This document shows, in pieces, positions 1-64,000 of a stretch of DNA of 64,000 nucleotides. Origin of the DNA: Callorhinchus milii (taxonomy: Eukaryota). Numbering within the stretch: the first letter of the stretch is position 1; every line of letters begins with the position of its first letter. Position numbers and translations under genes: made by a program. A model generated the notes under the pieces. The model made no database searches. It was not told the origin of the DNA and saw only the letters and a list, made by a program, of their open reading frames with translations. The stretch spans positions 7,936,001-8,000,000 of the forward strand of contig NW_024704749.1 of assembly GCF_018977255.1 (NCBI RefSeq), written 5' to 3'.

Positions 1-3000
1 TCCGTGCCTATATGCTGCCCCCCGTGGACGTTTACTTTCTTCGAATCTCGCACCTCATCTCCAATGGACGGGTAGGTTCATCCGATCTCTGTTCAGAGCT
101 CGTGAGGACAGATCCCACAATGTAAAAGGGGATTGGCTATTGAATAACAATGGTTTCTTTCTTCGCTAGTTACTCTTAATTTCTTTAAATAGCGAGATGT
201 TCTGTTGTTCACTCAGCATCTTTGGGCCGGGGAAAGGCTGACGAAATATTTCATAAGAAATTGTTCTGTTCTACTGGGTGTTCGGGAGAAACCGGATTAC
301 ACATGCTGGCTTTCTTCTTTCCGTCCTTTTAACAGAGAGATGATTGCCTTAACGTCCTGAAGTCTCTTGCCTTCAGCGAAGCGGAGGACACCGCAATGAG
401 GCTGGTCACGTGGGCCCGATTGAAGTTTCAGGACCAGCCCGATAGCCCTGAGGTGAGGCCGGCCTCTTCACTGTACTGTCTTGTCATAATAATTTGCTCA
501 CAATACTTATTGCCTAAATGCAGTGAGATGGGGCTGCAACAACTGACGCAGCAAAATTCTGAGACGGGTTTGGCTCAAACCTTCTGACCCAGATAGAGGG
601 GAGCATAACTGACTGAGCGAAACTGACACATATTTTGTGTGGAGACAAATATACGCCAGATTGTGAGTTGCTATTCTTTGTTTCAGGGGAAAAAGCATCT
701 GGTGTCAATCGCAAAGGCTTTGGTGGAGGTTCTTAAATTCCTGCAGACCCATCAAAAGGGTGAGTTGTGTGTGCACTCCACAGCACGCTGTATTAATGGG
801 CTCGGTGCAGCCTGTGTCACAGGAACAGGAGGAAGCCATTCAGTCCCTCGAGCCTGTTCCATCATTCTATTAGCTCCTGGCTGATCTGTACCTTAACTCC
901 AATTACATAAGTAATTGTGAGACGGTTTGAAGACATGATAAGGCGCTACATCAACTGCAAGGATTATTATTATTGTCAACAAGGCTGCTTTTCTTTTGGC
1001 AGATGATACTTCGAAAAAGGAAGAGTACCAAAGCCATTTAAAAATGTTTGAAACCATTGGAAATTTACAGGTATAACGATTGATGTTTTTAAACTGTGTG
1101 TGCTTGGTGTGTTTGTTTGTGTGTGTGTCTGTGTGTATATGCGCATGTGTCCAAGTGAGAGTGTGTTAAGTAAAAAGAACATTTCCCTAGACACAGGGTT
1201 CAGTCTGAACGCTTCTGTGCAAAAAAGGCGCTATACAAATGTAATTTGTTGTTGCTCTTCTTATGACTAGATTTACACTGTAGCCTCAAGTTGTTCCAGT
1301 GTCCTGACTTCGACCACCAGTCTTGCTAAGGTGTTCTGATTTAGCCTTTGTTTCTGTTCTGTCTTTCACAACCCTGAGTGAACCTGCACCTTCTTGCCTT
1401 GCTGCCTCGGTGTATCTGAAAGCATTGTTTATTTCCGATGGTTTTGAAATCTTCTTTCCCCACTGGGGAGACTTCCTCAAGTTCAATAATTTAGCCTTGG
1501 GTGTTTGATCCTTTGAGTCCTCCCGTAGTGGCTACGCTATTTACTTACAATCGTCCATCGTCCCACAGGAATATTTTGATATCTTTATTTCTTTGCGAGA
1601 CTACGAGAGTCCAGAAGCGCTCTTGCAGTTGTACGAAGAGCAGGTGCAAGCGTTAGCCAGCACGTGGTCCAGGTCAAAGTCGGGGAAGGAGCCACTTGTG
1701 AACGGCTGCTCAGAGAACAAAGCCACGGTTCCTACTGAGGGCAGGCTCTACAGACTCTCCCTCCTGCTGCAGAACTCCGAGCAGCAAGCGGGAGGGCAGC
1801 TCGCCCTGAGAGCTCTTGCTGACGGAAAAGTGGAGAAGGCGCTGAATATTTGCAGGTAAGAAATTTTTATTAATAATATCATAATAATCCTTGCATTTGA
1901 TGTAGCACCTTATCACCTTGTTGAGATGCCTCAAAGCGCTCCATGGAATATATTGAAAAGTCGATTGACCATGTGTTTTGTGGGTGAAATGTGGCAGCCA
2001 ATTGCGCACAACAGTGTCCCGCAAACATTCGTGGATTGAGTGACCAAATTATTATATGTTTTTCTTTTCGCAGTGAACTTTATGAACAATATAAGAACGA
2101 TCAGACTGCCCAGGTGTTGCATCACGTAGCTCAGAAGCTGTGCCAGATGTTGGAGGCCAACATTCCCATGATAATCCCGCCTGGGATGAATTTGCCGGCT
2201 ATTATTTATGAACTGACCTGCCAAGCCATCACCATCTGCAGCACCGGTAATAATAATTCTCACCGTTCAAGAATCCTTAAAGCCTCGCTTGAACCGTGCC
2301 TTGGATTGACTGTGTATTTTGTGGGCGATCATCTTGGGAATTGTTGAGGTTAGGTGGGATAGCTGGATAGTGTTTTGGTATCTGTCCCTTGTGCCAGGGC
2401 CGAGACTGGGAGTTTTGTTGAAACCTCCGAACCCAACGCGCGTTGAGGGTATAAGGTTGTGAGTGATATTGCAGACATCAGTGCTGGAATGTAACCTCCA
2501 CGTCCATATCAATGTTCACAGACTTCTTGTTCGACTGCCAAGAGTTGTGTAAATGCACCCGTGTGGCCATGGATGTGTACAGACAGTGCATGATCGAGGA
2601 TTATGGATTTATAACAAAGGTAAAGTTTGGGTGTGCTTTGGAAGTAACTACGAAGTTTCATGCTTGCTTGAGGTTTAGCAGCGGTTTGGGATGGTGGGTT
2701 GTTGTTGCATTGTCAATGCTTTGGATAAGTATTAAATCGGGTTTCTCTTGGTCCTGGCCAACAATGCTCCAGATAAATTGGGATTCTCTGATTTTTGCAG
2801 CTGTTTGGGGGAGCTTGCTGCAAAGCGGGACCATTGAGGAGTAAGCAGTCCTTCCTTTCTTGTTAATGCCAATTCTTTCTCTTTTCCTCTCACCCTCCCA
2901 ATCTCCCCCACTCCTCTGCCCCCCAACCCTCCATAACCTCTGTCGGTGCTCAGATGTCGAACATGGGAATTGATCGTGACCCATACGATGAGTGGATATT

Positions 3001-6000
3001 TGAGGAGTTCTTCCTCGAGGATGGCATAGTGCTGAACCAGCTGTCGGTGCTGCCCGTCATGTACAAAATCACAGCTGCCTTTGTGCCCCATTTGCCAGGT
3101 ATTTCCGTCTGAGCTGCGGTTTCACATCCTCATGTTGGTTTGTTTGTTATTAGCTCCAGCTGGGGGTAGCCCAATAGAGTCCTGCTTCTCCGCATGCTGC
3201 CTGTGCCCTTAGCCCCATGGGTGGAAGTGAAGTCCCTGCAATATTAGTGAAAACCTTTAGTTGCGTGCGATGTGGTGATTTTACTGGATCTGAAGCAGCC
3301 TAAGGTAGAAGGTCAAGCCTCTGATCCAGGTGGGTAAATGGGTACAGAGGCACAGAGAGAGACATTCACACCCACACAGAGACTAATATCCCCACTGTTT
3401 TCATATCTGCTAAAGGTCCAATTAGTGTGACTATCTGTTTCTCTACCTTACTGCTCTTTCACTGAGTGGGAGGATCTGGTTACACAACAGCAAATTATAT
3501 TTACACATCGCCTCTCACTCAGGGAGTGTAGTGGTGTGAGGTAGTGAAGACACAGTCGAAGAGGAGGGTCTTGAGACGGGTTTTGAAGGAGGCAAGGGAG
3601 GGGAAGAGGCAAAGGGACGGTGGGATGGAGTTTCAAAGGGTCTACAATTCACTTTGGAACAAGTGTAGTGGTTATATAAGGTAGATGGGTTTTTCAGAAG
3701 AATTCTTAATATAGAAACTCAGCAATACAATCTTGTTTTAACGCTATCTCTATTCCACCCAGGCAAAAAATTGTACCCGTTGGATTGCATGAGTGTGGCG
3801 ATGAGTCCAGATAAGACAGGTATTTATGCTAATGAGCAACTGATTGAGACAAGGTTTCACAATGTCACTGCACAGAAACGGCTGTGTTGGTGTTTTTCTC
3901 CACACAAACTACCTGACATAAACAAACTCTCCTCTGCGCTCCGCTCCCCAATTTTCCATTTTCGAACATGGAATCCTGTAGCGTAGCAGTTAGAGCACTT
4001 GCCTCACAAGTGAGAGGACCTGAGTTTAATTCCCAGGCGATGCGAAATCTTAGGCAAGTTTCCTTCTCCACATGCCTCTGATTACCTAGCAGGGCGGATG
4101 GTGGTAACCTTTGGGGTCTGTGTTGCAGACAGGAATCCTTTGCTGCCAGTGAACATGCCGGTCACAAACTTGCTGCAGAGTTTACAGGAGTGCAGTCAGC
4201 TTCAGCTAGCCTTACAGGTGACCATCAACTCCTTCGGGACCTGCTTTCAGCACTTCACCTCCAACAACATGAGTTTAGAGTTAAGCAAGAAGGTGAGAAC
4301 CAACCTTCTACTAACTGCAGTTCTTCTGATGCGGACTATGTGTGCAACCCGACTTATTAAGAGGAAAGTGAAGCGTGCTGTAACTGATCCAGAGAGGGTC
4401 AGTGTCCCTTTCCAGTTGTTATTTATTGTTATTCATGGCTCGACGTCGTGCTCCATCAAGCACTCTGACGCTATCCTGCGCGAGGGGCGCTGTATAACTG
4501 CAAGTTGTTGTTATTTTCCCTCTGTAAAAAAAATGCTTCCTGACATCTGTCCACAAATCGCCCTTTGCAACCCTGAATCTGTGACCTCTTTGTTCTGCTC
4601 TGGTGCTGTAGAGTACTGTGACTTAAAGTGCTGCAACTTAAGGATCTGATGCAGCAGGCTGGGTGAGCTGAATGCCCTCCTCATGTTCCTGTGTCACTTG
4701 ATCGAGGTCCAGGCTTTTATTTAGGAGATTGGCAGCAGACTGCCTGGTGCCTGAGATGCCATCAAGAGTTTAATCGCCACCTGGTTAAAAGGGTGATGTT
4801 AAAAGTGAACAGAGTGCTTATGGTGGGACTTTAACGGGAGGCAGGCCTCTGTGCATGAGAGCACTCACTGACTCCCTGCCTTTCACACTTTGTGTAGCTT
4901 TTCCAGAAGGAAACCGTAACCGTGGCCAAGGATCTTGTTGTGGACATGGGGAAGGCAGCCTTGTCCCTCATTTCAGCTGCGTCTGTGGCATTGTTACACA
5001 AGGTAACCTTACTCTACTTAACATGAAGCAATTCTGAGGCTACGAATGTGAAGGCTACTATATAAGTGTAACGGATCTGGATCTCTCTCCCTCAGTCTCT
5101 CTTCCTCTCCATCCCTTCCTCTTTGTAATTGGTGTTTACTCCTCCAAGAAAGCCTAATCCCATATAGCTGCCCCATTCTCTCTAGGAGCTTTTCTCCGCT
5201 CGTGTCTGTCTGATTGTGAAAAGCGCTTTATCAAATGCAAGGATTATTATTATTTTATTACAGTGCCCCTAACCAGCTAACCTGCTGTCTGCTCAGGTGT
5301 TTAACTGCCGTGTGGTGGACACTGATTTGGCGCTGGCATACTGCACGCTGCTGCCCAAACGGCAGGTGTTTGAGAAGCTGTGGAACGTCATCAATGACAC
5401 GTGGCAAAATTACAGCAAAGTCTTGGTACGTCTGGCTCTGGGTGGGAATGTGCCATCACTCTGTTGCGTTGATCACTGTGTGTATACGTGGACACAGGCG
5501 CGTGTGCTTTGTGTTTGTGTGTGTTGTGACACAGTTCGTGTGTTGACTGATCTTCAGAGGAAGCATAGTTTGTGATCACTGACCTGGGGACTGGCTGTTT
5601 CAGGCAGTGGCCCAGGTCGGTGCTCAGCTGGCAGATTGGTATCAGGAGTCGCAGCAGAAGGAAAGTTTCACCTCTCTGATTGCTGACTCGGAGTGGGGTC
5701 TCAGGCTCAGCAAACTCGGGGTAAGTCTTTCAAATCATAATTTTCAAAAGGGATATATACTTGAAAAGGAACGATTTGCAAGGCTACGGGGAAAGAGTGG
5801 TGGAATGGGATTAGTTGGTTAGCTCTTTCAAAGATCAGGAACGATGGATCGAATGTCCTTCTATGCTATAGAATTCTATGATTCAAAGTCATGCACTCCT
5901 CCTAGCTGATTACATTGACCCACACACTCTTCTCTCTTCCGCAACCCTCTGCCCCCCCCCCCCCCCACCCCCTCACAGACACACAATAAATGTTAATTCC

Positions 6001-9000
6001 TGTCCCAAAACAGTCACTTTTTTAACCTTTTTTCTTCTCAACCTTTTCTTCTTTTGGAGCTACTTTTGGCTTCGCCAATGTTGCTTCACCTTACCATCTC
6101 ATTTGTTTTCTGGCGTTTTCCAGATCTCCTTCCAGTCAGCGTTCAAGGAGTGTGCAACCAAGAAGAAGGAACTGATCCCTGTTCTGGTGGAGAACCCAAA
6201 CACAGACTCAGAGCTGATCCTGCAGTACTGCCGGTGAGCAAAGCTTCTTTTCCCCCCCCACCCCCACTTCACCCTTCCCTCGGGGGCCCAGCCAGTACAA
6301 TTAAAGTGCTTTGGGACATCCTGACATGACATCAATATAAATTTGCATTCACGGCACATTTCAAACCAGACCACAATGGTGACCTGCAATCACGCAGCCA
6401 GCGCCTTTCACATAAAAGAAACGTCTCAGGGCATTTTACAGAACCAGGTTAAGGGATAGAGTTCCAAGGGCAAACCTGGCGATGGGAAGAAATTCTCAGC
6501 TGTAACTAATGTTAGTTAGCCTCTGTTTACCTAACCGTCAGTAGGTTGTTAATCGATTGACGGATCGCTCTCCAGTTCTCCTTCAAAAAAATAACACTAA
6601 TGATAATATGATCACTCAATCCACGACTCTTAGTAGGACACTGCTGTGTGTAATTGGCTGCAGTATTTTGCCCACAAAATACACAGTTGATCCACCACAA
6701 TATATGCTGTGAAGCATTTTGAAATGTCTCAATGTCATGATTAGGCGCTATATCAAATACAAGGATTATTATTATTGTGGCATGTGTGTTTTCAGGACCT
6801 TTGAGCTGAATAGCGACATAGCTCTGCAGCTGTACGTCGAAACTCTGCTGCTGCGTGGGGGCAGCGCCCACAGTGGCGAAGGGGAGCCGGGGGGCGTGAA
6901 GCCGGCCCATACAGAGCTGTTGGCCAGAGCTGTCGAGATTGTTCCTTTGTTAAAGATCACCTCAGACTTGGTAGTCAGTCTGAACAGCTCTCTGTACAAG
7001 GTACCACTCCCGCTTTGCCTGAGAATCAGGGCCCTGCTTGTTAAAGACGGAGCATGCATTTTTATAGCACCTTATATGTGGAAATGCTTCACAGCACTTC
7101 ACAGCAATTACTGTGGAGTCCCGTAGCGAGGTGGTTAGCGCGCTCGCCTTGCGAGTGAGAAGTCCCGGGTTCAATTCCCGGGCGGGGCGAAACTTTGGAC
7201 AAGTTTCTGTTTACCTAGTAGTAAGTAGGAATCCAGTTGTTAGTCGATTGGCGGATCACTTTTCGGGGGTAACACAGTCCCTCCATTTTGCCACCTTCAA
7301 GACCCACCTCAAGGCCCTCCTCTTTGACCGTGCGTTCGATTTCCCTGCTTCCACCCCGTGCCCTTCACCCTCCTCGACCCCCAGCTCGGGTCCGTAACTC
7401 TGTCTGTCCAGGGCCTTGGGACGTCCTCATGACGTGAAAGGTGCTATACAATGTAATTTTGTTGTTGTTGTAATAATTCCTTAATAAAAAATAATAATAA
7501 TAATTTAGTTCCTCATTGTTGTGCGCAAGGTCCCACAAATATATTAAACGCAAGGATTATTATTATTGTTGTTGTTGAGTCTCATCTTGGAAACATACAT
7601 TTAACCTTGATTTATTTTTCTAAACATTGTTTAAGATGGACCCTTACGACTATGAAGTCATTGAAGGCGTCTTAAAGATTATAAATTTGGCAGATGAGAA
7701 GATTGTCAGCATCAATCTGGATCAGGTAGGAAAGGTTCAATTTCGTATTAAAAATTTGGAGAGGAAATTCCCCAAGTGAATGGTTATCTATCAGCTATGG
7801 ATCTTTGTAACAAATCTGCCCTTTCTTTTTATATATATTAGGCTTTAAGTCTGTTGCAACACCTGTACTCCTACAATCGTGTTTCTCCTCTGTCAGACCT
7901 GGAACATGAGTACCTGATGGAGCATTCAATCACCCTCTCACCTGCGACCAAAACCCGGCTGCCCTTTCACCTGCTTTTCTTTGAAAACTCCCAGAGGTTC
8001 TGGACGATCATCTGTAAGTTTATTTGCTGAGCGTCAGATTCCCAGCTTCGCATTTTGAATAGTTGGGTATCTTTCACGTCCACCTGAGCGGGCAGACGGG
8101 ACCTTGGTTTAATATATAATTGATTTAATATATAATTAATATATATAATTGATATATAATATAATAGGTGATAGGCTGCTCGACTGCTCACTGAGTCAGT
8201 GTGATTGAGTGTGAAGTTCTGTAGCTTCACTGAGTCCTGTAGCTCAGTGGTTAGAGCAAGCAAGAGACCTGGGTTTGATTCTTGGCAGGGTGAAACCTTG
8301 GGCAAATTTCCTTACTCCACACCACACACCTGATAATAATCCCTCAAGAGAAAAAACAATAATAAATTGGGCACTTCAATCCATGACTGTTTGTGGGACA
8401 CTAATGTGGGCAATTGGCTGCCACGTTTCGCCCACAAATTCACTACAGAATATTCTGTTAAGCGCTTTGAAATGTCTAGAAGATGTGAAAAGCGCTATAT
8501 CAAGTGTGAGGATTATTATTAATTTTACATAAGTGTTGTCGTCGTTTGTCTTTACAGCTGCAGAACTCAGTGAGGAGACGTTTCCCACTCTGCTCCTGAT
8601 ATCCAAACTGATGAAGGTGAGTTTCAGACCCACGGTAGCGACTGTGGGTGTGGGAAGCTGCCGCAATCTGTTACTGAGTCGGATTCTATCATTCGTTTTA
8701 AAAGGGAATGAGATAGAAGCTTGAAAAATGAGGGGTATCATAGAGCTCAGGAAAGTTGGATTAGGCACCATGCTTCAGGCAGGATTGAACTGTACTGTTG
8801 AGCCCAAAGAGCTTGGTTGGTATGCGTGTTTCTGAGTGAGTGAGTGGGTGGGTGGTCTCTGCCTCTCACTATGGGTGGTTCTCTTCCAGGTCTCCCTGGA
8901 CAAGCTTTACATGTCTGCCGTCAAGCACGTCTTTGCCAAGACGCTGAAGCCTAGAGCCCTAAAGCAGGCCAAGGAGGGAAGTGTGTCACTGATAACCAAG

Positions 9001-12000
9001 GAAACTGCTGAAACTGTCCAGACCATCCAGTCCTATATTTTGTCAATCACAAACCCAGAGTGGGCAATCGCTATTTCCCATTGGATCGCACAAGAACTTC
9101 CAATAGGTAAATCTATTGCGCCTTCGGTCACCCTCCCTACCCTCCACCCATCCTGATTCCAACCTCTAGCTCGGGTGCAAATCCGTAACTGTCTAGCACC
9201 TTGTGACATCCTCCTGTTGTGAAAGGTGCTGTATAAATGTAATTTGTTGTTTTTGTGAGCCAATCTGGCTGGACCAATAGAATAAGACTAGTCCTACACT
9301 ATCTCTCCAAATCCTTGATCTGTTCCTTCGCCAAATAGCTTTCTAATTCGCTTATGAATTTAGTGACACAATCTGTCTCCCCCTCCAGCCTCTCTGGGTA
9401 GTCCATTCCACATATTACCTGTGTGAAGTAGTTACATTTTAATTTGTTTGTTGTAATAATAGTTCTTGGATTTCATGTTGGGCTTTTAATGTTGAATTTG
9501 CTGGTAACTGTTTGTCCATTGCAGGACCGGATAAGATCCAGGCCCTGAAGTTCTGCCTGCAGCTGTCTGAGAACTGGCTGAACAGCACTTCGCCAAAGGT
9601 ACAGTCATTCTAGCAGAGGCCACCATCGCTCGTAAAAAGGAAATTGGACAACTATCTCATATGCGGGACAAAGTGAACAGCTCTTTCTGTTTTGTCTCAC
9701 CTTAGTAACTGAGTAACTGGGAGGGGTTGCGTGTACGTACCTCGGTAACAGCCTCTTCGCTAACTTTTTTGCCTGCGGGCTTTTAGCAGGTTTAGAAACC
9801 CTCACTTCTCGTCTGTTTGCAGGACGAAGCTCACCAGAAAGCTGAGAATTCGCTGAGCAAGTTGCGAGTGGAGTACGAGAGGTCAGCCACTGAGAATGTA
9901 CTGAGGATTCACACCCTGAATAGCCCCGAGCACCTGAAACTAATCAAGCTGCCGGCCAAGCTCATCCGCTCACTGTATGAGCACAGCAGTATCGAGGAGA
10001 GGTTTAAACAGCCTACTGCTAGGAGCTATCCAGGTACGTGCACACACATACACCAGCTCCGTAAAACCAACACTAACTGCCCCATGACACTTTTGGAGGT
10101 GAGTTTACAACTTACCAGTGTCTTGCTCTACGCTACCTCTGTGACCTCCTAAAACCCTAACAAAATGTCCGCCATCTCCGCTCGGCGGATACTGACCTGT
10201 TCCACATCCCACGCCCCCCCTTCTCCCTCATCCGTCTGCTCCACCATCGGAGGTCAGGCCTCTAGCCTTTCTGCATCCACCCTCTGGGACTCCATCCTGG
10301 AGTCCCTCTGCCTCGCCCCATCCATTGCCTCCTTCAAGGCCCGTCTCAAGACCTTCCTCTTTGACTGCGTCTTCGGTCATTTTGCCACCTCTCTTGACTC
10401 CAGACCACAGCTTGGGTGTGAACCCTTGACTGTCCAGGGCCTTGGGACATCCTCCCGATGTGAACGGGCGCTTTTTAATGCAATTTGTTTTGTTGTTGAG
10501 AAGGGAGTTTGCCCTGGCACTATATTGCACTTGATGTGGTTACCAAGTGAAGTTCTTGTTTTAGATATCCACACCGCCGCTAACCAGCTCGCTGAAATAA
10601 ACAGCCGGGATATCAATAAAATCCGGAGCGCCTTACTGGAGGAGTGGCTATGCCCTCCCAGCCAGCCAGATGCGGTAAGTTTTGAACAGGCAGGGCACAC
10701 GGGCAGCGCCTGGCATGGGGGCTTTAACAAAGGTTAGAATTCCGTCAGTTCACCCACCCACGGGGACTCCGCTCAGGAGGCGTGGAAGCCAATCACTTCG
10801 ATGTAATATACTTCCCACCTCCACAGGGATTCCGCATTGTAAGGCTCGGGATTCCTTGTTAAGGAAAATCCCACGTCAGAGCCGAATATTCCAATAATAA
10901 CCTCTGGGATTTCCATCTATAGGTGGGATGCATGGAATTCTCAACTTGGTTTAGATGCTGTTAAGCATGGTGAAGGGTTTCCACGTGAGTCTGACACTCG
11001 CCTGATCCCCAAGAAACCACACACACAGTGGCACAATGTAACACTCTTTGCTAATCCTTAATTGACGGGGAAAATTCTCCTTGACTACTTAGGGAGGCTT
11101 AATAAAGCTCTCTCAAGGTTAATAGTGTATTTTTCCCCGCTACGTTTAGGGTGAGATGCCGCTGGAGTTTCTCAGCGATATGCAGGAAGATGCAGCTCTG
11201 TTGAGGTGAAGTGTTTTTTTTTGTTCATGGTGTAATATACAGGGTGGTTCTGTTAAAAGACGCTTCTCTGAGCTTGGGTTCACTTCGAGTTTAGAGGATT
11301 ATTTTTAAACAGGAATATTTCTTGAAATGTGCATTTTATCAATCGAATGCCCTTTTCTTCTTGCAGAGTTATTTACCTCCTTCAGCCGTACCCCGTTGAC
11401 TATAGCGCCAAGCTCCTCTCAACTTTTGCAACTGCTTCAACCTCTGTAAGTAATCAGCGTCTAAGAATGGATTTCCATGCCATGTGCTAGCGCCAACCTG
11501 TCCCTAACCAAGCACTCCGGGATGCTATCCCACGTGAAGGGCGCTATATAAATGCAATGTTGTTTAACCACTTGCAGAGCATTGAAGTGCCAATATCTAC
11601 ATGCGCGTGCTACATAGGAACAGGAGCAGGCCATTCAGCTCCTCAAGCCTACTCTGCCATTCTCCAAGATCATGGCTGATCTGTACCTCAACTCCAAATA
11701 CCCGCCTTGGCTCCATATCCCTTAATGTTCTGACCTAACAAATATCTATCTACCTCAGTTATCTGCCAGTACTTGTTTCAATTGAATTTTTGTTCAAGCC
11801 GGAAGTGCTTTGTGTTTGAGTGCTGACTTTTACAAAGTGATTAGTGATCTGATCCAACCTGACCACACGCTTATGTTTTTTGGCTTTTCTAGCCTTTTGT
11901 CAACAAACAGCTGACATTTGCACACAGGAGCCGAGCTTTGCAGTGCTTGCTTCACATCGCAGATAGCAAGATGATAACTGCTATCAGCCAGCAGTCCATT

Positions 12001-15000
12001 GAGAAAGTCAAGTACGTGTGGTGTCTAGTGTTTGTATTTAACATAATTCTGTAGCAAGGAGGGGGTAGGGGATGCACAAGAAGAAGTCATTCATTGGTTT
12101 ACATTGGAGAGCAGTGAGTGGGTGGAAAGAATGACACAGAGAGAGATGGTGGAGGCAGATTGTATCTTAAATTCTAGTGGTTGGTACTCTTGCCTTCGAT
12201 TCCCAGAACTGATTCCTTAGGCAAGTTTCCTTACTCCACACGCCTCTGTTTACCTACTATTAAGTAGGAACCCGAATGTTAGTCGATTGGTGGATCACTT
12301 TCCAGGAGTAATAATCCCTCCCAAAAAAAATGTGATCACTCAATCCACAACTGTTTGTGGGACACTGCTGTGCACAATTGGCTGCCGCATTTCTCCCACA
12401 AAATACAGTTACCTTACTTTACATTCTATTGTAATACAGATAATTCACTGAACTGCCTACGTGTTGGAGTGCACGGTTTGCTCAATATATTCTGTGAAGT
12501 GCTTTGAGATGCCTCAACGAAGTAATAAGATGCTATATCAAAGGCAGGGTTATTATTATTATAAGATATCCCCCGAGGGTTGAGAGGGACAGAGAGTTCT
12601 GTAGGATTAATTGATCTTTGGCCGGTTAATCCTCATTGATTTTTTTTTCAGATTGAGTGTGAATACAGATAATCTTGAAGATAATTATTCCTATATGTTT
12701 CACTGAAGTGTCTGTGTCTTGAGCGCGGGGCTTTACTCAAGTGAGTGTTAACGACAGACCTCTCTCCTCCAGGTCGTATCTGAAGTGCTGCATTTACCTG
12801 GCGGAGTTTGAGATGCTGAACATTCCTTATACCACGGAGTCCTTCCACAACAGCGCCAAAGAGGGGATGATTAAAGGCTTGTGGAAGAACCACAACCATG
12901 AACCCAGGGTCAGCAAGAATAGTTCATTCTACAGGGTGTCCACAAAGTCCTCTTACCATCCCGTGTTAAGTGCTCCAAGGCACTGCCCTGCATGAGGAGA
13001 GCTATATAAATGCAAGTTGTTGTCACAAAACACAGCTATGAGACTATGGAGGAGCTGAAACAAGCTGTCGGAGATGCATTTTGCTTTGTCACCCCATCCA
13101 TCCATATTACGGAAGACATTATACTGAACATGGCGACGGATCATTATCTGCCATGAAAATGATGGCGCTCACACACGCACAGCGATCCTCTGTCAGTTAA
13201 ACACTTGTACTTCTCAATACAATTATCATCATTCTTCCACGTTTCAGTTGTTGGTCAGTGCATTGAAGAGAGAGAGAGAAAAAATGCGGGTAACAGGACT
13301 TTGGAGACACCCTGTACACTTGCACACACTGTCCAATTAGCAAACCTATTCAAAAGGGGCGAAACTGAGCAAAGAGAATGATTGTTTTATGTTTTTCCTC
13401 ACAGGCTGTCCGTCTGGTGACTGAGCTGAGCTTGGAGTATGGGGTGTTTGACCAGCTGCTCTGGAATGGAATCCTGCAGAAGCTTCTTGGCTTTAACATG
13501 GTGAATACAGCGGCTTCACACAATCTACATCCTGAACGCTGTGTGCAGGGCGGGTTTTATTTTTGTTTGTGTGTCATCAGACCCACTCCACTATAGAGGG
13601 GGTCACAGCCGAGCCTGACCTCTCCTCACCTGGCTGCCAAACGCACCCTACCAGTAGAAGGTGGTGAAGGGGACAAGGAGTAGGAGCCTGGCTAGTTTTC
13701 ACCTCCCGATCCTGGGGACAATTTAGCCTCTCAATGTAATAAAGGGGAATGTTACATCATCATCTTTTCAAGTCTCTAGGGCTCATTATAAACTAGGGCT
13801 GTTTGGTGCTGCATGTGTTTGTTGTTCTGTGTCTTGCAGAATAACTACCTGAGGAAGGTTCTGATGGCAATCACTGCAGTGCACGCTCTGTGGCAGGTAT
13901 GGCAATGCTTTGCTTTGTAAACACTCTTGCCTTCGTGTGCTGCTGATCACTTTTTATGTCTGTTATATTTAAGAGATGTCCCCAGCTGGCAAATGGCCAT
14001 TGATCTTGTGTGAATATCGAAAGAGCTGTCATATTTCATGGTGCCAATCAGTTCTAGAAATGTCTCAGCAAACGTAACGCCTACCACTGACATGTCTTAG
14101 TTTGGTTAAAGACTAATATGTCTGTGTAATTTCCCCTTCTGACACAAACGCATTCCTAACTCCTTTTCCTAACTCCTCTGACAATGCAGTGGTGCCCCCA
14201 GCACTGCACTGGACTGTGAGCTCAAGTCCCAACATGATCCAGAGGTGAGAGTGCAGCTAGAGAAGCCAAGCAGTTTTACAGATTTGGGTTTGCGGGCAGC
14301 CCTGTCAATCAAATGTTTCACAATCACAAAATTGTAATTTTAGAGCACTCACCTCGCAAGTGAGAGGACCCAGGTTCGATTCCCAGGTTCGATTCCTGGG
14401 CAGGGCGAAACGTTAGGCAAGTTTCCTTACTCCACATGCCTCGGTTTATCTAGCAGTAAGGAAGAACCCAGTTGTTAGTCGGTTGGCGGAGCGCTTTTCC
14501 GGGGGTAATAATCCCTTCAATAAATAAATAATAATTTGGTCACTCAATGCACTACTGTTTGTGGGACGCTGCTGTGCGCAATTGGCTGCCGCGTTTCACC
14601 CACAAAATATGCAGTAAACTCACTTGACAGTACATTCTTTGAAGCTCTTTGAGACTTCTTGAAGTCGTGATAAGGCACTATATCAAGGGTAAGTTTTATT
14701 ATAATTATTATTATCATCCCTGCAGATCCCAAACTTTACCCGAGCATGGCGCAGTGTGATCCTTGCACCCTTCCTCACAGGTATGTTAATCCTCACTTCA
14801 CTTCATTACCATTTTACAAAATGTCAGCAGAACGCAGTGTTTGTATTGATGTTGTCTTGTTTCATTCTTTGACTAGCCTCGAGCCCGCCAAGTCCCAGGC
14901 AGCTGGAGGCCTGTTACCAGTCTTTTGTCCTCTTAATCAAGTAGGTGCTTCCAAATCCATCGCTATCTCTTCCCTCCGCCAACCGCTGTGTTAGCCTATG

Positions 15001-18000
15001 GATTTTTGGGGGATCACCCGATGTCTGACCCATGCAAAAACCCATCACTATGATCAGCCAGGTGTCTGACGCGTGCTTAAGAATATCCAAAGAATATCCA
15101 AACCAGACTGAATTTTTGCCACCCACACATGGAAATTTCCATGTCTAGAGTAGCCTTGTACATATCAGGGAATCTGAATTTTTTATGTGGAGTTTCTTTC
15201 CACGCCCTTGAACTTCTTCCAGGATATCGTTTTGCAGTGTCTGCAGAATCTAAAGAGATTAGATCTAATGTACTCCTCCAGGTTGTTTTTTACCATTTCC
15301 ATCCACACTTTAATGGAGACTATTTTAAGTATCAAAGATAACTTGGTTGATAGAGCTGCTTATCGATTTCCTCTTGTACGTGGGTTGTTTTTTCCACATG
15401 CCTGATTCAATATATGAGTTTATTCCTTGTGAATTTCCCCTACCACCCGTCTTTCTCTCTCCCCCTCCCTCTGCTCTGGAAGGTGCCCGGTTCTCCTCGA
15501 TGTCGACCTGTTTGGCATCGCGAAGCAGTTTGCACAGCTGGAGCTGTCTTCGTTCTCTCTGGGCTGCTTGCTGCTCGTCCCTTATTCAGAGAAAAAAGAG
15601 CAACAAATACAGGTGTGTAAAGTCTGCAACATCGCTGACCGCAGTCCCAGCTAGCTACCCGCACCCATTAAACCACTACCTTTGATTAAAATATATATAT
15701 TATATATATGTGTGTTTTTGATCCATAAAATGAGTGTAGTCCTGTAGCGTATTGATTAGACACTCTCTCTGCAAGCGAGAGGGCCCAGGTTTGATTCCCG
15801 GGCAGGGCAAATCCTTAGGCAAGTTTCCTCCTTACTCCACACGCACACACACACGCCACTCACAAGGAACCTGCTTGTTAGCTGATTGGCGGACTGGCGG
15901 GTAATTATGTTCAGTGTTCCTTTCGTTCTCTTTGACCGAGCCTTCAGCTCCCCTCTCGACTCTCTTCCCCCTCCTCGCTCCCTCCCTTCCCCCCCCTTAC
16001 CCCCCCCCCCTCGCCCCCCCCCCCCTCACCCTGACCATTTCCCCCCTGCTCGGGTCATGACCCAACTGTGCAGCGCCTTGGGACGTCCTCCTGACGTGAA
16101 AGGCGCTTTATAAATGGAATCTTGTTGTTGTTGTTGTTGTTGTTACAACCACTGAAGAGGATGGCTTTTTGCTTCTCTCTGATTTTAAAACCAGAAACCC
16201 ACTCGGGTTCTTGTAAGGAAATGTCAGTGTGATGTGTGCAGGGCTACACAGTGAGGCATTGTGCTTGCTCTCCACAGAGGTTTCTTGTGTCCGTTGATCC
16301 GGTGAAGATTTTGCAGCAGGTTGTGGACCACATGAGCACTGGCGAGGTCGCAGGATTCGGCTCGAAGGTAAAAAGCCGACTCTGACACAGAGAGTTATCA
16401 TTATAACCATCCCACGCACTTGATCTAGCAGCGGCAGCGTCTCAAAGCACTAGAGACAGCAATTGTTGTTTACTGCCCTGGGCAATGGGAGAAACTCCCT
16501 TCTCTCTTCCCTTGAAGGCGAGACAGTGACTGACTGAGACAAGGCACTTGTCTTAGCGATTTGTTGCTACAGTCGCTTCAGTCCCACAGTTCCACCTCGC
16601 CTCCTCCTTTTCCTCCTTCAAGGTTCGTCTCAAGACCCTCCTCTTTGACTGCGCCTTCGGTCACCCTCCTACCACCACTCTCCTTGCCCTCCACTCCTCC
16701 TGATTCCAACCTCCAGCTCAGGTTCAAATCTCTTACGTCATCCCAATGTGAAAGGTGATGTATAAATGTAGTTTGTTGTCCACGCCCCGAAACTCTGGAA
16801 CTCTCCCTCAATCCCTCTGCCTTGCCACTTCCTTCTCCATCTTCAGGTCGCATCTGAAGACCTTCCTCATCGACTGGGTTTGCAGTCACCTTTCCCCTCA
16901 CTCCCTGACGCAGTGTCAGGCTTCACTGCTATCAAGCGCCCTGTGTGAAGGGCGCTCTATAAATACTAGATACTGTTGCTGTCCACGTCATGATGGTTAT
17001 AGTCCTAGCGATGTGTGGGCTGGGTAGAAAAATGGGAAGGTGCAGGAGTATTGGTGAGCTGGCATTGACCCGCTCCTGTGTGTGTTTCTAACTCTGAAAG
17101 ATTACAAAGTTAGTGCTGGATCGGGTGGTAGACGAGAAGCAGTTTGCCAAACTGCTTGGGACTGAATACTTTGCTCTGCTGAAGCAGCACATGATGGAGA
17201 GAAAGCGAGGCCCAGAGCTGGTGGCTTTCCTCATGAGCAGCAACAGGTGAGTGACGCTCACTGAGTCACAAAACAGCATTCAGGGACTTCCTGTCTAATT
17301 ATTCTGATTAATCCAATTTTTTGTTTTGGAGGACTTATTACCCTCAGAAAGCAATCCATCAATCGACTAACAATCCTGCTTACTACTGGGTAAATAGAGG
17401 CTTGTGGAGTAAGGAAACTTGCCTAAGGTTTTTCGCCCCCCGCCCCCACCGATCCCTCCCTAATCTGGAGGATTGTTGACCAGGTCACCAGGAGAAACTC
17501 CCTTTTCTCTTATGTTCACCTGAAGAACCGACACAATTTGATGTCTCATTCAGACCCAAAGGGCTTCCCCCAGTGCCTCGCTGACGTATTAGCCTGGATT
17601 GTGAACTCAAACTTTCAACATCCTTTAGGCTCTGAGGCGAGTGTGCTAACAACTACATCCCACTTGCAATACAGCCTCATTTGGTTGGGTTTAGGTGTGG
17701 TGGGGAAGGTGAGGGGCATGTTTGGGTCGGATGAAAAGAAGTAATTCTTTACGAAGATGGTAATTATTAATCAGAAAAAGTTACCAGGAACAGAAACTGT
17801 GTTTGAATTAATAAAATGATTCCCCCTCAAACACACACTAAGCGTCCTATGACTTCTGCAGCCTGAACGATATTATGCCTTTCGCCATCGAGTGTCTGAA
17901 GCGGGAAGGAAAGAGCGTGCAATCGAACTTCTCCCCAGAGGATATTTTACAGGTAATCTGAGCTTCAGGGAACCAGTGAAAGCCACCCGGATTTTCACAA

Positions 18001-18466
18001 AATTCACATCAAAGAATGCAAAGTCAAGATGGTAATCATTCAGAAATCACAAAGTCACTTGTGGTTCTGTCTATTGTACATCTAAGGGCTGAAATACCTA
18101 ACTTCAGCAACTGCCTCTCCCCGTCAACCTCCTCTCCTTCATCCAAATAAACCAACTGGGAGGAGAAGGGCAGAACTGGCAAAAAAAAAACAATTTGCGA
18201 TTATGCAGCCACCTTCATACGGGGCAGCGTCTCGGGAGCGCTTCATGACAGCGCGGTTTTACGGTGAGCCGGGAAGAAAGGCGAGGAGACCTGGTATGGT
18301 CGGAGTGACAAAAAGTCTTCAGATGCGAAGAAGATAAAAATGGGGCAGGAAAAATCTCTTTTTAAAGGGGGGCAGCTTCTCCCTTAACGCTGCTCTAAAC
18401 TTGTGGCGTAACTTTTAATGCCTTGCACTTTTGTCCTTGCAGCAGTGTCTCCGTGAGAAGATGTAG
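1..18466 (+). CDS. KNTC1: Kinetochore-associated protein 1 (Rod, RZZ complex), 3' part, 35 exons, 5' end outside window
   Basis: Hand-spliced GT-AG exons with consistent phases: <1-71, 336-452, 687-759, 1003-1070, 1569-1855, 2074-2246, 2522-2619, 2954-3098, 3763-3819, 4129-4292, 4898-5002, 5297-5425, 5604-5720, 6124-6233, 6796-7000, 7636-7725, 7842-8013, 8558-8616, 8890-9106, 9525-9598, 9823-10033, 10565-10674, 11150-11205, 11367-11445, 11893-12011, 12773-12908, 13405-13500, 13840-13896, 14726-14780, 14877-14940, 15483-15612, 16278-16367, 17101-17246, 17862-17952, 18443-18466 (TAG). Peptides [39 protein letters not shown] and [16 protein letters not shown] resemble vertebrate KNTC1; synteny with HCAR/DENR/CCDC62/HIP1R. 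Confidence 0.95.
12932..13314 (+). mobile_element. Tc1/mariner-type deleted DNA transposon (MITE-like) in a KNTC1 intron
   Basis: TA|CAGGGTGTCCACAAAGTCC ... GGACTTTGGAGACACCCTG|TA: terminal inverted repeats (17/19 match) with TA target duplication. Internal remnant [15 protein letters not shown]...[14 protein letters not shown] resembles a transposase C-terminus. Confidence 0.8.
14340..14712 (+). mobile_element. tRNA-derived SINE with L2-type tail (representative near-full copy)
   Basis: Pol III A/B-box head (ttagagcactc...ggttcgattccc), body ggcaagtttccttactccaca...gtgggacgctgctgtgcgcaattggctgcc, (ATT)n tail. Other plus-strand copies near 3975-4095, 7120-7270, 8235-8520, 12175-12560, 15740-15900 and 50200-50500. 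Confidence 0.85.
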
Positions 18467-19045
18467 GAGCCTCAGAACTTCACAGAAAGAATGTTTCTCT
18501 GCCCACCAACTGAGAAAGTTGACATCACTTTCTGCAGTGTTCATTCGTTGGGTTTGTCTGTTCAATCGTGGGCGTTTTGCGCCAATGTTAATTAAGATTA
18601 ATGACAGATCCTGATGCCCAGGTAACAAACTTTTTATAGAGTTTAAGTATTTTACCAGTTCCTACATTTAAAGTCTCACTATTTTGTAATTGAACTAAAA
18701 GTACATTTAAGTTGTGGGTGGAAGAGTGGATGATGATGATGATATCTGGGCAGACGAAGAGTAGGATGAATTTTGATGTGGGTGATATTTGCTTATGTTG
18801 TGGTCTGAGAGGTACATGCCAACCCTGTGATTTGTATCAGCGGGTCCTCTGCATTTAACAAGTGGGCGAATCAACCGGTGTTATTTGATGAACCCACATC
18901 CGGTTTATAATGTTCTTGGAGTGGTACCATTGTGTTGTATATGACAAACACACAGACAGCCTTAGGCTTTCCATGTGTACAGCTTTTGTATATTTAATTC
19001 AAATGTGTTACTAAACGTATACTCGAGACAAATTACGTTCTTGGA

Positions 19046-19051
19046 AATAAA
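19046..19051 (+). terminator. Candidate KNTC1 polyadenylation signal AATAAA
   Basis: AATAAA about 580 nt after the stop codon; use is not demonstrated. Confidence 0.4.
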
Positions 19052-21200
19052 AACCCTAAAACACACAGTAAAATGTGGGCGAGTACGTGCAGCTATTTAC
19101 ATAAAGAAATGGGAAAATCGATGGAGGGCAAACATTTATTTATTTGTTTTATAAAAGCGAAGACCGTAACAAAGAACTGGCATTTTTACAGAATCTTGTC
19201 AACTTTAGCCAAACTCTCACCCACTCACAGGGACCTCTGTAGCTCACTGTCTAACACTGAGGCTATCTGCTATTTATAACCAGGTTAAAGTGCTGATCCA
19301 CACAATATCGGTTCCTAATAAGGTGAGGTTTCCTGTTGGCAAATTAAATCTTTTTTGGGGGGCAGCTGGGTGTCTGACACATGCGGAAACCCATCACTGT
19401 GCTTAAGAATATTTAAACCAAACTGAGAATTCCATGCATCTCACCTACATGTGTAAATCCCAGAGATAGATTGTTAGAATGGAAAGTATTAGGCGCAGGT
19501 TGGCAAGAACCAAGCCTTAGGGACAGAGTATGCATTAGGGTAACTGCTGGTATCCAACCAGCTAAAACCACATACTACAACAACAACAAGACTACATTTG
19601 TATAGCGCCTTTCACATCGGGAGGACATCCCATGGCTTGCCATTCACAGCACTGCCTAGCAAAGTCAAAAAGTTAAGTCAAATTAAGTGAAAAGCCCCGG
19701 TTTGTCAATCAGCTTAGTGCTAACGTGGTGGCTGAACTCTATGCTCGCCTCCGTTCCACTAATTAAAACTCATCAGCTTATAATTTTCCAGATACAATAT
19801 TAAAGACCATCAAAGGTGACACCTCAAAACAGAGGCGAAGAGAGAGGCTAGCGTCATATAAAGTCAGCAGCTAAATAGTCACTAATTACATCAGTAGCTT
19901 ATTGTTTCAAGAAAAATTGGCTGTAAACAGCCATTGATTTTAGTTCTTTGACATTGGGTGGATTAATGCTGTGCTGCAGGAGTTATGTTGGGGGTGGAGG
20001 GGTCTCTCGCCCTTTTTCAAAAACAATTTTTTAAAAAAGTTCTTGCCAATAAAAATCCAGAAGGAAACATGGGATGTAACTTACAAAACTGATATTTTTT
20101 TAATAACCTGCATCCTGTGGAACGAAGAGTTGGGAAGTTGAACAAGCAAGGAGCTAATTGGAGCCGAGATATGATGAATGAGTGAATGAGGGTCTCGGTG
20201 GCCTGAGGAGAGAGACAGTGAAGGAGCTGGACGATTTTGCGGAGGTGGGGGAAGGCAGAATAGGTAATGATGTGTATGTGGGGTATGAAGTACAAACCCC
20301 TCCTGAAAATAAGCACAGTTGCAAGATTGAGAGAGATAGACATCTTTTTGCTCGGTCTTTATATGATTTCCTATTCTGAAGGCAAAATAGGTCAAGAGGT
20401 ATAGTGATTAGCATCAAATAGCTGCCTTTCAGCATTCAACTTGTGGCCAAACGGCATAGTGTAATTAATTAAGTTAAAGATCCTGTGATACTTGGGAAAC
20501 GAGAAGGGGTTTCATCCAGTGTCCTGGTCAACAATCCCCCAGAGAAATGGATCATTCTCTTTGTGCTTGTTTGTGCCACCTCGCTGCCACCCATTCTCTC
20601 TCTCTCTCTCCCCCGCCCCCCCCCACCCCCGGAAATACACAGGTACTACACTTGATAGCATTTGGCTTTGAGGATTATTATTATTACTGGTGCTTTAAAC
20701 GTGGGTTAGAGAGTTTTAATTGTGCCTCTGCTTGTGTGGAGGGCACAAGACCATTTGTGTTATTCGCAAGCTTCAAATATCAAAACACTGTCCTGCTCAC
20801 TTATCGGGCACCTGCATGCTCTCCTATGCATTTTTTCAACTTAATATTGGCAGTCTGTTTGTTGGAAGCTAATTGCATAATTGTTTGCTTGCGCTTGGAA
20901 AACGTCTCTTACAAAGCAATCAGTTACTTGTAACTTTGTCCTAACTTTAGCCAACTTTGATCTTGCATGTTTGCTGAGGACTGTGTGCTGGCAGGTCACA
21001 TCGCAGATGTGTTTTCTCTAACCCTGTGTAGCTGTAGTATTATAGTAGTATCAGAACTCTGGACCATTGCTGTGCTGCTCATTTACAATCCAAGCCGTAT
21101 TGTGGCTCCTCCCATGATCTATGTTGCAAGATCTGACCTGTATAACTGTTCAGTCAGACGGGTGCAGTGAGCTGTGTAAGGAAGCTTGTACAGTGCAGCA

Positions 21201-22232
21201 ATGAATAACACAACCATCAACTGTAGAATCGCTGACATCCCGTCCATTTATAATGCACCGGCCATCATCATCACCTCCAGCCTGGGCTTAGTGGCCAACG
21301 TGCTGGCTTTGTGGATCTTCTGCTTTTACCTCAAGTCCTGGAAGCCCAACACTGTCTACTCCCTGAACCTGGCCATCGCAGACCTGATGCTCGCTGTGTT
21401 CTGCTTGCCGTTCCGGGCAGACTACTTTGTGCGTGGGAAGAACTGGGTGTTTGGTGATGTGATGTGCCGCATTAACGTGTTCTTAGTCTCCCTGAATCGC
21501 GCTGCAAGTATTGCCTTCCTGATGGTGATGGCGATGAACCGCTACTTCAAAGTCATGCACCCTTACCACAGGGTCAGCAGGATCTCGGGGCTGTGTGCTG
21601 TGAAGGTGTCTTGCCTACTGTGGGCGGAGAGCGTGGCCATTACTGCCTACCTCCTGGCTGAATCTCACGACTTCAAACACGACAGCAAGACCCTCTGCGA
21701 GAACTTCAACATGGACAACCCACTGGGCACAGCATCCTTTATCTGGCACAATGTGGTCTTTATCTTCTTCAAATTCACCCTGCCCATCTGTATCCTCCTT
21801 TTTTCCACCTTCGGCATCGTCTTCAAGATCAGGCAGATGAGCCCTGAACTCAGACACAAGTACAGGAAGACCATCAAGCTCCTTGCCGCTGTGGCGATAG
21901 TCTTTGTCTTGTGTTTCTTGCCGACCAGCGTGGCGCTGATAGCCGTGGTTGTCCACAGGAGGACCAAGGATCTCAATTGTAGGAGCTATGAGGTTTCAGT
22001 CCAGGTGTTTTATAACACTCTGTTCGTCACCTACTTCAACATCGTGCTGGATCCCATCGTTTACTACTTCTCCAGCTCGGTGTTTCAGACCGCCTTCAGG
22101 AGGGCGCTCAACACCTGCCGCTCGGGGGCAGCCACCGACACCGAGGCTCCTTCCCAGGAGGGAGAGCTTGACGACAAGCCGATGAAACGGAGTCCAGTTG
22201 ACTGCCAAACCACCGAAACATTCAGTGACTGA
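21201..22232 (+). CDS. Hydroxycarboxylic acid receptor-like class A GPCR, copy A (343 aa, single coding exon)
   Basis: ATG at 21201 in good Kozak context (gcaATG). Seven hydrophobic segments. HCAR-family motifs: LWIFCF.LKSWKP, LNLAIAD, CLPFRADY (HCAR1-like), W.FGD..CR, TM3 LNR..SI.FL, RYFKVMHP.H, CFLP, TY.N..LDPIVYYFSS. Lies between KNTC1 and DENR like mammalian HCAR1-3. One-to-one orthology cannot be assigned. Confidence 0.93.
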   Translation: MNNTTINCRIADIPSIYNAPAIIITSSLGLVANVLALWIFCFYLKSWKPNTVYSLNLAIADLMLAVFCLPFRADYFVRGKNWVFGDVMCRINVFLVSLNRAASIAFLMVMAMNRYFKVMHPYHRVSRISGLCAVKVSCLLWAESVAITAYLLAESHDFKHDSKTLCENFNMDNPLGTASFIWHNVVFIFFKFTLPICILLFSTFGIVFKIRQMSPELRHKYRKTIKLLAAVAIVFVLCFLPTSVALIAVVVHRRTKDLNCRSYEVSVQVFYNTLFVTYFNIVLDPIVYYFSSSVFQTAFRRALNTCRSGAATDTEAPSQEGELDDKPMKRSPVDCQTTETFSD

Positions 22233-24892
22233 GTGAAGCCAAGGGGAGGTCGGGATCTATGATGTGGGTTGGGACATCACAGGTGGGATTGTTGTGGAGC
22301 GCAGTGGCTCGGTTTCTGGAGGCAATTTGCAGCAGCCACACAGCAAAGTCCCACAAACAAAGATGAAATAAGTGACTGATTTTCTCTGAAGCCAGGACTC
22401 AGCAGGAGAAGCTCCCTTCTCTTTTCCAACACTGTCCCTGGATTTTCAACATCCTCTTGAACAGGTAGACATGCGTTGTGATGTCTTAAGGAGTATACTG
22501 TAAAAGGTACTGACTGTATTTTGTGGGCGAAACACGGCAGCCAGTTACACACAGCAGTATCCCAGTCATGGATTGAGTGACCAATTTTTTTTTCTGGAGG
22601 GATAGCGATCCACCAATTGACTAACAATCCGGTTCCTACTTACTGTTAGGTAAACAGGCGTGTGGAGTTAGGGAACTTGCCTAAGATCTGACCCAGCCCT
22701 GGGTCCTCTCGCTTGCAATGTGAGTGCTTTGCTAGAGGATGTAATATAAATCGCTCGAAATGAAGGGTGTGTTTGTAAACTTCTTTATTTGTCAATCCAA
22801 ACACTCAAAAATCCACCACTCTAAGCAATACAGTTTGTCCCATTCGCAGTATATTTGGGGACGAAACTCAGCAGCCAATTGCACACTATAGGATCCCACA
22901 AACCGTCATGAATTGAATTGACCAATTTTATTTTTTTTAATTTTGTTTTCTTGAGGGATTATTATCAGGAGTGTGGAGTAAGGAAACTTACCCAAGGTTT
23001 GTTGTTTTAATAGGGTTCCACTGTACACAGAGCCATTTGTTGGTTCCAAGTCGGGGATAATTTCTGTAAAAAGCGATGAGAACACTGCCTTATTTACTAT
23101 CTTAGCTTCAATGTATTAAACATCCCAACACGTTTTGGTGAAATTCTTCCCCCATCACACACACACACACACACAGGCAGTGGAGTGAACCACTGCAGCT
23201 CTCTGTCTAACACCGAAGCTGCAAACAGAAGACAACAAATTACACTTACACTTACACAACGCCTTTCACATTGGGAGGACGTCCCGAGACACTGGACAAT
23301 CAAGGACTTGCACCTGAGCTGGGGGTTGGGATCAGGAGGGTGGAGGGTAGGGAGGATGGGGATTGGAGGGTGACCGAAGGCAGGCTGTTGCGGTCCATGT
23401 CCGGGTTAGTACAGTCATTTTGGGGGATTTCTCCCCCAGAAAGCGATCCATCAATCAACTAACAATCCTGCTTGTCGTTGATCTTGGAGTGTTGCCAGTG
23501 TTTTGTATATGACAAATACAGACAACCTGAAGCTTTGCGGGTGTACAGCTTTTGTATATTTCATTCAAATGTGTGACTAAACATGTACTCAAAACGATTT
23601 ACGTTCTTGGAAATAAAAACCCTAAAACACACAATAAAATGTGGGCGAGTACCTGCAGCTATTTACGTAACAAGTGGCAAAACGGATGTCGTACAAACCT
23701 TTATTTGTTTGGTTTATAAAAGCACAGACTGTAATGGAGAACTGACATTCTTTGCAGCATCTGAAAGTGGATCGTGGGGAAAAACTGCTGAGGGTAGTGA
23801 CTGTTTTTTTTATTGGAGTCATAGTAACTGTCCCACATACGGCCTCTTGAACTGGAGAAATGTCAGCCAGGGCACTAGGGGAGTCTTTGATAGAGGTGAA
23901 TGAATGTCGGCAGGGGTGCGTGGGGTGGAGGAGCTCTCATAGCCAACACACGTAAACATACACACACACACACAAATACAAACAGGGAGCGGAAGGAGCT
24001 ACTGCAACTCGCTGTCTAACACTGAAGCTATCAGACAGTTATAACCGGGTTGGTTCCTAATGAGATGAAGGGTTTCCTGCTGGCACAGATCAGGCGCAGG
24101 TTGGTGAGAGCCAAGGCTTGGTGGTCCCCAGAGAATGGACCTCCGAGAGTCTAAACTGCATAACTTGCCATTGAGAGTACTGGCTAAGGAAGTCAAAAAT
24201 GAAGTCGAATGAAGTCAAAAAGCCCCGTTTTGTCAATCAGCACAGTACTAACATGGTGGGTGAACTCTGTGCTCACCTCCTATCTGCTAATTAAAACTCG
24301 TCAGGTTATCATTTTCCAGATACAAAATAAAGACCATCAAAGGTGACAACTCAAAAGAGCGGTGGAGAGAAAGGCTCGTGTCATATATAGTCAGCAGCTA
24401 AATAGTCGCTAATTACTGCGATAGTTTATTGTTTCAAGAAAAGTAGACTGTAAAAAGCCATTGACCATAGTTCTTTGACATTGCGTGTACATTAATGCTG
24501 AGCTGAGGGAATTTGGTTGGGAGTGGTGGGGGGGGCGGTGGTGATGGGTCTCTTACTCTGTCAAAAAACTTGGTTTACATGTTCTTGCCAATAAAAATGC
24601 AGAAAAGAACATGGGATGGAAGTTACAATCAACCACAGGCATGTGCTCCTCAACAGTGACCATTTGGGAAATAGGTGAGAACTTTGTGCAATCACCAGTT
24701 TTGTAACTTTCTCCTCATCTTTCCTTCTGCATTTTGTATTGACAAGAACTTCAATCAGCAGCCCTTCTTATTCATCAGAAAAATGCACCTTAACATGTTG
24801 AAATATCTTGAAAGCGCTGTGCAGGCAGTCACTGTCACTGTGATAGGCTGGTGCGGGGCAGCCATTTTGCACATGATAAAAGCCGTCAGAAT

Positions 24893-25450
24893 ACAACAAC
24901 AACAAAATTACATTTGTACAGCGTCTTTCACATCGGGAGGTCGTCCCAAGGCGCTGGACAGACAAAGTTTCAGACCCGAACTGGGTTTTGGGATCGAGGA
25001 GGATGGAGGGCAGGGGGGCCAAGCAGGGAAATCAAAAGCACGGTCAAAGGGGTCTTGTGATGGGTCTTGAAGGAGGCAACGGAGGGGGCGAGGCGTAGGG
25101 ACTGCGGGCTGGAGTTACAGAGGGAGACAGGTTTGAAGGTGTGGAGGGAGGGATGGGTATGGGCCGGGGTGGGAAGGGGAGATGGGGAGGGCGTAGTAGA
25201 CGGAAGGGCAGAGGCAGCTGAGCGGATCTCCTCAATTTTGGATTCGAAGAAGTCCAGCATCGCCTCACAGTTGGCATTGGAGGTGAGAATGGGCAAGGAG
25301 AGAGGGGGAGGAGCTGGTTGGTGATGGAGAAGAGGAGGCTGGGGTTGTCCTTGGCCTCCAAGTGTGTCTTGGAATAGAACGACAATTTAGTGGAGGTGTG
25401 GAGAGGTAGGATTTGATAAGGTCCAGCCAGATCGGTCCAGCCCGATGGAG
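24893..25450 (-). mobile_element. Internally deleted paralogous copy of the same L2 insertion in duplication unit B
   Basis: Same tail and 5' flank as 30862-32650, but about 1.3 kb of RT sequence is missing (jump near 25100). Confidence 0.8.
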
Positions 25451-27126
25451 CGTTAAGTTTGATTTAAGCCTGGTGCGTTCAGCGGCACCAATAGTTAAAT
25501 TGGTTTGGTTCGTGGGATGTGTGAATTTTTGCTCAACATTTGACTTTATAGAAAAAAGGCAACTTTGACAATGTTGGTTCAATTTATGGCCTGGTGGCTC
25601 AGTGTCTCCACTACCCTTTGTGTGAGGAAACATGTTATGTAACTTGGGAATTGAAACCACCTGTCAAACAGCACCATGGAGGCTATTGACTCATTTGCTT
25701 ACTGTTTCATATAACATAAGGCTATAGACACGCAGAGTGGGGAAGAGCAAGGAATTAAGATGTATGACCTTACAGGAGGAGCAAACACTACAAATGCACA
25801 GAAAACAACTCTGTGAAGGGCTTAGATGTTTTTACTTCATAAGGTGCTACAGCAAAAAGTGAGGATTATTATAATGGGTCAAATCATTTGCATATAATAA
25901 TATAATAATCTATTTATGCGGATGACACCCATCCCTTTCTGTGCCTCCACACTCAACTCCAGGACCATTGCTGTCCTGGTGGATTGTCTGTTGGACATCA
26001 AGTCCTGGATGATGTAACTTTTTCCTATTGATCGTCGATAAGACCGAGGCCCTCCTGCTTGGTTCCTGTCGGCGACTCCTCAGCTCAGGCGCTGATAGCA
26101 TCAATATTCATGGGTGCAATTTGTTGTTGCTGCTGCTGTTTGCGATGGTTAGGACGTTTATTGAGAGAGAGATCAGTGGTTGTCAAACACTAACCACACT
26201 GTAATATTCCACTTCTGGTCCTGTCTACAATGATGAAGCTGTATTTCCAGCAGCTGTAAGACATTGTTCTTCCCTGCTGGCCCCTGGGCTGCTTGCACAC
26301 TGTTTGTGGGGTCCTGAAGCTTAGTGGTTAAAGTACTTGCCTCGCAAGTGAGCAGGTTTGATCCCCGGGCAGGGCAAAATGTTGGGCGAGTTTCCTTACT
26401 CCACACGCCTCTGTTTACTCATTCGCTTATTAGATGTGATGAATGCCCGGAAGGCAGTCTCTGTGACACTTGGGAAATGAGAAGTAGATTTCAGCCAGTG
26501 TCATGGTCCAAAATCCCCCAGAGAAATGGATTATTCGCTTTGTGGTTGTTCGTGGCACTTTGCTGCCCGCCTCCCTCTCTCCTCCCGCCTTCTCTCTCCA
26601 CCGCCCCTTCTCTCGCTTTCTCTCTCTCTGTCTGCAAATACACAATCACTACACTTCACAGTATTTGGCTGTGAAGCTCTTTGAGACACAGGCGCCGTAT
26701 TGGGCATGAGGATTATTATTATTATTACTGGTGGTTTAAGCGTGGGTTACTGTTTTAATTGCGCCTCTGATTGTGTGGAGGGCACAGGACCAGATAATTG
26801 CATAATTGTTTGCGTGCACTTGGAAAACCTCTCTTACAAAGCAATCAGTTATTTATAACTTTGTCCTAACTTTAGCCAACTTTGATCTTGCATGTTTGCT
26901 GAGGACTGTGTGCTGGCAGGTCACATCGCAGATGTGTTTTCTCTAACCCTGTGTAGCTGTAGTATTATAGTAGTATCAGAACTCTGGACCATTGCTGTGC
27001 TGCTCATTTACAATCCAAGCCGTATTGTGGCTCCTCCCATGATCTATGTTGCAAGATCTGACCTGTATAACTGTTCAGTCAGACGGGGTGCAGTGAGCTG
27101 TGTAAGGAAGCTTGTACAGTGCAGCA

Positions 27127-28158
27127 ATGAATAACACAACCATCAACTGTAGAATCGCTGACATCCCGTCCATTTATAATGCACCGGCCATCATCATCAC
27201 CTCCAGCCTGGGCTTAGTGGCCAACGTGCTGGCTTTGTGGATCTTCTGCTTTTACATCAAGTCCTGGAAGCCCAACACTGTCTTCTCCCTGAACCTGGCC
27301 ATCGCAGACCTGATGCTCGCTGTGTTCTGCTTGCCGTTCCGGGCAGACTACTTTGTGCGTGGGAAGAATTGGGTGTTTGGTGACGCGATGTGCCGCATTA
27401 ATCTGTTCCTGTTTTCTCTGAATCGCGCCGCGAGTATCGCCTTCCTGATGGTGATGGCGATGAACCGTTACTTCAAAGTCATGCACCCTTACCACAGGGT
27501 CAGCAAGATCTCGGTGCTGTGTGCTGTGAAGGTGTCTTGCCTAATGTGGGCGGAGAGCGTGGCCATTACTGCCTACCTCCTGGCCGAACGTCACGACTTC
27601 AAATACAACAAGAAGACCCTCTGCGAGACCTTGGACATGGACAACTCACAGGACACAGCATCCGTCATCTGGCACAATGTGGTCTTTATCTTCTTTAAAT
27701 TCACCCTGCCCACCTGTGTCCTCCTCTTTTCCACCCTAAGCATCGTCTTCAAGCTCAGGCAGATGAGCCCCGAGCTGAGACACAAGTACAGGAAGACCAT
27801 CAAGCTCCTTGCTGCTGTGGCGATCGTCTTTGTCTTATGTTTCTTGCCGACCAGTGTGACGCTGATAGCCGTGGTTGTCCACAGAAGGACCAAGGATCTC
27901 AACTGCAGGAGGTATACAATTTCGGTCCAAGTGTTTTACAACACTCTCTTCGTCACCTACTTCAACATCGTGCTGGATCCCATTGTTTACTACTTCTCCA
28001 GCTCGATGTTTCAGACCGCCTTCAGGAGGGCGCTCAACACCTGCCGCTCGGGGGCAGCCACCGACACCGAGGCTCCTTCCCAGGAGGGAGAGCTTGAGGA
28101 CAAGCCGATGAAACGGAGTCCAGTTGACTGCCAAACCACCGAAACATTCAGTGACTGA
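27127..28158 (+). CDS. Hydroxycarboxylic acid receptor-like GPCR, copy B (343 aa)
   Basis: Intact paralog 5926 nt downstream of copy A; 30 amino-acid differences by manual alignment. Confidence 0.93.
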   Translation: MNNTTINCRIADIPSIYNAPAIIITSSLGLVANVLALWIFCFYIKSWKPNTVFSLNLAIADLMLAVFCLPFRADYFVRGKNWVFGDAMCRINLFLFSLNRAASIAFLMVMAMNRYFKVMHPYHRVSKISVLCAVKVSCLMWAESVAITAYLLAERHDFKYNKKTLCETLDMDNSQDTASVIWHNVVFIFFKFTLPTCVLLFSTLSIVFKLRQMSPELRHKYRKTIKLLAAVAIVFVLCFLPTSVTLIAVVVHRRTKDLNCRRYTISVQVFYNTLFVTYFNIVLDPIVYYFSSSMFQTAFRRALNTCRSGAATDTEAPSQEGELEDKPMKRSPVDCQTTETFSD

Positions 28159-30861
28159 GTGAAGCCAAGGGGAGGTCGGGAACTATGATGTGGGTTGGGA
28201 CATCACAGGTGGGATTGTTGTGGAGCGCAGTGGCTCGGTTTCTGGAGGCAATTTGCAGCAGCAAAGTCCACAAACAAGGATGAAATAATTGACTGATTTT
28301 CTCTGAAGCCAGGACTCAGCAGGAGAAGCTCCCTTCTCTTTTTCAACACTGTCCCTGGATTTTCAACATCCTCTTGAACAGGTAGACATGCGTTGTGATG
28401 TCTTAAGGAGTATACTGTAAAAGGTACTGACTGTATTTTGTGGGCGAAACACGGCAGCCAGTTACACACAGCAGTATCCCAGTCGTGGATTGAGTGACCA
28501 AATTTTTTTTCTGGAGGGATAGCGATCCACCAATTGACTAACAATCCGGTTCCTACTTACTGTTAGGTAAACAGGCGTGTGGAGTTAGGGAACTTGCCTA
28601 AGATCTGACCCAGCCCTGGGTCCTCTCGCTTGCAATGCGAGTGCTTTGCTAGAGGATGTAATATAAATCGCTCGAAATGAAGGGTGTGTTTGTAAACTTC
28701 TTTATTTGTCAATCCAAACACTCAAAAATCCACCACTCTAAGCAATACAGTTTGTCCCATTCGCAGTATATTTGGGGACGAAACTCAGCAGCCAATTGCA
28801 CACTATAGGATCCCACAAACCGTCATGAATTGAATTGACCAATTTTATTTTTTTTAATTTTGTTTTCTTGAGGGATTATTATCAGGAGTGTGGAGTAAGG
28901 AAACTTACCCAAGGTTTGTTGTTTTAATAGGGTTCCACTGTACATGGAGCCATTTGTTGGTTCCAAGTCGGGGATAATTTCTGTAAAAAGCGATGAGAAA
29001 ACTGCCTTATTTACTATCTTAGCTTCAATTTATTAAACATCCCAACACGTTTTGGTGAAATTCTTCCCCCATCACACACACACACACACACAGGCAGTGG
29101 AGGGAACCACTGCAGCTCTCTGTCTAACACCGAAGCTGCAAACAGAAGACAACAAATTACACTTACACTTACACAACGCCTTTCACATTGGGAGGACGTC
29201 CCGAGACACTGGACAATCAAGGACTTGCACCTGAGCTGGGGGTTGGGATCAGGAGGGTGGAGGGTAGGGAGGATGGGGATTGGAGGGTGACCGAAGGCAG
29301 GCTGTTGCGGTCCATGTCCGGGTTAGTACAGTCATTTTGGGGGATTTCTCCCCCAGAAAGCGATCCATCAATCAACTAACAATCCTGCTTGTCGTTGATC
29401 TTGGAGTGTTGCCAGTGTTTTGTATATGACAAATACAGACAACCTGAAGCTTTGCGGGTGTACAGCTTTTGTATATTTCATTCAAATGTGTGACTAAACA
29501 TGTACTCAAAACGATTTACGTTCTTGGAAATAAAAACCCTGAAACACACAATAAAATGTGGGCGAGTACCTTCAGCTATTTACGTAACAAATGGCAAAAC
29601 GGATGTCGTACAAACCTTTATTTGTTTGGTTTATAAAAGCACGGACTGTAATGGAGAACTGACATTCTTTGCAGCATCTGAAAGTGGATCGTGGGGAAAA
29701 ACTGCTGAGGGTAGTGACTGTTTTTTTTATTGGAGTCATAGTAACTGTCCCACATACGGCCTCTTGAACTGGAGAAATGTCAGCCAGGGCACTAGGGGAG
29801 TCTTTGATAGAGGTGAATGAATGTCGGCAGGGGTGCGTGGGGTGGAGGAGCTCTCATAGCCAACACACGTACACATACACACACACACAAATACACACAG
29901 GGAGCGGAAGGAGCTACTGCAACTCGCTGTCTAACACTGAAGCTATCAGACAGTTATAACCGGGTTGGTTCCTAATGAGATGAAGGGTTTCCTGCTGGCA
30001 CAGATCAGGCGCAGGTTGGTGAGAGCCAAGGCTTGGTGGTCCCCAGAGAATGGACCTCCGAGAGTCTAAACTGCATAACTTGCCATTGAGAGTACTGGCT
30101 AAGGAAGTCAAAAATGAAGTCGAATGAAGTCAAAAAGCCCCGTTTTGTCAATCAGCACAGTACTAACATGGTGGGTGAACTCTGTGCTCACCTCCTATCT
30201 GCTAATTAAAACTCGTCAGGTTATCATTTTCCAGATACAATATAAAGACCATCAAAGGTGACAACTCAAAAGAGCGGTGGAGAGAGAGGCTCGTGTCATA
30301 TATAGTCAGCAGCTAAATAGTCGCTAATTACTGCGATAGTTTATTGTTTCAAGAAAAGTAGACTGTAAAAAGCCATTGACTTTAGTTCTTTGACATTGCG
30401 TGTAGATTAATGCTGAGCTGAGGGAGTTTTGTTGGGAGTGGTGGGGGGGGGGGGTGATTGTGTCTCTTGCTCTTTGTCAAAAAAAAATTTGTTTTCATGT
30501 TCTTGCCAATAAAAATGCAGAAGAGAATATGGGATGGAAGTTACAAAACTGATATATTAAAAAAAGTGAGTGTGCGCGATGGCTTTGGGTGTGTCTGTGG
30601 AGGGCTGAGAGAGGAGGAATTTTGTGCAATCACCAGTTTTGTAACTTTCACCTCATCTTTACTTCTGCATTTTAATTTTTACTTTACTTTACTTCTGCAT
30701 TTTGTATTGACAAGAACTTCAATCAGCAGCCCTTCTTATTTCATCAGAAAAATGCACCTTATCATATTGAAATATCTTGAAAGCGCTGTGCAGGCAGTCA
30801 CTGTCACTGTGATAGGCTGGTGCGGGGCAGCCATTTTGCACATGATAAAAGCCGTCAGAAT

Positions 30862-32650
30862 ACAACAACAACAAAATTACATTTGTACAGCGTCTTTCAC
30901 ATCGGGAGGTCGTCCCAAGGCGCTGGACAGACAAAGTTTCAGACCCGAACTGGGGATTGGGATCAGGGATGATGTAGGGCTGGGGGGGCTGCAAGGAAAT
31001 CAAAAGCACGGTCAAAGAGGAGGGGGAGGAGCAAGACCATGGAGGGCTTTGAAGGTGAGGACCAGGATCTTGAACTGTCTCCTCTGTGTGAAGGGAATCC
31101 AGTGGAGCCTGGCAAGGATGGGGGTGATAGGGTCAAGGATCCTGATGCGGGAGAGGAGATGGGGTGCAGAGTTCTGGATGACCTGCAGCCTATGGAGGGA
31201 GGAGTTTGGGAGGCTGACCAGCAAGGAGGTGCCTAGTCAAGCCTTGATGTAATGAAGGTTTCGGCAGCCTGTGGTGTAAGACAGTGGTGGAGCCGGGCGA
31301 TGTTACGGAGGTGGGGGAAGGCAGAGCAGGTCATGGCACAGATGTGGTCTAGAAAGGATAGTTGAGGGTCAAACAAGACGCCAAGGTTCCGTACTGGCTT
31401 AGTAAGTTGTAGTGTGCATTCACGGATGGTGATGCTGTCAGGGCCTGAGGTGTGGAGGCGCTGACTGGAGCCGATCAGGAGAGCTTCGGTCTTGTTGACG
31501 TTCAACTGAAGAAAATTAGTTCTTATCCAGGACTTGACGTCTGACAGACACTTTGTCAGGACAGCAGTGATCCTTGAGTTAAGGGTGGAGGCAGACCGAT
31601 AGAGTTGGGTATCATCTGCATACATGTGGAAGTTGACCCCATGTCCGCAGATGATGTCACCAAGAGGGAGCATATAGATATTGAAGACAAGGGAACCAAA
31701 GACAGAGCCCTGAGGAACACCGCACGGGGGATAGAGGAGAAACCTTTTCTAGAGATGAAGTGGAGGCGGTGTGAGAGGTACGGTCTGAACCAGTCAAGGA
31801 TAGAGCCGTGAAGGTTGAAGTGAGAGGAGAGGCGGTGGTTGATGTTCCAGTGATCGATGATGTCGAAGGCAGCAGAGGAGTCAAGGAGGACGAGGAGGCA
31901 GAGGGAGCCCTGATCGCAGATGGACAGAATGTCATTTGTCACCTTGACCACAGCTGTTTCTGTGCTGTGGGCGGCACGGAAAAGGATTGCAGGGGTTTGT
32001 GATGGGAGTGGCGAGAGAGGAAGGAGCGAAGCTGGGAAGCAACAACTCGTTCCAGGACTTTGGAGAGGAAAGGTAAGTTGGTGTTGGGGTGGTAGTTTGA
32101 AAGTAGAGATGGGTCCAGGGAGGGTCTTTTAAGGACAGGAGTGATAAAGGCAGTTTTTTTAATGTGGTGGGAACAGTACCAGTAGACAGAGAGAGGGTAA
32201 TGATGTCTTTGAGTAGAGGGGCAAGGAGGTGGAGCTGGGAGGTAAGGAGAGTACGAGGGATGGAGTCCAGGGAGCAAGTAGTCGGTTTCTTGCAGGTTAT
32301 AGTGGTGGTGAGAGAGGAGTGGGAGACAGGTTCAAAGGTGTGGAGGGAGGGATGGGTATGGGCCAGGGTGGGAAGAGGAGATGGGGAGGGTGTAGTAGAC
32401 GGAAAGGTAGAGGTAGCCGAGCAGATCCCCTCGACTTTGGGTTTGAGGAAGTCCAGCATCGCCTCGCAGTTGGCATTGGAGGTGAGGATGGGCGAGGAGT
32501 GAGAGGGGGAGGAGCTGGTTGGTGATGGGGAAGAGGAGCCTGAGGTTGTCCTTGGCCTCCAAGATTGTCTTGGAATAGAACGACAATTTAGTGGAGGTGT
32601 GGGTGGAGAGGTAGGATTTGATAAGGTCCAGCCAAATCGGTCCAGCCCGA
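30862..32650 (-). mobile_element. 5'-truncated, decayed L2-clade LINE (reverse transcriptase fragments)
   Basis: Minus-strand fragments [11 protein letters not shown] (RT YADD), [36 protein letters not shown] and ITPILARLHW; (TTG)n tail near 30862-30880; frameshifted. Confidence 0.9.
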
Positions 32651-34359
32651 TGGAGCGTTAAGTTCGATTTAAGCCTGGTGCGTTCAGAGGCACCAATTGT
32701 TTAATTGGTTTGGTTTGTGGGATGTGTGAACTTTTGCTCAACATTTGATTTTATACAAAAAAAGCAACTTTCACAATGTTGGTCTAGACTGGGAGCTCAA
32801 GTCCTAATGTTGGCTTGAACCAAACTGAGCGAAGAATGGCTGTCCAGGGGGAAGAGTAGAGATATCAAATGAATACAGTCCATTGACTCTGCTCTGCCAG
32901 TGTATTAGATCATGGCAGATCTTTCAGTCCCATCGCATTCTCTATGCCTTCCCTCTTCCACTTCATATTCTTGCATTCCAAGTGTCTGTCCATCTCTCTA
33001 TTTACTATCCCAATTTATGGCCTGGTGGCTCAGTGCCTCCACTACCCTTTGTGTGAGGAAACATTTTATGTAACTTGGGACTTGGAACCAGCTGTCAAGC
33101 AGCGCCATAGAGGCTATTGACTCATTTGCTTACTGTTTCATATGACGAAAGGGTTACAACATGCAAAGTGGGGAAGAGCAAGGAATTGAGATGGATGTCG
33201 TTACAGGAGGAGCAAACACGACAAATGCACAGTCATTACACTGATCAGAGAAAATAATTCTGTGAAGGGCTTAGATGTTTTTACTTCATAATCTGCTATA
33301 GCCAAACATGAGGATTATTATAATGGGTCAAATCGTTTGCACATAATAATATAATGATAATATATTGATGCGGATGTCATCCAACTCTTTCTGTGCCTCC
33401 ACACTCAACTCCAAGACCGTTGCTGTCCTGGTGGATTGTCTGTTGGACATCAAGTCCTGGATGATGTAACTTTTTCCTTTTGAACGTCGATAAGACCGAG
33501 GCCCTCCTGCTTGGTTCCTGTCGGCGACTCCTCAGCTCAGGCGCTGATAGCATCAATATTCATGGGTGCAATTTGTTGTTGCTGCTGCTGTTTGCAATGG
33601 TTAGGACGTTTATTGAGAGAGAGGTCAGTGGTTATCAAACACTAACCACACTGTAATATTCCTCTTCTGGTCCTGTCTACAATGATGAAGCTGTATTTCC
33701 AGCAGCTGTAAGACATTGTTCTTCCCTGCTGGCCCCTGGGCTGCTTGCACACTGTTTGTGGGGTCCTGAAGCTTAGTGGTTAAAGTACTTGCCTCGCAAG
33801 TGAGCAGGTTTGATCCCCGGGCAGGGCAAAATGTTGGGCGAGTTTCCTTACTCCACACGCCTCTGTTTACTCATTCGCTTATTAGATGTGATGAATGCCC
33901 GGAAGGCAGTCTCTGTGACACTTGGGAAATGAGAAGTAGATTTCAGCCAGTGTCATGGTCCAAAATCCCCCAGAGAAATGGATTATTCGCTTTGTGGTTG
34001 TTTGTGGCACTTCGCTGGTGCCCCTCCCTCTCTCCTCCCGCCTTCTCTCTCCACTCCTGTATCCCTCTCTCTCTCTGTCTGCAGATACACAGTCACTACA
34101 CTTCACGGTATTTGGCTGGGAAGCTCTTCGAGACACGGGCCCCGTATTGGGCATGAGGATTATTATTATTAATATTACTGGTGGTTTAAACGTGGGTTAG
34201 AGTATTAATTGCACCTCTGCTTGTGTGGAGGGCACAGGACCAGATAATTGCATAATTGTTTGCTTGCGCTTGGAAAACGTCTCTTACAAAGCAATCAGTC
34301 ACTTGTAACTTTGTCCTAACTTTAGCCAACTTTGATCTTGTATGTTTGCTGAGGACTGT

Positions 34360-34860
34360 TTTCAGAACTCTGCAGCTCGTGTACTGTCCCGCACCAGGCT
34401 TCGTGACCACATCACTCCCACCCTCGCTCGCCTCCACTGGCTCCCCATCCCCCAGAGGATCGATTTCAAGATCCTCATCCTCACCTACAAGGCCATTCAC
34501 GGCCTCGCTCCCTCCTACCTCTCCGACCTACTATCCCCCTACCTACCTACCTACCCGTACCCTCCGTTCTTCTGGCTCCGGTCTGCTCCACATCCCCCGC
34601 CCCAACTGCCCTACCATCGGTGGCCGGGCCTTCAGCCTCTCAACCCCGAGGCTCTGGAACTCTATCCCCCAGTGCCTTCGCCTTCGCTTCCTCCCTTTCC
34701 TCCTTCAAGGCCGGTCTCAAGACCTTTCTCTTTGACCTTCAGCCTTCAGCTCCCCTCTCGACTCTCTACCCCCTCCTCGCTCCCTCCCTACCCTCCCCTC
34801 ACCCTGACCATTTCCCCCCCAATGCTCGGGTCCTGACCCAACTGTACAGCGCCTTGGGAC
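34360..34860 (+). mobile_element. L2 3' fragment bridging the deletion in HCAR copy C
   Basis: Encodes [57 protein letters not shown], a typical L2 ORF2 C-terminus, followed by 3'UTR cut off at cagcgccttgggac. Confidence 0.85.
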
Positions 34861-34987
34861 GCTCAACACCTGCCGCTCGGGGGCAGCCACCGACACCGAG
34901 GCTCCTTCCCAGGAGGGAGAGCTTGAGGACAAGCCAAGCAAACGGAGTCCAGTTGACTGCCAAACTACCGAAACGTTCAGTGCCTGA
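34861..34987 (+). pseudogene. HCAR-like copy C remnant: only the C-terminal tail and 3' flank remain
   Basis: Encodes LNTCRSGAATDTEAPSQEGELEDKPSKRSPVDCQTTETFSA*, matching the tail of copies A and B. The 3' flank is homologous to about 35225. The 5' flank is present up to about 34358, but the rest of the CDS is replaced by an L2 fragment. Confidence 0.9.
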
Positions 34988-35854
34988 GTGAAGCCAAGGG
35001 GAGCTCGGGAACTATGATGTGGGTTGGAACATCACAGGTGGGATTGTTGTGGAGCGCAGTGGCTCGGTTTCTGGAGGCAATTTGCAGCAGCCACACAGCA
35101 AAGTCCCACAAACAAGGATGAAATAAGTGACTGATTTTCTCTGTCAGCCAGGACTCAGCAGAGAAGCTCCCTTCTCTTTTCCAACACTGTCCCTGGATCT
35201 TCAACATCCTCTTGAACAGGTAGACTTTGTTGGTAAGTTGTTTGCTCCCCAGGAGATATATGTATCTCAAACAGCTGATTTCAAGCACTCTGAGGCACTT
35301 CATCCATGAAAGGCTCCATGTAAATGCAAGTTGTTGTTGCGTTGACATGTTATGATCTGTCCAGCGCCTTGGGACATCCTCCCGTCGGGAAATGCACTGT
35401 ACAAATGTAATCTTGTTGTTATTGTATGTGTGTGTCTGTTTCTCTCTGTATTTGCGGGTGTCTCTATGTGTCTCTCCTGTCTGAGTGTATGTGTTTTGAG
35501 TGTCTCTCCATGTTTGTGAGTGTCTGTGTGAATGTGTATGTTTTGAGTTTCAATGTCTATCCATTTGTCTCTCTCCTCTGTATGTGGTTGTGAGTGTCTC
35601 TATGTGAATGTCCGGGTCTGTATGTGTGTGTTTGAGTCTCTCTGTGTCTATGTATTTTGTTAAAGAAGCAATTTTTTTGTAATAATTGATATTTTCTCAT
35701 GTTCAGTTTTTATCAATAAAATGAAAAACTGTAGATTGGCAGTAAAATGTTCCTCAATAGCATCAATCAACCCCCACCCCCCTGCAAGTTTCCCTGCACT
35801 TTGGCCCAGGTTATAACACTGGTTTTCAGCTGACCCACTGTTGGAATAATATAT

Positions 35855-36190
35855 TAATCCTTGCATTTAATATACTGCCTTACCACATCATTGTGACGCC
35901 TCAAAGAATATATTGTAAAATATACTGATTGTATTTTGTGGGCGAAACACGGCAGCCAATTGCGCACAGTAGTGTCCCAGTTGTGGATTGAATGACCCTC
36001 CAGAATTTTTTTTTGAGGGATTATTACCCCCGGATAGCGATCCGCCAATTGACTAACCGGGTTCCTACGTGCTGTTAGGTAAACCGAGACGTATGGAGTA
36101 AGGAAACTTGCCTAAGGTTTCGCCCCACCCAGGAACCGAACCCGGGTCCTCTTGCTTGTGAGATGAGCGCACTAACCCCTACGCTAGTGG
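35855..36190 (-). mobile_element. tRNA-derived SINE, same family, minus strand
   Basis: Reverse complement of the same consensus; further minus copies near 1870-2047, 22470-22730, 28390-28650, 40280-40660 and 46590-46935. Confidence 0.85.
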
Positions 36191-36673
36191 GAACACCATT
36201 GCTTTTGGTTTTGGCTGCTCAGGTCACGGCGACACCACTTGCTACATCCTGCATATACAAGTGGAGTCGGGCGGTGTCTGAGCATATGCGCTGTGTGTTG
36301 ACCAGAGCTACTCACGCTCACACCCCATTATAAGGCAGATTGGAAATAATATGGACTTCAACTACCACCTTATAACAGGGTTCTACTGTTTGTGGAGCCA
36401 TTTGTTGGTTCCAAGTCTAGGATTCATTTCTGTAAAAAGCCATGAGGAAACTGCCTTAATTACTATCTTAGCTTCAACTTATTAAATGTCCAGTGAGAAG
36501 ATGTTTCACAATTGTGTCTGCTGTATTTTCCCCCGGATTCTAATTTGTTGTCATTAAAGCACCCGAGCACCATGCTGACAAGGTAAAGGCGCAGAAAGTG
36601 TTAACCACAAGGACAGGTAAATGACAGAGAAGTTCAGACAAGAACAAATTGGCATGAAATCCAAACTGAGACT

Positions 36674-36679
36674 TTTATT
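36674..36679 (-). terminator. Candidate DENR polyadenylation signal
   Basis: tttatt on the plus strand (AATAAA on minus), about 230 nt past the DENR stop. Confidence 0.6.
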
Positions 36680-36905
36680 AAACCAAGGACTTAGTGCACA
36701 CAACATTCTTCAATGTGATCCAGGAATCCCACAGGGGCTTTGGCAACCAAACAATAAGTAAGTGCCTCAAATCCACTGAGGCCATTTGTGGAGAGGAGGA
36801 GGAGGAAGGGGATGTCTTTAATAAAAAGCTTGATTGTGTTTGATCTTTTAGCCGAATTGATTTTGCCCGCTGACCAGAATGATAAAGCGCTGTCTGTCTG
36901 TCACC

Positions 36906-39900
36906 TCACTTCTTCACTTCGCCAAGATCTTCAATGGACTCGTCATCCACCTGCAAACAGAAGACAACAACGACAAATAACATTTACCAGTGCCTTTCAA
37001 GTCGGGAGAACATCCCAAGGTGCTGGACAGTCAAGGACAGTAGTTGGGATCAGGATGGGTACATGGCAGGGGGAGTAAAGTTAGCAGGTCACAAGAGGTA
37101 GGGAGAAGCAAGACCGTGGAGGGCTTTGAAAACGAGCATGAGGATTTTGAACTCCCCTGGGGAATGGGGAGCCAGTGGAGTCGGGCGAGGATGGAGGCGA
37201 CAGGGTCACGATCACGGAGGTTTCTTACCTCAGGCCATTTCTCTTGAATAACATCCATAATATCGTCCGTCACGTCGCCCTGAATCGTGATTTCATCTTC
37301 CCCCGTAACCGAAGCCCCGCACGAGAATTTCTGAGCAAAGAACCTCTGTGCTTCTTTTAACTCGATCTCTGTTTCGTTTTTTTTTTAACGCAGAAAAAAG
37401 GATTATTGTCATGGGTAGTGTGCATAACGAGTATCTCTCCACCCAGCACGTCTACAGGGTGAGCTCAAGTTATCATCTCGGGGGCATTTGATCATTTAAA
37501 AATATATCGGTGAGGACAGAGGAAAAGAGCGAAGGAACCATAATTAGGAAACTCGTACTAACCTTAGAGAGAACTCAGACAGATTGATATCCAGGCAGAT
37601 TGTTATGATGGGTATATATATATATTTACATATATATATATATAATAGCGCAGAAGGCACTATATAAGTGCATGATGTTGTTGTAAACGAGTTTAACCAT
37701 GAACCCCACCCCCAGAGGCTGGGGCTAAACTGGCTTTACACATCCAAGAGTTGAGGTTAGGGGAGGATCTGATCAAGGGGCTTAATGAGAGCAATTGGTA
37801 AGCACAGTGGAGAGGATGGGGAAAAATTTGTGACAAAACTGGACTCACCGGCCAATGGCCTTTGCCTGTTCCCAGTTTCCTGTCAGAATACGGGACACTT
37901 GGCGGAATATTCCCGATTCCATTTTTTTTATTTGCACGCAAAACGTGGAGAGAATCCGGACGGATACTTGCCGAATGTTGCCAGGCCGCACACTCTGGTC
38001 ACGTATTTCTTTTTGGCTCGTGGAATTTTGGCTATCGTGACTTTCTGGGGCACCGTCTTTTTCTTGTTTCTAATCACACCTCTGCCGCCTGGAGAGGGAA
38101 ACAGAGAACCGCTCAAACTAGCTCATCACTGCAGGGGTTGCTCTTTCAGATCCCCCCCCCCGGGGAAAAAGGTTGTTCAGCTCCATGCATCCGCACTCTC
38201 CCTACTCTAATCTCATTCTCCCCTGCTCCTTCCCGAAAAGCCGTGCTAGTACTCGCTATGCCACCTGCAAATCAGGTCAGCATCACACTGAACTGCAGGA
38301 ATTCTGCTTTGAGATGTCCAGAAGATCATATCATGCCCTCCCCCTCCCCGGCGTTGTTGAATACTATGTCGACACCAATCGTTAAGGCTCACACGTGAAT
38401 AATACCCAACATGGCAACCCACAGTGGAGGAAAGGGTGGGGGGGGGTGGAGGAGTTTAACATCCAACAAATTACATTTACACAGCACAGTTCTCGGCGGG
38501 GCAACGTCCCAAGGCATTGGACAGTCAAGGATTTGGGACAGTTAAAACGCATTTAGGAGAGGAGAAAACCAGGAAATCAGGTACCTCTCGTTTGTTTCTT
38601 CTTTTCTTTTTCCTCTCCCGCGGGCGTGTCCCCGCCCCCCGCGTCCTGCTGTAGGCATTGATCTGCTTTAAACACAAGGAGCAACACAGACCCACTCAGT
38701 GCAAAACACATCAATCCTCAAACACCTCCTAGCGGCGGATCCCAGTAACTGCCTCCCCAGAAACACCCAGAAAAGATTTCAACCATTCATTCATATTTCG
38801 AAACAGTAATCCAACAACAACAAATGACAATTACACAGCACCTTTCATGTCGGGAGGACGTCCAGAGACACCAGATAATCAAGGATTTGCACCCGAGCTG
38901 GGGGTTGGGATCAGGAGGGCCGGAGCGCAGGGAGGATGGGGTGGGTGATCGAAGACGTGGTCGAAGGGTAAAGTCTTGAGGTGGGGCTTGAAGGAGGCAA
39001 GGAAGGGAGTAAGGCGAAGGGACTGTGGGATGGAGTTCCAAAGAGAGGTTGAAGGCCCAACCAATAGTGGATGGTGGCTGATGGTGGGGTGGGCAGGGTG
39101 GGGGACATGAAGCAGGCCAGAGTGCGCTGAGTGGAGAGCTCAGTATCAATCCAGTAGTACAGTAAGTCACCCCTTTGTTCCCTCCTTTACCTATACTAAG
39201 CTTTGCAAACTCCTCAGGACAGTTCTTCTCCAGCCACTGTCTGCACTTGGTGTACTGGGGCATGTATTCACAATACTGGAAGGAAAGCACAGCAGTTGTC
39301 AATAGTTTCTTTAGCCAGGAGCTTCCCTCACTCCCAGCCTGTGGATTCAGGAAACAAGTTACGTGGAGGGTGTCTCATCTCTTGGTCTTGGCTGAGCTGA
39401 GGTCTCGCTGATCTAAGCAGCTACCAAGCTCCCATGTCAGTGACAGCACATTGGGTGGTGCATTTAATGAGCACCCAAGCCGACACCTAGTGACAAAAAG
39501 TGTAACTCATGGTATACATTTAACACAGATAAAATTCAGCCCACTCTCTGACAAAGTGCGTTCATTCACAGAAACCGCCCCACACTCCATCTCCCCCCCC
39601 CCCCCCCAAATAAATTGCAAACCCACACCACACTAGAGTCTAGCATACTGCTAAAGGGAACCCAGCACAACAGAAATCCACTCGTTTGTCTAAATTACTC
39701 GGCGATCTGAAAACTTTCTCAGCCTCTGTGGTACAGTATTAAACTAGAGTGAGAGGTTTACATTTTTATAAACAACAGAGAGACGGTAACTAAGAGAAGT
39801 ACAATCTATTTGCAAAGTAATGGAATTCACTTACCTCTGTGGGTAATGAGCAAACTGGAAAGAAGAGGGAAAAACACAAGAGTGACTTAAAAAAATATGA

Positions 39901-40170
39901 GCTCGCATTAACATTTCCAACTTATTTCAGCTAAAAAATCAGTTTGGGAAATTCCAGAACCCCTTAAAAATGTCCTGGGTGTAAAAAGAATCGTGTGGAG
40001 TTTACAGCGTGAAAGGAGGTCATTTGGCCCTTCGCTGCTGCTTACTCTCGCCATTGTTGTCTGAGGAACTTACTTCCACAGTAGAGTACTTTCAATGGAT
40101 ACTGAATATCGCTTCGGGATGGTTTTCCTTCCCCTTTATTCTCAGGTAGCATCGTTTCAGTTGTGGCCAT
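36906..40170 (-). CDS. DENR: Density-regulated protein (DENR; reinitiation/40S recycling factor, SUI1 domain), 193 aa
   Basis: Minus-strand coding exons 40170-40074, 39854-39835 (20-nt microexon), 39275-39191, 38662-38585, 38088-37972 (GC donor), 37368-37229, 36950-36906. Protein: [45 protein letters not shown]...KCRQWLEKN...[58 protein letters not shown]...[20 protein letters not shown]. The four zinc-binding cysteines are present. Confidence 0.97.
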
Positions 40171-41039
40171 CCTATGAATCTGACGACCCAAGAAAAAAAA
40201 AGAGAGACAAGATTACGCACATTCTTCAGCTCTAAAGCAAGCGAGTCCGCGCTTGGCCACAAGCGAGGCCCCGGCTCATAATAATAATAATCCTCGCATT
40301 CGATGTAGCGCCACATCACGATGTCGAGACGTCCCAAAACGCTTCACAGAATATATCGTAAAGTGAATTGACTCTGTATTTCGGCAGCCAATTGCGCACA
40401 GCAGTATCCCACAAACAGTCATGGATTGAGTGACCGAATGACAGTATTGTTTGGGGTGTGGAGGGCGGGGGGGGGGGGGGATGGGGGGGGGGGAGATTTA
40501 TTACCCCTGGAAAGCGATCTGCCAGTCAACTAACAACTGGATTCTTACTTACTGCTGGGTAGACAGAGGAGTGGGGAGTGCGGAGACTTGCCTAAGGTCT
40601 CGCCCCCCGCCCGAGTCCTCTCGCTCGGGAGGCGAGCGTTCTAATCACTAAGCTACGAGACTGCACTCCTCAACCCGATTCCGTCAATTACCATCGCTGC
40701 GCTGTCAAAGCTTCTACACCTGCCGTGGGCTGACAACGTAAAGTATGTTGAGGTTTTGACGCAGACATGCATATATATATATATATATATTGTTATATAC
40801 TTTATATATATATATCTAGATTTCAATACAGAATTATAGATCAAAACATATTGTTTTTTTTCAAAAAAAATTAAAATAGAATTATATGTCGTATGTATCA
40901 CAATATAGAACATGAGTAATATATTAAAATATAGAACACATATTACAACATAGTATATTATGTATATATATGGTATTTTAGGGGGTGGGGGTGGGGGGGG
41001 ACGGGGGACAAATGGCCAGGGAGGTCCCCCCTCCCCACC

Positions 41040-41400
41040 CACCCCAGGGGGAAGCCTCACCCTCACTGCCCCTCGGCAACACGCGAACCCCGGGCTCTCC
41101 CCCCGGGTCGCCAGGCCGAGCCCGGCCACGGTGTGTGTGTGTGTGTCTCTCTCTCTCTCTCTCTCCCCCCCTCTCGCCCCCGACATTTACCTCCGCAGCC
41201 GCTCTGTGCGGTGTATCCGTCTGCAGCAGCTCCGGGTCCTCTCCTACCCGCCGGCACCCGCAATCCGCGCACATAGTCGCCCCCCGAGACTGCCTGACTG
41301 ACTTTACCGCCATATTTTGCAAAGCAAATGGTTTCTGCTGTCCCGCTGGTTCGATTTGTGATCAGTGTATTCCCTCCCCCTCCCCCTCCCCTCCCGCCGA
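41040..41400. promoter_or_regulatory. CpG-rich promoter/exon 1 of DENR, possibly bidirectional with CCDC62; YY1-type motif
   Basis: Local CpG enrichment; minus-strand donor GAG|GTAAAT at 41191/41190; CCGCCATATT at 41307-41316 fits the YY1 consensus AANATGGCGG on the minus strand. Confidence 0.65.
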
Positions 41401-41520
41401 GAGATTTTATTGATCACGATTCTATTGTTGGGTCACTTTGATTTTTTTAAATACATATCCGTTGCGGCTCTGCGGCAGACACCTGTGTTTGTAAGAAAGG
41501 ACCCCGGCGGGACAAAGGCT

Positions 41521-42990
41521 GAGACACAGAGAGAGAGACACAGACCCCGACACACAGGGAGACACAGACCCCGACACACAGGGAGACACAGACCCCGACA
41601 CACAGGGAGACACAGACCCCGACACACAGGGAGACACACACCCCTGACACACAGGGAGACACAGACCCCGACACACAGGGAGACACACTCCCCGACACAC
41701 AGGGAGACACAGACCCCGACACACAGGGAGACACAGACCCCGACACACAGGGAGACACAGACCCCGACACACAGGGAGACACACTCCCCGACACACAGGG
41801 AGACACACTCCCCGACACACAGGGAGACACACTCCCCGACACACACAGGGACACAGACCCTGACACACAGGGAGACACAGACCCCGACACACAGGGAGAC
41901 ACACTCCCCGACACACAGGGAGACACACTCCCCGACACACAGGGAGACACACTCCCCGACACACAGGGAGACACAGACCCCGACACACAGGGAGACACAG
42001 ACCCTGACACACACAGAGACACAGACCCCGACACACAGGGAGACACAGACCCCGACACACAGGGAGACACAGACTCCGACACACAGGGAGACACACTCCC
42101 CGACACACAGGGAGACACACTCCCCGACACACAGGGAGACACACTCCCCGACACACAGGGAGACACACTCCCCGACACACAGGGAGACACACTCCCCGAC
42201 ACACAGGGAGACACACTCCCCGACACACAGGGAGACACACTCCCCGACACACAGGGAGACACAGACCCCGACACACAGGGAGACACACTCCCCGACACAC
42301 AGGGAGACACACTCCCCGACACACACGGGGACACAGACCCTGACACACAGGGAGACACACTCCCCGACACACAGGGAGACACACTCCCCGACACACAGGG
42401 AGACACACTCCCCGACACACAGGGAGACACACTCCCCGACACACACGGGGACACAGACCCTGACACACAGGGAGACAGACCCTGACACACAGGGAGACAC
42501 AGACCCCGACACACAGGGAGACACAGACCCTGACACACAGGGAGACACACTCCCCGACACACACAGGGACACAGACCCTGACACACAGGGAGACACAGAC
42601 CCCGACACACAGGGAGACACAGACCCTGACACACAGGGAGACACACTCCCCGACACACAGGGAGACACACTCCCCGACACACAGGGAGACACACTCCCCG
42701 ACACACAGGGAGACACACTCCCCGACACACAGGGAGACACAGACCCCGACACACAGGGAGACACAGACCCCGACACACAGGGAGACACACTCCCCGACAC
42801 ACAGGGAGACACACTCCCCGACACACACGGGGACACAGACCCTGACACACAGGGAGACACAGACCCTGACACACACAGAGATACACTCCCTGACACACAG
42901 ACCCCAACACACAGGGCGACACATAGGGAGACACACTCCCCGACACAGAGAGAGACACGCACCCCGACACACTGGGAGACGCACTTTGTC
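41521..42990. repeat. 24-bp minisatellite, about 60 units (GACACACAGGGAGACACA[GA/CT]CCCC)
   Basis: Directly visible array with interspersed unit variants; explains the spurious 500+ aa ORFs. Confidence 0.97.
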
Positions 42991-44992
42991 ACAGAGAGAG
43001 AGAGAGAGAGAGACACAGACAATGAGTACAGAAAGACACACAGACTCTCAGACACACTGATACCGTGAGGGACAGAGAGGCTCACACACTAATACAGTAT
43101 TTTGACTGAAGCACGTGTTAGAGAGAGAGAGAGAGAGAGATGAACACGGGCACCAGTGTTAGCAGAAAATAGAGAACATGAGAGGGAGAGAGAAGCTATC
43201 TCTTGCTCGCTCGCTCACTGAAAAAGAGAGTGTTTTAGTTACTCCAAAAGAAGAGAAACAGTTACTCCAAAAGTGAGTCGGAGAGTGTGTCTCAATGTTC
43301 ACGTGTCCAGTGGAGGTCTTGACTACTGCCTTTGTTCTAAACCTTATTCTAAACTTGGTAATATTCTCAAACCTCAAAGCGATCCATTTGTACACCACTG
43401 TGTTGGTACTCTTAACACGGTGTGACTGTGCAGTGGGAACAATGCTATGTGTCTTTTGGCACACCTCAAGGCATAGATTTAAGATAATCGCAGAAAGGAT
43501 TTAAAAGGGGAGGTTGGGGAAAAAAAATCTTTCCACGCAAGGTGGTCGAATGTGGAATTCTCTGCCACGAACCTTTGTCCAGCCACAGCCCGTAAATCCG
43601 TTTAAAAAGGTAATTAGATACACGCTTGATTAAAAGATTAATAATAATAATAATCCTTGCATTTGATATAACACCTTAACAGGTCATTGGGATGTCTCAA
43701 AGAGCTTCACAGAATATATTGTAAAGTGGATTGACTGTATTTTGTGGGCGAAACGCGGCAGCCAATTCAATTGGAATAACGGTTGGGAGGGAAGGTGTCT
43801 AGATGGAAAAAACAATGCAAAAGTCATGGGCAGAACTGACTGATTCTGTGAACTATGAAATGTCAAAGTGGGTTCTGTGTATTTCTGTTCAGGTAGTGGG
43901 GGAGGGAACGAGCTGGGGAAAGGAGAGGATCGGGATGGGGGGAAAGGGGAGTGAGGTTCATGACAGCCCCCACCATGATGTCTGGGGAGCCCAGTGATTG
44001 GTTGGATGGTGAATATTATGAGCTCACAAGTGCAGCGATCCCGCATCATGTGACTCGTGCTAAATGGTTAAATATTTGTAAAAATTTCCCTGGATCATCC
44101 AGTCAAATAAACATTTCATGTCGCTGCGGTTGGAATTACATGGTATGTTTATAGGTGTGGTTCTGGACTTCTTTCCTCTGCCTGCTTATTCAGATCTGGA
44201 GAGTTGGCTCTGAATTCCACTATCTCCAACTTTCTCAGAATGGTGAGTATTTCGGGTAATTGTGCCGTCGTTGATCTGTCTTATTCCAGGACTGGATACA
44301 CCGAGCACCCAGGCACATCCTCCCAACACGAAAGGTTCTAAACAAATGGAATTTGTTGTTATTGTCTGTTACAGAGAAGCTGCTAAACCTGTTTGATTGA
44401 TATTAATCACGTAGATGTATAAACTTCCAGGGAAGCAGGTTCAAGTTTTTTTTTCTGTGTGGACCTGGGTTTTTTGTTTGTTTTCTCTCAAGATCGTAGC
44501 CAGGCGTGCCCGAAGCGATGGGAAAGAATTGGAAAACGAGCCGTGCTCTGCGGTAACGGAGCTTTGAACTTGTGTAAACTTGTGCTTGTTGTTTTCAAAG
44601 TAAAATGGAAACAATGGGTTATATTTCTACCTTCAATGTGTCTTCCTTTACCCTCTTTATCTGTGTGTGTGTGACTCCCTCTCATCCTCTGTCTTTGCCC
44701 CCCCTCCCCCCCCTCTCGTCTCATTTGAATGATCCTCTCAATTAGAATGATGTTGATGAAGTTGAATGCTCCTCCTTGCGATTGCATTACGTTTTGTCCA
44801 CAAAATATACAGGCAATTCACTTTACAGTATATCCTGTGAAGCGCTTTGAGACGTCTCAAAGACATGGTAAGGCCTGTATCAAATGCAAGGATTATTACT
44901 ATTATTGCATAATAATTCCCGGTGTTTGGGAGGAACACATGTGTCAGGACTAACAATCTCTTATTGCACTGACCCAGGTACCATGTGTTGAG

Positions 44993-47900
44993 ATGGAGGA
45001 TCTCCCGTCTGGAGACTTGGCCGCGATCAATCCCAGGCAACACAAAAATGCATCGAATTCTACCTCAGGTACTCTGCAAGCCAGGTGTCAGCCTGGCTCA
45101 GTCACTTGCACTCTCGTCTCTTGAGTCTGACTGTTGTGGGTTGTAGCCGCCCCCTCCACCCATCTTCCATGTCGGGAACTCTTGAGTTTACTCAAACAAG
45201 TGGGACTAAACTAAACATCCAGTGCAGTGCATTGCTGGGGTGGGGGGAGCGCTGTATGGTCGGAGATACCCTCTTTCCGTTAAGATGAGGTCCCACCTGT
45301 GCAGACGATAAAGATCCCATGGGATTATTATGAGAAATTTTGATAGAGTAAATAAGGAGAAACTGTTTTCTCTGGGAGATAGTTCGGTAATCAGAGGACC
45401 CAGATTTAAGTTAATTGGCAAAAGCGCCAGATGGGAGATGAGGAGACTTCTTTTAATGCAGTGAGTTGTTACGATCTGGAACGCACTACCTGAAAGGGTG
45501 CTGGAAGCAGATTCCATAATAACTTTCAAAAGGGAATTGGATATATACTTAAAAAGCAGAAAAATTGCAAGTCTTTGGGGAAAGAGCGGGGGAGTGGGAC
45601 TAATTGGATAACTCTTCCAAAGAGCCAGCACAGGCACGATGGGCCGAATGGCCTCCTTCTGTGTTTTAGGATTCTATGATTTTACTCAAGAGAAATTTTT
45701 CTCACCCACTATCCTGACCAACATTCCCTCAGATACAGCTGCTCATTTGCTTCACGGCTGCTTGTGGGGCATTGCTGGGCACAATATTGACTGCCCTGTT
45801 TGCCCATGTTTGAGAGGAATTATTCTGAACGTTCTGTAGGGTTCCTTCTGTTTTCCAGTATTTGATTGCAGTGCACATGGAACATGCATTTCATTCCACT
45901 TTCACTCTCTTGCAGAAAGTCATCTCGAGCCATGGCACAGCACTCCAAAATCTAAGGTATGGGCAATAATGCAGAGAGAAGAGCCGATTGGCTCCAGCTT
46001 CCTGCTCGTCCCTAGTGCCCTACGTTCCACCAGCGGCGGCCACTACTCCTTGAAACTTTGGAGCATTTTTCCTCTATCGCTCCGCCTTCCCCATCTTCAG
46101 GTCGCACCTGAGGACCTTCCTCTTCGTGGACACTTCCACCCCCGGCTCAGCATCGTGCTCCACCACTGTCAAGCGCTCTGGGACACTACCCTGCATGAGG
46201 GGCGCTATAAAAACGCACGTTATTGTTTAAAGATGTATGTTGTGAAAGTGACCATTTGTCCGGAATTCTCAGCCCTCAGGAGAAAACATTAACTGCCCCA
46301 AATCTATTGGCGACTCGAGGTTGAACTTTGGTAAAATGCAAGACACCAGCCAAGCCACCGGAGCAAGATCTAAAGTGTGCTCTACAAAGGCAATGCATCC
46401 CGTCCCCCCGTACAATACCTCTGTAAAAAGTGTGAGTAAAAGCCGGCGGGCGAGCAAGCAGAGACATTCTCACACCTCACACCACCACAACACCACCTTG
46501 CATTTATAGAGTGCTGCTCACTCAGGGTAGCGTCCCAGAGCGTTCAGAAACACAAGAAACTCGGCGCTGACTGATGTCTTCTCTTTAATAATAATAATAA
46601 TCTTTGCATTTGATAGAGCACCTTATTACGTCATTGAGACATCTCAAAGCGCTTCACAGATTATACTGTAAAGTCAATTTACTGTGTATTTTGTGAGCAA
46701 AACGCGGCAGCCAATTACTCACAGCAGTGTTGCACAAACAGTCGTGGATTGAGTGACCAATTTATTTTTTGGTCCGCCAATTGGCTAACAACCGGGTTCC
46801 TACTTACTGCTAGGTAACCAGAGGTGTGTGGGTGTGTGTGGAGTAAGGAAACTTACCTAATGTTTCGTCCTGACCCGCCCAGGAATCAAATCCAGATCCT
46901 CTCTCTTGCAAGGCAAGCGCACTAACAACTACACTACAGTGACTCTACCTTCCCTCCCACTTCCCTCCCTCCAGAACGGGAACCTGGATTTAGAGAATTC
47001 GACCATTCAGAAACAGCGTAACGAGCTCCAGCTTCTAGTGATGGAGCTGAAAGACCGGGATCGAGAGTTGAATGAGATGGTGGCGGCTCATCAGAAACAA
47101 CTGCTGGCCTGGGAGGAGGACCGCCTGCGGATACTCACGCTGGAGGAGAGATGCGCCAAGCTGGAAAGTCAGTACTGACAGGAGAGACTGTTGTAGGTTT
47201 GACAGGCGTGTAGGTTTGACAGGCGTTTACACAGAGCTGTGTGTGTGTGTATGTGTGTGCGCGCACAGAGCAGGCTGTCGGGGATGGGATCGCAGGCTGG
47301 AGGGCAACAACAATAAATTACATTTACACAGTGCCTTTCACTTAGCGAGGACATCCCAAGGTGCTGGAGAATCAGGGATTTGCACCCAAGCTGGGGGTTG
47401 GGATCAGGATGGGTAGAGGGCAGGAGGTGTGGTGGTAGGAGGGTGACTGAAGGTCAAAGAGGGAGGGTCTTGAAACCAGCCCTGAAAGAGCCAAGATTTC
47501 CTCAGGAGAAAACATTAACTGCCCAAAATCTTTCAGGGACTCGATCGCGCCCAGTCTCTCTCAGCATTGACTGAAGACTTTCCTCTTCGACCACTCCTAC
47601 GATCACCTCCCCTCTCTCCCCAGCTTGACGCCATTGCTCAGCATTCCCTGCTTGAAGGCCACTGTGCCAATGCAATTTGTTGTTGTTGCGAAGGCAATTG
47701 AATAATAATGGACTTTAGGAAAATTAATATCAGCTGGTTTTGGTTGGCTGGGGGGAGAGGAAGGGATTGGAGTGGATTGTCGCGGTGATGTTGCGTCCCT
47801 GCACCATCTCCACTTAGTAACGTCTCGGCGTTTGTCTTTTGAATGAACAAAGACGAGTTGAGAAAGAGGAACGAGCTGATTCGGACACTGACGACGCAGC

Positions 47901-50900
47901 ACAAGATCCTGGAGGCTCAGCAAAACGACTGCCTGAAAGCCCTGAGCAGCACTCAGCAACAGCTACAGGAAACCAACCACAAGGCAGGAGAGGCTGTCAG
48001 CAACTGTGAGGAGCTCGAGGTATGGCTGTCCGGAGCAGAGAGATCGTAGAATCCTATAGCACAGAAGGAGGCCATTTGGCCCATCGAGCCTGTGAAAGAG
48101 CATGATGAACCAAATGTCCTCCAATAAGCTCCTCTCCCCCATAACTTTGCAATTGTTTTTCTATTCGAGTACCTATCCAATTCCCTTTGACAGTTATTAT
48201 TTTACCTGCTTCCACCATCCTTTTCAGGCAATGCCTTCCAGATCGTAACAACTCGCTGCCTCAACAAAAATTCTCCTCATCTCCCCTCTGGTTCTTTTGA
48301 TGTTAAAGGGTTTGAGGGGATTGTGGGGATGGGGGGAAGTGGACACTGGATAAATTCAAATGTTCAAGACTGAGGCAGCTAGATGTTTTGTTAGCTCAGG
48401 GTATTGAGGGATATGGGGCAAAGGCGGGTAAGTGGAGTTGAGGTACAGATCAGCCATCATCTGATAGAATGGTGGAACAGGCCCTGTTCCTATGAGAGGG
48501 GGATTATATTGAGGGGCTCATAGAGAAACACACCAATGTAAACCTGATGGGCTCCGCACTGTAACGCCTACTCATGGTTCTCTGCTCCTCTCGCCCAGGA
48601 GCGTAACAAGAGCCTGAACACCTCCATGCTGGAGCTCTCGGCACAGGTTGGGCAGCTGCAGGCCCGGGAACAGGAGCTCAGTACCATGTTGAAACTAAAG
48701 GTAACCGCAACGCATGGGAGCTGCCATGCTCAGGGTGTGTCTGTGTATGTGTGTCTGTGTGTGGGGGTGTGGTGGGTGCACGTGTGTGTGTCTGTGGTGT
48801 GTGTGTGTGTCTGTTGTGTCTGTCTGTGACGTGTGCACATCCTTGACCGTACAGCGCTTTGGGACATCCACCTGCTGTGAAAGGTGCTGTGTAAATCTAA
48901 TTTGTTATTAGTGGGGTGTGTGAGTTATCCTCGTTTATTAGCCTCATTAAAAATATTGTTACTTTCCCCCCCCCACCCCCGCCACTCCCCCCTACCTCAC
49001 TACCCTCACTTTCTCCGGGAACCATAGGACAAGGACATGGTGGAAGCGACCAATCACATCATCGATCTTTCAGCCAGGTTCAAAACCTTAGAGAGCGCGC
49101 TGCGAGAGGCCAGGCTGAACGAAACCAACACCAGGAAAGAGGTGCAGGATTGCAAGCAACACTCAAAGAGACTGAGACATGAGATCTGTAAGCTTAGAGG
49201 TGGGTGCTGCCCTGGGGCACTGGCTGGTCTGTCGGGGTTTAAATATCGGAAGTGCTTGTGTTCCTGAAAAGCATTGTTCGTGTTCCATCGGCGGTCGGAC
49301 CTTCAGCCTCTCTGCCCCCACCCTCTGGAACTCCATAGCGGAGCCCCTCCACCTTGCCTCCTTCAAGGCTCGTCTCAAGACCTTCCTCTTTGACCACACC
49401 AATGGTCACCGTCCGTCCTATTCCTGACCTCCCTGCCCTCCGCCCCTCCTGATCCCAACATTCAGCTCGAGTGCAATTGTTTGACTGTCCAGCGCCTTGG
49501 ATCGTCATCCCAACTTGAAAGGGGCTGTGAACATTTTATTTGTTGTTGTTGGATTATTGTTTGTTCTACGCAGTGTAAAACGTCTCGGTTTGGCTCAAGT
49601 CGGCCGTGCTATTAATAACCTCTGATCGTTCCCTTCTCTTCCCTTCAGATGAGTTAGATGAAAAGACAGGGGAAAATAATGAGCAGAGAGAAGAGATTAT
49701 TCACCTTAAGCAAGAAAACCAGTACCTGATCAGTGAGCTGACCTTAGCAGGTGAATGAGTTTGCAACGTTCTTAGTAATTGCTGCAAAATAATTTCTTAG
49801 TATTAACTGCTCACAAACCCGTCTCCATCTCCGAGACACTTAATCACGTCGCCCCTGTTAAACCTTCTCAAGGTCTCTCTCTCGAGACCCTTTGTCCCTG
49901 GTCACGGCTGATACGAGAGGTGGGGGTAAGAGAGCTGGGAAAGCATTGCTCAGGAACTTTCTCCGTGCTCTCTTCACAGTGGAAAGGGAGAAGAGGAAAG
50001 ATCAGTTGCTGGAGCTCGCCAAATCCAAGCAGGAGCGAGCGGACACAGAGTTGCATGGCCTTCGGCAGGTAGGGCTCTCCTCACCACAGCTCCAGTCCGG
50101 AGTTAGCCATCCCGCTGGGATTGTTCTCACCGGGAGCGACTCCCCATCCTTTCATGACATGGGATTTCTTTTTAAGGTTTAATTCCCAGGTGAGGTGACG
50201 CCTTAGGCAAGTTTCTTTATCCACCCACGCCTCTGTTTACCTAGCAGTACGTTGGTTGTTAGTCGATTGGCGGATTGTTTTCCATGGGTAATAGTCCCTC
50301 TTCCCCCCCAGCCCCAATAAATAACTTGGTCCCTTGGTCCACGATTGTTTGTGGGACATTCCTGGGCAGATTCACTGCCGCGTTTCACCAAATTCACAAA
50401 ATTCAGAGTCAATCCATTTTACAGAATATCCTGTGAAGCGCTTTGAGACGTCTCAACAACGTGATAAGGCGTTGTATCAAATGCAAGGACTATTGTTGTT
50501 ATGATTATATCTTGTAATGGTTGCTATCGATTATTATTAGTTATGGGGGTCATCGCTAGTTGTGGTCACAAGTTGATGTCACCAGTTACAAAGACTAGTT
50601 GCTCTTATTAGTTATTGTTGCTATCAGGTAAACGAAAAGCAACAACACGACCTGCAGCTTCTACACCTCAACCTGGCGAGCTCTCAGGAGCTGATTCAAA
50701 AGCAGGAGGAGAAAATTCTGGAAATCAGGTAAACGGGAAGGTTTGACTGCAGATAATAATGTCTCTCTCCTTCCCTAAAAGAGATTCATTTTCCCATTGC
50801 TTTCCCCCCCGACCCCCCAAAAATCCTGAACACAACAGCAACGACAATTTGCATTTACAAAGTGCCTTTCACGCTTCCCCAGCCGAGCCAAGCGCCCTGT

Positions 50901-53900
50901 GAGCTCACTCTCCGCTGCGGAGAGTTGCGGATTAACACTAAAACACACAGTCACTACACTCCACTTTACAGATTATTCTGTGAAGTGCTTTCAGTCATGA
51001 TAAGCCGCTGTATCAAATGCAAGGAGTGAAGTATTTTTCAATATGGTCAAAGGGTCATGCCAAATTGTGCATTGGGCTAAAAGCCCCTGCGGTAATTGCT
51101 GTTCAGACTTAATTATTACCACTGAAAAGGATTATTATAATTATTACTAACCTCTGCCCATCAGGCTGGGCACTACTCCCTTTTAAGGGCTGGGAAACGG
51201 GAGAGATATTGTGTGGATGGCGTGTCATCTATCCCCTGTTTCCTTCTCCCCCCACCCCTCGCGGCATAACTACTCCTTTCCCATTGCTTAAAGCACCTTC
51301 CTTGTGCCGTAAGCAGGCGAGGGCAGGAAGGAAGAGTGTGTTCAGTCGGGCAGGGTTTTTCTCTTGAGTTAAGCTGTTTTGGCTGGCAAGATCCATTCTA
51401 TGATCTACTCTCTCTTTCTCCCCCTCCCTCCCTCCCTCCCTTTTTAAGTACAAGTAAACACTCCGAGTCAGACACTACGAGGCAAGGTAGGGACGGGAGG
51501 AGCCAGATTGAGGGGCACGAGTATAGGAAGTGGAGGACGGAGGCAGCCAGAGAGCAGAGAAAGGATAGTTTCAGCAGCACAGTGAGGCACAAGGATGACC
51601 TGGCAAAGGCCATGCAGCCAAAACAGAACCAGGAGTTTGAGCTGAGCGTGAATCCGAGCAGAGAGCAGGCTGTGAGTGAGGCCGCCAGTGCTAACTGCGG
51701 TAGGCGCTACAGCTCAGAGGTGAGGAGTTCTCACAGCCCATCGCACAAGGAGTACGATCACAGCAGCCCTGTGTTCACCAGCTACACCCCGCAGACCATC
51801 GCCAGCGACTACGTGAAGAACCTCACAAAGTATGTGCTGTCGAAGCAGACCCCCAGATTGCCTGACAGTGGGTCCCCCCAGGCGCGGGAGGAGAGTGGGC
51901 TGGGGAGCAGGAGGTGGAGGAGCGAGGGGCTGCCGGAGGGCAAAGGGGCGGAGCCCGCGGAGCCCGCGAGGGGCGGAGCTTACCCCAACCCCGAGCACCA
52001 CACCACCGGCTGCGGAGGCTGCCGCTGCTCCGCTCGGCAGCCCTCCACCCCCACCATCTCTGCCTCGGCCTGGGAGCCCCCCAAACTCCTGGAGAGGTAC
52101 GGCGGGGCCGAGGTGGGCGAGCGCGGAGCCGGGGAGGAGGGGCCCCGATTCCCGGTCAAGAAGAGCGAGGTCGCCCAGGGGTCCCCCAAGTCAGACCCCG
52201 AGTGGATGAGCATTTATCAGCCCAACGTGGACATGAAGGACCTGTGGTGGCTGTACCTGAACGATGGCTCAGGCCTCCCACCCGAGTTAGACAATCCTAA
52301 ATGCGCCCGTAAAAAAAGGTGAGTTAGCGACAACGTTCCAGGTCAGGCAGGTGAGCAAACGGTGCAGAGTTTTGGGGGAGATTTTCTCGTCTTGGTGGAA
52401 GCCGGCAAACGAGATGTGATAAAGGAGTAGGGAGAGAGGAAAAAAGGAGAGAGAGTGAGGACCAGAGGAAAAAAGGAGTGAGAGGGAGGGAGGCAGGGAG
52501 AGGAAAAAAAATGAAAGGGAGAGAGGGGAGAGTTTATTTTAAAACATGGAGAGGGTTGTTAGGACGTGGAAAGTCTCGCAAGTCACAGCTTGGTGACCAC
52601 GTTAGAGAGGGAAGTGTGCAAATGCTTGAGGCGTAACATTGACTGGGATGGGCGATGGGTGGGGAGTCTGACGTCTCTCTTGTGTGTCGTGGTGGTGGTG
52701 GTGGTGTGGTGGGTTTTGTTGACCACATGCCCTTTGTTGTCGGCAGCGAGGAGAAGCTGGAGATGGACATGTTGGGCCTGGAATCGCCAACGGCCGCCCA
52801 CAACAACCCCTTGCGAGATAGGTCGAGGAGGAAGGGCAGTTACCAGGATGACCTGACGGCCAATAGCATCCCGGCCTCGCCGGGCAAGCTGCCCAGTGCC
52901 GAGGACAGCGGGCTGGGGTCCGCATCCAACAACAGTGTGAGTCGTCGCCTCACGCTTGGGGGCGAGTGGATGGTTGAGGGGATCTTAGGGGTTAAAAGGC
53001 AGCGAGCGCTGGGAATCCATAGTGCAGCCGAGGGCAATGTTGATGAACCCGTTTTCCCCGTGTCGCCTTTAAGGTTTGACGAAGAGTTAAGTCGGACACA
53101 GTCACCCTGATCACATCCCCACAGGGTTTGGGTTTAACACGTTCTACTATAGTCCAAGGGCGCAATCCGTCATCCACCGTCCCGCCTGGCGAAGCTGGGG
53201 GTTGGGATCCGGAGGGGTGGAGGGCAGGGAGGGTGGTAGTAAGAGGGTGACCAAAGGCACTGTCGAAGAGGAAGGTCTTGAGAAGGCCTTGAAGGAGGCG
53301 AAGGAAGGGGTGAGGCGGAGGGGGCTCCAGGATGGAGTTTCGAAAGGGTATGGGCAGAGAGGCTGAAGCTCCGACTGCTGGTGAAGGGAAAATAACTTAA
53401 TTAATAATTAAAACCTCTATTAAGAGTGAGGGACCTCGGATTCACCCTGTATTGTAAAACCTAAAAAATCAGTTTTTGTGCCCTCCGCTCCACCATCGGT
53501 GGTCACGCTTTCAGCCACTATGGCCCGAAACACTGGAACACTCGTCCTCTATCCGTCCGCCTTTCCCCCTCCTTCCCCACCTTCAGGTCATGCCGAAGTC
53601 CTTCCTCTTTGACAATACTTACAGTCACCTTCCCTCGGCTCGGCTTCGTGCTCCAACACTGTCAAGCACTGTGGGACGCTACGCTGCATGTACAAGTTGT
53701 CTGTTGTTTTCCTGTTGTAACACCTTTTCACGCCTGCCGCAGACTTGCCGAGATGACTGTTCCCCGACGAGCAAGCTGCAGCGGCTGCTGGCAGAGTCCC
53801 GGCAGATGGTGGCAAACCTGGAGCGCAGCACCCAGCTTCCCCCTGGCCTGTCCTGCCCCAGCGTCGGCAACAATACCAGGGTGAGTGAGCCCTGTCCAGC

Positions 53901-55230
53901 ACAGCCTCCCGTATCCACCGCAACCTTATCATAATCCTTGACAATAGCAACTTATTGCGTCATTTGATATAGCGCCTTATCACATCGTTGAGACGTCTCA
54001 AAGCGCTTCGCAGTTTACACCGTGAAGCAGATTGATTGTGTGTTTTGTGAGCGAAAAGCGGCAGTCAGCTGCGTTCAGCAATGTCCCACAAACAGTCGGA
54101 AGTGAGTGACCGATTTTATTTGGGGGATTGTCGGCCAGGACACCGGGGGAGTGAGATAGAAACTCCCTTCTGTTTTCGAGTAGGGCCGCAGGATTTTCAA
54201 CATCCACCCGAACAGGCAGACGGAACCTCGGTTTAACGTCTCATCCGAAGGACGACGCCACCAAAAATGCACCGAAGCGTCAGCTCAGACTATGTAACGG
54301 GAGGGGAGTCTCTTCTGTAATAGGCTGGTTGTGTTATGTACCGCAGTCGCTTTGAAGCTACATTGACCTGATTTCTCTTTGCCTCGCGACGCTTCCTAAG
54401 TGGAAATCTGGGTAAATCTTTGTAAGCCGCTCTCACTGTGACTTGATGTAATCTGCTTTAGGGAGATTTGAATTTGGTCATGTTTTATATAAGCGGGGGA
54501 GGAAAGGGAAGTACTCAAGGCCACTGACTTCTCTGTGGTTTTCCAATCGCTGCGGATCCTTCTGATGAGACGCTAAACCGAGGTCCCATCTGTCTGCGTG
54601 TCCTTCTGGTTAAAGATGCGAGTGGAAGAGAGAGAGAGGAGTTTCTACCGGTGCCCTGAGCAACAATCAACCAGGCTAATCGATCATTCATTAACTTCAA
54701 CGCTGTGTGTGTGTGTGTGTGTGTGTGTCAGTGTGTGGTGGGGGGGATTTGCGGGAGAAGTCTTTGCACACGTTCGTTGCCTCGGTTGCCTACATAACAC
54801 GCCGTCACTGGCAAATCAAACGCAGGGCATTTGTTTGATTGTATAATGTGCGATTTCTGGAATAGGGTTATGTAAGCTTTTGCTAAGTTGTGCTCACTCG
54901 GATGATGTCGCCTTCAAAGCCCTCGACGGCCTTGCTCCATCCTACCTCTGCGACTTGTTAATTCCACTTTGCCTGTCTGCTCCCTCCGCTCAGCAGTTTC
55001 CTGACTCCCTCCCCCTGACTCGCCTCACCTTGCTCCCTCCCTTACCTCCTGCAACGCACGTCTCAAGACACTCTCCGGTCACCCTCCTACCCCTGCCCTC
55101 CTGATCCCAACCCCCATCTTAGATGCTAATCCCTGACTGTCCCGCACCTTGGGATGTCCTCCCGACATGAAAGGCGCTGTGTTTAAATGTAATTTGTTCT
55201 TGTTGTTTTCAGGAGGGTAGCTCACACTAA
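44993..55230 (+). CDS. CCDC62: Coiled-coil domain-containing protein 62
   Basis: Exons 44993-45068 and 45916-45956 (5' exons, less certain), 46975-47167, 47853-48019, 48599-48700, 49028-49199, 49649-49750, 49980-50068, 50628-50728, 51449-52318, 52747-52936, 53743-53880, 55213-55230 (last exon tentative); phases are consistent. STIQKQRNELQLLVMELKDRDRELNEMV, ELSAQVGQLQAREQ, EREKRKDQLLELAKSKQER, SDPEWMSIY and DDCSPTSKLQRLLAESRQMV match CCDC62. The start may instead be the ATG at 44240. Confidence 0.9.
45325..45682 (+). mobile_element. CR1-type LINE 3' fragment
   Basis: gatagagtaaataaggagaaactgttt...tggaacgcactacctgaaagggtgctggaagcag...atgggccgaatggcctccttctgtg...attctatgat. Related pieces at 5740-5885 (+) and 48045-48300 (-). 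Confidence 0.8.
54130..54262 (-). mobile_element. Deu-domain SINE remnant (SacSINE/AmnSINE-like core)
   Basis: Reverse complement reads gtccttcggatgagacgttaaaccgaggttccgtctgcctgttcgggtggatgttgaaaatcc..., close to the remembered Deu core. Plus-strand relatives near 54550-54690, 45255-45325 and 20472-20555; minus-strand relatives in the HCAR 3' flanks (22390-22470, 28308-28387, 35147-35225). Confidence 0.65.
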
Positions 55231-57839
55231 TACAGAAGAAAGTCCACACAACACAAAGGAAGAAATAAATTATACAGTTGAGCAAACACCTGGGCGGGTT
55301 GTACTTTTCCTTGACTGGGCCAAAGTAAGTTAACAAACAGACGAGATCCTGTGAGATAACCATGAGCTGGGGAACAAGAGTGAAGCCTGGTTTGGTGATA
55401 AATAAATGTAATATTTAACAATGGACCGTCTTGTGAGAGATATCACGCTTCAGGATGAAGATATGTACGTTGCTAATAAATACATGGAAACAGGCGGCTG
55501 TTGTCTCCATTCGTGTCTGTAATGGAGTCCTTTTCCCCGGGCCTCTGTTCTGTTGAACGTCAGTCACCAGGTTGATTATAGTGGAACTAGACTTGTTGAG
55601 TACCTCGATGTGGTAGTGTTTCGGACAGCCCGGCAGAGCTGCTGTTTTTTTACCCACCGTGTCCTGGCAGCTGTCACGATGTTTCTCTCTCTCCTGCACT
55701 GAACCTTTGGTCCTGGCAGATGGGTAAGCGATGTATGTATATCTGCTGCTGGAAGAGATAACTGATGACGTATGACTGATCTTTCACAGTTCGAAGGGGG
55801 CCTGGATCTTGTTTTTTTTAATAGAAATATATTTCTGGGGACGTCCCAGGGCCTTGGGACATCTTCCCGACGTGAAAGGCACTGTACAAATGTAATTTTG
55901 TATTGTAATTTTGACAGACAGCAGTCTGAACCTAGAGAAGAAGGGCTAGACTTCAGAGTGCTTAATGCTAGCAATAACTTGGTGACTGGTTAATGGAGAT
56001 GGTTTCTGGCAGGAAGCGAGCAGATGGATTGAAACCGCGCTGCCGTTTCAGAGCAGTCTGCTGTGCAGGTAACCCCAATCAATGGTGGAGCGTGAGTGTT
56101 AAAAATAGGGACCCTCAGTATCACACTGTGTCGTGGTGCCCAGGGCTTTAACATTCGAAACCGATACAGCAATTGCGAGCGTACTTCATTTGATGTTTTT
56201 CCTATTTTATATTTAATATGACTGTTATAAAAGCATTGATTGATCAGGGACATGGAAATGGAAACTCGAGTCGAAATAACATGTTGTCGAGAACAGTTTT
56301 CTTTATTTCCTTTAAATCCTTATGATATATTTTTCCACTACAGCTCTTAAAACAAAACGATTTATTTCTACCTGTCGCGGCCGGTCGCTTGTTCAGAAGC
56401 GAAACGGGGGCATTAATTTGTCTGTGAAGCACTGTGTAAAAACAAATTGTAACCTTTGTACTAATGCAATGTCAAACTTTTATTTTTAGCTACACAACAC
56501 ACATAAAAGTGTATTTTTTAAAACCTCCTCAAAACTCTGTGTAAGAGCTTACTTTACGATTTGTGAAGACTAAGGGTGGGCTCCCACAAGGTTACAGTTT
56601 CAGAGGATTTCACGTGTTTGGTTTTCTGGGGCAACTGCTGTTTTGCAGCAACAAATAAAGCTCCTTTCATGTCCCAAGGCGCTGGACAGTCAAGGATTTG
56701 GACCAGAGATGGCAGTTGGGAGGGATGGAGGAGGTCAGGGAGAGTGGGGATAAGAGGATGACCGAAGGCGCGGTCGTAGAGGAGCGTCTTGAAATGGGCC
56801 TTGGAAGGGGCGAGGCAGAGGGACTGTGGGATGGAGTTCCAAAGGGTGCGGGCAGAGAGGCTGAAGGCCCGATCGCCGATGGTGGGGCGGGTCAGTGCTC
56901 GCTGAGCGGACGGAGAGGATGGGTCGATGTGGAGAACCAAAGCTGTGATTTCAATAATTTGCCAAATCCTGGGCGGCCCGAAACACTCCAGACATAAGCG
57001 TAGATCTAAAAACGGTAAAATTACTCAGGATAAAATGATTGAGGGGCTTTCTGCATCCAAAAGACTCATGTGGGACAGGAGCTAAGTGTGTTTTCACCTG
57101 TCCCGCGCCCTCACAACCGCAGAAACCTTCCCGTCTTTCCGATGTCTGTTTTCGTGAGGATGTTGCGCGCAATTTCTTTGCTCGCTCACTTTCATCTGAC
57201 TCCACCTCACGCCATCCTGTCACTGCAATCATGGAATGCAAGGAATCTCAAGGTTGTCAAAGCCCATCATGCGTGTTTAAATGCGAGTGAGTGAGTGAGT
57301 GAGTGTGAGTGAGTGAGTGAGTGAGTGAGTGAGTGAGTGAGCGAGCGAGCGAGCCTGGGGGTTGGGGGATGTGTGTGACCGTGAGCGCGGTTGAAGAGGA
57401 AGACCTTCTGGCGTGACCGGAAGGTGGCGGGAGGGTTTGAGGGAGAGCGCTCCAGAATTTCGGGGCGTCGCGGCCGAAAGTGCGGCCGCCGACGGTGGAA
57501 AGGAGGGCACGAGCGACGAGCAAGGAGGCTGGAGCCAGTCGAGCGGAGGCGACGGTGGCTGGCGATCGGGGTGGCGGGTGGGGTGTGTAGGCAGGCGGGA
57601 GAGGTAGGGAAAGTGCCGGGGAATTAAGAGACTTGGAAGCGGAGTGGTGGTGAGGATCAAAGACGACACACGCCCCCGAAAAGGGCTGTGAGACGTCTCG
57701 ACGACGGGATCGGGGCAGCGTATCGAAGTGCAGGCATCGGCGCTCCCGTCTTCACTGCGGTTGACCATTGACCCTCTGATCCTCACTGACTCTCAGCTCT
57801 GAGCTCCAGTCTCCAATTGACCTAAATGAATAAATATAC

Positions 57840-57870
<31 letters not shown>

Positions 57871-58274
57871 TAAATCTACAAATGTAATGTGATGTTTTTG
57901 CTGTGGTGAAATCCTTGGCCAAGTAAACCAATGCACAGAGAGGAACACAGGGACTGCTCTGATCCTCTTGTGTGGCTCTCTGTGGGTTTGACTACCTCTC
58001 TCTCTCTCTCTCCCATTTTCTCTCTCTCTCTCTCTCCTATTTCCTACTTCCTACCCTTTCCTGTGATGCAAACAGCAGCATTGGGGGAGCGCTGCTGAGT
58101 CGGAGAGACAGTCACTGGTGTGGAAGGAGAGAGAAGGGAAAAGGGAGAGTGGAGCTCTGGTGTGGATCTGCACAGTCCCCTTCCTCAGGGAACCACTCTC
58201 TCTCTCTCTCATCTCATCTCTCTCCCTCTCTCACTCACTCACACACACAGACACTCACTCACACACTCAGACAC

Positions 58275-58606
58275 NNNNNNNNNNNNNNNNNNNNNNNNNN
58301 NNNNNNNNNNNNNNNNNNNNNNNNNNNNNNNNNNNNNNNNNNNNNNNNNNNNNNNNNNNNNNNNNNNNNNNNNNNNNNNNNNNNNNNNNNNNNNNNNNNN
58401 NNNNNNNNNNNNNNNNNNNNNNNNNNNNNNNNNNNNNNNNNNNNNNNNNNNNNNNNNNNNNNNNNNNNNNNNNNNNNNNNNNNNNNNNNNNNNNNNNNNN
58501 NNNNNNNNNNNNNNNNNNNNNNNNNNNNNNNNNNNNNNNNNNNNNNNNNNNNNNNNNNNNNNNNNNNNNNNNNNNNNNNNNNNNNNNNNNNNNNNNNNNN
58601 NNNNNN
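58275..58606. other. Assembly gap (332 N) in the HIP1R 5' region
   Basis: Run of N; the homopolymer-rich stretch at 58725-58960 looks low quality. Confidence 0.99.
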
Positions 58607-58620
58607 CCTTTAAATCAGCC

Positions 58621-58713
58621 ATGAACACCATCAGACAGGTACCAGCAAAGGTGCTCAACAGACGCTCTGGACACAGCCTGGAAGCAGAGAGAGAGCAGTT
58701 TGACAGACAGCAG
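58621..58713 (+). CDS. HIP1R: Huntingtin-interacting protein 1-related, coding exon 1 (gene continues beyond window)
   Basis: gccATG start; MNTIRQVPAKVLNRRSGHSLEAEREQFDRQQ followed by a GTAAGA donor, matching the human HIP1R N-terminus (MNSIKNVPARVLSRRPGHSLEAEREQFDKTQ); syntenic. Confidence 0.93.
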
Positions 58714-59817
58714 GTAAGACAGCAACCCCCCCCCCCCCCCACACCCCCAAAAAAAACCTACCCCCCCCCTCCAAAAAAAAACCTTCCCCCCCCCCTCCCA
58801 ACCAAAAAAAAACCATTCCCCCCCTTCCAAAGAAAATACCATTACCTCCTCCCCCCACACAAAAATACCTTTACCTCTTGGGTGTCCCCCCCACCCCAAA
58901 AAAAAAACTTCCACCCCCCCCCCCCCCACCCATCCCCCCCCAAAAATATCTTTTTTTTAATGGGAAAATAAATTGCAATTGCAGCCTTGTCCTTTTTTTT
59001 TGAACAAAATATTTATATCCGCAGTGTTGGACTGACTGGGAAGGCTGAGCTGCTTTTATTTGTTGATGTATTTTTCCGATTGAAGGTGTTTCTTCCTTTG
59101 CTTTTTTTAAAAAAAATGGTTCAAGATGAGACCGAGGTGGCGATGGGATTGCGAGACTGGTTTAAATGCTAACCCCCCCCCCCCCCCACACTCCTCCCTC
59201 CCTCCCTCTCCCCACCCCAATGGACGGAAAAGACCCCCCACCCCCGCCCCGCCCCCGCCACCCCACCTACAGGGAAATCCATCCAGTGATCCGCAAGAAA
59301 AAGAAGGAATTTTCTCAGTCTTTGGGACGTCCTCGGGACGCGAAAGATTCTATGAAGCCCAAGTTGTTGTTGTTGTTGTTGTTGTTGTTGTAACGTGGCA
59401 TCAAATTCCTGCTCTGTTGATATTAGGTGTGTGTATCGAGTGGGGGAGGGGGCAAAGATCATCCGGCCGGCCACACTGTCCTTGTGTGTGTGTGTGTGTG
59501 TGCGTGTGGGGGTGGGGGGGGGGGGGGGGGGGGGGGGGGGCGGTGTAGGTGGGGAAAGATAAGCGGCTTTTGAGAAGTCTTTGGTGTGTTACCCTTAAAC
59601 GAGAATCAAAGGCTGAGAGATGTACTCCAGGTCTCCCCGACCCAATGTCAAGCCAATTCCTGAGCCACATCAGGGCAGGAAGAGCGCCCACACGCACACG
59701 CACACGCACACGCACCGAGAACAGGTCTACAGTAAACAGTGCTTTGCTCTCCTCACGGCCTTTCACAGCCACGGTCTTGTTTTTTGTCAAAACTTGTTCG
59801 TTATCTTATGTATAGGA

Positions 59818-60125
59818 GGTGTGCGTGTGTTGTGTGCTGTGTCTGCGTGTGTTGTGTGCTGTGTCTGCGTGTGTTGTGTGCTGTGTCTGCGTGTGCTGTG
59901 TCTGCGTGTGTTGTGTGCTGTGCCTGCGTGTGTTGTGTCTGTGTGTGTTGTGTGTTGTGTCTGCGTGTGTTGTGTCTGCGTGTGTTGTGTCTGCGTGTGA
60001 TGTGTGCTGCGTCTGCGTGTGTTGTGTCTGCGTGTGTTGTGTGCTGCGTCTGCGTGTGCTGCGTCTGCGTGTGTTGTGTGCTGCGTCTGCGTGTGTTGTG
60101 CGCTGCGTCTGCGTGTGTCGTGTCT
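59818..60125. repeat. GT-rich minisatellite (TGTGTCTGCGTGTGTTGTGTGC-like units)
   Basis: Visible tandem array in HIP1R intron 1. Confidence 0.9.
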
Positions 60126-61789
60126 GGTGTGTTGTGTGCGTGCGTGCGCGCGCGCGTTATGTGTACGTGCGCGCACGGCGGCAAGAGATTCCACCTGCCC
60201 TGGATTTACATTTGTGCGTGTCCTTGCGTGTGTATCTGTGTGTGTTCGCGTGTGGGTGTGCGTGTCTGTGCGGGTGTGAGACGGGGGAAGAAATTCCACC
60301 CGACTCTAGATTTACAGTGATGTTCTGGAGAATTCCAGAATTCATCAAATTCAAACCACCAGCCCCGACCTTATTGAATGACGGGGCAGACTCCAGGGGC
60401 TGAATGGCCTTCTCCTGCTCCTAATTCCGATGTTCCTATGTTCCTAATTTTCCAAGCAGTTCCCACCCCCCACAAGACTATCCCCCCCCTCCCCACTCCC
60501 CTCCGCACCGCAGCTCCACGTTCAACACCTTGACCCTAAATAAACAACAAAGAGTTTCACTCCTGTTCGTGGGTTGACCTGAGAATTGCCTCTCAAGTCG
60601 CACTCTCTCTCCGCCGCCCCCACCCCCTCCGCCCCCCCCCACCCCCCCTCCGCCCCCCCCCCCCCCCCCCCCCCTCCGCCCCCCCCACCCCTCTCTATCT
60701 CCCTGATGCCCTCCAGTGCGTTAACCCACAGATAGTGAACCAGCGCTGTGGCCCTGGTCTGTGTTTAGCAGCGAGGGGGTGTGTGACACACGTTCCCACC
60801 CCCCCCCCCCCCCCCCACCCACCCACCCACCATTCTTCTGGGTGTTTGTGGTCTGTTTATCGTGCAGTCTCTCCTCTCCATGTTCACTGCATGTCTCTCT
60901 TTCTCCCCCCACCCAACACCATCATCATCCCCCCCGCCCCCCCACTGCCGTTTGTGGGACGCTGCTGTACGCAATCGGCTGCCGCATTTCACCCACGAAA
61001 ATACACGGTCACTCCACTTTACAGTGCACCCTGTGAAGCGCTTTGAGACGTCTCGACGACGTGATAAGGCACTGAATCAAATGCAAGGATCATTACTATT
61101 ATGTCCCAGTCCTCCTCGCCCTGACCTCCTCACATTCCCGAGCTAATGAGGAGACGGTGGCTGGCGAAGAGGTGTAACCGGGTGCCGAGAGGAATGCAGA
61201 CACACACACACACGCACACGCACACGCACAAGGAAGTGAATGAAGCTACAGAGCCTTGCCGACATGTTTGTGTGGCCGAGGATGGTGGGTGCGAGGTCTT
61301 GGCCCTGGGGAGGGGCGGGTGGGACTGTCGTCGGTCAGCCTGTGGCTTTGACACCCGCACCGAGTCGCTCTCGGCTGGAACACGCGGCGTTCCCTTCTTC
61401 GTCATAATAATGAATAATAATAATGATAAATGTTGCATTTTGGGGGCCTTTTCTCATGCCGTTGAGAATTGGAATTAATGACCCAAAGGCAGGCGACAGT
61501 GAAGGTTGATCGTGAGGCCGAACTGGTTTGTGTGTGTCTCCCTTGTCCCGTTCCCCTGCCCTCCCCACCCCTCACCCCCGGGGTTGGCAGCTCGGGAGAA
61601 GTATGACCAAACCCGTGCGAAAGGCAAACCTGCGACCGAGCTGTGAGGCCGGTCGACAATTTAGGGACAAACGGACGGCCTGGGAATGTCAGCGTCTCGG
61701 GTTACCCGCTCAGTAACGACTATATTCAGAACCAAAGTTAAAATAACCTCCAGCCACTTCTCACAAAATGCTCCCAACCCTGTGCAGCG

Positions 61790-62265
61790 CGTGTGTGTGT
61801 GTGTGTGTGAGTGAGTGAGTGAGTGAGTGAGTGAGTGAGAGCGGTGCTGTGTGTGTGCGCTCTGTAATGTAGTGTGTGTGTGTGTGTGAGTGAGAGCGGT
61901 GCTGTATGTGTGTGTCTCTGTAATGTAGTGTGTGTGTGTGTGAGTGAGAGCGGTGCTGTGTGTGTGTCTGTAATGTGTGTGTGAGTGAGAGCGGTGCTGT
62001 GTGCGTCTCTGTAATGTAGTGTGTGTGTGTGAGTGAGAGCGGTGCTGTGTGTGTCTCTGTAATGTAGTGTGTGAGTGAGTGAGAGCGGTGCTGTGTGTGT
62101 CTCTGTAATGTAGTGTGTGTGTGTGAGTGAGTGCGGTGCTGTGTGTGTCTCTGTAATGTGTGTGTGTGTGTGAGTGAGTGAGAGCGGTGCTGTGTGTGTC
62201 TCTGTAATGTAGTGTGTGTGTGTGAGTGAGTGAGTGAGAGCGGTGCTGTGTGTGTGCGCTCTGTG
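61790..62265. repeat. Compound minisatellite, about 40-50-bp units (GAGTGAGAGCGGTGCTGTGTGTGTCTCTGTAATGTAGTGTG...)
   Basis: About ten visible units with variable (TG)n lengths. Confidence 0.9.
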
Positions 62266-62807
62266 ATTCAATCCCACATCCACCACAAACAGGACTTTGT
62301 ACGGATGTGGCTCGTTGTTCCGGGCTACTGATTGAGAGGAAAGTGAGAGCTGCCACTGCCGTGTCTGCCCTCAGCACAAACCCCGGGGATCAGTCTCTCC
62401 CCACCATTATCAGAGCCACTCACTCCCGTCTGCCCTTTACTGGGGGCTCAGGGGAAACCACCGCCAACGTGGGGGGGGGGGGGGGGGTTGTTGTGGGTGG
62501 TGGGGGGGGGGCAGGCAGACAGACTGCTGCTATGGAGATCTGGCACGATGCCCCTCGCCTGCGATGGGCACAGTGTGAGTGGGTTACAGAGGAATGCCAG
62601 CTGGTGGGAAAGTCACAATGACTCATTGTCCATCAGGGTCCAGGTCCCTTGTCCTTATGCATCTGTGTGTATGTGTGTGTGCGTCTGTGTGTGTACACAT
62701 ATCTCTGTGCCTCTGTTTGTGTCCACGTGCATGTGTATTTGTGGGTGTATATCTGTTTGTGTACGTCTGTGTGAATGTGTGTGGACACAGCGACTAATTA
62801 TCGGCTG

Positions 62808-63070
62808 CAAAACGCAAAATACTACAGATGCAGGAAATCTGAAACAAAAACAGAAGTCGCTGGGAACACTCGCTCAGCAGGTCAGGCAGCATCTATGGAG
62901 AAAGGAAAGTGAGTCAAGGTTTCGGGTCCACGGCCCCTCGTCAGAACTGGGGCATGTTGGGAGGGAGAGGGTTTCAAGGGCGAACGGAGAGGGGTGGGGG
63001 GAAAGGCAGAGCAAGGAAGACAAAGGAGAAAATGGGGTAGAGGACAAGGGAGGATGGGTTAAAGAGGTGT
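62808..63070 (-). mobile_element. Penelope-like element terminal fragment with decayed hammerhead core
   Basis: aaatactacagatgcaggaaatctgaaacaaaaacagaa...cagcaggtcaggcagcatctatggag...gtttcgggtcc..ggcccctcgtcagaact resembles the common chondrichthyan Penelope-type terminal repeat; the minus strand has CTGACGA-stem-GAAA. Confidence 0.6.
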
Positions 63071-63849
63071 GAACGATGCAAAGCAAAGCAAAACCGCGTT
63101 CACTCACAAACACGCGGTCCCTCCAATTTGCGGTAAATCCTGTGAGCGTTTTGAGAGGTCCTCCCGCCATGAAACAACAACAACAACAAGATAAAGGCGC
63201 CGTGTCAAATGATTGCATCAATTAATGATGATGATGATGATGATTATTTTATAGTTATTGTGTGAAGTCCTTCAAACCGGCTCTGGGATTAATTGCCTCT
63301 GTTCGGCTGCACCTGAAACCTGAACGCGTTCAAGGCTGAGACTCGGTGGAATTTTGGCCCTCCCGATTCCATTCATCTTTTCGCTGGGGGAGGGCCAGAC
63401 CGGTTTAACAGCAATTTTCAGTTTATAATGATTAGCACATCGCACAGATTTTTCTTCCTAGGTGTGAGCAAAGGTGTCCTTGTTTCACTTTGAGCTTTCC
63501 TCTTATGCTCTCGCTCGCTCGCTCGCTCGCTCTCAGTTTGACTCTCACACACACACACACACACACACTTTCGTTCTGTCACTCTCGATCACACACTTAC
63601 TCTCACTTTCTCTCTCACACCCGCACAGGCTGCCAGCATCAGCAAAGCTATAAATGGGCAGGAGGTACCTGTGAAGGAAAAACACGCCCGCAGTATCCTT
63701 CAACAGCCAACCCTCCTCCCTCTGGTGTTTTGTGTTCGGTTTCGTGGTGTGTGCGTGCGTGTGCGTTCAGGGATTATGGGTGTGACATTGAACTGCTCGT
63801 GACGTCTGGTGACCTTTGTGATAAGGATTGACTACAGAATGTGTGAGAG

Positions 63850-64000
63850 AGTGAGCGTGGGGGGGAGAGAGAGCGCGGGGGGAGAGAGAGCGCGGGGGGG
63901 AGAGAGAGCGTGGGGGAGAGAGAGAGCGTGGGGGGGAGAGAGAGCGTGGGGGAGAGAGAGAGCGTGGGGGAGAGAGAGCGTGGGGGGGAGAGAGAGCGCG
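63850..64000 (+). repeat. G-rich minisatellite (GAGAGAGCG[T/C]GGGGG(G)n), runs off the window
   Basis: Visible units of about 18-20 nt, each with a run of 5-8 G. Confidence 0.9.

Follow-up and report, generated by a model that had tools for sequence, protein, structure and literature searches.

The window (the whole 64,000-nucleotide stretch of Callorhinchus milii DNA that we analyzed) carries two HCAR genes in tandem, here called copies A and B. The features of the locus, in window coordinates, are as follows.

8875..15612, plus strand: KNTC1 exons (Rod_C domain), upstream neighbour of the HCAR pair
18911..20098, strand given as ".": outermost unconverted copy, part of the repeat unit, 15-19% divergent from the internal copies
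20867..21200, plus strand: homogenised 5' flank of copy A (counterpart 26792-27126)
21201..22232, plus strand: HCAR copy A, a single coding exon of 343 aa with a CENF motif
21330..22082, plus strand: divergent core of copy A (codons 44-294), with 64 of the 65 coding differences
21663..21752, plus strand: ECL2 and top of TM5 in copy A, with 11 A/B residue differences and the five listed private changes of a third haplotype
22233..24400, plus strand: homogenised 3' flank of copy A, differing by 1.1% from its counterpart at 28159-30315
26792..27126, plus strand: homogenised 5' flank of copy B
27127..28158, plus strand: HCAR copy B, 343 aa, with L93, F96, T168 and L169 at pocket-lining positions
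28159..30315, plus strand: homogenised 3' flank of copy B
31236..31748, minus strand: LINE reverse-transcriptase fragment in the spacer 3' of copy B (RVT_1, E=1e-12)
33011..35225, plus strand: broken third HCAR copy
34360..34856, plus strand: repeat insertion in the third copy, likely a LINE 3' end
37238..37372, minus strand: DENR-like exon (SUI1 domain), downstream neighbour

Both proteins matched 7tm_1 (Pfam PF00001) above the cut-off, at 144 and 148.5 bits. Their relatives of solved structure were 21 HCAR entries at E values of 5e-69 to 2e-59, followed by the next family at 1e-32. With HCAR1-3 as the closest solved relatives and a location in the KNTC1-DENR interval, both genes belong by sequence to the HCAR family, in agreement with the identity and locus proposed in an earlier note on this DNA. 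The HCAR tree was built without OXER1 or GPR31, neither of which was among the matches listed, and synteny stands in for that separation. An AlphaFold model predicted seven long helices at low confidence (pLDDT 60), which is too weak for pocket geometry, and the model served for topology only.

The carboxylate anchors R3.36 and Y7.43 are kept in both copies as R100 and Y278. Both also carry the HCAR1-type R2.60, basic ECL1 residue and E45.51 (R72, K80 and E167) instead of the HCAR2/3-type L/V2.60, W/S in ECL1 and small residue at 45.51; the HCAR2-type L83/W91 are likewise missing. Human HCAR1 (GPR81, the lactate receptor) was the best solved-structure match to residues 1-191 of copy B (E=3e-45), and its gene lies in the same KNTC1-DENR interval. 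Its R71, R99, E166, L264 and Y268 correspond to chimaera R72, R100, E167, L274 and Y278, whereas its Y75, R79 and H261 (H7.36) are replaced by F76, K80 and Y271, its S167 by N or T, and its F168 by L in copy B, so that the CESF motif reads CENF in A and CETL in B. Human HCAR1 is one gene, whereas the chimaera has two or more variable copies of a predicted lactate-type receptor. HCA1 orthologs of cartilaginous fish have already been reported (PMC6532841). The HCAR1-type residues R72, K80, R100, E167 and Y278 point to lactate-like acids more than to the ketone bodies toward which the earlier note had leaned.

Of the 343 residues, 30 differ between the two copies, as do 65 of the 1032 bases. Codons 155-180 (ECL2) hold 11 of the residue differences, another three are found at 262/264/265 and a further three at 87/93/96. 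The open reading frames, the count and the clustering in ECL2, ECL3 and TM3 were reproduced exactly as first noted. The ECL2 cluster was significant after correction for the window scan (p=0.0013). Four of the A-to-B changes (V93L, V96F, N168T and F169L) fall at pocket-lining positions, in support of the earlier note on this point. These positions align with L104, L107, S179 and F180 of HCAR2; A and B disagree at 4 of the 10 positions that make contacts in HCAR2 (p=0.019), an enrichment that drops to p=0.12 when 17 pocket positions are taken. At the equivalent of position 107, copy B carries F, as does human HCAR3, where human HCAR2 has L.

The differences were confined to the middle of the gene. 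Mismatches between A and B numbered 6 in 334 aligned bases of the 5' flank, 0 in 129 bases of codons 1-43, 64 in 753 bases of the core (codons 44-294), 1 in 150 bases from codon 295 to the stop, and 24 in 2157 bases of the 3' flank. Synonymous divergence in the core (32 of 169 sites; dS = 0.22) greatly exceeded that in the 3' flank (24 of 2157; p=2e-23), and overall core dN/dS was 0.26. Since core dS matches the divergence of the unconverted outer unit margins (15-19%), the duplication is probably old, and the supposed youth of the pair is not supported; the flanks probably look young because of conversion. A divergent core within homogenised flanks (1-2%) had been anticipated, and gene conversion has probably preserved the near-identity of the flanks. 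One recent event that copied the entire unit was ruled out, as a core synonymous divergence of 0.22 is incompatible with 1% in the flanks. Identity in the spacers is patchy (0-14 mismatches per 100 bases), which is compatible with conversion tracts of differing ages.

The 99% identity of the 2.2 kb flanks would also be expected if the two alleles of one locus had been placed in tandem by the assembly, and older database models are A/B mosaics that may reflect assembly collapse. However, the spacers carry large insertions and 6-19% substitutions between units, and three ECL2 types occur in each of two sequenced samples (X2 and X5, below), too many for a single diploid locus if a run is one animal. 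Such an artefact is thus very improbable.

The earlier note had not mentioned the broken third copy. It consists of the upstream flank up to 34359, the insertion, the final 131 bases of coding sequence (34857-34987) and the 3' flank; the insertion takes the place of the stretch equivalent to 20985-22101, and the entire divergent core is gone. The insertion had no Pfam match of its own and matched 31010-31176, directly 3' of the reverse-transcriptase fragment, at 75%. The third copy was likely disrupted by a LINE 3' end. A search of the assembly for further HCAR copies or a donor yielded nothing beyond A, B and the 131-base remnant, and tblastn detected no HCAR remnant 5' of 18911.

Variation was surveyed in four runs from one study (X2, X3, X5 and X6), which were read as contigs; contigs lose rare variants and may merge bubbles, and their depth does not equal copy number. 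Variants were taken from 40 of 470 rows, and a run represents a single animal only by assumption. Depths at the ECL2 markers for A, B-like and a third type were 2.7, 8.5 and 10.7 in X2; 0, 6.2 and 16.9 in X3; 8.5, 16.8 and 8 in X5; and 0, 0 and 37 in X6. Thus, X2 and X5 contained all three types and X6 the third type alone, so carrying two types is not essential. X3 had A letters in TM3 (7.8 of 18.7) and none at the ECL2 markers, indicating a mosaic, and the database proteins P0100/P0101 likewise combine a TM3 of type A with an ECL2-ECL3 of type B. All five listed private residue changes of the third type (157, 176, 178, 180 and 184) map to ECL2 or to the upper end of TM5. Non-core contigs differed from the window at 46 of 9047 bases (0.5%; 24 contigs listed), and two core contigs at 21 of 223 and 21 of 392 bases. 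The A and B types are not fixed, and a third ECL2 haplotype and mosaics occur across the four samples (contigs only); old haplotypes are common to both loci, with mosaics, the pattern described for MHC-type systems, in these four runs of one study.

These data bear on the proposal that A and B are two fixed receptors whose pockets differ (one might accept ketone bodies) and which selection against conversion keeps distinct, as it does the red/green opsins. The classic divergence peak, the changes in B at the HCAR2 pocket equivalents and its HCAR3-like F would suit such a pair, as would the use of ketone bodies by elasmobranch tissues (PMC4810751). However, X3 lacks the A marker at ECL2, X6 lacks both A and B, and with R72 and K80 both copies have the HCAR1 setting of the selectivity switch; according to PMC12040280, R71 of HCAR1 blocks the sub-pocket that synthetic HCAR2 agonists occupy, a statement that does not extend to beta-hydroxybutyrate. 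Different ligands are further called into question by the zebrafish duplicates, both of which respond to lactate according to a review (PMC12844162). We consider two fixed metabolite pockets, as first suggested, improbable.

Selection on ECL2 gave a mixed result. The expected excess of non-synonymous changes was present (13 non-synonymous and 1 synonymous in ECL2, 19 and 31 in the remaining core; p=0.0005), whereas ECL2 dN (0.24) was about equal to core dS (0.22; p=0.85). Positive selection on ECL2 (omega > 1) is not proven, because ECL2 dN is not above core dS and exceeds the local dS (0.07) only at p=0.28.

Shark and ray HCAR arrays form the sister group of the chimaera pair (the 70-row clade has 100/98 support). 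The two chimaera copies cluster in the tree, as predicted for an independent lineage-specific duplication. No other chimaera HCAR was among the matches listed from two protein searches (98 of 98, and the best 120 of 507), and A and B thus have no close outgroup. Among 22 species of sharks and rays, 19 had at least two copies under 90% identity, with a maximum of eight; a duplicated HCAR is the usual state in cartilaginous fish. R72, K80, R100, C166 and E167 are invariant in all 67 shark and ray HCARs, as in the chimaera, although the proteins are only 44-57% identical to the chimaera copies, and the residue after CE is P in 61 of 67 but N or T in the chimaera. Variability in these 67 proteins is highest in ECL2 and ECL3 (entropy 1.57 and 1.65, compared with 0.6-1.0), and ECL2 changes at about twice the rate of other regions, whether copies from one species or from different species are compared. 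Of 45 pairs, 3 were more ECL2-biased than A/B, and this general looseness of ECL2 weighs against a selective reading of the A/B pattern.

The A/B pair can be set beside several known systems. Ape HCAR2/HCAR3 are likewise tandem at the equivalent locus, with pocket differences in TM3 and ECL2 that include position 107; however, their diagnostic residues are fixed and the authors argue against conversion (PMC13237431), whereas the chimaera has homogenised flanks and types that vary between samples. Red/green opsins and RHD/RHCE show divergence confined to a coding block within homogenised surroundings, and mosaics (PMC3924837); opsin-type loci are fixed for their differences, whereas the chimaera types vary among four samples (contigs only). 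MHC-type haplotype pools are built by conversion. Unlike all of these, the chimaera receptor is a metabolite sensor with only two live loci. A divergence peak and conversion-built haplotype variety are both described as signs of selection in a review (PMC3924837). In the part of the matching literature that was covered, we found no description of the chimaera HCAR locus or of shark HCAR arrays.

On balance, we favor the explanation that old receptor haplotypes persist in the tandem pair as a pool that conversion reshuffles and diversifying selection maintains, which we regard as somewhat probable. After an old duplication, repeated conversion or unequal crossing over would have wiped divergence from the flanks and both protein ends, and the same exchange would shift TM3, ECL2 and TM5 blocks between loci to give mosaics. 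Selection for variety, rather than for a fixed A and a fixed B, would prevent the loss of old blocks. All variants are predicted to bind small hydroxy or aromatic acids via R100/R72/E167/Y278 and to signal through Gi; the B block (V93L, V96F, N168T, F169L) would shift the potency or the breadth of the response, whereas the changes of the third block would lie mainly at the exposed end of ECL2.

Neutral reshuffling is a less probable but substantial alternative. Here, ECL2 would have drifted in three old paralogs (A, B and the now-broken copy), recent flank exchange would mix them, drift would homogenise the array, and core divergence would by itself slow conversion. The equality of ECL2 dN and core dS, the overall core dN/dS of 0.26, the looseness of ECL2 throughout cartilaginous-fish HCARs, the apparent homogenisation of X6, and a third locus that could have supplied the third type before losing its core are all as this alternative would have it. 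However, conversion extends to codon 43 on one side and codon 295 on the other while sparing the 7TM core, block mosaics within the core imply many exchanges there without types being lost, and ECL2 accounts for a larger share of the differences between A and B (11 of 29) than in the pooled sharks (0.175; p=0.007, with overdispersed pairs).

HCARs are drug targets. If the diversifying-selection reading holds, natural variants at a few pocket and loop positions provide convenient material for testing how selectivity for acids shifts, a metabolic sensor is evolving in the manner of an immune receptor, and the A/B pair of the reference, like the gene models in databases, represents a single sample of a variable pool. 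We propose only tentatively the stronger form, a metabolite receptor under MHC-like balancing selection in which ancient ECL2/TM3 cassettes are swapped by conversion between two HCAR loci. If true, individuals would differ in the acids they sense (lactate of the host, or hydroxy and aromatic acids from gut microbes or the diet) or, alternatively, in the surface presented to a microbial antagonist, and the same process would be at work in the shark and ray lineages with their multi-copy arrays. Under neutral reshuffling, the locus would be an ordinary tandem array caught mid-homogenisation.

The branch of B (0.083) is longer than that of A (0.017); by shark majority, 15 sites favor A as ancestral, 10 favor B and 5 are ties (p=0.42), and we do not claim faster evolution of B. 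As for the neighbours, all seven Rod_C matches in the genome fall within 8875..15612. The SUI1-domain exon at 37238..37372 appears DENR-like, rather than another SUI1 gene, from synteny and a motif that we take to be that of DENR. The HCAR pair sits between KNTC1 and DENR, in an order that is reversed, with respect to gene direction, relative to that in primates.

Our comparison covered two tandem HCAR-like genes, a broken third unit and the flanking genes, located in the window as follows:

8875-15612, KNTC1 exons, with all 7 of the 7 Rod_C matches of the genome
21201-22232, HCAR copy A, an intronless open reading frame of 343 codons
27127-28158, HCAR copy B, an intronless open reading frame of 343 codons
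33011-35225, broken third HCAR unit, still carrying the upstream flank plus the final 131 bases of coding sequence
37238-37372, SUI1 exon of the DENR-like neighbour

Both proteins are class A GPCRs, and their 21 top matches among solved structures were HCAR1-3 (E-values of 5e-69 to 2e-59), the next family appearing only at 1e-32. KNTC1 and DENR also border the primate HCARs, as described in PMC13237431. Within 8875-37372 the HCAR genes have KNTC1 on their 5' side and DENR on their 3' side, whereas the same source places DENR 5' and KNTC1 3' in primates, so the genes here are inverted relative to primates. Those proteins of the same cluster that carry a species name come from Callorhinchus milii. 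In a tree of 100 rows (two partial proteins excluded; without OXER1 or GPR31), A and B formed one clade (100/100) whose sister group was 68 shark and ray HCARs, a topology that cannot date the duplication because conversion alone would also group copies by species. Among the matches listed, 19 of 22 shark and ray species had at least two copies under 90% identity, and duplication is therefore normal in these fishes. Stingrays and devil rays showed a large expansion, with 5-8 copies per species (database proteins P0002-P0068), of which we found no description in the literature searched. Some sharks and rays carry a second conserved HCAR-like clade (P0070, P0071, P0073 and P0074; 100/100 in the tree); the C. 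milii genome yielded no separate gene for it, A and B being the best matches.

A and B differ at 65 bases and 30 residues, and the comparison bore out where an earlier note had placed the residue differences. Mismatches numbered 6/334 in the 5' flank, 0/129 in codons 1-43, 64/753 in codons 44-294 (the 7TM core), 1/150 from codon 295 to the stop, and 24/2157 in the 3' flank. Synonymous divergence in the core (32/169 sites, dS 0.22) was twentyfold that of the flank (p=2e-23), so the contrast is more than a protein effect: the entire 7TM core predates the sequence around it. At 21159, in the 5' flank of copy A, all four sequencing runs contained an additional G matching the copy B flank; the shorter stretch in copy A could be an assembly mistake, or else an uncommon allele.

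Uncorrected divergence between the outermost unit margins and the internal copies was 15-19%. The spacers were uneven in identity, with 0 to 14 mismatches per 100. We infer that the duplication is old and was followed by repeated exchange; the pair had been called young, a description that holds for the flanks but not for the duplication, given the core dS and the distant margins. In the third unit, the stretch equivalent to 20985-22101 is replaced by a 497-base repeat, likely a LINE 3' end because it resembles the spacer DNA lying immediately 3' of a reverse-transcriptase fragment. A search of the assembly revealed no copies beyond A, B and this remnant.

Contigs from four runs of one study with the same species label (X2, X3, X5 and X6; 14 runs contain the stretch) were aligned to copy A, and revealed a third ECL2 type. 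Such contigs lose rare variants and may merge bubbles. Marker depths, which do not give copy number, were (A/B-like/third type, B-like meaning neither A nor third type) 2.7/8.5/10.7 in X2, 0/6.2/16.9 in X3, 8.5/16.8/8 in X5 and 0/0/37 in X6. Among the variant rows listed (40 of 470), the third type shares D161N, L175Q, I198V, F204L, G205S and I210L with B, and D157E, G176I, A178Q, F180I and N184D are private to it, E157 and D184 occurring in only part of the third type in X2 and X3. The X6 contig differs from A at 21 letters over 21507-21898; 18 of these appear in the listed rows, which leaves room for no more than 3 B-like letters at the other 17 A/B sites. Judged from these letters, the contig is a mosaic that probably retains A's residues 168-170. 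The third-type depth of 37, close to the 40.5 seen for the contig covering the shared 5' stretch, suggests that all X6 copies carry the third type. X3 has A letters in TM3 and none at the ECL2 markers, a pattern also found in P0100 and P0101, the C. milii database models; X2 and X3 show an additional mix in TM5. Outside the core, 24 listed contigs differed from the window at 46 of 9047 bases. P0100 and P0101 are themselves A/B mosaics, either real recombinants or collapsed assembly, and the differing N-terminus of P0101 is probably mis-predicted.

If a run represents one animal, three ECL2 types in a single sample rule out a one-locus artefact. The variation of types among the four runs argues against the two fixed receptors proposed earlier. 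The reading left by these two points is a pool of old core haplotypes, spread over two loci and exchanging blocks.

ECL2 makes up 26 of the 251 core positions but contains 11 of the 29 core residue differences (scan-corrected p=0.0013), with a non-synonymous to synonymous ratio of 13:1 against 19:31 in the remaining core (p=0.0005). Across 67 shark and ray proteins, variability was highest in ECL2 and ECL3. A set of 45 nearest-neighbour pairs was compared (13 within and 32 between species), from which 3 pairs involving unnamed proteins and all pairs more than 25% different had been excluded; ECL2 changed at about twice the rate of the rest, and did so equally in pairs from one species and pairs from two (p=0.77). 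Of the 45 pairs, 3 exceeded the A/B ratio of 5.9, and the A/B ECL2 share exceeded the pooled shark and ray share (p=0.007); general tolerance thus explains part of the cluster, and an upper-tail excess the other part. A neutral scenario, in which three old paralogs mix, is one we consider less likely, although a third locus once existed and the tests did not establish omega above 1: ECL2 dN (0.24) equalled core dS (p=0.85) and exceeded local dS only at p=0.28. We lean slightly towards diversifying selection on the haplotype pool, since exchange would extend to the 7TM core from either side, and also run through it, while leaving the types intact, and since ECL2 is again where the changes private to the third type fall. 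A review (PMC3924837, section 3.2) attributes to selection both a divergence peak of this kind and haplotype variety built by conversion.

Pocket positions were read from an alignment to human HCAR1 and the residue roles in PMC12040280. Both copies conserve R72 (HCAR1 R71), R100 (R99), E167 (E166), L274 and Y278, with K80 for R79 and F76 for Y75. At the selectivity switch reported in that paper both side with HCAR1, unlike HCAR2, which carries L83, W91 and Y87. Positions 93, 96, 168 and 169, at which A and B differ, correspond to L104, L107, S179 and F180, listed among the HCAR2 contacts in PMC10682194; A and B differ at 4 of 10 contact positions (p=0.019), or 4 of 17 in a wider set (p=0.12). 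Because 62 of the 67 shark and ray proteins conserve F169 and mutation of the matching HCAR1 F168 is reported to reduce activity (PMC12040280), the function of B may be shifted or lowered by its L169. According to a review (PMC12844162), the two zebrafish gpr81 copies are both lactate-responsive. Ketone bodies had been suggested as ligands; elasmobranchs do use ketones, as stated in PMC4810751, yet no residue in A or B points there.

HCA1 orthologs in cartilaginous fish have been published (PMC6532841, whose supplement may list these genes), as have independent HCAR duplications in apes (PMC13237431). The literature searched contained no description of the C. milii array or its polymorphism. 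Further along the window, two long open frames of 350 and 155 codons (51270-53110, + strand), whose ATG-started parts had no Pfam match, are possibly exons of the next gene. At 41422-43088, short GT-rich units repeated in a long tandem array yield spurious 500-aa ORFs.
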